Below are positions 1-64,000 of a stretch of DNA of 64,000 bases, piece after piece. The position numbers and the translations under genes are program-made. The stretch is taken from NCBI GenBank assembly GCA_039621445.1, contig CP154954.1:3043715-3107714 (forward strand). Reading direction: 5' to 3'. This stretch comes from Euglena gracilis. Lineage: Eukaryota. Every line of letters begins with the position of its first letter. The stretch's first letter is position 1. Under the pieces are notes generated by a model. The model searched no databases and had not been told where the DNA came from. It saw only the letters and a list, made by a program, of their open reading frames with translations.

Positions 1-2689
1 CTCGTGNNNNNNNNNNNNNNTGTGTGCCCATCCACGCACACGCACTGTACCACAGTCGTTGTAGTTGTAGTTGTAGTTGGAGTTGAAGCAGTATCCAAGG
101 GGGTGGTCCCTATGGTCGTGTTAATCCAAACAGCTCATTTTTGTGGTGTTTACACCCAGTCTGGAAGAGGCACGCAATCATTCAGAATGCGCACCTGCGC
201 ACTCCGCTTCCGAAATGCGCGGATGCGCATTTTCACTAAAACTGCCTAAATTTTGTGACTCAACAAGAAAAGTGCATTCCGGCCGTGAGGTTCTTGATTT
301 TGGGGATGCAGGGCAATGCAAGGCGATGTCGGCATTTTTTGGCCACTGTTTGACGTTTTCAGCCATTTTGGCCACATTCGGCTGTTTTGTTTGCTGCTTT
401 GACCTTTTTTTGGCCATTTGAGGTCTTTTTGATTTGATTTTGATTTGAGGTTTATGGATCGTTGGACGAATCGTTACCGGCATATGGGGGCGAACCATTC
501 AGGCTGTTTTTCTGTTGACACAGGGACTGGGGTGAAACTTTGCAATGGTCAACATAAAGTTTTTCGGGAAAAGAAATATCGGCAGTATCTTGGCAAATTT
601 TGTGTCAACGTCTTGAAGAAGGAACCAGCAGCACCAGCCCAACAAGGTAGCGGAGGCAGCTATCCCCTCAGACCAAAGCGCCCCCCCCCCCGGGTGGCAA
701 CACTTGTTGGGGCCACAATGGATGGCCAAGTATGCACGGTAAGAGTTTCGGTAGGCTGTGCACAAATTGGCGAAGAATATTAAAATTTTGCGGCCAAGGT
801 TGCAAGTTGTGGCTGCAGGCCAACTTTAACAAGGCCAAGTTAAAAAAGGAAAAGAAAGGACAAGTGGTGTAACGGCCCGCAGTGCCACTGGCAGTGCCAC
901 CGCAATTCACCCCACACCTGCGTGGCACCTCCCTCCAGGGGACAGATGGGTTTTCGAGAACCAAAGCAACCAGGGGGGTGGGGGCGGGGGAGGTGCACCA
1001 TGGGCCAGTCTGTCGTGTCCCGACCGAAGGCCAGACCGAAACTTTTTTTTGAAAGACTTCCAGCCGAGTTTGTGTTTGTGGGAGGGTGGACCCCCCCTCC
1101 CCAACTGCCAGGGGGGTTGATCAATTTTTTTGTGGATCCGCCCGCCAGCTGGGGAATGATTTGCGAGCTAGGGGCTTCCTGCTTTTGAAAACGGCTTTCC
1201 TGATAAAGGTCGTACTGAGCTCGAATCTCCCCTCTGGACCCCAGTTCATAATTTTCATCCCCAGTTGTGGAAATTTTGGAAGTTCTCCACCTTATCCCGT
1301 CCACGCCATGTTGTTGACACTCACCCCTTTCCTGGTTATTTGCTGTTTTCATTATTGTTACCATCCCGTTGCACCCCTGCCCCCTTGTCAAAGCGACATT
1401 CCTGGAGCAATCAAACCGCATCAAAGGTTTCAAGGTTCTTAGGCGGCCTAACTCGCACTTAAGGTTTTCATTTTTAGCTTGCGCTTTGGCGCAAATTTTC
1501 GATTTCTTTGAGACCCGGCGGTAGAACCCACCCTTTTGACCCTCTGGTTCCGCGGAGACCCTCCACGGTGGCGTGTGCATCGTTTTCCGATGTTGGGACC
1601 CGGGGAACAGGCCCAATTTTGGTGTTTTTCAGCCTGTGCACCATTTTGAAAAAGGTCCAAAACCCTGGGTTTGACCGCCGAGACACGTGAATTTTCCCAA
1701 AAATGGGCCAAAACCCCCGTTGTGAGTCCCTCGTTTTTGAAGCCTTGGCTGTGTTCCCCGGATGGTGTCACACAGTCCAGGTGACAATTGGCCCTTTTTG
1801 TTGTTTTTTTGGCTCTGTGATATGTCTGTGAAGAGTTTGGTTGCTGAGGCATCCAGAGGGCGGACTCTACACACACGTCGTGAAAAGTTGGAAAAAACGG
1901 CGTGTCACAGAGTTGTGATCCTTGGGTGCTTGAAGCGTGAGGAGCGGTGCAGCGGGAACCACCCTGGTGGGGGGGTTGGGGGGGACTGAGGGCAAGCCCA
2001 GGGACCTGTCCCAACGTCTGGTGAGCAACGTCAGGCCCCACACTGCCGGGCACAGAAGGCAATGGTTATGGACATTTGCGCTTAAGCGCAAATTTTTAGC
2101 TTGCGCTTAAGCGCAAATTAAAAATTTGCGCTTAGGCGCAAGCTAAAACAGAAGCCCCCTGTGTGGTATGTAATGAGTCACATCCCGAATGCCCAGATGG
2201 TGGCTGCTTTCTACATTGTCACATGACAATTTTTTTTGCGAATCATATGCAGAGAGACGAGGGGCACGAGGAGAATTGGTCTTTTTTAGGAGCCCCCAGC
2301 CGCCTTTGGTATTAGAGAGTCTCCAGTGGTTGATGCGATTCCGGTGAGGATGTCATTTTAAAACAGCTTGAAACGCCGGCGGAACCTTTTTTTGACCACC
2401 ATGCTATAAACCAGCGGTGGTCTAGTTCCAGGAAAAAAAAAAGTCAACTCCGAACGCTTCCCCCCAAAAGACAAAGCGCCCTCTTCTTCAAAAGAAAAGT
2501 AATTGCGCACCAATTCCTCTATCAAACAGCTTTCCCTTTCCACAATCCTTGCAGGAATTTTTTGAAATTTTCTTGACTGCCACGTCACCAGTGTTGACTC
2601 ACGGACTCAGCCCACCCAATATGCCTGCATTCTTTAAAATTCAAAATTGAAAACTCCTGAACTCAATGCTTACTGCTTCAGACGAAAAC

Positions 2690-3560
2690 ACCGTACTGTC
2701 GGAAGGAGAAAATCCTTGGAAGTGTGTGGGAGGTCCGCTGGTCCACTGGGAGAGAGGTGAAGGACGGGTGCACATGGGGAGATGAGGGTCCAGACAGGGT
2801 GCGCAGAGGAAGGGTCCGCACACGGGAAAGGTCCTCCAGGGAAAGGGGCTTTTGTGCACACGGGTCCAGGGCAGTGGGCGGTCCTCAGGTTCAGGGACAG
2901 GGAGAACAGGCTGGAGAGGGCTGACGTCTCCGACCGGCCGGATCCCGCGGACACGGCCGTCACGCTTGGGGCTCACCATCCGCTGGTGCACTCTGCACTT
3001 TCCCCCTGAACCTGGTCCTGAACTCCCAAAACTGAACCTTCAAAACCTCAGCGCAGACTGAAATCTGTTTGCGCCAACGCGCAAATGCATTCTCCCAAAA
3101 AGTGAAAACCAGTATCCACTCCAGGGGGAACATTCAACCCACTGTACCATTGCATCATTCTGGACACAGTGTGTAAAATGAGCAGTGGGTAAACTCCAGG
3201 CAGGACAGGAACAACAGCGGGTGGTCTCCGGGCTGCGCTGCGCTGGTCACCCCGGGGCTTGCACTTAGTCAATTGCCCATGAAAACGCTCCATAAAAGCG
3301 TGAAATACCTCATGTAAGCGTCCCCAGCATGTTTGTTGAAAAAAATAAAAAAAGCAAACAAAAAAAAAACACATACCACAGGTTTCGTTGGAAGATGCCG
3401 AACAACAGAGCTGGTCTGACTGGATGTATTGTCTCATCAAAAAAAACCAAGTGCAACAACCCCTGCGGCAGCCTGTATATGGTGAAGGAGACCAGCGTTG
3501 CTGTCCTCCGCGCAGGACAGCTTGCGCTCAGGGTGTGAGTGGGTGGCGTGCTGCCTTGCG
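2690..3560 (-). pseudogene. Degenerate GC-rich coding-like patches inside copy 1, product unknown
   Basis: GC3-biased patches at ~2700-3000, 3120-3330 and 3450-3540, with Cys pairs (CPGPVC, CAPC) in different frames. No continuous ORF; strand not certain. Confidence 0.3.
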
Positions 3561-3867
3561 AACTGATAACACTATCCAAAAAAAAGAGGGTTACTAAATG
3601 TATTTGCGCGTTGGCGCAAATACATTTAGTTCTTATTCACAGAACACAGCTTGCATATCATCCACCGGGGTGCACCCATGACGTTTGAAATAACCAACCT
3701 GGTCACTCAACAGGTAGGTACACACTGAAACACTCCAGGAATACAAAGCATCATAATCCCATCCGCCTTTGCGCTTTCGCGCAAAGGCGGATGGCTGATA
3801 CACCAATTTGACCCACTGTCAGGGGATGGGGATCGGGAACCAGGGTAGCACGTCCCTCCGTTGGGAA

Positions 3868-3975
3868 TCACTTCTTCCCGCCGGCCCCGGTACCGCGGTG
3901 CCGCTGCAGGCGCTTGCTCAGCGCTCCTGCCGCTTCCGCCGCAGCCGGAGGTGTAGTGCCAGCGCTCTCCTTCGC
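3868..3975 (-). pseudogene. Remnant resembling the C-terminal end of the copy-2 gene
   Basis: Reads TPPAAAEAAGALSKRLQRHRGTGAGGKK* versus KPAAASESLAKRLSKHKK* in copy 2, on the same strand relative to the TIRs. Confidence 0.45.
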
Positions 3976-6874
3976 TGTAGGCTTGTAATGTAATTGCGTT
4001 TGCGCCAACGCGCAAATCTGATTACATTTGCGCCAACGCGCAAATACAACTGTACACAGCCCTAAAAAGGTTAATGTTCATACCCTGTCAGAGGGATGGG
4101 TTGTTTGTATCTCTTGTGGCTCATCATAATTTAAATTGAATACATCTTGAATCATGACCAGGAAAACGTTACAGAAACTTTCACCTTGGTGTGTTTCAAT
4201 TGAGGCTGATGCTAGGAAGTCCCGACACATTTGCGCTAAAGCGCAAACGTGTCGGGTGAAAATGGTGTATCAGAAAGGCACTGAAGGTTATGTTGTAAAG
4301 GCACTGTGAGTGATGGTAAAAAAAAGAAGCACTGCACTTTGACGGCAAGGTAACAAACTAACAGCGTTAACCACGCACACAGCAGCAAATACCCATTGCG
4401 CGCAGGCGCGATGGGTATTTGCTGCACGAAGGGATACATTTTCTGAAATTCTCCGTTCTAATACAACAGGCCAAAGGAATGTCAGAGAAAACAAGGCAAT
4501 GGACACGCAGTATTGGTGTCAATGAAAAGTGGGGAGATAGATTGAAAGCAAACATCACAATGTTTCTAATGTGGCACAGGAACTCCAATGGATAAAATTT
4601 CCATTGGTATTCTGAAACGATTTATAGATTGAGTTTGACCTGTGGGGGAGCACCGATTTAAATAGAAAACGCACACAAAAACAGAGAAGAAACGGGCGGC
4701 TGCAGTCAAACCCGGGGAGAGAGAGAGTCTTAACTAGCGCGATAGGACCAATCAGATAGCACGTGAAGGAGAGGTTGTTGGGTGGTACAAGTACAAGGAG
4801 ACAGTAGGTATTTGTCAACAAATTGTGTTCACTGAGAGAGAGAGACTTAATTCGCAGTGGACACACAACAAATAAATTCCAGTTTTAATTAGAAGCACAT
4901 CGCGATTTTTTTTGATTTTTAAAAAGAGTTCACAGTCGGATGTCAAGGCCCGGATTTGACTGTCATACGGTCAAGCACAACGGAGTGGGGAGCAGGCGTA
5001 ACACATCTGAGGCACAACACCCATCAACACAACACTCAACTAAAAACTCAGTCGCTGTGTACACAATCAACCGTAAGTACGGATTTGCATCCTCGTGGGA
5101 GAGAAAGTGACAACTCAGGATTCCAGAAGACAAAAAAAAAACCAGGAACAAATGCAGTGGCAACACTGCCGTGACAAGGTCATTGACACTTTCTGAAATT
5201 GTACTGGCTTACTAAAACATCGAACACCGTGGGACATAGACAGACTTACTGGTGCACAGTAAGTCACCGACTGGTACACTGGTCAGCCATGGTCGGGTCA
5301 TGGCTTGGTATTCTTAAAAGTCAAGGATTGTTTGTTGGAGAGAGTCCTGTGAGTGACTCTATTCACACAAGGCTTACGCAGTTTGCGCCCTCCACATTAA
5401 ACGTGTTTGCGCGTTAGCGCAATACACCTACTCACACAGTTTTTAAAAATTGTATTTCTATTTGCGCTTTGGCGCAAGGTAACTCGTAAATTTCCATCCT
5501 TCATGGGCCTACCCCTTGCGCTTTGGCGCAAATGGAAACACATGTTGACTCAAAAGTTGTTATCATTGTTCAAATGCGGCAATGGTCACCCACGTGTTGA
5601 ATCACAAAAAAGTCAAAAATTTGCGCCAAAGCGCAAATGGTTTTATTTTTTGTAATTTCAAAAATTTGCGCCAAAGCGCAAATGAGTAAGAGTAATCCCC
5701 TCGTTTCATCACCCGCCGCTTTGTGTTCATGCACACCGGGACCCGGGAGCGCTGTGCCCGTGGACCGTGGAGTTCCTAGTCGTTGCTTTCGTCCCCAGGC
5801 CCTGGGGTGCAGGGACACACTTTTTTCAGACTGTCTCGAGTCTCAGGCCACGGTTGTCGAAAACCAAACTTTTTTGGGGATTTGCGCGTTGGCGCAAATT
5901 TACAGTCATTTTCAAAGCTAAGTGCGAGTTAGGCCGCCTAAGAGGTTAGTTAAGTTTGAATTTTTACTCGGAAATAAACAAAGTTCCATTAAACATATCG
6001 TCTTTTTTTTTCAAAATAAATTTTCAAAAATGAGTGTTTGGGGTTTTGACTTCTTCTTTTTGAAGGGGGAAAAGAGAGGTTTCTCATTTCGTTTTATGGT
6101 CCATCTTTCCAACTCGTACTTCCTCTTTGTGTGGGCAACACCACTCTGATTCATATTTTCCAATGCTTAGACCGGCTGGCCAATGCGGTTTGGGGCTGGC
6201 AAGGCGGCAGTCATTGGAAAATGATTTGCCAGCGGGAGTGTCTGTGGGTTCACTGAACTGACTGTGTTCACTGAACTGACTCCCACAACAAGCAAAACTG
6301 CTTGGAAAGTGCCAAGAATCCGCACCGATCACAGTTCCATAAGTGCATAAGTTGTTTTCAGACTGTCCAGGGTCCAGGGTTTCATCGTGTTTGCAAATTT
6401 CCAAAAAGTGTTTTTGTTTGCGATCTGCTTTAAGCTTGGCCATTTGAATTTTACTCTGAAATTCTTGATATGCAATGGTCCACAAACTTGGCACAATTTT
6501 CCTCTTGGGGGACTTCATCTTGTTGCAGTTTCCAATGTTCTGTGTGTTTTTCTGTGGTTTGTGTGGTGATGTAGCCAGGAGGAGTAAGGGAGAAATCCTC
6601 AAATGTGTGACTATGTTCACTGTGTTGTGTCTCCCCTCACAACAAAAAACTGCTGTTGGAAGCCAAGAATCCGCACCCCGACCTCACCCCCCCCATACTT
6701 TTTCAGCTCCGTGGTAGGGTCCAGGCATTTTCCCCCTCCCCCCCCCCCCCCCCCCCCTCCCTGTCTCGGCCTTTTGCCTCCCCCCCCCCTTACCCCCTTG
6801 ACCCCCCCCCCCCCTTTAATGTGCCAATTTGATCCCCAAAAGTCCCCCCCTACACCCGGCTTTACCATCAGAGG

Positions 6875-6912
<38 letters not shown>

Positions 6913-7158
6913 TGTAGCCATCCCTCGGGAGAAAGCATGCTTGCTTATGGGGTCCTCCGCAATTTGCATTGATGTCCCATTCCTGACTCACCCACAAATA
7001 GAAGAACAGGTGCGCTCGTGGTCCGACGATGGGGTGCATTTTTATGTGGACACTGCGCTTGCAGCGACCCTGTGCTTCTTAAAAGGAAGGTTATGCCCCG
7101 GAGGGGGGGGGACATGGCTGGGGCGATGTGTTTGGCAGGGGTAATTGAAGCATTAAGG

Positions 7159-8002
7159 CAGGCCGGGAGGCATTAATCCTGCAGAATTTGCATAATTTTT
7201 GCAATAATTTTAACAACAACAACAACAATAATTTGCATATAATTTGCATAATACTTTTTTAGGGGACAACAAGAAAAGGGCTGGAAAGCATTTGAGAAGG
7301 TTGCTGTCTGCCAATGACCCAAAGGGAACTCCCCCGCCCTTTTTTGCATTTTCGGATTTTTCGCACAATGCATATATTTATTATAATTATATATAATATA
7401 TATACATGTATATATAAGCGAATATTTATTATAAAGATATATAGAGATAGAGGAGAGAGATAGAGAGGGTAGAGAGGGAGATACGAGAGATATAGGAGGA
7501 TAGAGAAGGAGAGAGAGAATAATAATATATATATCTAGATATAGTAGAGAGATAGAGAGGAGAGAGAGGAGATATCTAGATCTATATAAAGATATATTAT
7601 CGTAGATATATATATAGATCTAGATAGATCTAGATCTTCTCTCTCTATAGATATATTATATCTCTTATATTATATATACATGTATAGAAGCGAATATTAT
7701 ATTATATATATAAGAGAGATATATATAGAGAGAGATATATAGTTCTATATATATATGTATATCTGTCTCTCTCTATATATCTTATATAGATGATATATAT
7801 ATATATATATCTCTATATATATCTCTCTAATATATATATATCTATCTCTATATATATATATATATATATGAGCGACCAAACAGTGGCCAAAAGGATTTTA
7901 TGCCGCATTTCTCACCCGCACAAATCCGTATAATTGCCGCATAATCCGAATTATTCCCCCCCCCCCCGCATAATTCCGACAATTATTGCCTTGCCGACAA
8001 TG
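7159..8002. mobile_element. hAT-like non-autonomous element with 8-bp TSD CATTAAGG and an AT/AG low-complexity core
   Basis: CATTAAGG at 7151-7158 and 8003-8010. Imperfect TIRs CAGGCCGGGAGGCATTAAT / ATTATTGCCTTGCCGACAATG. Subterminal GCATAAT repeats. Confidence 0.7.
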
Positions 8003-11000
8003 CATTAAGGATAAGTGACATGCAGTCTGAGGCCCTGGGCTTTCAGCTCCATTTCAGCATCCTGGACCTCCCACATCTGTAGCCCTACCCCAGACCACTT
8101 CGCCACCTGTGGTTGCTATCCACTGGTTCCTATATCCGGCGGCCTCCCCTTCCCTCTGTACATCGCCTGTACACGGACCAGAGATTTTTTTTCTTCAGTT
8201 TGGTGACCGGGGGGTGGTTCCAGACCCCCCCCCCTAAAAAAAGTCCTGCTCCGACAAGCAGTGTGCTGGTCCACTCAGCCCACTTACGACCGCCGTTGTA
8301 CTTTTTTTTGAAGGCGATGACACAAGATTGCGAAAGGTGCCAAAGTGAAAAGGCCAAAGGTGCTGAAAAAGCTATTTGGGGGGAGTTGTTGGAGTGTCTG
8401 TGGCCTTTTGCGGTCAGTTTCAACAGCTTTGGATCCCCTCCACACTCTTGGCCGCCATATTCCCCACATGCAAAGTTGGCCCAAAAGTTGGCCTTCGGCC
8501 GTGACGTGCAATCTTGTCACCCCGTTAGGCTCTTTTGGCTTATTTATCATGGCCTAAATTCTTAACACTCGACTTTTCCCCAAAATTGCCCTCGGGCCGT
8601 ACCTTCAATCGTGGCCCGTGCCAAGTGCCTGGGAAAGGATGGATGGATGGGTTCCAACTCCATTTGAGTTCCCTTTGTTTGCTTAATCAACGATCCCAAA
8701 AATTTAGAATCTTTTAACGATTCCTTAATTCTGCAAAAATGAATTTGACAAAGGAAAATTTATTTTTTGTTTTCTTTTTATTTATTTATTTTTATCTTGT
8801 TATATTTTATTTCACTTATTTTTTTTGCCAATTGCCTTTCATTCATTTTTGAATTTCTTTTAGCCAACAAATTGCATTTGTCGAAGTCAGAGCTCAAAAA
8901 AATTTTGTGGCACTCATACCTGTCGAATTCCCACTCCTTGTGTTTTTTTGTGGTTTATTTGTTTATTTGCGTTTTGTTCTGTTGCATTTGTTGAGACTCC
9001 ATGTTGAATCTCAACCCCCCCACAGTTATGAACCACACACTTACAGTGTCCACGTATGGTCTACATCGCTCAGTTTGGGGGGATGCACCCTCTCCTTGGT
9101 CATTGATCGCATGTTTGGCAGATGTCGATCAGTTTCAATGGCAGCCAATGGCAGTCAATTAATTAGTTTCAATGCCCTGTAGCAGGTGTACGTACAGAAC
9201 GCACACAGTCACCAGAGGCCTTTTTTTATATTTAAATTGGTGCCTGGTGCTGGAAGGGGTTTTTTTTTATCCTGTTTTTTTTTGGGACAAAAAGCCCGAA
9301 TTTTCGACCCATCATCGAAAATCAACTCACAGAGGGGGTCGCCGAAGGGGAAGCCCTCCCACCCCCCCAGGCCCAGGGGTTATACCCCCCCCCACCCAAA
9401 ACCACCCAAAACTGATTTTTTGTCATTTTTTTTTTGAGACCGACCATTATCAAAAATGTCATTTTGACCAAATTTGCCGAAAATTTCGGGGTCATTTTGG
9501 GGGGTCCAAAACCATCTTCACTTGCTTTTTCTGGCACAACACATTCGTTTTTTTTTTTTAGCTTTCCAGCCAACACAAGATGATGGAAAATTTTTGAACC
9601 CCCCCCCCCTGTACGAAGAAAGGTACGCAGGAAAGGTCAGTCGCACCAAAAAGGACACCAAATCAAAATGCATAGGGGTTCATGTTCTTGCCAAAGATGA
9701 ACAACATCTCACCAAATCAAGCCAGAAAAGATTCTGTTCTCTTTTTCCTGAGAAAATAGCTTGATGGAAGCACACAAGAAGCACAAAAAAAATGAAATAA
9801 AAGTGAGACGACGTCAAGGAAAATATCTGAGGATTTTTTGGAACCCATTGAGTCTGCCTTCACCCACCCACTACTCTAAGTCCAGGTTTGGTTGGTGGGA
9901 GGGGGGGGTACAAGTGAGGTGAGTTTACAAGTGGGGGGGGGTTAGAGGGGAAGGGAAATTGTTCGTGTTTGGTTCACCCTCCTTCGCATGAATGGCAGCA
10001 GAAGCTCTTTCAAAGCAGAGCTTTTATTTGTTGACTTTTTGTCCGTCTGTCTTTTTTTTTTGCGGTGGCCGCCTCCGCCAAAGCCAAAAGCGGGTTCTCG
10101 CCGTCCTCTCCAAACCCCAATGCATATATCAAGGAAGTTTATTACTATTTCAAACCGAGCTTGCTTTGGTGGGAGCGGTCGGGGAGAGCGGCCTGCTCGC
10201 TTCTGATTTGGGGCATTCTTTGGTTTCCAGTTTAACCAGCCCCTTTTTTATTGACCCCCGGGTCCCTCAGCAATCCTCTGACTCATTTCACTTAAACCCC
10301 CCCCAATTAGAAGCCCCCCCCCCAAATAACAATCCCCCAAATAGAAGCCCCCCCCCCTCAGGTTTCCCACCAAAAATCCAAATAACATTTCATTTAGGCC
10401 TGTGATGGGTCACACAACTCAAAACAAATCAGCAGGACAGAACCTTTGGGCACGGTGGCCCAACAGTGCCAAAAACAATGGATCCCTGCGACCACTACTA
10501 AAGGCTGCAGGTCAGAGGGTTTGCATGACCCTCAGGGAAAAGACTTTATTTTGCCTTTGGAATTTTTTTTCCAGTCTGGCTACATCAAAGAGGGCGAATG
10601 GTGTGCGTTTGTCCATCCAGCTGGAACCGGCCACCGAAAATCCAGCAAAGGCTGGTTTGTGGGTTTCCAGCTAAAATTTAGAGGTATAACCCAGAAAAAC
10701 TGTTTTTGAGCCGAAAATGAGCGTTTTTCGACCCGCCGGCGCCCCGTTTTGGGCCGCCGACCCAGTGACTTTGGGTCGAACCCGGGTCAAAAAAGTCGAA
10801 AAAAATCGAAATTTTTTTTGCCCGAAACGATGTTTTTTGGCCTCCCGGACCCAGAAAAACTGTTTTGATCATTTTTGCCCCCCTTTCCTACAAAGATTTT
10901 TGCTGTTTCAAAGTTCGATGCCTGGCTCAGAAGCTTTTCTTCCCCTCAGGGGGAGAAAACCCACTTTTGGTTAACTCTATTTTTGGGTCAAACCTCCCTG

Positions 11001-12109
11001 AACCCTTCACACCTGAGCCAAGAACCCCTGAGTGTGAATTTGTTTTGGCAAAGAAGCAAATTTTTCCAAAGTCTTTCACAGCAGAATGTTGACAATCTGT
11101 TTTTTTTTTCTTCCAGAAGTCAGTGTATGTCAGTGCATGCCTTTTTGCAGTTGTGTGTACTTGTGTGCGGTTTTATACAGTGATTTTTTTTTGCCTGCCC
11201 GTGTGGATATTTTGCACCCCCCCCCCTGGGTATCCCCCCACTTTTCCATTTTTCCCCAAGGCACACATTTTTAGGCCAATGTTTTCATGCAAACTTTAGG
11301 AATAGCTGGGGGCCCTCACCCCCCCCCCATTCTGGCTTGGAGGTACCTGACCACCCCCCACCCATCAGGCGTTTCGGTGTGGCCCCGTTGATGTTGATAT
11401 GGCGGCTTGTCCACAAGCCCAGAGAGGGGACAGTTGGCCCAAAACCCCAACGGCTTCCACCCGCAACACGACCACTCCCTGACCCACTCCTTGCCTCCCA
11501 AGTGGATGGCGAGTGGATGTCCGTCATGCGCAGGCATCCCGATGCGCTGCAGCCCCTGCAATGTGGTCTGCGACAGAACTATGTGTGCGTGGGCTTTGTT
11601 GTCGGATTGTGTGTTTATTGCGGACCGAGCTGGGAGGAGAACCAGCGACCCGAGCTTCCTGAAAACAGCTGGATTCTTTTCCACCGACAGCAATTTTGAG
11701 AGACAGACCAGTTTTGAGAGGGGGAATTAAAATGGCAGTCAAAACAAATTGATGGTGAAGATATCACGGCAGCTGTTTTTTGTTGCACCCACCAATGGGT
11801 TCAAGCACCCCCCCCCCCAGCCCCAGGCGCTTGGCTCCACTCCTCCTTGCATGCGCACCTGTCCCCCTAAATCCCCCGGCTGGGGGGGGGGGTGGCCGAT
11901 TTGGGCCACAGAAATGAACCAAGATATTGGCCCGGAGGAGGTCAGGCAGATGGAAGGAGGGGTCCCGGATCTCCCAAGTGAAGTCATCGATGAACATTCA
12001 CTGGGGAGGGGTACCCTCGGCCGGTGAACCTCACCAGTTTGAGGCTCAGGGGTGAAATTTTGATGTGCCTCTTCTGTTGTGTATATTTTTTTGTTCTTTT
12101 TCCACACCC

Positions 12110-13090
12110 CCTGCTCAGCCTGCAGTCCAATTTTTGGCTGGTCTAGAGGTGACCGCACGTGGACTGGCACGGGGACTTGCACTGGCACCCGCACCGGCAC
12201 TGGCACTGGCATGGGCATGGGCAATTGCACCGGAACGGGCATGGGTCCACCAACACTGGCCTTTCCAACACACATCGGTGGGCCCCATCGAATTCGCGCT
12301 CCTACCTGTGAGGCACCCTCCGGGATGCTGCCTGCGCAGGGAGGGCTGGTCAAGGCCTCGGTGGCACCTTCGAGGGCTGGACACGGCCTCTGGGGCATCC
12401 TTCTGTATAGCACTTTGCATGAGGGTGAAGGCCTCAACGGCAACACTTGGGACGGCACCTGCACAGGGGGGAGGGCTACGCATTGCCACCGGGGCACCCT
12501 CTTGGATCACAACGCGGTTGATAGGGCTGCACGCGTCCCCCTCGGCACCCTCCAGATTGGCTCCGGCTCCACGAGGGGGGCTGCTCGAGGCCTCACGGGG
12601 CTGTGTTCAGCTGGATGTTGGTTGGAGGTTTGGGAAATGGCTGCAAACCCTCCGAAGCAAAACGGACCGCCCCGGCAATGGTGCGTCGTCGGCCCCTGGT
12701 GCCTGTGGTGTACTGTGCGGCTCTTAGGTGTGGACCTCCTCCTCCACAGCCTCGACGATAGGGGCTCCGAGAGGCAGTGTGGGGATGGCCGCCAGGGTGT
12801 CCAGGCAGGAGCTGAGATCGCTCATTTGTGCTTGGAGGTGGAACTGGGGGGACTTGCGGGGGCGGGGGTTGTGGTCGGTGTGGGACAAAGGTCTGCCAGA
12901 ACAATGGATTGTTGGCTTGCCTGATGTGTGGGGCTGGGTACCTGGGGTTTGGGGGGCACGAGCTGACCCTTGGGAGCGCAGGTATTGAAGCATCTTCCGA
13001 AACTAGTTCTGGAGCTCCTTGGTGCGGACATCGGAGGCCTGCCACCGGCGTTGCAGGAAGCAGCTCCAGACCGAACAATCGAGTTTCTCA
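12110..13090 (-). pseudogene. Degenerate coding-like sequence interrupted by transposon copy 2 (other part at ~22342-22570)
   Basis: One long minus-strand frame with scattered stops (…VWSCFLQRRWQASDVRTKELQN*FRKMLQYLRSQG…). GC-rich sequence continues beyond the right TSD. Product not recognised. Confidence 0.3.
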
Positions 13091-15036
13091 CTTAGGCGGC
13101 CTAATTCGCACTTAAGGATTTAACTTTTTATTTGCGCATATGCGCAAATCGCCCGGTTTTTTGAATCCGGCGAGGAAGGTCCGGGGGGTGGGGGCGAGAG
13201 GGATAAAACGAAGGGGGTGGCGGAGGCCCGAGGGACTTGGACACGGTTGGGGTCCTTTTTATTTTGGCAGCGGGGGGCCCCGGGTTGGGCAGGGGGGGCC
13301 TCGCAGGGGGGAGGGATCCCATTCCCTACCTGCACCTTACCCACCTCCACGCACCCCCCACTAGCATACTCCCCCACCCCCCCCCGGCTCTTACTCCCTG
13401 CGACCCATCTTTTAGCTGCACCTCCATCCCCCCCACCACCTCCATACAATCCAACGTGAATACCCCCCCATTCACACGCCACGGATCTTTTGTGCCTTAA
13501 CCCCACTTTGCAGGTTGTCTCCCCCTTCTCGCCCCCGAGATTTGGCTCCGTGCCTGATGCCCAACCTGCCCACTTTCGTTTGTGCTCCACATAAACCCCT
13601 CCCCTTCCTCTTCCGAAAAAAGCTCCTGCACAATTTCCCTGTAACCGGCGTTGCCCCGCCACCGAACCCTTTTTTGCACTTTAAATTTATTTCGCATACC
13701 GCAAATCATTGGGACCGGCAACTAAGCAGGGTAAGAGCAAGCAGGGCTAAAGGGAAGCGGTGTTTTTGTAACCTTGAAGAGTCCGGGGGACACACACAAG
13801 CCATTTGTCGACCAAGTTTTTTATTTACACCCCCCCCCCCCGCAAACCCTGGTGCAAAAAAATGCAAAAAACACCTAACGGGGACCCTGCCCCCCCGCCC
13901 CTACGAACGCGGAGCCTTTTTTGAGAAAGTGAACTCGCCGGCAGTGTGTTCCCTCCCGGTGCCTCGGAGTGTGTGTGTGTGTCCTTTTACCCTGACGACT
14001 TGACAATTTTTGATTGGTAATGAAAGCAGGGGAAAGGGTGGGAGGGCTCTGGGAGGGGTGCGGGTTGGGGGGTCCGGTGTGCAGGGGGTGAAGGGAGGAG
14101 GGGTCCAGGGTGCGGAGGGGTGACGGTGCAGGGGGTGTGCAGGGGTGGTGTGCAGCGGGCAGGGCGGTAGGGGTGAGACGCCCGCAGGGGTTGTCAGTGG
14201 GGGCCTGGTTTACTGTTGTCATTGGCTTGTGTGCGTGCAACCCGCGACTTTGACCTGGGTGTTTTTGTGAGGCACCAAAACAGACAATTGATGTTGATGC
14301 GCGCAATTGCGCAAATAAAACGTACGATGGTGTGCATGCCAGGGGATGAGAGGGGTGCCGGTGGAAGAACCACATGATTGAAAGAGTTGGGGATGAGCTG
14401 ACTCCACTGTAAACAAAAAACTGAACCAGGCAAACAAACCCCCGGCGGGCGGTGGACACGCTGGCCGCCCGGGGCTGAACAGGAAGAGGGGGGCCGCCCC
14501 GCACTCCGCCCGCGCGCAGGTTGTCAGTGGGGGGTGGTGCTTGGAGAAGGGGTTATGTTTTTTTATTTTTTGTGACACGGGTCAGAGGGGCAGCACGGCA
14601 CGAGAGGGGGGCTGCAGGGTCACGAGAGGGGGTGTGTCACACCAACCCAAAAAAAAAAACCAAGTCCACCCCCCGGCAGGGTAGAGGGCTTGGGGATGAC
14701 GGTCAGCAGGGGGGCGGTGTACACGGACACCACAGCGGTGGGGCACTGTCTCCCAGTTGGCAGGCAAATAACAAAATGACAAAGTGTGTGTTGTACTTGC
14801 GCAATTGCGCGCATCAACAACACTGATGAATTTTTTGTTTGAAACAAAAATTCTGAGAGGGGACAGACCATAGCCGAGAAGGAACTGAGAGGGGGAAACA
14901 TTTGTAATTGTAACATTTGCGCAAATGCGCGCATCAAAAGTGTTTTGTACAAAAAAATATCAGAAGCAGAGAATGGAGTGGGGAGTAGAACTGAAGAAAG
15001 AAAAAAGAATGTGCTGAGACAGGCCCACAGCCAGTC

Positions 15037-15624
15037 TCACTTCTTGTGCTTGGAGAGCCGCTTGGCCAGGCTCTCCGAGGCGGCCGCCGGCTTGGCGCCG
15101 GGCTTGGGCAGCCCGCGGCGGACGGTGCTCCGGGGTGCCGCAGGCGGGGCGGTACGAGGCGGTGGCGGTGCCGGGGCCTCCTCCTCCTCCTCAGACTCCG
15201 CCTCCTCGGACTCCGCCTCCTGCGGCGCCGCCGGTGCCGAGGCCGCCGCAGCCTGCGACGACGCTGCCTCCGCCGCCACCTTGGCGATGGCCCCCTCGAT
15301 GACGTGCTTCATCGCCGGGTACTTCTTGGGGTCCAGGAGGTGGTACGACTTGGGGCCCTTCAGGGCCTCCCCCGGGCCCGGGGGACGGATCAGCCCCGCC
15401 GCCCTCCACCGGGTGTCCTCCTTGCCTCCCTTGCCCTTGCCCTTGCCCTTCCCCTCCCCCTTCTTCTCCTCCCCCTGTCTCTCCTTCCCCTTCTGGGGCT
15501 CTGGCTTCCGGTACCCGGGGGTGATCTCCTCGATGGTGTCCTCCTCCTCTTCCTCTTCTCCCTGCTGCACTGGTGGGACTGCGGGAGCTTCGCTGGCGAC
15601 TGCAGAGGAGGTGTCCGAGCTGTC

Positions 15625-15656
<32 letters not shown>

Positions 15657-18600
15657 CCTCCTCCACCTCCTCCTCCTCCGGGTGGCGGCTGGGCTGGGCC
15701 ACCGGTGGCGGCACGATGATGGGGCTGGCTCCGGGTTCGGGCGGGGTCAGCTCCGGGGTCTCTCGGCCGGGGGCGGTCATCTCCACGTCGCCCTCCTCTG
15801 GGCTGTCCACCGCCTCGGTCTCCTCCCGTCTGGGTTTGGGGGCTGGGGGCCTGCTGGGCTTCCTCTCCGGCTCCTTCTTCCGGCGCTTCTTCTTCCGGTC
15901 ACCCCCACCCTTCTGGCGCTCCTCCAGCTTCTGTAGACGGCGCTGCTCCTGCCGAATCTTGGTCTGGCGGCGCCGCTCCTCGGCCTCCTTGGCCCGTCGG
16001 CCCGCCTCCTCAGCGGCCAGGCGGAGCTTGTCCTGGAGGGCGGCGTTCTCCAGGGGGACCCAGAGGGCGTCCCCCCCTTCCAGGGCGGCCAGCAGGAGGG
16101 GCAGCATGGCGGAGGCGACGGGCCGGGGCAGGGTCACCGTGTTGGCCACGGTCTGGGTGACGTCCTCCAGGCTGCTGGCCGAGTCCTCCACCACCACCAG
16201 CACCTCGGGGGGCTTGGCCGCCCAGGCCGCCACCCGGCCGGCCACCGCGGCATCGGCGGTCTGGATGACCATGGCGTTGGCCGCCTCCATCCGCCGCACC
16301 ACCCTCCGCCACAGCCACTCCACGCAGAGCCAGTGCAGCCCCTGCCCGCAGCTGGACTCCACGTCCCACTCCACCTTGGGCAGCACCTGCGAGGGGACGA
16401 GGGGACCAGACAGACAAGGTAGACTCAAAGACTTTTTTGTATGAGGTGCGCGCAATTGCGCATCAAATGATCACATTTTTAAAAAAAGATGCAGAGGATA
16501 GGTGGCACTCCAGCATCCAGTGTCTGAAATGTGGAATGGCAGTCTGCATAATGCGTGAGGTGGGGTGGGGTACCTTGCTTCGCTCCACGTCACCCGGGCC
16601 GTACACGACCACCAGGACCCGCTTCTCAAACTTGCGGGCCACCCCCTGGCCCCCCTGCCGCAGCCAGACGTCCACCGTGACCGACTCCCGCCCCGGCGCC
16701 AGCCGCCGCACCGCCGCCTCCACCGCAGCCACCGCCCCGGCACCGTAGATGGTGACCGGCACGACACCGGCCAGGCGCTTGACCTGCTCGGACAGGAGGG
16801 GGCAGGATTCTGTTTCAGAGTGTTGGCGCACTGACAGACACGTTGAGTCATTTGATTTGCGCAAGTGCGTGCATTGTAACATTTGCGCAAGTGCGCGCAT
16901 CAAATTTAAAAAAAAAATTGCATACACACCCTGGGAAGGTGCTACTGCTGAGAGTGAGAGTATGAATTTCTTTTTTTTTGTGCGCGCAATTGCGCAAGTA
17001 AAACAGAAACTACTAAAACTGAAAAAGACGCACGTTTAAACAGAACCCTGAGCCCGTGTTGTGGGTGACCTCGATGACGACGAGGCCCACTGCGGCCCCC
17101 AGCGCCTCCGCCGGCACCGCGCCGCCGCTGGCCTGGTACACCAGGCAGCGCACCCCCTTCTCCTCCCCGGCCGGCCTGGCCACCGCCACCTCCTGGAGGG
17201 CCCCGCCCTCCTTGGCCACCACCTCGGTCTCCACCGTCGGGAACGCGAAGGAGGCCCGCAGCTCCTCGTACTGCGCCTTCACCCAGAAGGGGGCCGTCAG
17301 CACCGCCGCCAGGGGGGGCTTCGGCTCCGCCGGGCTCCAGGTCCACGACCCCAGCTGCGCCACCGGGACGGTCCGCTTGAAGCGGCTGCGCTCCGCCCCG
17401 TTGTGCACTGCGAGACAACAGTGAAGTGGGGGGGGGAGAAGCACAAGACGACAGTTACAATGCACCCAGTGACCATCACCACCAACCGCCGTCCAGTGAT
17501 GTGGGAACCCTTCACATGCAACCCTGACCCACCCAGACCCCAGTGGCACACCCATCCGCGCGTGGATGTTGGGGTTGTCGCCCCGCCACGCGAAGGCCAC
17601 CCACATCTCGTGGTTGGCCTCGGTCACCGCCTGCTCCAGCTGGGCCAGCCCGATCCCCGGGCTCTGCAGGGCCGCCGCCACCTGCGCCCGCGCCTCGGGG
17701 GTCAGCAGCCGCCGGAGGGACCACACGTGGGAGGACAGCAGCGTGCGGCCTCTCGCCGCCAGCACCGACTCGACGCTCAGCAGCCCGGCCACCGCCTCCG
17801 GGTTCTCCTCCACCAGCCGCTGCAGCGGCCCCCACATCTGGATGACCTGCCCCTGAGGCAATGACACAAATGACACAGAGACTGGAACTCTACGCCACTA
17901 CATTATGAGAAAGAATGCACTTTGCACCATCTCACACCTGGGGGACCGACTGGTCCCAGCCGGCCTGCCAGTAGGCCGCCGGCCGCACCGCCGGCACCGT
18001 GCTGATGTCCTTCCCCTTCACCAGGAGGTTGGCGAACTGGGGGATGGACAGCTCCTTCACTGACGACTGGATGGCCTGCGCATCCCCGCCGGCCGCCCGC
18101 CGCAGGTGCACCGGGGTCATGGGGTGGAGGATGGTGGCGAGGACGTACTTCCCCTGGCCACAGCCCAGCATTTGCACCACTGTCTGTCAGACCTGGGAGG
18201 GGCTGCACAGGAGGGGCGACACTACAGGGGTGACATGAGAGGGGTACCATGAGAGGGGATGCACGAGAGGGGCTGCATGAGAGGGGTAACATGAGAGGGG
18301 CAAAACAGCACCCACACAAACAAATACAGAGCTGAATCCTTCGGGGGGTTCAACTTCTGGGACCTGAAGCCCTCCGCCCAGCGCTTCAGCGCCGAGGTGA
18401 TGTGCTGCCCCGACATCAGCACGTAGTGGTTCTCTGTGAAAAACAACAGCAGCATGTGCGCGCAATTGCGCAAATCAAATAAAGTGTACGCGTATGTGCG
18501 CGCAAGTGCGCAAATCAAATGCCATTGTGTGTTTGTGCGCGCAAATGCGCAAATCAAATGCATTGTGCGTTTGTGCGCGCAAATGCGCAAATAAAATAGT

Positions 18601-21122
18601 ACCTCCCCCCCCCCCAAGCCCAACGAACACCCTTGCCCAACGAACAGGGGGCGTTCGGACCGTCTAGACTGTCACCATATACTTTTTTTTGTGTTGGACA
18701 AGGAAATACTCATTTTTTTGCTGTTGTGAGGATGCCAGAGATTCTGATTCAGGTCACGGTATTGATTCCAGTCAGGTTTCCGGATTTGTGGGGGGGGTGG
18801 ACCCCACCACCCCCTGCAAGACCCCCCCATCACACCTCCCAAACTTCAACATTTTCTCAAAATTTTGATTTTGCGAGTTTTTTTGAAACAAAAAATGCCA
18901 TTGAAAGTCCAAAAAAATTAAAAAAAAAACGTCAGCAAAATTTGATTGTGCAAAAATTTGGTCCACTTTTTTTTGACCTTCGTTTTTTTGACCCCCCCAA
19001 AAACTACTAATTTTTAACCCTGATTTTTTGAGACTTTTTGTGAAAAAAAATGGTTTCCCATCAAAAAATCATGTGTTTTGGGTTCGTTTTTTTCAAAAAA
19101 AAATTCAAAAAATTTTCTGGCTAACATCCCCATTTTCCCGAAGTCGGTGAAAATGCTGTGGTGGTTTGGTGGTCGACCCCCCCCCACCTCACGGGTGGGG
19201 GGTCGACCCCCCACCAGGCCTTCCCATTCTGCCCTGGCATGCACTGATTATGCACGTTTCAAGGCTACACTGAAAAGGTGACAGAATTAGTGAACACCCA
19301 TGTCCAACGAACGCCCCCCGTTCGGACCGTCTAGGTTGTCACTTTAGTGTTCGTTGGGCTTGGGGGGGGGGAGGTACCTACCATGCAAAGCACAGTTGCC
19401 AAAGCAGAGCCCCACATACCAACAGAGACTCCACAGGCTAACTGATGTCAGAGAGACCGTCAAACCTCACACAGTCATACAACACACAATCACACTGAGA
19501 GACACACCGGCCTTCTTCCAGACCGTCACCCGCACCGGCTCCAGCGGGGGGTTGAGCTGCAGCTGCCGGAGCTTGCGCTCCACTTCGTTGTTGTCGAGGG
19601 GGCGGGTCTGGCCCTCCGTCATATTGTAGTCGACGTGGAGGGTGTCGAGGGGGAGTTTGGTGCCGGTCGCCAGCACCCACTGCTCCACCTTCTCCTTGTA
19701 CACCTCCGCGATGGGGAGGTTCCGGGCGGTGTTGCGGGGGCGGACCCGCCCCGGCTTGGCGTTCAGCATCCCCACCTGTGAGGAGATGCGGTCGTCCGTC
19801 AGCATGAAGGGCCGCCACACCGGGACGCGGGCGTTCTCTCAGCCGCATCAGAGTCACCGCCTACTGTATGATACCGTCTGTACAGTCACACCTCTGACAG
19901 AAAACAGACGGAAAATTGATTTGATGCGCGCATTTGCGCAAATGCGCGCATCAAATCAATTTACAAACGTTCAACGGGTGCAGAGGGTGGCCTAGGACCG
20001 GAACTCATTCAGATTCACGTAATGCGCGCAAATGCGCAAATCAAATCGAAGTGGCAGAGTTAAAGAGAAATCTGTGTACATCACCGCTTCCCAAATACAT
20101 ACCACAGAGGACTCGAAAAAATTCATGCACCGTAATGTGCGCGCAATTGCGCGCACATTACGGTTAAATTACACTCTTTTTAACTGGGACCCAGCCACAA
20201 CCCTAACCCCAAACACAATCAACATCAACATGTACAGGTTGTTCAGACCCTTCAGCCCGTCAACCAACACAGGCTATTTGAAAAAACAAAACACATTCAG
20301 TCATTCTGATGTTCGGGGCACGTCCAGCGGTACGCGCAGCTCGTGCGCCTCCAGTGGGCGTGCGCCGATGTCAGCGACCAGCTCCAGGAACGACGGCAGG
20401 TCGCTGCGCACCAGCCGCGCGGACACCCGGTGGACGCGGCCCAGCAGCTGCTCCAGCGACGGGTACCCCGGGTACTCCGGGATGGCGCCCACCGCCGTCC
20501 GCATCATGGCCATGACGCAGCAGTCGTGGGTGCGGATCACCATCCTCGGGTTTGACGTCATGGCCCTCTTCCAGAAGTTGTCGAACCAGAGGACGCAGCT
20601 CCGCCCCTCCGTCTGCTGCCACAGGTCCTCCAGCCGCTCGCACGCCCGCTCCCGCCGCCACTGCCGGTTCCACATCGGCTCCTCCGGCAGGATGCCACTG
20701 GGCCGCAGCAGTCGGCTGGCCGCCCGGTGCCGGGCCAGCGGCGCCTCGTGCTCCTCGGCCACCACCCGCTGCGCCGCGCGCGGGCAGGCGTGCTGCCGCA
20801 GCGCCCGGTACACGGCCCAGGCGTCCTTCAGCAGCAGCTCAATCCGCGGCCGCCGCGGCTCCCGGGCCAGCTCCTCCAGCAGCGCCGCGCCGCCCTCCGT
20901 CCGCAGTGGCACCCGGGTGTGGGCCACCTGCACGACCAGGGTCTGCAGCGGGTGGCCGCGCTGCACCACCGCCGCCACAAACTCCTCGTAGCTGGCGGCG
21001 AAGTGGGCCTTCACCAGCTGGCCCAGCAGCTTCCCCGACTCCGCGGCCAGGGCGGCCTCCTCGCTGTAGCCCTCGTAGCCACGGCGGCGGGAGTGGGTGC
21101 TGCTGGCCTGGGAGGACTCCAT
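15037..21122 (-). CDS. Spliced transposon gene, ~1227 aa: transposase-like N-terminus + ParB-like domain + possible degenerate DNA-methyltransferase-like fold + acidic/basic low-complexity tail
   Basis: Hand-assembled exons 21122-20315, 19840-19508, 18433-18338, 18155-17938, 17852-17552, 17407-17054, 16797-16574 and 16386-15037 total 3684 nt in one frame with strong GC3 bias. Four introns are GT-AG and three are non-conventional. Motifs: VLWFDNF...WRPFMLTDDRISSQVG; GQTRPLDNNEV...PPLEPVRVTV...YVLMSGQHITSAL. Further upstream exons (e.g. MADDQAGY near 21388) cannot be excluded. Confidence 0.8.
16798..17053 (-). other. Euglenid non-conventional intron in the transposon gene
   Basis: GCTCAGGGTTCTGTTT...AAACAGAATCCTGCCCCC. 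Near-perfect 13-bp end pairing with CAG/CTG at +4/-8. Restores frame (HNT-V-LSEQ). Confidence 0.8.
18156..18337 (-). other. Euglenid non-conventional intron in the transposon gene
   Basis: ATTCAGCTCTGTATTTG...CAAATGCTGGGCTGTGGCC. CAG/CTG register with extended end pairing. Restores frame (NPPK-E-GKYVLAT). Confidence 0.7.
18602..19374. mobile_element. MITE with ~30-bp TIRs and TA flanks (Tc1/mariner-like) nested in a GT-AG intron of the transposon gene
   Basis: TA|CCTCCCCCC..AAGCCCAACGAACAC ... GTGTTCGTTGGGCTTGGG..GAGG|TA. Interior ~18830-19240 is homologous to ~62500-62885. Confidence 0.8.
19841..20314 (-). other. Euglenid non-conventional intron in the transposon gene
   Basis: C|GAACATCAGAATGAC...GTGACTCTGATGCGGCT|G. 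CAT(+4..+6) pairs with ATG(-8..-6), both borders are Y|R, and splicing restores frame (DVPR-ENARVPVWRPF). Confidence 0.8.
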
Positions 21123-22727
21123 TCAGTCCACCCCAGGTCCGGCGGCCCACCACCTTTCACCAAAACCCACTATTCCGTCCACATAACACCGGCCAGTCCC
21201 ACCATTCAGAATGCATCGCACACACACAACATTCACGCACTACACATCCACACATCCCTCTGATTCATTTTCTTTTCTTTGGAGACGTTTTGTGCGCGCA
21301 ATTGCGCAAGTCAACAAGGAAACAGACACACACCATTTCATAGCTGTACCCCGCCTGGTCATCCGCCATGTAGGTTAGCTCCAGGCAGGGAACAGCAATC
21401 AAACATCAGCATATGGCCATAATCACCCCGCACTTCACGCACACACTCTCAAATTGGTTGCCAGCATGGCATCTCCGGAGTCACAACATTTCCAGCATTC
21501 ATACAAATCAGACCCCCTTTCACTCCACTAAGTAACCGATTACGTCCAAAGTGTTTCATTAGTCACACAACACCCACTGGGTAGCCTCACAACAAAAAGT
21601 AACAAATTGTGCGCGCAATTGCGCAAGTAAAATGGTACCACTTTTCATCACTGACACAATCCTGGGCGTCACAAACCCCTTCTCAGCAGCTCAATCCACA
21701 ATTGAGACAACAATCGTTTGATGCGCGCAGTTGCGCAAGTGTGCAATGCGCCATAAGTAAATTTCTGTTGAACATCAATTAGAAGGTTCATTCATTCATT
21801 CAAAATTCACCGGGCGTTTCGTCACCCTTGTCCAGGACAGGGGGTGTCACACCCCTCTTCGGACACACTCAATTCCATCGTACTTCGCAATCGGTGGCAC
21901 CCAACACACCCTCGCAATAATTCTCAATTCCATCAAGGGTGTCCAGTTTCATCGTCAGCCAAACCATTGATATCCACAGGGCACGTTGGGGCACCCAAAA
22001 GTCCAAAACCGCACGCCGCCAGATCTGGCCAGGCGCTTGCCGCGGGCAGCTGTGGGGTGGTAGTGGGTGTGGATGGGTGCCCCGCGGGCAGCGTGAAAGA
22101 AAGCAGCTGCGGAGAGGGACAGGTACAAATTTCACGCGCCCGTCCGGTCGCGAAGTCCGGTTAGGACTTTGTATTTGAAGGGGTTCGAATTGCCCAGCCC
22201 TAACGAGTTCCGTTCGCGATCACAAATTTTTTTTTCGGCGGTCAGGGTACAGGGTCCCAGGGGTTACAAAAAAAGTGGTACATTTGCGCAATTGCGCAAA
22301 TCCAACGGAAAAAAGCTTAAGTGCGAATTCGGCCGCCTAAGTCTCAGGGTAGGGCGACGTTGGCGACGCTCTCTTTGAAGTCCTGCACATGGGAGAATCC
22401 TAGCTTGCGATGAAGCGTCCCATCAGCACCCCACCAAGCTGCGGGCGGGGTCGGTGGTGTCTCACTTGGGGTATGGAAGGGGACTCCTCCTCGCGGTCGA
22501 AGAGCGTGGTACGTAGGCGATGATGCGGCAGCGGACACCGAGGGAGAAAACGTCAGCAGGGTCTGTGAGGTCTGGTTGAGGGTCATAAGTAAATTCTTCA
22601 CAAGTAAGGGTACGTTTTGTGCAAAAGTACATCAATGTGGTGATTTTTGGCTCAAAGCACTGGTAGGAACAAATCCACGTTTTTGGATTGTGGTCTTGGA
22701 CCTGACCTGGAAAATCGGTGCACGGTC

Positions 22728-23030
22728 CTTAAGGGACAGGAAGTTTTTTTTTATTATTTCCTTAAGGACCGCCTCCCATTCAGCCAAAGGGCCGGCTAAG
22801 GGCCAGACTGGGACTTGAACGGGGGCAAAAATTAAACAGTCAAAAAACACAGTTTTTGATGATTTGGGTGGATGGACGATGGTCCAAGGGTGCCAGGAAT
22901 CATTTTTTTGCCTGATGTCGACCTGCTCTCGCTGTAAATGCCAAAATTTCGCCCATTTTCCGGTGTATTTTTCACTGAGTGTGCTGGCTCAGCGGAGTTT
23001 TTTTATTATATTTGCTTAAGGACCGCCCTG
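22728..23030 (+). repeat. Dispersed repeat with TTAAGG motifs; second copy ~37420-37660
   Basis: Shared TAAGGGAC.GGAAGTTTTTT, TTGAACGGGG.CAAAAAT and GGGTGCCAG.AATCA blocks. Confidence 0.55.
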
Positions 23031-23132
23031 GCTGTGCCCAGCGTGGCGGCTTCCACAGAAACCCCAGATGAACGCCTGCTCTCTTCTGACAGGGTTCTCC
23101 GGCAAGTCTTTGCCCCGGCCCCCCTCCCAAAT

Positions 23133-25730
23133 ATGGCCGCCCCGTTCAGCCTCTTGCAGCAGCTCCCCGGCAAGTCCGACCTGTGGCTGCAGCTGCGCGG
23201 CTCCGAAGCGGCTCGGACTGCGCCCAGACCACATCACGCGGTAGACCCTGAAGATCGTTGCCTGCCACCTTGTGAAGTTGCCTTCATCCCCTGGCCTCAT
23301 ATCCAATCTTGACCATGCACATGGGGGGAAGAGACCCGGTTTTGTGATATTGATTGGAGAGGCACGGGAACTTTTGTCGGACCCCGGTGTGTCCAGCCAG
23401 CCAGCCAGCGTCTTTTCCCAGCCTCGGACCCCGTCCCCTGCATAGCCCGGTTTTAATCTCTGTCCAGCCCCCGAAGGGCGGCTGCAGTGTAGTGTATTTT
23501 TTCTTCAAATGCAAAGTGCATGGGTCAAAACGGGGAAACGGGGGAAGAATCGGTCGGATATGGCCTGCCTAGCTCAAAAATTGGTCAAAATCGATTTCTT
23601 TTACATGATTTGCAGATGGCTTTTTTCCCTTCAGTTTCGATATTCTTCTAATGCCTGGCTCAACCCCACAACAAGCCAATTCCATCCGGGAGACTCTACG
23701 GCAGAGGGGTTGGTAGCAACATTTCGCTGACCGACATTGTGGCCTGCCCCCGCTCTCCGTCTTGCAGGCTCATCATACTCTCGTCGTGGCAGGAGGCATT
23801 GCTGGCTGACAAATTTGCAAGGGTGGACGGACCCATGAGCGCCAGCGGGAATGCTTTTGAATCGGTCACACCAGCGAATGATAAAACTGGCAGTAGTTGC
23901 CACGTTCTCACATGCATTGACGACGTCAAGAGCCACTCTTTTCAGCCACACGTGTGTGCCGTATGATCCAAAAAAGTTAGTCGATTATTTTGGGAAAGCG
24001 GCCGAAACCGATGAGGTATTTGGGCAATGGGAGGGTGCGTGCTGTCCACAGTCCCCGTGTTTTGGCTGTGGGGTGGCAGCAGAGAGATTCACCCTACCTG
24101 AGATGGAGGGCAGGTTGCTTTCAATTCAGCGGGCTTTCCGGCCACCTAATATTTAGTGGTTCAGACCAGCGCTGCGCAGGCAAGACTGAAAACTGGTCGT
24201 ATGGTCATGGTCATAACACTCTGTCCATCCTCTTACGGTTCCAGGAGTTTACCAGACGCCCACCCTGTTGTAGGTAAAGCCCTGCTTTCAGGCATTATTT
24301 TTTTAAGTCAAATAACTTGAAACATTTCCAAGGTTTTAAAGTAGGCATTTTGCAGGGTTGCTTTAGTTTTTTTTTCCTTCGGATTTTCTTTCTTTGGGTT
24401 TTTCGGTGTTTTATTCCCAGGATATTTTTTAGGGGCCGCCTGGGCATCAAACGGCGTCCAAAATTACTAAGGTGAAACCCGTTTTCCTCAGTTAGAGTGG
24501 TGCCATAAATTGTTTTTTCCCGGAGTTGGTTTGCTTTTTTGTTTTTGCAACATCATTTTTGCTCGTTCAGAAACAAGCTTTGCCAGAATGATTTCTAAGA
24601 GTTTTTTTTTTTTAGAGTTTTAAGGCTTTTTTTCAAAATTTTGGCCATTTTTCTGGTTTTTTAAGGTTTCCCCAGCACTGCTCCCAAGTCCCGACCCGTC
24701 CAAACCTGGGGGCCCTCTCCCCCCTCGTCGTTCCCCCAAGTCCCCCTACGGCTCCCAGTCCTCTCCTCCGCTGCCGTGGAGCACCATTGGCGGCCTCGAT
24801 ATCAGCCTGCGAGGCCGGATTCCCATGTGATTTTTTGTAAGTTTTGCCTGACATTGGCAGACGTGGATAATTGAACATTGGACAGAGATTCTATTTTGGA
24901 ACGTTCCAACATTGCTGTGCCTGGGGGGTCGGTAGCTGCGTTACGCTACAGGCCCGCGCCTTTGGAGGACAGGGCTGCTAGCTCCCTGCCCGCCCCCGAA
25001 CCCCTGGCCCCCGGGGTGCTGGACTGCTGCCCCCCGCACTGCGGGCTGCGGCTCGCCGGGGCTCCCCGGGCTGCCTGGGCGGCGGGCCCGTCGGCGCCGC
25101 TCACCCGCCCGTCCCCGCACCGTGCTGCCGGATGTGGGGACGTGCAGGGTTGCTTATGCCTGCCCTCCCCCTCCTGATTCCTTTTTTTTGGTCTGTTGGT
25201 TTGGGGAAACCGATTAACCCCTTTTGGCAGGGCGTCTGGTTTCTGGCGTCTGCATTTCTCTTGACGTTGCTCTCTGTGGTTTTGTTTTGGGGGGGAGTTT
25301 GTATTTTTGCCCCCAAGACCTGATTTGTCCAGCGTACCTCCCGAGTGAGTGCTTGCCACCAAGCACCTATGAAATGACCGGGCGTGAGCGGGCATGACTG
25401 GGTCTGCGATTCTGGATGACTGTGGGTGCTTGCCTGCTACTCATTCCAGCCAAGCAACTGCACGGGTGGGACTGGCTCGCCGGCAGAGCATGGCATTGCC
25501 ATCGCTGCGGCTGACGTGCCGCTCTCCCACACACTCCTGCGGCCCGAGGTACATGGCGGCCAGGCAGATCCTCTGACAGACGGGCGACTGATGCTGCGGT
25601 GAGGGTCTGCCTGCCTCTGATCCCCCTCTGATGGGTCCCAGCCTACCTCCCCCCATGTCGCCCAGGAAGGTGGCAGCCCACCACCACATGGTGCACAATC
25701 CGTACTCCTTTGACGGTCCTTTGGCAATGT
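23133..25730 (+). CDS. Probable multi-exon host gene for a low-complexity protein with an HNPY motif; exon structure unresolved
   Basis: GC3-rich patches at 23133-23215 (MAAPFSLLQQLPGKSDLWLQLRG), ~24770-24825, ~24945-25130, ~25470-25598 and 25642-25720 (…KVAAHHHMVHNPYSFDG). Possible 43-nt GT-AG intron at 25599-25641. Confidence 0.4.
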
Positions 25731-27919
25731 TCAGTTTGCAGTGCAGCAGTGTGTGTGTGTGTGTGTGTGGGTATTCACTTTTCGTCCAACTCCCAGAGTA
25801 CAAACCCCCCTCCCAAATAACCTGGCGGGGCCCTTGCTCCTGTCAGTGGCCGAATAGCTTGGCGGGGGGGGGGCAGACAAAAAAGATGGTTCCAGCAACT
25901 TGGAACCCCTTTTTAAGGCAAAATTCCTTTTCGATGCTGAAAAAAGGGCCGAAATAACCTGGCAGGGGGCAGAGCCAAAAGCTGGTTCCAATAGCCTGGC
26001 AGGCTATTTGGGGTGTTTAAACGAGGCTCATTTCGTGATCTACCATTTCAATCATTGTTCTGTTGATTTTATCGGATTTTCCATGAAGATTTCCTAGAAT
26101 TGCATACTTCTGCCCCCCCCCCATTTCAAATACGCTCCCCTTTTTTTGTTTGTTCTCCAAATTTTAGGGCCAATAGTCCTTCCTCGTTTCCGAACCTGAC
26201 CCCTGGCCCCAGGACCCTTGCGATGGCCCTCAATTTGTGGTCCAAGCGACCTCATGATCGACTCTAAAGACCGACAACCCGTGTAAACCCGTGTACGGAC
26301 TTTCCCGTCCCCTCGCTACCTCTTTTGTACACCTGCGAACTTGGACAGCCACCACCTTGTGTCCCGCGGTAGCTTCTGCAGAGCTGATTGGAGTTATTGT
26401 CCTTCCGTTTCAGATGGAATTTTCAGCCCCTCTCCGAGAAAATGAGTTCTCCAATGTTTGGGGTCAGTTTAGATGCCAATTCGCATTTTCGTTGTTTTAA
26501 CCAAAAAATGTCAGCTTTGGCTGCTTTGGGGAGTGTTTTGGGGGGTGGGGGGGTGATTTTTTTAATGGTGGCATGGAAAATTTTTGATGGTGGAATAGAA
26601 ATCTTTGATGGTGGATTGATATTTTTTTATTGTGGCATTTGTTTTGCCCCCCTTTTGTTTTCAGGGGCCTCTGTTCTCAATGTTGATTCGATAATTGGTT
26701 TGCCCCTAGCCTTCATTGTGCTGGCCAAGCGGTAGGGATAATATGAATGAGCTAAACGCCCTAACGCCCTAAGGGTTCAGTGGGCACACGATGAGTGGAT
26801 AGTGACCTACACCGACCTATCGCGACATTTGGGAATTAGAATTGGACTCTGCTGCCTCTTCGTCTGGTAACCTCGTTGTTTTTGGGGGGTCGAGCTTTGC
26901 ATTTTTCTGCTAAAAATTGGCAGGGGGTTTGGGGTGGGGTCGCAGGATGGTTGCTGCCGCCGAGTCCACGCCACACGCATGCTGTGCTTGTGGTGAAGAG
27001 GCAGCGTCCCACTGCGTGCAACCCAGTCTGGGGTGTGATGAGGGCTTTGGGGATCTACCCACCCCATAACAACCTCATCAATAATTCCCCCCACCTCTGG
27101 TAAAGAAACAGAGGGCATCCGAGGAAGTTCACGAACCTTCAAAATCCCAAGGGACTGAAGTTTTTTTTTATATAATTTCTATTCAATGCGATTCGATTTT
27201 GACGAACTTTGTTAAAAGTACCATTCATCGGCTTTATTTGGGTGTTTGGGGCAACAATTCGAGAAATATTTCCGAACCTACAATCCCCCCTTCAATCCAA
27301 CAAAATCCTACTAATTCGTGGGTGTGTAAGGGCGGGGATCAACCAACTGGCAGCGCAGCATTCTCTTCCCCCTTGGATCGCAAACTGGGTCGCGGATTCT
27401 TTGATTTACAGGACTTTTTTGGCCCCATTCGCCCAATCCGGAACCCAGGACTGAGAAAGGGGGCAGCATCCCTTCCAGCCCAAACTTGCAACGCTCTGGC
27501 CAAGACCCCTGCCGGTGGGGTTGTTGTGCGACTCCCGGAGAACAGACAAGCAGAGAGACAGACCTACAGACAGGCAGCAAGGAGGGATGTCCTGTGCATT
27601 TTAACATTTTTTTTGTATTTTGTGCAAAAAAAATCACAAACGTGCATTTCAGTGTTTTTTGAGTAATTTTCACATTTTTTGATCTTTTTAATTTTTCTTT
27701 CACAGTTGACATTTCATCTTTTGCATTCGCTTGCAATTATTCTGATCGCTTGCAATTTTCTCTCGCTTGTTCAATTTTTTTCTGGGGTTAATTTTTTGCA
27801 CGATTTTTAAAATTTTCTTTCGAAGCATACTGCAGTTTTTTTCAATGTTTTTGAGCCTGTTGAATGGTCCTAGTGAATTTCTAACCTTCATACACACAGC
27901 TGCAGCCCGACCAACCTGT

Positions 27920-28000
27920 AAACAGATAGACAAACAAGCAAGGAAGCAAACAAACAAACAAACAAACAGACAGAAAAACAAACAAGCAAGCAACAGATAA

Positions 28001-28059
<59 letters not shown>

Positions 28060-28070
28060 GGCAGACAGGC

Positions 28071-28110
<40 letters not shown>

Positions 28111-28197
28111 GAGCAAGCAAGTAAGCAAACAAGCAAACAAACAAACAAACAAACAAACAAACAAACAAACAAACAAACAAACAAACAAACAAACAAG
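27920..28197. repeat. (AAAC)n/(AGAC)n microsatellite
   Basis: Direct inspection. Confidence 0.95.
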
Positions 28198-29728
28198 TTA
28201 ACATGCAGAGAAAGGTATTTGTTCAAACACTTAAGAATATTAATGCTAACTTGTCCAAGGCAATGCAATGAGGAATCGACCGGGGATATCAACAAAAATA
28301 AGAACATTTGAATGAAAAAGCATTGAATTTCGACATTAAAGAGTACCTTGATAACAAGTGCAGCCTCGCCCTGCCCTGTACTTGACAGGGCGGAAAAGGC
28401 ACCAAGTTTTTCATTCATTTGCTGTTTTTTTTGCAGTTTTTCATTCATCCACAAGTTTCAAATGTTTCCTTGTCCGCAGGGTGAGGGATGTGGTGTATTG
28501 CATTTCGTTTTCCTAGTTTCGGAATTGTTAGAAAATTTTGTCGCCAAATAACAATTATTTGTTGGTCTTCCCACATGTTTGTGCATGGGAGCTCTTCAGA
28601 CACAGAAGCCACACCAACGTATGGTCAACTGCAATTTTAGTGTGGACACGTCAAAGGACCTGACCTTGTTTTCATTGGTATGGCTTCTTTGTCTGCCAGA
28701 ATGATGTGTCGTCGTCTAACTCTGTGATCACATTGCAGGATGATTTATTTCCTGGTGAATGGCCTATCCCGACTTTTCAGGAAGTTCACACCCTCTTTTG
28801 ACCCCCGCTCATTTCCCCCTCCTATGGGGATGCAGCGTCGCATTACACTTCGCCCAGTGGGATGCTGCTGTGTTATGTCCAGTCTCTCTCCGACCCGCGG
28901 CTCATTGCACCGGCTTCTTGCAATGGGCCTTGCTATACGATATCCTCTCCTGCAGAGCAGAGAACGGCAGGTGGGCAACCCAGCACGCCATTGGGCTCTC
29001 CTGCCCTGAAGCCAGACCTGACTGGGAACGAGCTACGGAATGGCGGCAGCGGTAGCAGAAGTGGACCCACTCACAATTTCCTCCAGATGCTGTCGAACCT
29101 GTCAGTGGTTTCTCTGCCAACGACTCCTTTGCCTCTTCTCAGCGTGATAACTCAGGGAGTCGAAAACTTCACGGTTTCTGTGTAATGCCATCCTAAAGTC
29201 GATGATACTTTTCTCAAAACAAGAAGCTCTGTTTTCCCCATTCAATTTTGTGTCTTAGCCCTAATCCTCCCACCTGGCATGAAATCGTCATAGTCATAAT
29301 CATCAGGACTCAGCAATCATTTTGTTTGACACTTTTTGTCTTTTTGTTTGACACGTTTTGTTTGTTGTGTCACTGAAATTATTTGCTGTCTTTTAAAGAA
29401 AGTACCCCCCTTTCCCTGTGTGATGAACAGCCAAGGCCATGTGTCAAACAGGGATCATTTTTTAAGGAAAAATTCCCCAAAAACTTCTTCCGGAATCCTT
29501 CCGGAAACTAACTTCTTCCGGAATCCAAAAAAAAAGAGAGTCCACAGCAGTCCGGCCATGACCCTGATCCTATCTGAAGGATCACGACTTTCCCCGAAAG
29601 TGGGGCCCAGGTGGAACCACATGGTATCCCCCCGCTGGATGAACCATTTGTCCGTATGAACAGATGCTGTCAACTTTAATCCCCCATGTTTATATTCAGG
29701 CAGCATTTCAAGACCCCCAGGTGTTTGC

Positions 29729-29970
29729 AACCCCCCCCCCTAATAGAAGCACGGGTGCGCTTATAGGGGACCGCCGCCTCCAGCGGGGGGGGGGGGGGGT
29801 GCGCTTCTATTTGGACCCTACCTGCGCGGTTTTCGTTGATTTCCTTTAGAAATCCCATCAAAATGGGGGGTGCGCTTGTAGCGGACCGCCGCCTTCGGCG
29901 GCGGGGGGTGCACTTTTATTTGGACCCTGCGCTTGTAGCGGCCCCGTGCTTCTATTAGGGGGGGGGGTTA
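29729..29970. mobile_element. MITE with AACCCCCC-TAATAGAAGCACGGG TIRs
   Basis: About 27-bp inverted termini. Related copy at 33829-34205. Confidence 0.7.
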
Positions 29971-30401
29971 TGTCTGTGTTGAAAAAATGAACTCTTGGGA
30001 TAAAGAAGGTTGTGCTTGTTTTTCAATACGGGTTGGTGGTCGAATCCACCAACTTTTCAGCGACATTCATGACTCTGCCCCCCCCCCCCCCCGGGAGGCG
30101 TACAATTCGTCCCTGCCACGATGGAGCCAAGGGGTGCTTGGTAAAGAAAACCTTCTCTCCCAAGGCTTTCCAGTCTTGTCTGTTGCCCCTTCCTCTGCTG
30201 GGTCAGCCCAACGGCTCCTGCTGAGGCTTAGGCTCAGGTTGTCTGCCGAGCTGCCCCGCCCCGCAGTTTGCTGTTTGCTTCACTGACTGGCTCACCCGGA
30301 GAAGGAGGTGGCTGACTGATATTTTCCTTGTTGTGCAAGCTGGAGGGGAACGTGTGGTAGCTTCCGTCGGGGTTGCTCACCCTGACAAGTTTGGTTCAAA
30401 C

Positions 30402-30703
30402 CAGGCTTGTGCTTAGTCGGGTGCCTACCCCACGGGGGGGGGGGGGGCTAGGGGCAGGCACCCCATATCACCCGATCCGACCCCCCCCCCGGGGGTGGGG
30501 TTTTGGGGGGTGCCTGCCCCCAGCAGGCACCCCCCTCCGACCCCAGCGCCTTTGGCGCCGGGGGCCCGGAAAATGAAAATGAAAATTCAATGAAAATTTT
30601 CTGGGTCCCCCCCGGACCCCCCCCTGGGGGTGTGCCTGCTAGGGGCAGGCACCCTAGAGCATCCACCCCCCCCCTCCCCCCCGGTTTGGTAAGCACAAGC
30701 ATG
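30402..30703. mobile_element. hAT-like MITE
   Basis: CAGGCTTGTGCTTA ... TAAGCACAAGCATG (13/14 inverted match). Flanks GTTCAAAC / GTTCATTT are a partial TSD. Confidence 0.55.
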
Positions 30704-31389
30704 GTTCATTTTTTATGCCACAAGTGTGGAGCTCCGCTGTGCTTTTCACCCAGACCCAAGGCCCAAACTTCAAGGGAAAAAGTTCAAGCCCATGGTAAGG
30801 ATAAGGATGATTGATAGGGAGAAAGGAAATGGCTTCACAAATTAGCACACAGACGTTGTTTTTCATGCGGAACAGCCAGTCTCACGCTAGGGCCCGGGTG
30901 TATGGGTCGGGCTGAAAGTGTCTGATGCAAAGCACCGTTGATGGGCCTATAAAGGTTTCACAACGTCTTTTTCTCAGGCAACCCTGGTAAAAAATATCCT
31001 CGAATTTCCAGAAATGATGAACAGTGGGGTTTGAGCACCTTTTCGGTTGATCTGTTTCACGACCCCCCGGGGGGTACGGGAGTGCCCAGAACCCTATGGG
31101 TGGTGGGGTCGACACCCCCCCCCCACCACCGGTGCATATGTCGCTGGAATCCCAAAAAGGTTCTGTTCCGGGCAAATTTTTTGTGGTAGGACCCGGGGGG
31201 TAGTCCCTGCCTGGAAATGCACCCGGAACTCCGATGTCCCCTTCCTCACCCCGGGGTGGTCAAATCCAGCCTCCTGGCAACAATGTGTGGCACAGAGGCG
31301 CCCATCTGCTGCCACGCTTTTCTTTTCCAGCTTTGCAGCTTGCGATAGCAATAAAAAAAAAAGAGCAATGAGGAACAGGAGGCAAAAAT

Positions 31390-31857
31390 AGAAGGAAAAG
31401 AAACAAAGGAAGAAAGAAAGAAGGAAGGAAAGAAAGAAAGAAAGAAAGAAAAAGAAAGAAGAAAGAAAGAAAAAGAAAGAAAGAAAGAAAAGAAGAGGAA
31501 GAGGAAGAAAAGGACGACGACGAGGACGACGACGACGACGACGACGACGGACGACGACTACGACGACGACGAAGACGACGGACGACGACGACGACGGACG
31601 ACGACGACGACTACGACGAGACGAAGAAGAAGAAGAAGAAGAATAAGAAGATAAGAAGAACGAGAAGAAGAAGAAGAAGAAGAAGAGAAGAAGAAGAAGA
31701 AGAATAAGAAGAATAAGAAGAAGAATAATAAGAAGAAGAAGAAGAACGAGAATAATAAAGATAATAATAAGAATAAGAAGAATAATAAGAATAATAATAA
31801 TAATAATAATAAGAATAAGAATAATAATAATAAGAATAAGAAGAATAATAATAATAA

Positions 31858-31899
<42 letters not shown>

Positions 31900-31960
31900 A
31901 ATAGAATAATAATATAAGAATAATAATAATAATAATAATACAATAAAATAATAATAAACT
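31390..31960. repeat. Compound (GAAA)n-(GAC)n-(GAA/TAA)n microsatellite
   Basis: Direct inspection. Confidence 0.95.
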
Positions 31961-33828
31961 ATCCTACACTAAAATCCTCTCATCAGCAAGAAAATAAATA
32001 AATGATAACAATACCCTGCTCCCCCAATAATAAAAATAAGATAAACATAGAGGCGCCGCATACATCCAGTAGCTTCCGGGTTCTTTTTTGGGCCGGCACC
32101 CCCGTGTGTCAAACCTCCCTCACCACACCCCGGTCAGGCACCCACCTGCCCAATGCTCTGAGTGTGTCCTCCGCAGCCGAAGCCCAGTGGCCCCTGGTTC
32201 GGTTCAAGCGGTGCGGGGTTCCTGCCTTGCGGGCACTTCGCAGCCCTCTGACCTCTGGCTTGCCTCCTGGGGTGTTGGATGCCAGGACCCGGCCTTGGTT
32301 GGTGTTGAAACTCCATCTTTGCAGTGTCCTTTCGTGGCTTTCCCCCCTCCCAGCCTTCCCGCCCAACCCTGGGGAAGGAAGCTGCCGAACAGCCCCTCCA
32401 ACCTGAGTTTCAGGTCTGCTGCTGCCATTCCGACAAAATTTGTGTGCTGCCTTTCCATATCAGCCCATCAATGCACTGTGGGACTGTTTGGGTAGCTGGG
32501 GTGGCGGGTGGGTTCTGGTGTTCACACACTCCTCAGGGTTGAGGATAAAACGTCCCCAGATTACTCGGGTGCAGATTTTCTTTGGTGCCCTTGGTCACGC
32601 AGTTGGGCCACTTGGTCATTTGCACTCGGCCAACTCATGCATAAAAAAAAAATGAACAGAACGGCTGAACGACTCAACTGGTCAAAAAAATGTGGTTTTC
32701 TGGGCGAAATTCCCCCTCTTGTGGATGGCACCCGAGGGGTTTCCAATGCCCTTGCTGCAGCAAGGGTGATGCAATGACTCTGTATTTTCCCCTCGTCTCG
32801 ACAGGAGACAGCGCGGGGTTCTCATGAATTTTGTTCCCATGGCCAGGCTCGAGACTGGACGGGGGAGGGAACTGCCTTCCTTTTATTTTGAAGGTTGTTT
32901 TGGCTCTGTCTGGCATATGCCCACAATGATAAGCCCTCTCCCGCGGCGGCCTCGGAGTGAAAATTATTTGATATTTACTTTCTGAAGTTGTGTCGCCCGA
33001 ATCCCGTAAATAATGAACCTCTTGTGATGGTCTCATGCGGTGGTCTTTTCTGCCACGACACAGCCGGCTTTCTGGTCCGCTCCGGCAAGTCCGGCGTCCC
33101 CCGCCTCATCGGGCGGAGAGAAATTTGGTAAAGTCCCCCAACTCTTACCTTAATTTCTTCACACTTGTTGATTTCTTTTTTTTATTCTTTTCAATTTTTT
33201 AATTTAATTTTCGACCACTGTCAATTCCTTGACACCCTCCTATGAAGGATCCATCCTAAATTGATCAAAAATGGTTGGAAACTGGTCTTGATGGCCAGAG
33301 AATGCATGGATGTCGGCAAATGTTGGCATTTTGATGGAAAACAGCCTTCATTTGTTCGATTCTTTCAATGAAGCGTAAGTATAAAACTGATCGACACGTG
33401 GCAAAAGAGTGCAAAAAATAGTTGATTATTAATCTTTAGCAAAAATAATCATCCAGAATAGAAAATTCATCAAACTATTTTTTCCACAATCTTTTTCATC
33501 AACTTTTAGTCTTCTCTAATTTTCTAAGTGACCAGCTGCTGCTCCCCCCAGAGTTGCTCATTTTTTTCTCTGCACGATTTACCCTCCCTCCAGGTTTAAA
33601 AACCCTGGAAACGATCTAAATATCTCACATTTTTGAACTCATAGATAGAGAGAACCTTCCCTTTGTTGCTCTGTTGTAAAGGTAATTTATGATGACAAAA
33701 ATCATTTCTCAATGGGACAAGGCCAGTAGCACAGGCTGATGCATATACCTGCCCCCCCCCTCCCCGGAAACTGTCCTCTACCCCCATACACGCTGATCTG
33801 CCCTTTTAGGGACCTGTTTCCACCTGTG

Positions 33829-34205
33829 TAACCCCCCCTAATAGTAGGGCGTGCCCTGTACAAGAGCAGGGTCCAAATAGTAGAGCACCCCCCCTCTGGC
33901 GAAGCGAGCGTCCACTACAAGAGCATCCCCCTGGAAAACCAATGGAAGCAGAAGCGAGGCAAGTCATTCCATGTGATTGTGAAAAGGTTTGTAACTTGCC
34001 TCAAAAAGACAAGCTTCCCAGAGCTCAGCGGCTGAACAATTCCCCCAACGTCGGCTGCCGTTGGCACTTGGTTGCCGGTTTAGGTGGAGGAAGGGAGGCT
34101 GTAGGAAAATGTGTGTGATGTCCACTACAAGAAGAAGAGCACCCCTCCTCTGGCGAAGCGAGCGTCCACTACAAGCGCACCCGCTCTACAATTAGGGGGG
34201 GTTTA
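33829..34205. mobile_element. TA-flanked MITE related to 29729-29970
   Basis: TA-ACCCCCCCTAATAGTAG ... CTACAATTAGGGGGGGTT-TA, with an internal duplication of CTCTGGCGAAGCGAGCGTCCACTACAAG. Confidence 0.6.
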
Positions 34206-35615
34206 CCTCTCTCTGTATCTGTGTACCTGTGTCTCTCACCTGACTTGTCTGGAGACGTTTTCCCAGAGGTTGTTGGTTTGTTTTTTTTTTCCCCGGCAAA
34301 TATGAGGCAGGACAACCCTGTGCTGCAACTGCCACCCATGTGGGCCTGGACCCCTCCGCCCACCCCAGCCATTGGCTTGTTTGCACCATCAGCGGCTTGT
34401 TCTATGGATGGGTGGCACGTCCACCCTCCCAGGCCAGTTGGACTTGCTGACAGCCCCAGCCATTCCTCACATCCAAGGCGATACTGGAGAGGCAAGGAGA
34501 CACCGGAGGGGGAAAAACGTCGAATGGGATTTTTTTTTGCGGGAAACATTCTGGGTGGGTTTGGGCCTGGGAAAAACTGCTCCCCCCGGTCGGGTCCAGC
34601 CCGGCCGGAGGCCGGGCCAGGCGGCCGGAGGCCGGGCCAGGCGGCCGCAGGCTGGCCAGCCAGCTGGGCTGCCCAGCTCACCTATCCATGCTTGTTTTCC
34701 CCTCATCACAGCTTCCTCCATCACAGCCCCCCGCCCTTGATCTAGCTCCATCCATCAAAATGTCGAAAATGGAAAAAATGTTTTAGAAAATTTTGGTTTT
34801 CATCGACCCAGCCCAGCCCAGCCCCCTCCAGCCCCGGACCCCCCCTCCCCCCCCCTCCCCCCAGGGGGGTCCAGCCAGCAGCCTTTTTGCCAGCCGGAGG
34901 CTGGGCCCTCCCCTGGGGGGGGGTCCTTAAGAAATTCCCTAATCTCAACCTAGCTGTATTTGGACTGTTTTTTTTTTTTGCTGCTTTCGGGCTCCAGTTA
35001 AGTCCAACACCCCCGCCCCCCCAGACCCACCAGCGCCATTTTTCAAAGCACCCCACCATGCCAAACACCAATTCCAAACACCTGCCTTTGAAAGCCTGCC
35101 CCACATGGGTCGCGCAGGGGTTCAGTGAATCTGTGCCAGTTCCCCATCTGGATGGCGGTCGATGGGAATGAGAATGGCTGACGCTTGCCGTGGCGGCACT
35201 CCAAACCGGATCACTGACAACTCCCCCCTCCCCCCGCCCCCACCGCCCCCGCCCCGGTAGCCGCTACTGCTGCTGGTTGCCCCTTTCCGTTTGACTGAAA
35301 AGGCGGGCCAGCACCAAAGCAGTGGCTTTGGCCGGGTGCTTCCTTTGGTCCCCCCGTTGCACACCGTCCACCTATATACCCATCAACCTTGGTTGGGCTT
35401 GCAGGTGAGGGAGTGCCTCTGAGCCCCCCCCCCCCCTCCCCCATGTCGCAGGTTGTAGGAAACCGTTGTTGGGCAAGGGGGGGGGGCAGATAAGCAGGGG
35501 GAGACAGCCCTAAGGTGACAGGTCTGCATCCCTGCTGATACCGTCACTGCACGGTTCAGGATTTGCCATAATTCATAACGTTTGTGTTAGAAATAGGTTT
35601 CAGCCCCCCCAACAT

Positions 35616-36200
35616 CTTAGGTGGTAGATCTCGCGCTTAACCCCCCCCCCGAATGCAAAGCCCCCTCTGAGGGTCTTGAAATCTGACCCAAATACAAAGC
35701 CGGGGGAGGGGGCTTTATATTTGTAGGGTTTATGCCTTCGTGTTCCCGTGCACATTTGCGCAAAGGAAAGTGTTTTTTTTATTTCAAGGGAGTTAGGCTT
35801 CTGAATTGCCGGTTGCATGGCGGCCTGTGCAGTTCCACAGTTTTCGGGGTGAAACCTGGGAAAGGGCGGAATATGGTGTTTTTTTCCCTCAAAATACGTT
35901 GTGGATTTTTGAACCCCTGTGTGGAAGCTAACTCCTGGAGAAGGTTTCTCGTAGATGAAAAGGACAAAGAGCACAGATGGGCTTCCACCAGTTTGTTGAG
36001 CTGTGTGGCAGGTTTGCCACATCACCCCACTTAAGTTGAGACTCTGTAACACCCATCCTTTGTGCAAATTCTCAAAGGAACCTTCTCTGTTCTTTTTGCA
36101 CAATTTCACAACTGAACCACCTCAAATCAACCAACAGCCTCCTAAGTCGACCTGTTTGGATCTGGAGAATAAATGTTGTGCAGTTCGCAATTACGCAAAG
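35616..36200. mobile_element. Highly decayed end of the CTTAGG-TIR family
   Basis: CTTAGGTGGTAGATCTCGCGCTTAAC matches the TIR at about 19/26. Palindrome-like sites near 35748 and 36184. Confidence 0.45.
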
Positions 36201-37697
36201 GAACGATTCAAAATGGTGCATGATTTTTCATGTGGTTTATTTGACAAGCGTCCCAAAGTTAATTTCATTTTTCAAGGCCTTGACAACGAAGAATTCTGAG
36301 ACAGGAGGATAGTGGAAATAGAATCCACGAACTCGAGTGTTTGTGCAGCATGTCTTAGTTGGTCAAAGAACCACGTCAGAGTGTTGCATTATACCTGCCC
36401 CAGGGTTTGATATAAGGAGGGCGTACATGGTTTAGGTGGTACATGGTTTAAATTAACCCCCCCAAAAGGGTTAATTTTTTCCTCCGGCGCTTTGCGCCGA
36501 AATTTTTTTGCATTTTTGGCACATTTTTGCCCAAAAAGTGCCCAAAATGACACTTTTGGTCGTTTTGGGGGGTCAAAAATTTTCGGCCCCGCTTCACGCC
36601 GGGCCGAAATTCGGTAACCCAGACCGCGCACCTGTTTAGGTGGGGGGGGGGGGTGGGTGTCCCCCCCCACCCCCCTCCTGGCCCACAGGGGGGGGGGGGG
36701 TCCGGACCCCCCACCTGTCCTTATATCGAACCCTGACCTACCCCCCACCCTGGGAAATTATCATGCCCGAGAACCGGTCTGGGTCCCGCCAAGGAAATTG
36801 TCAGGGTAATTGTCACCGGCCCCTGGTACCGTCGAACCTGTCAGGGCCAATTTCATTTATTTTCCCTTGAAATTCTTTGCCCAGGAAAATGTCTGGGTCC
36901 CCCCGGGAAACTGTCAGGGTCCTTGGTACCAGCCAACCTGTCATGACAGGAAGTTGTCCAGGGTCCCCGGTACTGGCCAACCTGTCAGGTGACAGCTTGG
37001 TGGGTATACCCCCCCCCCCGAATGCGGACGTTTTTAAGTCATGAACACACCCACTCGATGGTTTCCCCCACGACCCAACGCCGTCATGAAGTTCAAATGT
37101 GCCATAAAGACATGCCATTAGGACATTGGGACATGCCCGGGGCATGTCCTCATGGTGTCAGTGCTGAATGCAAGTTGATTTGTTTTTGTGAGTGTGGCTA
37201 ATTGTTTTTTTATATTTATTTCTTGTTTGGTTTTTCATTTCGAACCCCATGTGGATTGAACAAAAAAAACTTCCCAGTTTCAATCGAATACAAATTGCTT
37301 TGAACTTTTCTGTAGTTTCACACCAGCGCAGTGAGGCTCGCTACAAAATTCTGTGCTTCCTGTTGTTGAAAGCCTCTTTTCACAAGGACAATTTAGGGGG
37401 AGCCCAAGCTCAGCGCAATAAGGGACGGGAAGTTTTTTCCCCTTAAGGGCCCCGGCCGATCCGGGGATTGAACGGGGTCAAAAATAAGAAAAAGTCGAAA
37501 AACACATTTTTTGACATTTTGGGTGCCAGAAATCACTTTTTTCCCTGAAGTCGACCCATTTTTGCCAAAATATGGCCATTTTTTTCGTTCCTTTTTCCTA
37601 CGATTTTTTCATTGAATGTGCTGGGATGGGAAGTCTTTTTTTTCGTCAAAGACCGCCCTTGCTCGGGGACAGTGGCGCCTTTGGCGTCGCGGTCGCA

Positions 37698-37931
37698 CTA
37701 ACCCCCCCCCCCCCCAATAACCTGGCGGGGTGCCAGGTTATTGGAACCAACTTTTGGCCCTGCCCCCCCCTGCCAGGTTATTTCGGCCCCTTTTTTCGAC
37801 GTCATAAAGGAACTTTGCCTTAAAAAGGGGGGGTGCCAAGTTACTGGAACCATCTTTTTTTGCCCCACTCGCCGCCAAGTTATTTGGCCACTGTTAGGAG
37901 CAAGGACCGCGCCAGGTTTTTTGGGGGGTTT
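37698..37931. mobile_element. MITE family rich in AACCTGGC/GCCAGGTT motifs (other copies 25801-26020 and 49568-49885)
   Basis: AACCCCCC..AATAACCTGGC left end and GCCAGGTTTT..GGGGGGTT right end. Three recognisable copies in the window. Confidence 0.65.
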
Positions 37932-38943
37932 GAACAAAGTTGATGTGTTAACTGGCCAATTTGGGTCAACAACTTAATTAGCTGATTAATTGTTTAATTA
38001 TTTGACTAATTATTAATAAATTCTTAATCAATGATTAATCACGTTTTGTTTTTACATGTGTGAGAACGGATGGCGCCAACAAATGGCGCCCCCCCCCCCC
38101 TCATTGCAGTGTGAATACATGTTTGAACCCATCATGTTCCATCTTAAGCCATTTAAAATGGCATGGGTTGAAACTGGAATTTCCAGGCAACTCCTAATTT
38201 CCCCATCCGAAACTCGATATGTTCGATTAACCCTCTAAAGAGCACCTGCTTGGTTTGTAAGTGCAAAGGAACCACCTAAGCGTTGTGGGAACTTGTCAGC
38301 AAGGCCATTCGTATTTGCCAGATGATCCCTCCCCGCCCCGGGGGGGGTATGCAAATGCGCCTGACTGGGACTTCTGGAACAGTTCACAAGACCTCACCTC
38401 CCTTGTCCCTTGTCCCAGCCCTTGTCCCCCTTTTTTTTTCAGACCCCCCCCTGATGGAGAGGGTGGGGCAGGCTCAAGCTGCTGGCTTTCCAGACAGACA
38501 GTGAAATTGGCCTGAACCCCGAGGCATCCCCCCCCCAAATTCTAAGGCATTTTAAGGCATTTTTTTTTTTAGGGTCCAAGGCGGTCTGGACATCAAACCA
38601 ACGTTTTTGATTTTTGCGCGCAGTCCGAAATCAAAAAAAAAAATCAAAACTCATTTTTTTTTCGAATTTTGGTCAAATGGATGATGTTTTAGCGATGCCA
38701 GAAATCATTTTCCTTCCCTGATCTGTTTTTTGCAAATTTTTTTGGACAATTCCATTTTTGCTCAGTAGAAGAAAATTCTGCTAGTCCGAATTTTTAAGGA
38801 ATTTTGGCCAAAAACTCTAAGGCAAATTGCAAGACATTTTGGGGATTTTTAAGGTGCTTAAAAACAATGCTCTGGCCAGGAGGTCCTCAAGAGATGGCTT
38901 AGTCAGTTCATGCATCTTCTAAATTGTCAAAATAAAAGCAAAT

Positions 38944-39018
<75 letters not shown>
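38944..39018. repeat. (ATCA)n microsatellite
   Basis: Direct inspection. Confidence 0.95.
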
Positions 39019-39574
39019 TAAATTAAATTAATAACAAAAAATCCGTTAGAGAAGTGCTACTCAAAATAATTGGATTAATAATGATGAACAATTGAATTAA
39101 TCAATTAAATAATTAAATAAGCAGATAATCTCAGGTGTGGGGCAGTGGCTGGGTCGTTGCAGCCCTACCTGGCAAGCCGCATCTGTACACTGTTTGTTCC
39201 TGCCCACACGTGGCTGTGCGTGCTTGTACGCACATGCGCGCGCGCGTGTGTGCGTGTGCGTGTGTGTGTGCGTGCGTGCGCTCGCCGGTGCATGTGTGTT
39301 TGTGTGTTTTGGTTGTCAGCCGGCGTGGTGTCGCTGTGCCATTTGTGCAAAGCCCTCTGGGATTGACCAGCACAAGGCACCTCAGCTGGACCGACACGTT
39401 GCCCAAAATATCAGTGGAATTATACAGTCTGGTCGAATCTCGGGGGTTTTTGTGCCTTGCATCTTCCCCCGCAAGTTCCATGTGCAAACCGTGTGTTCCC
39501 CTGTAGTATCACAAAATTCTTGCCATGGTTGGCAGGCCTTGTTGTTAACTCTCTCCTTTTTCATGGGGTTGCAT

Positions 39575-40720
39575 CTTAGGTGGCCAAATTCGCATTTAAG
39601 CCTTTTTTGTGTTAGTTTGCGCATTTGTGAAAATTGACACGAAACTTTTTTGGGCTGCGTAACTAGGGGTTTGGAAACACGGCGACAAGAGAGGGCAAAA
39701 AATGAGCAAATCCCTGTTTTGGGGACAGCCAACTGAGGGGAATTCCCGCCCAACCTATACTGGGAATTCAGTTTAGTTGCAAAGAACCTAGCAAACAAAC
39801 CGTGGGCACTGATGCACGCACAAACAAAATTGTCTTGATAGGTTCAAATGCGCGCACAAACACAATTTTGTTTGTGCGCGCATTTGCGCCCATAAATGAA
39901 ATTGTGTGCTTGCGCCGAAGATGGTGTGGTCGATAAACAATTGGGTTGTGACGGCGCAGACCAGTGGGCCGTCCAGAAATATATTTTGGTGGGTTTGTCA
40001 CACCGTTTATCGAAGGCGTCAGTTCTTGGGAGCTAAAGCGCGCTCAAAATGTTTTGTGTGCGCATTTATGCCCATGAACACAGTTTGCTCATAAACGTTG
40101 TGACAAAATATACAACCGTCAAACGCCGGTGAATCGCTGGTGGTTCGTTTGTGCTAAAAGCGCACATCACGTTGTTCGTGGGCGCCAAGGCGCAAATGAG
40201 CCATTTGCAGAAATTCAGAAGTGGGTCATTTGCGCACTGGCGCGCTAATGCACAAATTAACCACCAATGGAGTAATAAAAAGCGGCATCACTCGGCCCTT
40301 CAACAACCACCTTTAGTGGCTTCTGAAGGGGTTCAACCCCAATGACCACATTGTCTCCTCCAACACCTGGTATTATGGGTTGGTGAATAATTTGTCCGCT
40401 TCGGTGGGTACGGTATTGTTGCACTGGGGAGGTCGATGCCGGCCTGGTGGGTGCTGAAGCATCAGCAGCTAGTGTAGCTGCAGCAGCGGAGCCCAGGCTG
40501 TGGCCAGAGGCAGGGCCTTAGGGGTCCTAGAATCGGTGCCAGCGGGCGTGCGCTGTTATTGGGTGGCTGCTCCCACTTGTCACCAGACCAGAATGGAATC
40601 TATTACATGTACCAAAAATTTGTTTGTGCGTGCAATTGCGCATACCAACATGCATCACGTCCAAAAACATCATAGGTCCAAGAACATCATATGCGCGCAT
40701 GAACACTCGTCAGTGTGTTG
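39575..40720. mobile_element. Decayed, one-ended relative of the CTTAGG-TIR family
   Basis: CTTAGGTGGCCAAATTCGCATTTAAG at 39575-39600, a degenerate palindrome 15 nt inside, and further GCGC-N4-GCGC variants near 39875, 40181, 40229 and 40625. No partner TIR found. Confidence 0.7.
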
Positions 40721-43019
40721 TGTGCGGTTGGCTGGCAAACACAGTATGTGGTGTGTAATGTAATATCACTCCTTGCCAGCTGCACCCTAACCCATTGAGA
40801 CAGTGCGTCAGCACCAGTACCAATTGTCGTACCGTCCGGGGTGTGCTTCCAACCTGCTTGACATTCGACAGCAACCGATCTCACCCTCGACCTCGTCGCG
40901 TCGCTCGGTGAGGAACATGCGCATCAACCTGGACACAACCATCTGGGTCGCGCCATCAAAAACTGCGTTCTGCTACCCTTTGCCTCTTGTGTGTCCGCAC
41001 TGGTTGGATGGGGAGCCTTGTTCTCGCCCATTCGCAACCCACGTCATCCGCCAGCTGCCCCCTCTTGCTGGGCTGGGGCATCGTTTCCTGGGCAACGCGA
41101 CCGCATATATTTTAAAGCGATTGCAAGAAGGCTGTTTTCTTCCTCAATGCAGGGGAACAGGGTTACCTTCAACGTATTTCATCAGAATCAAGACTTCAAA
41201 GACGTTCCATTGAACACCCCCCCCCCCGGGTCTACTGAAATGAAGCCTGGCGACTGCGCCACTGGCGACAGTGGCGAAGAGGAATGGGCCGAAAAAAATT
41301 TGGCGCAACGCACGGAAAAGTTTTTAGAAGAAAAGGAGTCAAAAACAGCCCTAAAAAGGCACTCTTGAGGTTTTTGGTTTTCACCTCCAGATTTTTGGCT
41401 GAATGCAACCCAGATGGATTTGGGCCTTTTTGTCTGGTTTCTGGGATCCAGCCGGGCAGGCGGCACAGCATCCTTATTCCAGCCAGTCCGCGGGACCCCC
41501 CCTCCTCGTAGAGGTAAAGGTTTCGCAGTATCCCGGGGGGGGGGGGGGCTGGGCTGCAGCTGGTCCAAATTTTGTTGGCTGGTAGAAATCCCCAGGAGCG
41601 GGGTTCGCTAGCCGGGTCATCCAGTGTAAAAATTTGTCCCAGTGACCGGCGCGAAGCGCCGAAAATTTTGGCCCCCAAAAATGGCCAAAAATGCCCAATT
41701 TGGGATTTCTTTTTGGAACAAAATCAGCCAAAAATGCAATTAAAACCTCATTCCCACCTGGGTGCGCAGCGCTGGAGGGCTAGGAATTTTTTCCAGCCGG
41801 GGGAGACCCCCCGGGGAGGAGGGGGGTCTAGCCAGTCCATTTTCCCCACCTCCAGCAATAGTGGCTAGCCAGTGGACCCCCCCCCCCGGGTCCTTAAGCA
41901 AAAGCCTGGTGGACTTCTCTTAGAAAACCCCTGCTTGGCGGTGCTGAGGTTGGGGGACAGCTATTGAAAGGGACAAGAATGCAAAGCCACCCAGCGCATG
42001 TTCAATAAGAACAGCAGCCTGGCCGCAACACCATCCCCCAGCTACGTCTTCCCCCAGGTCCACGAGGCTTGCACCGCGGCTTGCACTGCGGCTGCAAAGA
42101 AGGAGGCCGGGTTGGTTCACACAAACCGTCCAAGCACAGCATGCAAACCCCGCTGTTTGCTTAGTGTGTGCCACTTCCCGCCCCCCCCCCCCCCACCATC
42201 AGGGGTGTTTGGTCCACTGATTGGTTTTTGGGCACTGGGCACGCCAGGAACGGGGGGGGGGGATGGCCGGAAATGACCAAAAATGGCGCACGGCGCTAAA
42301 GGGGCCGGAAGAAAGGCCCCTCATGGTCTTGTGAAGGCAAAGGAAAAGATTGAAGGACAATGGGAGCGCATGGGTGCGGGGATGACAACTTGTGCAAAGG
42401 TGATTATGAGCCATTCTTTATGATGGAGGATACCTCTCTAGCGTTCATCATGGGGGGAGGTAAACTATACGGTGGTCTTCTCCCGATGAAGACATATCCT
42501 CTCTCTCGCCATTGGTCGCAGTGTCTGGAGTCCACGTGCAAAAGGAAAAAAAACCAGCCGCCCAGAAACCGCCAATGGCCTAAAAACACCTGTGCTGCAG
42601 ACACAGAAACTTTCGGCCTGCATTCCACAGTGCCCGGCATTTGCCGGTGCCGCTCAAGCCTGTGGACCATCCCCTCGGTTTTCCCAGAGCCAAGGGCCCC
42701 AATTTTCGTGCTCTTGGCTCGAAAGCTCCTGCAGGCTCTGCAAGCTTTCCGAATCGTGCGTCGCGTTCCCTCTGCGCTGCTTGCGAAGCAGCTTGGGTTT
42801 GCGGGTGGGCCCATCCCTGACAGCCCCACCCCGAGGGTTCATGGCAGGGAAATGATTGGAAGACCTTTTGTTCAATTGGCTGTGGGGGGTTCCCAGAGCT
42901 GTACACAAATTGGGCTTCTTTTTTAAGGAAGGTCACACCCCCAGGGTGGGAATGGATAGATGGGAAGCCCTTCAGTTTTGATGTCAGTGGTGGGGGGGGC
43001 TCTTATCCCTTCAGGGTAA

Positions 43020-43935
43020 GGTAAGAGCGAAGCTTACCCCTGGCGAAACCCCCCCCTCGACCCCCCTCCCCCCCTCCCCGGGTCGGGGCCACCAGGAGAA
43101 CCGACGGATTATCACCATGATCCCGGCCCGGTTCCCGGAATTTTTTTTCCAGTCGCGAGCGACTGGATTTCTAGTTTCCGAATCTCCTGGGTTTGACCCC
43201 CAACTCCCCGCCAGGCCCGAGTTGTTCACGCGGGGGGGGGGGGGGTCTAAACTGGGTAGGATCGGCCGCCCCTGAATAAGCCCCACCCTTTGGACTCTGC
43301 CATTTCGGCCAAACAAATGTCAATTTTCAAAATATCTCCAAAATGAAGCCAAATCAAAGGAAATATCCGGAGACCTAAATTGAAGCCCTTGGAACGCTCT
43401 ATATACTGGTATTTTGGTTTCCCCGCAGCTCACCGCCTAGCCCGAGATACAACTGTTTTTCGGCCAATTTGGGCCATTTTGTACACTTTTTCCACTGTTC
43501 GACACCGTTTTCGGCCAAAAAAATTCGAAAAAAATCGAAAATTTTTTGCCCGAAACGATGTTTTTTGGCCTCCCGGACCCAGAAAAACTGTTTTTGAGCC
43601 GAAAATGAGCGTTTTTCGACCCAACATCGCCCGCCCCGTTTTGGGCCCGAAACCAATGCACTTGGGATCATTTTCGGGACAAAAAAAATCGAAAAAAATC
43701 GAAAAACTTTTTTTGCCCCAAACGATGTTTTTTGGCCTCCTGGACCCAGAAAAGGTGATTTTTTTCGCCGAAAATGAGCATTTTTCGACCCCCTGGCGCC
43801 CCGTTTCGCGCACAAAACCCTTGTATTTCAGTCAAAAGAGCTCCATGGAGTGGGCCGGTTTATATGGGGGGGGGTCAATGAAGGGGTGGGTGCTCGCTTA
43901 TTAAGAGCTTAGCACCATTCAAAACCTGGTCTGGA
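43020..43935 (+). repeat. ~0.9-1.1 kb dispersed repeat family; other copies 61355-62462 (inverted), 58665-59480 (inverted, partial), 60030-60330 and 10690-10870
   Basis: Shared blocks GAGCGAAGCTTACC, GCGACTGGATTTCTAGTTTCCGAATC and CCCAGAAAAACTGTTTTTGAGCCGAAAATGAGCGTTTTTCGACC. Confidence 0.8.
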
Positions 43936-46208
43936 TCCCCCCCCTCCTGGACGTTAGGAGGGGTTGCCCAAACCCCACCGCCCTCCTTGAAAGGTTTCAA
44001 AATAGCTCTTGGAAAGTGACTGAAGTAGCTACTAGTGACCAAAATTGACCACAAGTTCCCAAAGGCAGTCAAAAGGCAGCCAAAAAGGGGCAAAGGTGGC
44101 CAGATGTTGCCTGAGAGTTGCCAAAAGTTGACAAAAGTGGACACAAGCGACCAAAAGCAGTCAACAGCAGCCAAAGTTGCCATACCCCCCCCCTATGTCC
44201 AACGACCCCCCTATGTCCAATGACCACCCCCCCGGTCAGAAGACACTTTTTCGGAGGTTTGGCCAAATTTTTAAATTTTTGGTCCCGGCGTGAAGCGCTG
44301 GGAAGAAAACTTTTGCCCAAAAATTGGCCAAAAATTTGGCCAAAATGCCAATTTTGACACTTTTTGGACAAAAATTTGTCAAAATTGCCCAAAATTTTGG
44401 CGCGAAGCGCCGGAAGGGAAAATTTGGGCATTTTTGGGTGGGTAGGGACCCGGGTACCCCCACCCCGCCCCCCATGGCCCCCCCCCCCCGGGGTCGGACC
44501 CCGGTCCCCCCCACCCCCCCCTCCCACCATGTCCCCACCCCCCCCCCCGGTCAGAGGAGGGTTCCCCGGGGTTGGGGGCGGGGGTCGGGGCGGACGTTGC
44601 AGGCTGGTGGGGTGGGCAAAAGTTGCGCAGTGGCCAAAAGGAGCCCCGCCCAAGGCAACGTTGGCAGTGTTAGCAAAATCTTCCCGAAAGCGGCCCAAAA
44701 GTGGACAAAGGTGTACAAAACCCGCACAAAAGCGCCATCTATAGTTGTCACACATGCCATTTTTCTGACACCCCCTCCTACGCACAACTACTTGCCGTCC
44801 AATGCCGAGCACAGCACCAAAGTGGGAAGTGACAGTGGGTGTCTAGTGGAGGCAACTGCCCTGTCCCCACCCGAAGCACCAAAGCCAACCCCCTCCCTCC
44901 TCCCTTGTCTCCAGCACACCCATCTTTCTGAGTCATTCTATCTCCTTGCCTGGGATTCCCGCCCATAGGTTTTTTAGGACCCGGGGGGGGGGGGTCCGGA
45001 CTCACCCCCCCCCCCACCCCCTGGGGGGCCCGGCCCGGAGGACCCACTTTTGGGGGGTCAATTTTGGGGTCCAATTTTTTTTGGCGCTTCGAACCGAAAA
45101 CAGAAGAAAATCCCGCCTCTGGCAGGGCACCGACTCGGCCCAATCCCCCCGAGGGGGTTTGACTGGGCCCCCCCCCCCCCTGGCATTCAGCCGACGAGGG
45201 CAACCATGGGCGAATGCCCGCGACCCGCCGAACGCAGTGACGAAATGGAGTGCCAACCCCTCCCGTCCTCCTCTCCCCCGCCGGCGGTGAAGTGAGAGGT
45301 GAGTTGGCAGTGTGCTGAGCCCCGGCTGCTCCTCGAACCGGATGCTTCCCAGTGTTTGTGGTCCTGACTGGGCCCACCTCGCAACGAGTGCAACGGCCAG
45401 GGTTTTTTTTTTTTTTTAGTCTTGTTCCTCCCAGGGGGGGGGGAGGTGGGGGCTCAGGGATGGATGGGAAGCCCTTCGGTATTGGGGTAGGTGTGGGGGG
45501 GGGGTCCCGACCACCCCCCCCCTGTAAGGTGGTAGGGGGGGGTCCGGACCACCCCCCCCCTAGATGTTGGAAGGGGGGGTCCGGACCCCCCCCCCCTCCT
45601 TGACAGGTGCCAAAAATAGCAGAAAATTTTCTTCCGGCGCACAGCGCCGGAAAATGAGCAAAAAAACACCCCTTTTGCTGACTTTTGGCCATATTGCCCA
45701 TTTTTTGATGTGTTGGTGTTTTCCCCAAAAACATGTTCAAAAATTTTCAAAAAATGAGCATTTTTGGGTCGATTTTCAAAGAAAAATCAGGGTTTTTTGA
45801 CCGATTCCGACCCGATTTCCGGCCCTTTGCCCGTCCATGAAATCGAAAAAATTTCGGCCCCCCCTCAGTTTCGAGGTAGGAGGGGGGGGTCCGACCCCCC
45901 CCCCTCCGTGTCGGGAGGGGGGGGTCCGACCCACCCCCCCCCCCCTCAAGGCTTCCCATCCATCCCTGGGGGGGCTAGGGTGGGTGGGTCCGGCCGAGTC
46001 TGGGGGGGCTCCCCCCAGGGGCTGGTGGGATATACTTTTCGGTGCCGAAGGCGCCGAAAAATTTTGAAATAGGACTATTTTTGGCATTTTCGCGATTTTT
46101 GGCCATTTTGGGGGGGGGGGGGTGGGTTTGGGAGGACCCCCCCCCAGTCTTTTTTTTTGTTTCTTTTGTTGGTTTATATGGTAGATATGAAATTGTTTAT
46201 TTTTTTTA

Positions 46209-46240
<32 letters not shown>

Positions 46241-47611
46241 TATTAAATTTTTTTTTTTTTTTTTTTTTTCTTAAAAAAAGCCTCTGATCCCAGCCCACCT
46301 TATCTCAGTTCCCCGTCAGTGCAGCCCAGCCTGCCATGTACCTCTGCCCGTCTGTGTGGAAGGGCCCAGGCCTTTTGCCGTACAGGACTTTCACTCTTTT
46401 TTCTCTCTCTTGGCCTGGGGAGGTCACCAACCCCTCGTCTCTTGGACTGTCGGGATGTGGTTGGCGCCGATGGGACATTTCCCTCATTTTGTGTATTTAT
46501 TACAAGTTCTTTTTTGTTTTTTTTTGTTTTTTTGGTTCTGCAACGTCGGAAATTGGCACATTGGTTAATTTACACAAGTTTCTGCAAGCTGCAGCATGTG
46601 GTTTGTTTTCTTTTGTTGATTTCAGGGGCACCCGCCGTATTTGAGGTCCAGGGACAGATCGTTCCCTGCACACATTCCATGCTGGGCGGCCGTTCACTTT
46701 CAGCTCTGTTTCAGTGTCCCCTCCCACACACCCGCATCTGCAGCCCTGCCCTAGACAACAATCACCACTTGGAAGTTGCTCTCCCTGTGTCTATTTCCGG
46801 CGTCCCATATGCCCCTCCCTGTGCCCATCGTCTCGGGGCAGGCAGTGTGCTGATCTACTCGGCTCACGTGTGTCCGCTTTTGCTTTTTGGGGCGGAGGTA
46901 AGGTGCTTCGTGATGGAGAAAGGGCAAGGGGCTGAAAAAGAGGAAGCTTTTGTATTTCATTTTTCAGAGAGTCCTCGTCAGGGTCTTTTTTAGTCTTGGA
47001 CCCCCAGGGGGGGTGAGGCGGGTGGGTCCGGTGGAGCCCCCCCCCCCCCCCGGGGGGTCCCCAGGGGGGATATACTGTTTGGCGCCAAAGGCGTCAATTT
47101 TTTTTGGAAAGGTGATATTTTTTAATATTTTTCGCAATTTTTTGGCTATTTCGGGGAGAAGTTGGGGGGGTCCCTGGGACCTCCCTGCCCACAGGGTGGG
47201 TGGGTGGGTGGGGAGACCCCCCCAGTGAGGCAAGGACAGCCACCAGATCCCACCGGATCCCACCATTTTTTGGCCATTTGACTAGTGGGTTCCCACCGGA
47301 TCCCACCGGACCCCAACGGACTCCACTGGAGACCGAAACCAGGAATGACTGTCCTTGCCTGCCCCCGTATGAAGACAGAAATCTGGTGTAGCAGGGTTCA
47401 AAGAATGAGAAATAAATAAAAGTTTAAAGGTGCAAATTTTACAAAAATGAAACCCCTCCCAAAAAACACACGCAGGCTGGAAAAAAAACGACCGCCGTGC
47501 AAAAATGAAAAACAAAATTTTGGAGACAACAATGAAAAAAGTTGTTTTCAAAGGTCAACAGGACCCCCCCCCCCGGGTCCACGACTGAAAACCCTCTGCC
47601 CCCAACCCCTC

Positions 47612-47950
47612 CCCCTGGGTGGTTCCCACTGTACCGCTCAACGCGCTTCAAGCACCCAGGGATCACAACTCTGTGACATGCCGTTTCCCCAACTTTTCAC
47701 AACGTGTGTGTAGAGTCCACCCTCTGGACACCTCAGCAGGCAAACTTTCACAGGCAGATCACACACACCCTAAAAAAGCAACAAAAAGGACCAAAATCCA
47801 CCCAGCCTCTGCAGCACCATGTGGGGAACACAGTCAAGGCTTCAAAAACGAGGGACTCACAGCGGGGTTCTGGCCCTGTTTTGTGAAAATTCACGTGTGT
47901 CCCAGAGTTCAAAACCAGGGTTTTTGAACCTTTCTTTCAAATGGTGCACA
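47612..47950 (-). repeat. Inverted copy of sequence ~1635-1975 (left subterminal part of copy 1)
   Basis: Shared blocks such as GCTTCAAGCACCCA.GGATCACAACTCTGTGACA, GTGTGTGTAGAGTCC and CAAGGCTTCAAAAACGAGGGACTCACA. Confidence 0.8.
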
Positions 47951-48175
47951 CAACCACCCCCCTTTCCCAAAATCGATCGGTTCTCCGTCGAATGTGGAAA
48001 GGAACTTAGTTTGACGTTCTAAGAATTCCCACACGTGTCCCTTTTTCTGGTGTTTTTGTTCTTCGTCAAAGATTTCCCGGTATTTTCCCCGCAGAATTGC
48101 AAACCACGCCCCTCCCCCGTCTTTTGCGGGGGGTCAACCCCTCTCACCAGGCCTTCCCGCACAGCCCGCCTCCTC

Positions 48176-48730
48176 CAGGGGTTTTTTTTTTAGCCTTGGA
48201 CCCGGGGGGGGGGGGGGAAGGGTGGTTTGGTTTGGTTTGGTGTGGCTCTCATGCAAGGCGCAGTGCCGCGGGTCAGCGTGAGCACAGCCAAGCACCACGC
48301 CGCCCGCGGGCACACCAAGAGCCAGCGCCGCTCGTAGAACAACGACAGGGACTGAAAAAGACGAGGAGGAGGGGATGAGGGGTCGGCGTTGGACATCGTG
48401 AGGGACTGAAGGGGGGGGGGGGGCTAAGGTGGGGGTGCCCACCTCTTCCCAGAAATTTCTCACCCGGTTTGCCGTGCCTTTCGGCACGTTGCCCCCCCTC
48501 CCGCCGCGAGGAGGCTGGGCACCGCTGGGGTCTCGGTGCCTCCCCCCCCCTCCGTGAGTCCCCCCCAGGGGGGATATATTATACGAAAGCGCCAATTTTT
48601 TTTTGAAAGAGTTGCTATTTTTTTGGCATTTTTCGCGATTTTTAGCCATTTTTGGGGAAAGTGAGACCCTGGGATCCCCCCAGGGGGGTGGGTTTGGAGA
48701 CGCCCCCCCCCCCCAACAAAAAAACCCCTG
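48176..48730. mobile_element. hAT-like MITE (CAGGGGTTTTTT...AAAAAACCCCTG), 8-bp TSD GCCTCCTS
   Basis: TIR pair with flanks GCCTCCTC (48168-48175) and GCCTCCTG (48731-48738). Similar ends at 45398 and 46979. Confidence 0.65.
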
Positions 48731-50564
48731 GCCTCCTGCTTTTGGCACAAATTGCCAGTTTCCCCCCAACTCGACCTGCCTCCTGACTTCATTGATCCAA
48801 AGCGGAAGCAACGGCGCAGAATTGCCCTCAAGGAAAGTAGAAAAGTATTGCCTTGGGTCAGTGATTTGTGAAGTGTTCTTTGCTTGGCTTCAATTCAACG
48901 AGCACAGGGGTCTTTGCTTTTTTGCAGTGGCTGCCTCCGTCTAAGCCAAAGCGGGTTGTCACTGTCCTCCCACAACCCCGCTTCTTATACCCAAAAAAAC
49001 CTATAACTATTCTCTCTGAGCCTGCTCTTGTCTGGCAGCGTTGGCTGTGCTGTATGTACACAGGGCAGTTCTTGGTCTCAGAAAGTTGACTAGAGACCCA
49101 CAAAGGGATGCCCCGTTTGATTGATCTTCGTTCCAACCTGCGACTTCGCACCTTGGGGGGGGGGGGCTCTTTTGGGACTGCAACCTAAAACAAACCAACG
49201 GTTGCCAGTGCAGATAGAGGGCCCTTGCTCTCCTCCTTGCCTCTATGAAGCAAGTTGATGTCTGTCGTGCACTCGGTGCGGTACATGACAGAACGCTGTG
49301 TGTGGGCTTGGTCGTCGCATTGTGTGCCTCGTGGGGAACCAAGCAGCTGAAGGATCCCCGGCAGGAAGAATGCCGACCGGCAACCTTATCTACTACACCA
49401 CCAAACAGGAAGCAAAGACCCCCCCCCACAGTGCCTCTCACTCAATGGCCCGCTGCTGGTACCGTATCTTGTATGAAGACCATACAATTTTTTTGGCCAC
49501 ATTCAGGTCGTCATAAGTTCAGGTTGACCTTAAGTTAGATCGGCCTGCCTGTTGGCCTGAAGTTACCTTAACCCCCCCAAAAATTTTTTATTGATAAAGT
49601 TATTGACAGGTTGATTTATCATTATAAAACCAACCTGGCAGGCCCTTCCTCCTGGCACTGACCAAATACCTTTTTTCCCCCTCCCCCTTCCAAGGTGTTC
49701 GGCCACTGCCAGGAGCAAGGGCCCGCCAGGTTTATTTTATAAAAGTGGTTCCAGTAACTTGGTACCCCCCTTTGGAAGGTAAAATTCCTTTACAGCGCTG
49801 AAAAGGGCCCAAACAACCTGGCAGAGGGGCCAAAAGGTGGTTCCGATAACCTGGCACCCCACCAGGTTTTTTTGGGGGGGGGTTATTCGGTTTTAAAAAA
49901 ACACACCAAATAAAACCCGTGATCAGGAAAAATGCGTCACGCCATTACAGATGGCTCCATTTAGGGGATTCCTGTTCAGCTCTGTGATGGCCAGGATACT
50001 ACAAAAATGTGGGCATAATGGTGTGAATAAATTATCTGAAAATACCCAGCCCGTCGGTGTGATATTCTCCTTTTTCAGAGCTGGAAATATTTGCTGACCC
50101 CTTGTCCTTGCCAACCTGGCCCGTTGCTTAACGAAATTTCGGGGGCCACAAGTGAACCCCCCAAACAGTACCCCCCCCCCGGCCTGGGACTTTGGCTGCC
50201 CAAACGTGCTGCCAAAATCTCGAAGGAATGTTTAACTTGCTGCTTGGTCTTCCCCCATATTCCAGATTTTCCAAGATTTTCCATATTTCCCCCCGTATTC
50301 CAATGTTTTGGCAGTGGTTTTTCATTTTTTGTGTCAATTTTTTTTGGGATTGTTAAAATGAATGTTTTGACAAGAGGGACCAAAATACGTTTCCAAGTGT
50401 CAACGGATGTGGTGTTGGCTGCCGAATGCACAGAGGTGTCTGCCAGAATAAAACATTAGGGTGCCTTTTGGGGAAAGGTAAGTCCATTTGATCTGCAATG
50501 GATGGGTTTGGAATCTTTCACAAATGGAACATGGTTTCCGCCTATAGACGTATGAATACTTATG

Positions 50565-50611
50565 GACACCCACACAACACACACACACACGCACACGCGC
50601 GCGCACACACA

Positions 50612-50658
<47 letters not shown>

Positions 50659-51150
50659 ACACCCACACCCACACCCACACCCACACCCACACCCACACCC
50701 ACACCCACACCCACACCCACCCCCACACCCACACACAACACACCCACACACCCGCATACAACGCATACACCCACACCCACACAACACACACACACACACA
50801 CGACACACAACACACACCCACACCCACACACAACACACACACATGAACACACAACACATGCACCCACACCCACACCCACACAACACACACAACACACACA
50901 ACACACCCGCATACGACACATACACCCACACACCCACACACAGCACACACCCACACCCACACCCACACACAACACACACAACACACACAACACACACAAC
51001 ACACCCGCGTACAACACATACACCCACCCCCACACAACACACACACATACACACAAGAGACACAACACACCCACACACCCACACAGAACACATACACATA
51101 AACCCACAACACATGCACACACACATCCACACACAAAACACACACACACT
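50565..51150. repeat. (CA)n/(CACACC)n low-complexity tract
   Basis: Direct inspection. Confidence 0.95.
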
Positions 51151-51204
51151 CATAGGGACACACAGGTTAAGTTCTCGTTCTTAAACTTGTTCCATTGCCA
51201 GCAG

Positions 51205-51264
51205 GCTTTCCGCCGCCCCACCTCACGCCGCGGCTTCTCCGCCTGCCGTCCTGCCCTCCTGCAG
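51205..51264 (+). promoter_or_regulatory. Candidate spliced-leader trans-splice acceptor of the phosphatase gene
   Basis: C-rich pyrimidine tract ending CTGCAG about 50 nt upstream of ATG 51315. Confidence 0.4.
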
Positions 51265-51314
51265 AGCGGCCTCCCGACCCTCCCGAACCGCTGGCAGCGG
51301 ACAGTGGGGCTGTG

Positions 51315-51542
51315 ATGGCGGCGGAGGAGGCCCCCGAGCCCAGGGCTGCACGGGAATCCGGGAACCCTACGGGTGGTGGGGGATGGGGGGGGTCGAGCCA
51401 AGTTGGAATCATGTTTTAAGACAGGAAACTCAAAAAATTAATTAATTAATTATTTTATTCAAAATGAATTAATTAATTTAATTAGTTAATTCATTTAATG
51501 AAAAATAAATTATTTTATTTATTAATCTATTAATAATAATAT

Positions 51543-51594
<52 letters not shown>

Positions 51595-54500
51595 ATATAT
51601 ATATATATATATTAATATATAATAATAGTCAGTTAATTGAATTAAAAATGAATTAATTATTTTAATTAAGTAATTAATTAATTTAATTAAAAAAGAATTT
51701 ATTAATTTAATTAATAATTTAATTAATAATTTAATTAATTAAATCAATCAATCCATTAATTAATTTAATTTGGAATTAATTAATCAATTAAGTTAAAGCT
51801 TTTTACAGCGTTTTTGAACGCATTTTTTTCCAGGGGTTTTAAGATGCCTTAAAAAAGTAATGTCTGTCGCCCCCCCCCCCCAACCTGCCCCCCCCCCCTC
51901 CCGCTCCACCCTGCACGAACCACCCGCCAAGAAGGCCCGCCGGGAGGCCGACGGGGCTGCCGAGGCCGTGGCGGGCAAGGGCGAGGCGGCCGGGGAGCCG
52001 GCAGCCCCGGCGTTGCCGAGCCCAGCGGAGGAGGGCAGGGCCGGGCCTCGAGGCCGAGGAGCTGGAGGGGGGGGGGGGTGGAGAGCGATGGGCTCGGTTT
52101 TGCGCGCGGGGGGTTGCAACCCACCCCACGCAGGCTTGGTGGAGTACTTATTATTTTTTTTGGTTCACTGGCTTCCCTTCTTTTCCAGCTGGTCCGAGAT
52201 TTGGTACACCACATTAAATGAATGAACTATTATCTCGCACGGAAGGCCTCAGAAAGTATGCAGGATACATGACAAGCATATTATTTCCACATTTTTCGCA
52301 ATGCTCGACAGAAATGAATCAACATCGCACACACAGTGCTTCATTTGTGTTTGTGATACAGTAAGTCAAGGCTGGTGGCTGACTTAGAGGGCTTTCAGTT
52401 ATGCGGCATCAGACGACCTGGAATTACGTTCCCACACGGTTATGCATCTAAAAACATCGAGTTTTGTCTCTATTGCATTGATGCACTTTTCAAAAGTCGA
52501 GCATTACGCAATTTTGCCTTTGATTGGTTTCAGAAAATTTTGAAAGAGAGAGAGAGAGAGCGGGAAAAAGAAGAGTGCAGGAAAAAAAGGTACCAAATAG
52601 AAATTTCATGAAGTAACGTTGAGGCCATCATTCATTCAACCCGTTGTGACCCCCGTGTTTCCAGCTTTGGCCCCTGGGGTGATTGGGGTGAGGTGCTCCC
52701 TTTCACAATTTTCTGCCGACTTTTTTTCCCGGCAGTTTTTGGTAGGTTGATGGGTGGACAGGTGGACCCATATGTTAGGAAGGGTGTGAGGAGGGTTTCT
52801 GGACCATTCCTTTGCTTAGAACGTGCCTAACCCACCCATATCAGGGTGACTGACTGCTTTTTGGGCTCTAAACTCCCTCCCTCCGGGGGGATTCACAGGA
52901 AACGACCGAAAGTTGTTGCCTGGTTTATTTTGAAACGACCATCGATTTTCAGCTACCTCCCCTCCTGGGCGCCTGCCCCCCCCCCCCCCCTGAGCGCTTG
53001 GCCCCCCTCCTCCTTACGTGCAAACTTGGCCCCCCTAAAGTTGGCCTTAGGCCTTTTGTACATGGCCGCCAAAATTCTTAACATACAAACCTGGCCCCCC
53101 TAAGGTCGGCCCCCATGGCCTTACCTTCAATCATGGCCCGGGCCAAGTACCTAGGGGGGGGGGGAGGTATTTCTTTCTGTCCAGGATGAGACTTTTGATT
53201 ATTCACTTGTTGCCTATTGTCTCCCAGTTGGGGCGAGGGGAGGATGTACCAAAATGGCCTGTGAGTTTCCTAGTGAACCCTTTGTATGTCCCTTTGTGGG
53301 GAGGGGGATCAATTTTCAGAAAATTGCCGGATATTGGGGTAAAATTGATATCGAGATTCAAAAATTATCAGGTGAATTGACCCCAGAACTTCTTGTTGCT
53401 TTTTTCTTCGAGGCAGCTTTCTCCTTGAGTCCCAAGTCTGTTGTATTTTGAGAATCTGTTTCCAGTTTTGGGCCGAAAATTTTTGGGATCATCAAAATCC
53501 CAATCATATTCACTACGTTACGTTGCCCAATTTCCGGCCCCTTTTTCAAGGTCGATTGAGCTTTTTTTACTGTGCGGTTTTGGTCCCAGTTCATTGAATA
53601 AGCCCTGCGTTGAATACCTGTAGCCTTCTCAATTGCTCACTTTCACTGCCAGCTCAGTTGGCCATGACTCCGGGACAGCGGTGCAGCTTGCCTCCTCAAG
53701 GTTGGGTGGGTCCTGGCTGGCCCAGCACTGGCGGCCGACGTTCTACACCAGCCAGCGCTTCGGGAAGGTCGCGTTCTACGCCGCCCCGCACAAGCTGCTG
53801 AAGCGGACGCCGTGGACGCGGCAGCTGGAGCTTGCGAAGGGCCATCAGTTCTGGCGGTACTGCGCCCCGATGGGACCCTCCGCAGCAGCATATGGGCGGG
53901 AGGGGGGCCCTCCTGTTCTGCAAGAGGGGGCACAGGTGGCGGGCCAATTGGCGGTAAGCCAATCCTGCCTCAGAAATACGCGCAGCTCCAATTCTGTTTC
54001 GCAAACACAGCGACGGGGAGGGGAATGGTGTGGTGTGGTGGGGGGGGGAAGAAAATTCCATTCAGTGAGTTCACTTCACTAGGGGAGGTTTTTTTTTCAC
54101 ACCTGTTTGATGTCCCGCTCAATTTTGAGCACGAACAGCAAACCCAAAGCAAGCCATCGATGTTGCCAAGCTTTTCTGCCCCTTTCCAGGCCATTTCTTC
54201 TCTCGTTACGCGACCAAAGGTCCACAGTGACCCCGATTGGGATGAACAGCGCCGTCTCTGGGTCCAAACCAGAAAAAAAATGTTCGAACTGCAGAGTGAA
54301 GGGAGTTGGCAAGGCCACTGTAACCCTATCAGACAAAGTGAACAGATTATCCACAGCTTCTCCCCCATATTTTGACGTTTTACACACTTCTGAAATCAGG
54401 GAATTTCTTCAGCTGAACCCACCCTACCCCCTGGGGGGGATCCCAGCCGGCTCCTTTTTCCCAGCTAGCAGCTCCCAGCTGGGCTGAGGACCCCCCCCCC

Positions 54501-57500
54501 CCCCCGGGGGACTGATAGGCAATTCAGTTTTTGCAGCCCAGCAAAGTCGGGCTGGACCGAAAGATCTTCGACACACAGCACGAAGGGCCAACATTTTTGG
54601 AAAACAGGGTCAAAATGGTGAAAAAAATTGTCAAAAATTGCATTTTGAGGTTTTTTTTTGGTTTCTGGTTAGTGGTTTCTGGTTAGTGACAAAAGGCTGA
54701 AAATCCCAGCTGGGTTGCAACCCAGCTGGTTTTGGGGGTTTTTTGCCTGTTTTCAGGATTCAAGGACCCCCCCCCCCCCAGACCCCCACCCCAAAGGGGG
54801 GGGGATCCAGCCAGCACCTTTTTCCAACCGACTGGCTGGACTCCAGGGTCTTTGAGGAGTTCCCTGTTCTGAATGCATGGAAATGGTTTTCAGTTAATTT
54901 GAGACTGAACCCAGGTTTATTTTTGGACCACGGGATCAAATTCAACAAGAGAGGTTTATGAGTCGGACCGACCACCAGGTTTACACCGGCTAGGTTGGCC
55001 AGGGAGTGACCCCGTTGGGCGGGGAGCAGGGCAAGGTCTGCCGGAGGCCAGAGGGTCCCGGCGGCAACGGTGAAGGACAACCAGCTCTTCATCCACAGCG
55101 TGCGCGGCCAGAAGCTCCCCGAGAACTTCTCCTTCGTGGAGGGCTACAGGCAGAGGGGGGTGCCGATGGGACTGGGGGATGGGGGGGATCTCGTGGCATT
55201 TGGTAGTCCTGCCGCAGCTGCAATCTGGATCCATGCTGGGCTCACTTCTGGCTTCCCACACTAAAGTGGCAGTCCCAAAAAATCTGTTCTCTGCCTCTCC
55301 TGGAGCTGCAATCGCCCAAAAGTTGCCAAAGAGTTTGTTCACTCACAGAAACAGGAATTACTAGTCGAAATAACATCCCAGCAGAAATCAAAAGATTGCC
55401 AATTTTTTTTGCCCCTGATGAGAAGTCATGGGTTAATACTTGGGCAAGATCTCAGACCCTCTAGAGGGGTTGTGATTGGCAAAAAAAATATCGACCTTGT
55501 TGGACCAAAAACTCGTGTAATTGCCTCTGCAGGATTCCCCTGGGTTACCTGTAATTTTGCCAATGCATTTTGCAGAAATTTTCGTTAACAACACATTTTT
55601 GGTTATTTTTTTCATTTGATTTTCACAGACCCTTATTATTGGAACTTTTTCTAAACGTCAGCACTAGATTTATTTCGACCCGTATGGCTGGACCTATACC
55701 AGGTCAGTGATAGAAGTGTCATTTCAACACTCATTCGTCACGAACCAGTATGTTCCCAAAACAGCAAAATGAACTTTTTGATTTTCCCCATCTTTGATAA
55801 TATTTTTTTCTTTTTTGTGGATTATTTTTGTGCTGTTTTTTTTTCATTTCTCTCAGCTTTACATCTTGGAGGGTTTGTTTTTTCTTGGTGCCAGCATCTC
55901 CGCTCATTGTCTTCTGTATCATCACCATCTATGATGCTGGTGGTGGTGGCGGCGGTGATTGTCAAGGTAATTTTTTTTCCATTAAGGACCATTTTTGCCC
56001 AGGGCGGGCAAATATGATCGAATACTGAAAAGTCAAAAAAGTTTTTTTTTGTTCTTTGGGTGGATGGGTGATGGTTTGTGTCGACTAGATTATGCCAAGA
56101 TGGTGCGAAACTTTCGCCTGTTTTTCTGGTGGTTTTTTTGTTTTGGTTGTGCTGGGACAGGAGTTTTTTTTGTACCACCTTTTGACGCATAAACATAAAC
56201 AGAAACATAACATAAACATAGACATAAACGAAAACATATACATAAACATCATCACGTGTTCGCTCCTGCACGTCAACCCACGTGCCCGCACACACGCCAG
56301 AGCCCCCCCCCCTGCCCCCGAGATGAAGCTGGCGGGCTGTGCAAAACCTGAGCTGGAGGAGGCAGAGGCCCTGGCCTTGCTCAACTGCCGGCTCCTCATC
56401 ACGCTGTCCGAGGAGACGCAACATCCGGCTGGGATTGCCCCACATCACCCCCCCCCCATTTGAAAATTGTCACCTTGCCATCCCTGGGAGGTTCTGGGAC
56501 GTGGACACCTTGGCACTTAGGTGGCGGGTCTCGCACTTTTTTTGGTCTTTGTGCGCATTTGCCCTGCAGGTCGAAATTTTTTGACTTGGACGACGGCGTT
56601 GCTGTGACTTTGATCGAGAGGGAGCAACAGCCCTGTCACTCCTCTTACTTTGGTAGATTTTGCTTTGCTTTTTTTTGAGTGGTCGGAGGGGCATGAAAAC
56701 CCTCAGAGTGGGCTCCACAGTGTGCCAAAAATAAACCCAGAAAAGCACCAAAACCCGGTACTCCCCCCATTTCCTGTCTGATAATTGCCAGCGCCAGGTG
56801 GTGTTCTGGAGGTAGGGTGGCAATGTACGTGTACGCTGGGTGTTATGTACCGTCTATGGTGTGGTGACCCGTGCTCCAAGGCACCCAAAACTGCCATCCC
56901 TGATTCCATGTATCCGTCCTGGGGCACCACATCACAACCTGATCACATGATTGGGTTTTTGGGAGTCAGGCATTTTCATTTTCAAAGGAAAATGGCGGTT
57001 CGGCAAATTCCCTCATCGACAAAGAAAATTTCCTTCAGTGCGATCCACCGCATAAGTGGGAGCAATACCGCCTGATTGTCACATTGGAAAGTCCACCTGC
57101 GGACTGGACTCCCTGCGAAGTTGCCTCCAAATCTGGCGGGAAAAAAATAGTAATTTAGTTACAATTTATTTTGGAACAGACCAGAGACCGTGCGTGTTGA
57201 GTGTGTTGAGTGTGTTTTGTGCTGTGTGCTGTGCTGTGCTGTGCTTTGTTGTGTTGTGTTTGTTCGTGTTTGTGTTTGCGTTTGCGTTGTGTTGTGTGTG
57301 TGCTTGTTCATCGCGGCCGCCGTCATTACATCGGCAACCTGCGGTTCGCCCTGAACAAGCACCAGATCGAGCACGTGGTGGTGATGACCCCCACCCCACC
57401 ACTGTGCTCCATATGAAGGTGATCGAGGGACCCACAACCCCACAGGGAAATTGTACGGGAGGCAACACGGCGTTGATTAATCCTCTTGGAGGAGGGTTCT

Positions 57501-60500
57501 ATTGCAGGCTTGAAATTTGGGTCGCGTCGAACCACGCAACGGGCCGCGGGTGGTTCGACCCGGGTCCCGTCTTGGTCGTCGCTTTTGCAGGGAGGACCCT
57601 CCCCTGCCACCTGGCAACCTCCCCCCTCTGTCTCGTCCCGTCGATGAATTTTGAGCCTCGTCCAGCTGATCGAAGGGCAGGTGGACGGTCAGTGATTTTT
57701 TCCCTTCCGAGGTTTAAATAAAAACCAGGCCCAAAATGACCAAACAAAATGGGGCGAAAGCGAGCTACGCAGCTCATGTTTTTGGTCATATTTTGGCCTG
57801 TTTGCTTAAGTGGCAGTTTTTTGGGGTTTCGATTCTTTTGGCACCCGGTTCGACCCCCGGCCGGGCCCAGTTCCAGTCCGCAGGCCGGGAGGGGGGATGG
57901 AATCTCTTTTGAGCCAACCCAAACTTTCCCGTCCGAGCTGGCCCCTCCCCCGGGGGTCCCTGAGGCGGCCGCTCAGGGGCTGGTCCCGCACGGCGGTGGG
58001 CCCCAACGGCGGCGCCCCCTCCTTCGCGGACTGCGACCGCTGCGTGGCCCGCATCCACGCGTGCGTCGAGGCGGGCCACCTGGCTGGGGCGCGGCCGGCC
58101 GCTGGTGGAGCGGGGCAGGGCCTGGCTGCGGCCACGGTCGACTGGCCGTGACCGGCCCTGTATCTCTTTGGTTGGATCGTCTCCATGTATAATATATGTA
58201 CATATATATTATTTTTATGTGCATGTGTGTGTGTGTGTGTAGGTATAGGGTTAGGGTTAGGGTCGTCATACTGGCTTGACAAAGCAATCAGCCAAACCCG
58301 AAGAGCCGCTCAGATAGGGTTACAGACACGGGGGGGCGGGGGCAGCGAGCCTGCATCGTTAAAATGTGGCCACGCATAGCAATTGCAAGCCCCAGCTTGT
58401 TGGAGCTCTCTGTTTGTATCAGGGTGGTCCACACCTGAAGAGCTCAGCACCACACAAAACCCCGTTTATCAGTCAAGGGGCGGTCCTCAAGGGAAAAAAC
58501 CTTCCCATCCCTTGTGCGACGGTGCCATGCTGCTGCAGATGTTTCAGGTGTGTGGCACACGTTTGAGGCGGTCGGCAACCCGGCGGCCCGGCCCGGCCGG
58601 CGGCATTGCCCGGCCCCGCGCGGTGGCCCGGCCCGACCGGGGGCCTGGGGGCCCGGGCCAGCCAAAGTGCATGAGCCGAAAAACACTCATTTTCGGCTCA
58701 AAGACAGCTTTTACGGTCCGGGAGGCCCAAAAACATCGTTCTGAATCGAAAAACACTCAATTTCGGCTCGAAAACCGTTTTCCTGGGTGCCGGGGGCCAA
58801 AAAAAAACATCGTTTCGGGCAATTTTTTTTCGATTTGTTTCGACTTTTTTTGAACTAAAAATTGCCGAAAACGGTCATAAAAAGTCAGAACAGGCCAAAA
58901 CTGTGCAAAATGGCCAAAATTGACCGGAAAATAGCCGTAACTCGGGCTGGGCAGGGTGTTGCGGGGAAATCAAAATACCCTTAGATCGGGCATTTCAAGG
59001 GCTTCAATTTGGGCCTCCGGACATTTAGGAAAATTGATTTTTGACCCCAGAGTCGCAAGCCTGCCGCGCTGCTTTGGGCCGTAAATCGGCCATATTTCGG
59101 GCTGGGTGGGGAAATCAAAATAACGTTAGATAGGGCATTTTCAGAGTTTCAATTTAGGTCTCCGGACATTTCTTTTGCTTTTTACTTCACTTTTGAGATA
59201 TTTTTGAAAACATCGATTTTTGACCCCGAAAGCGGCCCAAAATGGCCCCAGAAATGGGCCAAAATTGGCCGAAAAATGGCCGTAACTCGGGCTACACGAA
59301 GAGTTGCGGGGAAAAGTAAACCATGCTTGGATAGGGCATTCCAAGGGCTTCATTTTTGCTCTCCAGACATTTTTTTTAAATTTTTCATCATTGTCGAGGT
59401 ATTTTGGAAAAACCGATTTTTTTGAGCAAAAAACAGCCCCCAAAACACCCTAAAATGGCCGTTTTGGTCCACAAAAGCGCGCAGGAACATGGGACAGCGT
59501 GTCGGCACCTAAAACGGCAAATGGGGGGTGATAATTGGCCTTGTGGGGAGGTAAACCCCCCAAAAAATCTCCTTTGTTGTTGTTGTTTTGATACCTTTGG
59601 AATCGTCACTGGGGTCAAGAAAGCAGAGAAATATTATTGCAAAAACCGCTGAGCTCAATTCTCGGTGGTCACCCCGGTCGCTGCCATGCACTTAAGCTTT
59701 TTTTAAGTGACGATGAGGGCATTTGCGCAAATCAACACTCTTTTTGAAAAACACAACAATTGACTCCCAAAACTCACTGAGGCGGCCTAACACACACGTA
59801 GCTTTGAAAGTGATTGTAAAATTGCGCCGATGCGCAACCTCGCAAAAAAAATTATGTTTCGAACACCGAGGCCAGGACACCCAGGGCCTGGGGACAAAAG
59901 TAACAACTTTGAACTCTGCCCCCCCCCCCCCAGTTTTTAACCCCCCGGGGTTTGTGGAATCTGGTTTGGTTTGTCAGCCGAAAAGGGGGGGTTATAAATG
60001 GGTGGGGGTTGCTGAGGTATTATCCCTTTATGAGCAAGGGCGAAGCTTACCACCGGGGAAAAGGGGGGTAGAACCCCCCCGCCCTGGGTAGACCGTGAAA
60101 ACCGTAGGTTGTCACTATGACCTCAGGTTCCCAGAATTTTTTTTTTCAGTTGCGAGCGACTGGATTTCTAGTTTCCGAATCACCTCCGTTTGACCCCCAA
60201 CTCCCCGCCAGGCCGGAGTTATTCACCTGCAAAGGGGTTCCAAACTGGGTAGGTTTGCCCCCCCCCTCTTCTGACTCTGCCATTTTGCCACGGTCCAAAA
60301 ATCGGTCAAAAATCAAACTTTCGAAAATATCTTGAGAAAACGTACATTATTTCCAGAAATGCCGGTCTGACGAAATGTACCCCTGGAGGCCCTCAACCAT
60401 GCAACACAGTCTCATCTCGCCCTCAGTCTCAGCCATTTTTCTGTAATATACACTGACAGGCCCTGGCTCAGCAGGAATGCCAATGACGAATTCTCGAACT

Positions 60501-61122
60501 GAAAATGAGCTTGTGGATTGCAGATCGATCTTGGACAAAGGATGAAAATGGTATTCAAAGCGCTCAGGGATCGATCCCCGATTTTGGCATTTCCCTTCCA
60601 GGACTCCACCTATTTCGATGCTCGGGGTGTAATACGTCACGGAGATTTGGGGCCAAAGACTGGGTCAGGGTTCAGCCTTATTTTTTGCCTTATTTGGATA
60701 ATTTTCCTGAAAATTTGGGATAAACTTTTGCCCTAAATCTACGACACATCTCGGCCATTTTGAAAACCGTCCAGAAATGGATTGCCGAAGCACTCCGCAG
60801 ACCTGGGCACTGATGCTTCATAAAGTGGGAGCGATCACCCCCACCATACCATTGGTGGCGGGGGGGGGGGGGGCAGTAGTATGATGCTGCCCACCATTTT
60901 TTAGCGTAGTTGTCTTTGGTCAGGATTCGGCTGGCAAAAAGGGGACCACCATTAGTTTGGGGTGAGGGGGAGAGGCCCGGGGTCGCGGGCCACGCCCCAG
61001 GCCCGGCGGTGGTGCACTGCCACGCGGGGGAGGGCCGCACGGGGATGCTGCTGGCGGCGTACCTGTGCCGGTTCGGGGGGCTGACCCCCGCGAAGGCGGT
61101 CGCGCACTTGCAGCGCTTCCGC
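51315..61122 (+). CDS. Dual-specificity protein phosphatase (DUSP23-like) with N-terminal extension; multi-exon, 3' end not located
   Basis: Approximate exons 51315-51368, 51908-52032, 53725-53868, 55063-55147, 56320-56415, 57312-57392, 58005-58081 and 61005-61122. They join to ...KLPENFSFVEGYEMKLAGCAKP...RLLITLSEE...PNGGAPSFADCDRCV...AVVHCHAGEGRTGMLLAAYL..., with an intact HCX5R catalytic loop. Introns have paired ends. Confidence 0.85.
51435..51792. repeat. AT-rich/(TA)n low-complexity tract in the first phosphatase intron
   Basis: Direct inspection. Confidence 0.9.
55148..56319 (+). other. Non-conventional intron, textbook CAG/CTG type
   Basis: TAC|AGGCAGAGGGGGG...CCCCCCCTGCCCCC|GAG. Y|R borders, in frame. 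Confidence 0.85.
56516..56570. mobile_element. Decayed TIR-like end of the CTTAGG family inside a phosphatase intron
   Basis: CTTAGGTGGCGGGTCTCGCACTT followed by TGTGCGCATTTGCCC. Confidence 0.4.
57393..58004 (+). other. Non-conventional intron (CCA/TGG variant)
   Basis: CCC|ACCCCACCACTGTGC...GCACGGCGGTGGGCCCC|AAC. In frame. Confidence 0.8.
58082..61004 (+). other. Non-conventional intron (TGG/CCA variant), 2.9 kb, repeat-filled
   Basis: CT|GGCTGGGGCGCGGCC...GGCCACGCCCCAGGCCC|G. In frame (HL-AVVHC). Confidence 0.8.
59776..59917 (-). mobile_element. Inverted decayed copy of the right end of transposon copy 1
   Basis: CTGAGGCGGCCTAAC..TAGCTTTGAAAGTGATTGTAAAATTGCGCC..CCCAGGGCCTGGGGAC aligns with the reverse complement of ~5770-5942. 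Confidence 0.75.
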
Positions 61123-61354
61123 CTTAGGTGTTCCTCACCCCTGAACTGGATGATGATCAGGGCAGAACGGGAATCGGCCAAACAGCCAGGGTGGTGGGTG
61201 GGGGGGGGGGTCGACCCCCCCCCACCTCTTCCCATTGTTCTGGTGGGACCAATTTTTGGACCCAAAGAAATATCCTGGCGCCTTCGGCGCTGGGTGTATT
61301 TTGGACCCATTTTTGGACCCATATAGGAGGCCCCCCGAAAACCCCCAAAACCAG

Positions 61355-62462
61355 GCTTTGAATAGTGCTGAGCTCTTAATAAATGCGCACCCAGTCCTTC
61401 ATTGAACCCCCCATATAAACCAGCCCACTCCATGGACCTCTTTTGACTGAAATGCAAGGGTTTTGTGCCCGAAACGGGGCGCCGGGGGGGGGGGACGCTC
61501 ATTTTTGGCTCAAAAAACACCTTTTCCGGGTCCGGGAGGCCAAAAAACATCGTTTCGGGCAATTTTTTTGATTTTTTCGACATTTTTGACCCAAAAATGA
61601 CCCTAAGTGCATTGGTTTCGGGGCCAAAACGGGGCGCTGGCGAGTCAAAAAACGCCATTTTCGGCTCAAAAACAAGGTCCCGGGTCCCAGACATTGAAAA
61701 TCATCGTTTCGGGCAAAATTTTTTTTCGACTTTTTTTGGCCGAAAACGGCCCAGTCGGACAGTGGAAAAAGTGTACAAAATGGCCTAAATTGGCCGAAAA
61801 ACGGCCGTATCTCGGGCTGGGCGGGGAGTTGCGGGGAAACCAAAATCCCAGCAGATGGGGCGTTCCAAGGGCCTCAATTTAGGTCTGTGCACATTTCCTT
61901 TGATTTTGCATCATTTTCCAGAAATTTTGAAAACATTGATTTTTTGACCCCCCACCCCCCGAAAACGGCCAAGTCGGACAGTGGGAAAAGTGTACAGAAC
62001 GGCCATATTGGCCGAAAAACGGCCGTATCTCGGGCTGGGCGGGGAGTTGCGAGGAAATCAAAATACCGGTAGATGGGGCGTTCCAAGGGCTTCCATTTAG
62101 GTCTTTGGTCATTTTCTTTGATTTGGCTTCATTTAGGAGATATTTTGAAAATATCGATTTTTGGGCCTGAAATGGCAGAGTCCAAAGGGGGGGGGCTTAT
62201 CCAGGGGGGCGGCCGATCCTACCCAGTTTGGACCCCTTCGCACGTGAATAACTTGGTCCTGGCGGGGAGTTGGGGGTCAAACCCAGGTGATTCGGAAACT
62301 AGACATCCAGTCGCTCGTGACTGAAAAAAATTTTTTTGGGAACCGGGCCGGGATCATGGTGATAATCCGCGGTTTTCACGGTCTACCCACTGGGGTGGGG
62401 CGGGTGAGGAGGGGGGGTTGGACCCCCCCCCTTTTCACTGGTGGTAAGCTTCGCTCTTACTC
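61355..62462 (-). repeat. Inverted copy of the 43020-43935 repeat with an internal duplication
   Basis: Reverse-complement matches at both ends (GAGCTCTTAATAA; GGTAAGCTTCGCTCTTAC). Block ~61740-61900 is repeated at ~61960-62110. Confidence 0.8.
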
Positions 62463-64000
62463 TAAAGAGATAAGAGCTCAGCGATTCTATTATTTAGCAC
62501 CTTCCAAAATTTCAACGTTTTCTCAAAGTTTTGATTTGGGAGGTTTTTGAAACAAAGAATGCCATTGAAAATCCAAAATATTTCCAAGATACAAAAATGT
62601 CAGTAAAATTTGATTGTGCCAAAATTTGGTCCAATTTTTTGACCTTCGTTTTTTTTTCACCCCCCCCCCTAAAAGTACAAACTTTTAAACCTGAAATTTT
62701 TGACATTTTTGTGAAAAATGTAGTTTTCCATCAAAAATCATGCATTTTGGGTTATTTTTTTTAAAAAAATTCAAAAATTTTCCCCAACCAAAATCTCCAA
62801 TGTCCCAAAATTTGTAGAAAATGCTGTGGTGGGTGGGGGTGTTCGACCCCCCCCCTCCATCCAGGCCTTCCCTTTCTGCCCTGGTGATGATGAATTTTGT
62901 TGGGAGTGATACACATCTTTAACAGAGCCATAGACAAAATTGATCCTGATAAATTGGGCGACCAGAACTCAGACGGTTTTTGGGAAGACATCCAATTTTT
63001 TTGGGCTTGAGGTAAATTTGAGCCTTTTCCATTCTTTTTTTTTTTAGAAAAAAGCACGGAAAAATTTGAAACAAAAATGTAACAATTGTGCGCCAATTTT
63101 TTGCAACCTTTTTTGGCTACGAATTCCCGCTGGCAGCATTTTTTTTTGTCGCTGATATCTCCAGAAAGCCTCATACACAGCCTCTCCAGCCGTGAGACCA
63201 CACCTGGCAGCGGCATCGATCCTTGCAAGGCTGGTGCCAGAAGGACAATGCGTACAACAACAACCTGGTGCAGGTGAAGCAGCTGGAGGGCTATGCACAG
63301 GAGATGTGTCCGCCCAAGTGATCCAGACCACTCCACTTGACGAATTACAAAACCACCGCAACGTTTGAACATCCTGGCGTTTCGCCTCAAGCCCATCTGA
63401 GCTCGCAAAACAACAAAATTTTTGAGAAGGGAGGCCCCGCTTAGTGCTGCCTCGGAGTGCGCTGTCGATGTGGCTCCGACGTGGCGACGGGGCTTCTTGC
63501 TCCTGGCCCCTTTGCCCCCCCCCCTGGCCCCCACTGTCTGCCGATCGAGAGCTTTTGAAAATAAATTTTCTTTTACGGGCGGGGGGGGGGGCGTCGGGCT
63601 CACAAGGTCTTCAGGCTGGGCCCTCGGTGTCCCTTCCTCCCTTATCGGTCTGCCTCGACGGGATGCGAGACACATCGGGCTCCACGCTTTGCCCCTGTAA
63701 GGCCTGATTTTTCACCGAAAATTAGGGGGCCAGGGCATTTTCCAAGGCACCTTTGGCACCAACGTTGACTTCAAAAGCCTCCATCCCCCTCTTCTGACCA
63801 ATCTCAAAACTTCTTTTGCGGAAAGGCCCAATTTTTTGAGCAAACCAACCCCTTCCATCTGGTGGAGGGGGCCCCCCGCACCCGGGGAAAAATTCTCTTC
63901 GATAAAAGGTCTTGCGTCTGCACGGATGGCCTGACAAGGGGGTCACTTGGTGTTTGTGCTTCGCCCTCGGTGTCCCTTCCTCCCCTCTTGGTCTTGCCTC

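What the first reader, a model, noticed from the sequence alone, without database searches (positions are those of the whole stretch)
13091..22341. Eukaryotic DNA transposon pairing a ParB-like protein with its own array of parS-like palindromes
Seen: a 9.25-kb element with 26-bp TIRs and a 5-bp TSD. It carries about 19 GCGC-N4-GCGC palindromes (near 13131, 14296, 14797, 14916, 16446, 16856, 16882, 16980, 18456, 18495, 18535, 18572, 19923, 20022, 20137, 21292, 21609, 21721, 22283), all in introns or flanks and none in exons. Its spliced gene includes LPLDTLHVD..GQTRPLDNNEVERKLRQL..PPLEPVRVTV..YVLMSGQHITSAL. Established: this layout matches the ParB/sulfiredoxin N-terminal fold, bacterial ParB loads on ~16-bp palindromic parS sites, and Arabidopsis VANDAL elements encode VANC proteins that bind motifs in their own non-coding DNA to escape silencing. 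Inference: the element protein binds these palindromes to coat the element, for end synapsis, anti-silencing or self-recognition. I do not know of this combination being described.
Basis: partly seen in the sequence, partly recalled or inferred. Interest (0 to 1): 0.92.

Follow-up and report, generated by a model that had tools for sequence, protein, structure and literature searches.

The report
Rearranged transposon carrying ParB-like gene
This is a real, recently inserted DNA transposon from a repeat-rich eukaryote. Its long gene is a fusion of a truncated transposase-like gene and a ParB-fold gene, its non-coding DNA is studded with one two-fold-symmetric motif, and a similar pairing was already proposed for red-algal transposons in 2025.

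Summary
Window 13091-22341 is a 9,251-bp element with 26-bp terminal inverted repeats (TIRs; 25 of 26 match) and a 5-bp target site duplication (TSD), TCTCA. A DNA run holds the matching empty site. The element has 20 GCGC-N4-GCGC sites against about 0.3-1 expected, and 19 lie outside exons.

I found a second, non-coding element at 1438-5942. It has the same TIRs, a 5-bp TSD and 17 TTGCGC-N4-GCGCAA dyads, yet shares only its terminal ~60-80 bp with the first. The motif is therefore a family-specific cis feature.

The ParB/sulfiredoxin fold is supported indirectly. A contiguous homologue folds confidently, and all 15 rows shown of its 20 matches with E<=0.001 are Noc/ParB/KorB. No Pfam match was found, and GERR is replaced by GQH.

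The "1227-aa gene" is a chimera. Homology to a candidate-transposase family stops at 19761-19764, and homology to the ParB-like family starts at 19757, without that gene's own N-terminus. This copy is probably non-autonomous.

Binding of the dyads by the ParB-like protein is plausible but untested, and a transposase is a serious rival. The idea is not new: red-algal Plavaka PAG3 (ParB-like domain plus inverted-repeat arrays) was described in 2025. I class this as a new variant of a known kind.

The parts
13091..22341 (-). Element 1 (EL1): 9,251-bp TIR transposon copy, with its gene on the minus strand
   Evidence: TIRs and TSD; empty-site contig joining 13085 to 22342 in DNA run X1
13086..13090 (.). 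Left copy of the 5-bp TSD, TCTCA
   Evidence: 5 letters fit both sides of the empty-site joint
22342..22346 (.). Right copy of the 5-bp TSD, TCTCA
13091..13116 (+). Left 26-bp TIR, CTTAGGCGGCCTAATTCGCACTTAAG
22316..22341 (-). Right 26-bp TIR (one mismatch to the left TIR)
13132..13147 (.). Subterminal dyad TTGCGC-ATAT-GCGCAA; its GCGC core starts 43 bp from the left end
22284..22299 (.). Subterminal dyad TTGCGC-AATT-GCGCAA, about 44 bp from the right end
14301..21736 (.). Span holding 17 internal GCGC-N4-GCGC sites of type (T)GCGCGCAAWTGCGCAAAT: 14301, 14799, 14919, 16450, 16885, 16984, 18460, 18500, 18539, 18577, 19928, 19936, 20026, 20141, 21296, 21613, 21725. It also holds a one-mismatch site near 16856. 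All lie in introns, upstream of the ATG or downstream of the stop codon.
   Evidence: tandem array 18455-18597 with a 38-bp period
20307..21122 (-). Exon 1: N-terminal 272 aa, homologous (35-54% identity for 8 proteins whose match spans ~250-270 aa) to an uncharacterised candidate-transposase family (P0001 and relatives). Contains the WFDNF and PLDVPR motifs.
19757..19764 (-). Fusion breakpoint inside exon 2. Homology to the P0001 family ends at 19761-19764. Homology to the ParB-like P0004 begins at 19757.
   Evidence: the match of a high-depth X1 contig also stops at 19761 (table 8, record 6; orientation ambiguous)
19508..19835 (-). Exon 2: a 24-aa remnant of the P0001-like gene, then the first half of the ParB/Srx-like domain (LPLDTLHVD...GQTRPLD...PPLEPVRVTVW)
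   Evidence: phmmer gave 30 relatives; family HMM E=1.1e-20
18318..18433 (-). Exon 3: second half of the ParB/Srx-like core (YVLMSGQHITSAL)
   Evidence: Family HMM E=0.018, second best of 1,883 ORFs; profile positions 128-151 follow directly on exon 2's 66-126
17938..18183 (-). Exon 4: helical region after the ParB-like core
   Evidence: Collinear but non-significant HMM match (E=8.1, profile positions 164-190); open frame
15037..17852 (-). Exons 5-8 (17552-17852, 17034-17407, 16574-16783, 15037-16386): about 745 aa with no recognisable domain, ending in a K/E/S-rich low-complexity tail
   Evidence: No Pfam hit, no homologue, no meaningful PDB sequence hit; open frame
18606..19371 (.). Nested 766-bp MITE-like insertion in intron 2, with perfect 25-bp inverted ends. 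Not part of the family.
   Evidence: Inverted repeat I13; RNA reads break off at 18606-18609 and 19370-19371; a relative lies at 62498-62884
1438..5942 (.). Element 2 (EL2): 4,505-bp non-coding family member. Same TIRs (1 and 3 mismatches), TSD AGGTT, and 17 GCGC-N4-GCGC sites (16 exact TTGCGC-N4-GCGCAA) with variable spacers. The first site is 43 bp from the left end.
   Evidence: shares only its terminal 59-81 bp with EL1
39575..40243 (+). Decayed third copy: a lone left TIR (3 mismatches) followed by degenerate dyads at 39878, 40182 and 40232
59688..59837 (.). Two truncated family ends, each with a subterminal TTGCGC-type palindrome. This accounts for the 'outside' site at 59824.

Best explanation
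SHOWN. EL1 is a recently inserted copy of a very high-copy cut-and-paste-type family: 26-bp CTTAGG... TIRs, a 5-bp TSD, and an empty site on record. Its 8-exon, 1,246-codon open frame is a chimera. The first ~296 codons come from a gene of the P0001 family, which has no Pfam family, an alpha/beta core with conserved acidic motifs, and a weak fold likeness to Hermes and P-element transposases. The remainder is a ParB/Srx-fold gene that has lost its native N-terminus. Every element end in the window carries a TTGCGC-N4-GCGCAA dyad about 43-47 bp from the tip. Both EL1 and the unrelated non-coding EL2 carry 17-20 such dyads spread through all their non-coding DNA.

INFERRED. A parent element carried both genes in tandem. 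An internal deletion, of the kind abortive gap repair produces, fused them in frame. EL1 therefore lacks most of the candidate transposase and is mobilised in trans. The dyads have fixed half-sites and a free 4-bp spacer, so they look like recognition sites for a dimeric, element-encoded DNA-binding protein. My preferred candidate is the ParB-like protein. It would nucleate at the dispersed dyads and mark or coat family members in cis and in trans, giving self-recognition that could serve anti-silencing, DNA modification or end pairing. This would parallel ParB-parS, VANC-VANDAL and the proposal for red-algal PAG3.
For: Mobile element: TIRs and TSD in two elements; empty-site joint with 5 shared letters; summed contig word-depth of 10^4-10^5 over most of the element.

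Chimera: 11 of 12 P0001-family proteins match exon 2 only up to 19761-19764 and nothing downstream; the twelfth matches exon 1 only. All 12 continue with RVLRFL...LLVDxNLWY...WHPYKQ...SEExNEA, which is absent from the window. P0004 (88.5% identical over 96 aa) matches from 19757 onward, and its first 81 residues have no match in the window. Most ParB-like relatives in the alignment (27 rows: 26 relatives plus the window's exon 2) begin with their own Met plus a low-complexity N-terminus.

ParB fold: AF2 model of homologue P0011, pLDDT 87-97 over residues 61-170. Foldseek found 20 PDB matches with E<=0.001. The 15 of these shown are all Noc/ParB/KorB, and PadC, sulfiredoxin and SbnI follow. The family HMM hits window exons 2 and 3 collinearly, at E=1.1e-20 and E=0.018.

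Motif as a selected cis feature: 43 sites observed against 0.38 expected. By location: 20 in EL1, 17 in EL2, 3 in the decayed copy, and 1 of the 3 'outside' sites in a family fragment. EL1 and EL2 share only their terminal 59-81 bp. In EL2 the TT flank is present in 34 of 34 half-sites while the spacers vary. Exons have 72% G+C and 34 GCGC occurrences but only one non-consensus site.

Precedent: passages in 10.1101/2025.02.11.637652, PMC12477816 and the abstract of PMC5735166.
Against: No binding evidence of any kind exists. The ParB-fold evidence rests on a homologue (47-48% identical over 52-55 aa), not on the window's own spliced protein, which I could not submit. Pfam and NCBIfam give no ParB hit, and a family profile finds no ParB in PDB by sequence. 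The region after the N-domain, which would be the HTH, is modelled at only pLDDT 41-60. GERR is GQH in the 7 contiguous homologues (G128, Q129 and H130 invariant), so CTP clamping is doubtful.

The P0001 family's transposase identity is weak: no Foldseek match with E<=0.001, and the best is Hermes at E=0.052, probability 0.77. No parent element with both genes was found.

A subterminal site at a fixed distance from each end is what a transposase site looks like. Intron 1 lacks an in-frame GT donor that keeps the conserved VPR, and expression is near zero, so the chimeric ORF may never be made.
Confidence: 0.45

Rival explanations
1. The dyads are transposase-binding sites, bound by the P0001-like protein or another transposase supplied in trans. 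The one at a fixed 43-47 bp from each end positions the enzyme for cleavage. The internal copies raise local transposase concentration or arose by tandem duplication. On this reading the ParB-like protein is an accessory or captured gene with a different role (nuclease, NTPase or chromatin/DNA-modification partner) and does not read the motif.
For: A subterminal dyad sits at the same offset in EL1 left, EL1 right, EL2 left and EL2 right, and is present at the decayed and truncated ends. The non-coding EL2 keeps 17 sites although it needs only cis sequences for mobilisation. The ParB-like family lacks the GERR arginines. The EL1 chimera retains the helical N-terminus of the P0001-like protein, which could be its DNA-binding part.
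Against: Sites occur more than 4 kb from either end, in every long non-coding segment. That is unusual for transposase sites, which in the families I recall (Ac, En/Spm, Hermes) cluster within a few hundred bp of the ends. The transposase identity of P0001 is itself only a lead.
Confidence: 0.3
2. The dyads act through structure or host factors rather than an element protein. They could form hairpins or cruciforms (6-8-bp stem, 4-nt loop) in DNA or intronic RNA, or be sites for a host dimeric factor. They could affect replication, transcription, small-RNA production or recombination, or they could simply be a tandem-duplication-prone sequence that hitch-hikes.
For: A conserved stem with a free 4-nt spacer is also the signature of a hairpin. 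Several sites lie in short tandem arrays: 38-40-bp period at 18455-18597 and 25-bp period at 2076-2141. Many DNA-contig joints in run X1 connect one motif site to another (table 5), which fits recombination or assembly collapse at the motif.
Against: The stem sequence is fixed (TTGCGC) rather than covarying. The sites are confined to this TE family in the window: 41 of 43 lie in family elements or fragments. Two elements with unrelated interiors both maintain the sites, which argues for sequence-specific recognition tied to the family.
Confidence: 0.15
3. One reading: EL1 is an intact autonomous element whose single native ~1,230-aa protein combines the transposition functions and a ParB-like domain that coats the element.
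For: The whole 3,741-nt spliced frame is open, and 6 of 7 introns are canonical. TIRs and TSD are intact, and an empty site exists.
Against: None of the 12 P0001-family proteins carries a ParB-like part, and none of the 29 ParB-like relatives (30 hits minus P0027, a short 24-residue match) carries a P0001-like N-terminus; most of the latter are single-exon fragments. The two homologies abut within 1-2 codons. The fused protein lacks the conserved LLVDxN, WHPYKQ and SEExNEA blocks. X1 depth differs by 10- to 1,000-fold between segments of EL1: 16-63 at 13221-13862 and 12,210 at 19962-20282, against about 10^5 elsewhere. That pattern is expected for a mosaic derivative.
Confidence: 0.1

Closest known systems
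PAG3 accessory protein of red-algal Plavaka (EnSpm/CACTA-lineage) transposons (Petroll et al. 2025; I read passages of preprint 10.1101/2025.02.11.637652)
   Same: A DNA-transposon-borne protein whose N-terminal domain is ParB-like but invisible to Pfam/InterPro. The paper's best HHpred hit was 7BNR, which is also my second Foldseek hit. Arrays of inverted repeats lie inside the same element. The same inference was drawn: the protein binds its own transposon. The paper states that the gene moves between TE families.
   Different: PAG3 carries a putative 2OG-oxygenase domain and sits in 17-19-kb elements with two further accessory genes and an EnSpm transposase. Here no oxygenase or methylase was detectable. 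TIRs are CTTAGG... with a 5-bp TSD. The dyads are dispersed through all non-coding DNA and fixed at both subtermini, rather than forming one adjacent tandem array.
ParB-like + DNA methyltransferase accessory proteins (Ectocarpus Sola1-1_Ec32, passage of PMC12477816; chlorophyte/chytrid ParB-HTH-Dam fusions, passage of PMC4738411)
   Same: A ParB-type domain of prokaryotic flavour carried by eukaryotic DNA transposons and proposed to target the element's own DNA.
   Different: Those proteins are fused to an N6A/N4C methyltransferase. None is detectable here. No cognate motif arrays are reported in the passages I read.
Bacterial ParB/Noc/KorB with parS/NBS/OB sites
   Same: N-terminal fold (Foldseek E=8e-6 to 1e-3, probability 1.0). 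A conserved Q-x-R motif and a G-x-x motif at the positions of ParB's QPR and GERR (ParB motifs recalled, not from a call). The partner is a dyad-symmetric ~16-20-bp site present in many copies.
   Different: GERR is GQH, and there is no Pfam ParBc match. The setting is a eukaryotic, intron-containing gene. The protein has about 745 extra C-terminal residues of unknown fold. CTP binding, clamping and spreading are untested.
VANC anti-silencing proteins of Arabidopsis VANDAL (Mutator-like) elements (PMC5735166 and PMC10398659, abstracts seen in the search listing)
   Same: Works like it, if my reading is right: an element-encoded protein recognises short motifs that accumulate, partly as tandem repeats, in non-coding regions of its own family, including non-autonomous members.
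   Different: No sequence or fold relationship is known. VANC is not ParB-like. The effect on silencing is wholly untested here.
hAT (Hermes) and P-element transposases
   Same: Best, though weak, structural neighbours of the P0001-family model: Hermes E=0.052 with probability 0.77, and P element at rank 7. The model has an alpha/beta core with conserved acidic residues and a long helical insertion.
   Different: No Foldseek match with E<=0.001. No hAT or other transposase Pfam domain. A 5-bp rather than the usual 8-bp TSD, and TIRs unlike hAT's (hAT features recalled). The superfamily is unassigned.

Membership tests
Cut-and-paste TIR DNA transposon | Terminal inverted repeats | tested here: met
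   26-bp TIRs, 25 of 26 matching in EL1. The same sequence bounds EL2. A lone decayed TIR lies at 39575.
Cut-and-paste TIR DNA transposon | Target site duplication of fixed length and a precise empty site | tested here: met
   TCTCA for EL1 and AGGTT for EL2, both 5 bp. An X1 contig joins 13085 to 22342 with 5 shared letters. The empty site may be paralogous rather than allelic.
Cut-and-paste TIR DNA transposon | Element-encoded DDE/RNase-H-fold transposase | tested here: inconclusive
   The P0001-family model is confident (pTM 0.72), with conserved WYDNF, PLDxPR, LLVDxN and SEExNEA motifs. Its best PDB neighbour is only Hermes at E=0.052. No Pfam or PDB sequence match. EL1 itself retains only the first ~296 residues.
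ParB/Srx (ParB N-terminal domain) superfamily | ParB/sulfiredoxin N-terminal fold | tested here: met
   Met for homologue P0011: pLDDT 87-97 over residues 61-170. All 15 rows shown of the 20 matches with E<=0.001 are Noc/ParB/KorB, followed by PadC, Srx and SbnI. Link to the window: phmmer E=1.3e-5 in 1.8 billion proteins, and the family HMM hits exon 2 at E=1.1e-20 and exon 3 at E=0.018. The window's own spliced domain was not folded.
ParB/Srx (ParB N-terminal domain) superfamily | Match to the curated sequence model (Pfam ParBc PF02195 or NCBIfam ParB models) | tested here: not met
   No hit at E<=1 for the window exons or for 10 and 6 homologues. A family profile against PDB sequences finds no ParB.
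ParB/Srx (ParB N-terminal domain) superfamily | CTP/NTP-binding arginine patch (GERRxR) and catalytic Q of the QPR motif (motifs recalled from knowledge of ParB) | tested here: inconclusive
   G-Q-x-R is invariant in all 27 aligned sequences. The second motif is G-Q-H-x-x-K/S-A, invariant as GQH in the 7 contiguous homologues, so it lacks the arginines. Nucleotide binding is not predictable from this.
ParB/Srx (ParB N-terminal domain) superfamily | Adjacent helix-turn-helix domain that reads a palindromic site | tested here: inconclusive
   Foldseek alignments to Noc/ParB/KorB span 201-255 columns, which is beyond the N-domain. That part of the model has pLDDT 41-60 and the rmsd is 10-17 A.
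ParB/Srx (ParB N-terminal domain) superfamily | Sequence-specific binding to the cognate palindrome | not testable with these tools
   Needs EMSA, DAP-seq or ChIP.
PAG3-type transposon accessory protein (Petroll et al. 2025) | ParB-like N-terminal domain plus inverted-repeat arrays in the same element | tested here: met
   for the domain. for the arrays; a 3.7-copy tandem array at 18455-18597 lies about 20 bp upstream of exon 3.
PAG3-type transposon accessory protein (Petroll et al. 2025) | C-terminal 2OG-dependent oxygenase domain | tested here: inconclusive
   No Pfam hit and no meaningful PDB sequence hit for exons 5-8, and no homologues.
PAG3-type transposon accessory protein (Petroll et al. 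2025) | Sequence homology to PAG3 | not tested
   PAG3 sequences are in supplements I could not open.
hAT superfamily | 8-bp TSD, hAT C-terminal dimerisation domain, hAT-type TIRs (features recalled) | tested here: not met
   5-bp TSD. No Pfam hAT domain in P0001-3. Only a weak fold likeness to Hermes.

The most novel reading that the evidence does not exclude
This would be a previously unclassified eukaryotic DNA-transposon family: 5-bp TSD, CTTAGG TIRs, and a candidate transposase with no known family. It would use a ParB/Srx-fold protein lacking the canonical CTP-binding arginines as a family-specific 'address reader'. Dimers would nucleate on TTGCGC-N4-GCGCAA dyads, which every member keeps at both subtermini and multiplies throughout its non-coding DNA, whether it is autonomous, rearranged or gene-less. 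The protein would thereby mark or coat family DNA in trans, for anti-silencing, modification or end pairing. It would be a eukaryotic, transposon-borne counterpart of ParB-parS, evolved independently of the oxygenase- and methylase-fused versions. The in-frame fusion in this copy (transposase N-terminus plus ParB-like body) could additionally act as a regulator that competes for the same sites.
Probability: 0.3. Interest if true: 0.8.

Novelty: new variant of a known kind. Interest (0 to 1): 0.55.

Why it matters
How transposons tell their own copies from the rest of the genome is known in molecular detail for very few systems, with VANDAL/VANC as the main example. ParB-like accessory proteins have recently been noticed in red, brown and green algal transposons, but in the passages I read the cognate DNA site is given only as tandem arrays of inverted repeats, with no sequence-level definition.

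This locus offers an unusually clean candidate pair. The dyad is sharply defined, with fixed half-sites and a free spacer. It is present in two elements that share nothing else. Beside it sits a ParB-fold protein family with a confident model. That makes the proposal directly testable by EMSA or DAP-seq.

The locus also exposes an apparently unclassified candidate transposase family (12 members, no Pfam family) linked to a 5-bp TSD.

That matters for anyone who would clone "the" protein from this copy.

Tried and rejected
1. Direct domain recognition failed. The seven window ORF pieces gave no credible Pfam match at E<=1, only four sub-threshold chance hits and none to a ParB or transposase family. 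Ten ParB-like and three P0001-like homologues gave no ParB, transposase or other credible Pfam match either. NCBIfam gave nothing meaningful.

2. PDB sequence searches gave only chance hits or coiled-coil noise. These used exon 2, P0001, and the family profiles A2 and A3.

3. ESM Atlas gave no usable hit for exon 2 or for P0001.

4. I looked for a parent element or any genomic context of the two gene families and found none.
- Metagenome contigs with P0004 and P0034: no relative.
- Prokaryote genome contigs with P0001: none.
- Viral contigs with P0016: none.
- Cluster look-up gave no names or organisms.

6. Homologues of exons 5-6: none among 8,000 scored candidates of 161-515 aa. Longer and shorter proteins were not searched.

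7. Rfam search of the window: no family reached threshold.

8. RNA evidence for splicing or expression of the chimeric gene was too thin. About 5-6% of three RNA runs were read. Exon depth was 0-3 reads, and most RNA reads fall on the nested MITE.

9. I considered and rejected the idea that LPLDTLHVDYNM and SGQH are the second and third catalytic motifs of the P0001-type protein. I had suspected this. However, the ParB-like family aligns there with high significance and P0001 homology stops upstream.

10. I did not run complex prediction. A homodimer result would not tell me which protein reads the dyad.

Full report
**1. The observation**

The sequence at 13091-22341 is bounded by CTTAGGCGGCC(T/G)AATTCGCACTTAAG in inverted orientation, with 25 of 26 positions matching, and is flanked on both sides by TCTCA. 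Laying public reads added independent support. In DNA run X1, one contig joins 13085 directly to 22342. It skips 9,256 bases, which is the element plus one TSD copy, and 5 letters fit either side. This is an empty site. Because the flank itself has moderate depth, the site may be paralogous rather than allelic. Either way it fixes the element's boundaries and the 5-bp duplication.

Most of the element has a summed contig word-depth of 10^4-10^5 in X1, so the family is very abundant in a large genome.

**2. The motif**

GCGCNNNNGCGC occurs 43 times in the 64-kb window against 0.38 expected. Twenty sites lie in the element. Simulations of the element alone give a mean of 0.34-1.01 and a maximum of 4. 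Nineteen of the 20 lie outside my exon model. The exception, at 18381, is a coding GCGCTTCAGCGC without the consensus flanks. Exons are 72% G+C and hold 34 GCGC tetramers, so base composition does not explain the pattern.

**3. A second element makes the motif a family feature**

The same TIR bounds a 4,505-bp element at 1438-5942 with TSD AGGTT, again 5 bp. It has no ORF of note and shares only its terminal 59-81 bp with the first element. Even so, it carries 17 GCGC-N4-GCGC sites, 16 of them exact TTGCGC-N4-GCGCAA, with ten different spacers.

- In EL2, the TT flank is present in 34 of 34 half-sites.
- In both elements the first site starts 43 bp from the left end, and the last lies about 44-47 bp from the right end.
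- A decayed lone TIR at 39575 is followed by degenerate dyads.
- Two truncated ends at 59688-59837 each carry a TTGCGC-type palindrome, which explains one of the three "outside" sites.

In all, 41 of the 43 sites belong to family members.

Fixed half-sites with a free 4-bp spacer, kept in elements of unrelated interior, point to a recognition site for a dimeric sequence-specific factor. In EL1 the two subterminal sites are of the symmetric TTTGCGC-AWWT-GCGCAAA type. The internal sites are mostly the asymmetric (T)GCGCGCAAWTGCGCAAAT.

**4. The gene**

On the minus strand, eight exons give an open frame of 3,741 nt, or 1,246 codons. Six introns are GT-AG. Intron 1 can keep the invariant PLDVPR only with a GA donor. 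RNA reads are too few to test this.

**5. The gene is a chimera**

*The N-terminal part.* Exon 1 and the first 24 codons of exon 2 match a family of 12 proteins from metagenome assemblies (P0001 and relatives, 487-892 aa, no Pfam domain). Identity is 35-54% where the match spans most of exon 1. In 11 of the 12, the match to the window ends at 19761-19764; the twelfth matches exon 1 only. All 12 continue with conserved blocks (RVLRFL, LLVDxNLWYR, VWHPYKQ, WAPAC, CHW, SEExNEAxLSRLG) that are absent from the window.

*The C-terminal part.* From 19757 onward, exon 2 instead matches a different family found by an exhaustive phmmer search, with 30 proteins at E<=1e-3. The closest, P0004, is 88.5% identical over 96 aa. 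It has its own Met and an acidic, proline-rich N-terminus of 81 residues that has no counterpart in the window. Most other relatives begin the same way.

*Conclusion.* The two homologies abut within one or two codons. The simplest reading is an internal deletion in a two-gene parent, or recombination between elements, that happened to stay in frame.

*Consistent observations.* Segments of EL1 differ 10- to 1,000-fold in X1 depth. A high-depth contig's match also stops at 19761, although that record's orientation is ambiguous. I could not find a parent element.

**6. The ParB question**

I could not submit the window's spliced domain, so I worked through contiguous homologues (P0011, P0016, P0019, P0009, P0013, P0017, P0029; alignment A2).

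Sequence methods fail here. There is no Pfam or NCBIfam hit, and a family profile finds no ParB in PDB.

Structure prediction succeeds. AlphaFold2 gives pLDDT 87-97 for residues 61-170 of P0011. Foldseek against PDB returns 20 matches with E<=0.001. All 15 of those shown are Noc, ParB or KorB (E=8e-6 to 1e-3, probability 0.99-1.0). They are followed by PadC, plant and human sulfiredoxin, SbnI and other ParB/Srx-fold proteins.

A profile of A2 finds window exon 2 at E=1.1e-20 (profile positions 66-126) and exon 3 as the next best of 1,883 ORFs (E=0.018, positions 128-151). The two matches are collinear and contiguous, so the window's gene encodes the whole core.

The invariant residues are G-Q-x-R and, in contiguous members, G-Q-H. 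From my knowledge of ParB, these sit where QPR and GERR sit. The catalytic-type Q and first R are kept, but the arginine patch that holds CTP is not. The part that would be the HTH is modelled poorly, at pLDDT 41-60.

Exons 5-8 (about 745 aa) remain unassigned.

**7. The candidate transposase**

The P0001-family model is good (mean pLDDT 77, pTM 0.72). It shows an alpha/beta core around WYDNF, PLDxPR and LLVDxN, followed by long helices.

Foldseek finds nothing with E<=0.001. The best match is Hermes transposase (E=0.052, probability 0.77). P-element transposase is at rank 7 and an IS256-family transposase at rank 48.

I treat "transposase" as a lead at about 50%. The protein could equally be an accessory protein of unknown function. 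The superfamily cannot be assigned: the 5-bp TSD and CTTAGG termini do not fit the hAT or CACTA definitions as I recall them.

**8. How it most likely works**

*Shown.*
- A mobile, high-copy TIR family.
- A family-specific dyad at both subtermini and throughout non-coding DNA.
- A ParB/Srx-fold gene inside the element.
- This copy is rearranged.

*Inferred.* EL1 is mobilised in trans. The dyads are bound by an element-encoded dimer. The ParB-like protein is the best candidate, for three reasons:
- ParB-family proteins read dyad sites that occur in multiple copies.
- The sites are spread over the whole element rather than confined to the ends.
- The same inference has been drawn for PAG3.

The main rival is that a transposase reads them, which the fixed subterminal position favours.

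**9. Comparison with what is known**

- The Bostrychia preprint (passages read) describes PAG3. It has a ParB-like N-terminus seen only by HHpred (best hit 7BNR, e-value 0.29) plus a putative 2OG oxygenase. Tandem arrays of inverted repeats lie adjacent to the gene, and the authors propose that it binds and modifies its own transposon. They also report the gene cassette in Mutator, Zisupton and Fanzor-encoding elements.
- The Ectocarpus TE paper (passage) reports a ParB-like/methyltransferase protein in a Sola1 element and cites green and red algal precedents.
- PMC4738411 (passage) describes ParB-HTH-Dam fusions in chlorophytes and chytrids.
- Two further searches found no other paper on the theme.

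What is new here:
- a different and unclassified element type;
- no detectable enzymatic partner domain;
- a sharply defined dyad with conserved subterminal placement;
- independent maintenance of the dyad in an unrelated non-autonomous element;
- stronger structural evidence for the ParB fold than the published HHpred value.

They may hold PAG3 sequences and repeat units that bear on homology.

**10. Verdict**

This is a new variant of a known kind, of moderate interest. It offers a good experimental handle on transposon self-recognition. The protein should be taken from an intact copy, not from this chimera.

Noticed in passing
window 18606-19371: A 766-bp MITE-like insertion with perfect 25-bp inverted ends (CCCCCCCCCCAAGCCCAACGAACAC) is nested in intron 2, flanked by AGGTAC on both sides. 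Most RNA reads laid on the element fall here and break off at its ends, so it is transcribed in other contexts. A 79%-identical relative lies at 62498-62858.
   Followed up: partly
window 20306-19836 (intron 1, minus strand): The only in-frame splice that keeps the invariant PLDVPR uses a GA donor (GAATGA...AG). The other six introns start GTGTG/GTGCG/GTACC. The host may tolerate non-GT donors, or this junction may be damaged in this copy.
   Followed up: partly
window 13221-13862 and 19962-20282: These segments of the element have far lower depth in DNA run X1 (16-63 and about 12,000) than the rest (about 10^5). The element is therefore a mosaic of common and rare family segments.
   Followed up: no
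window 18211-18301: A 14-bp minisatellite (GAGGGGTGACATGA, 6.4 copies) fills most of intron 3.
   Followed up: no
window 189-228: Two GCGC-N4-GCGC sites 28 bp apart (aatGCGCACCTGCGC, aatGCGCGGATGCGCatt) lie outside any recognised family member, about 1.2 kb left of element 2. They lack the TTGCGC flank on one side.
   Followed up: no
window 50400-51300: Long TG/CA- and CAC-rich simple repeats are seen as VCVC.../THTH... ORF translations. GC skew is -0.32 in the 50-52 kb bin. Much of the rest of the window looks like repeats, with no convincing host gene.
   Followed up: no
run X1, joints table 5: Many DNA contigs join one dyad site of the element to another (for example 14319 to 19921, 14321 to 18573, 16903 to 22309). 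Either other family members are deletion or shuffle derivatives with breakpoints at the dyads, or the short contigs collapse at the repeat.
   Followed up: no
proteins P0005-P0033: Most database relatives of the ParB-like exon end just after ...VTVW and run into GV... junk. This suggests that an intron at the same position (after VTVW) is conserved across a diverse set of unnamed eukaryotic sources.
   Followed up: no
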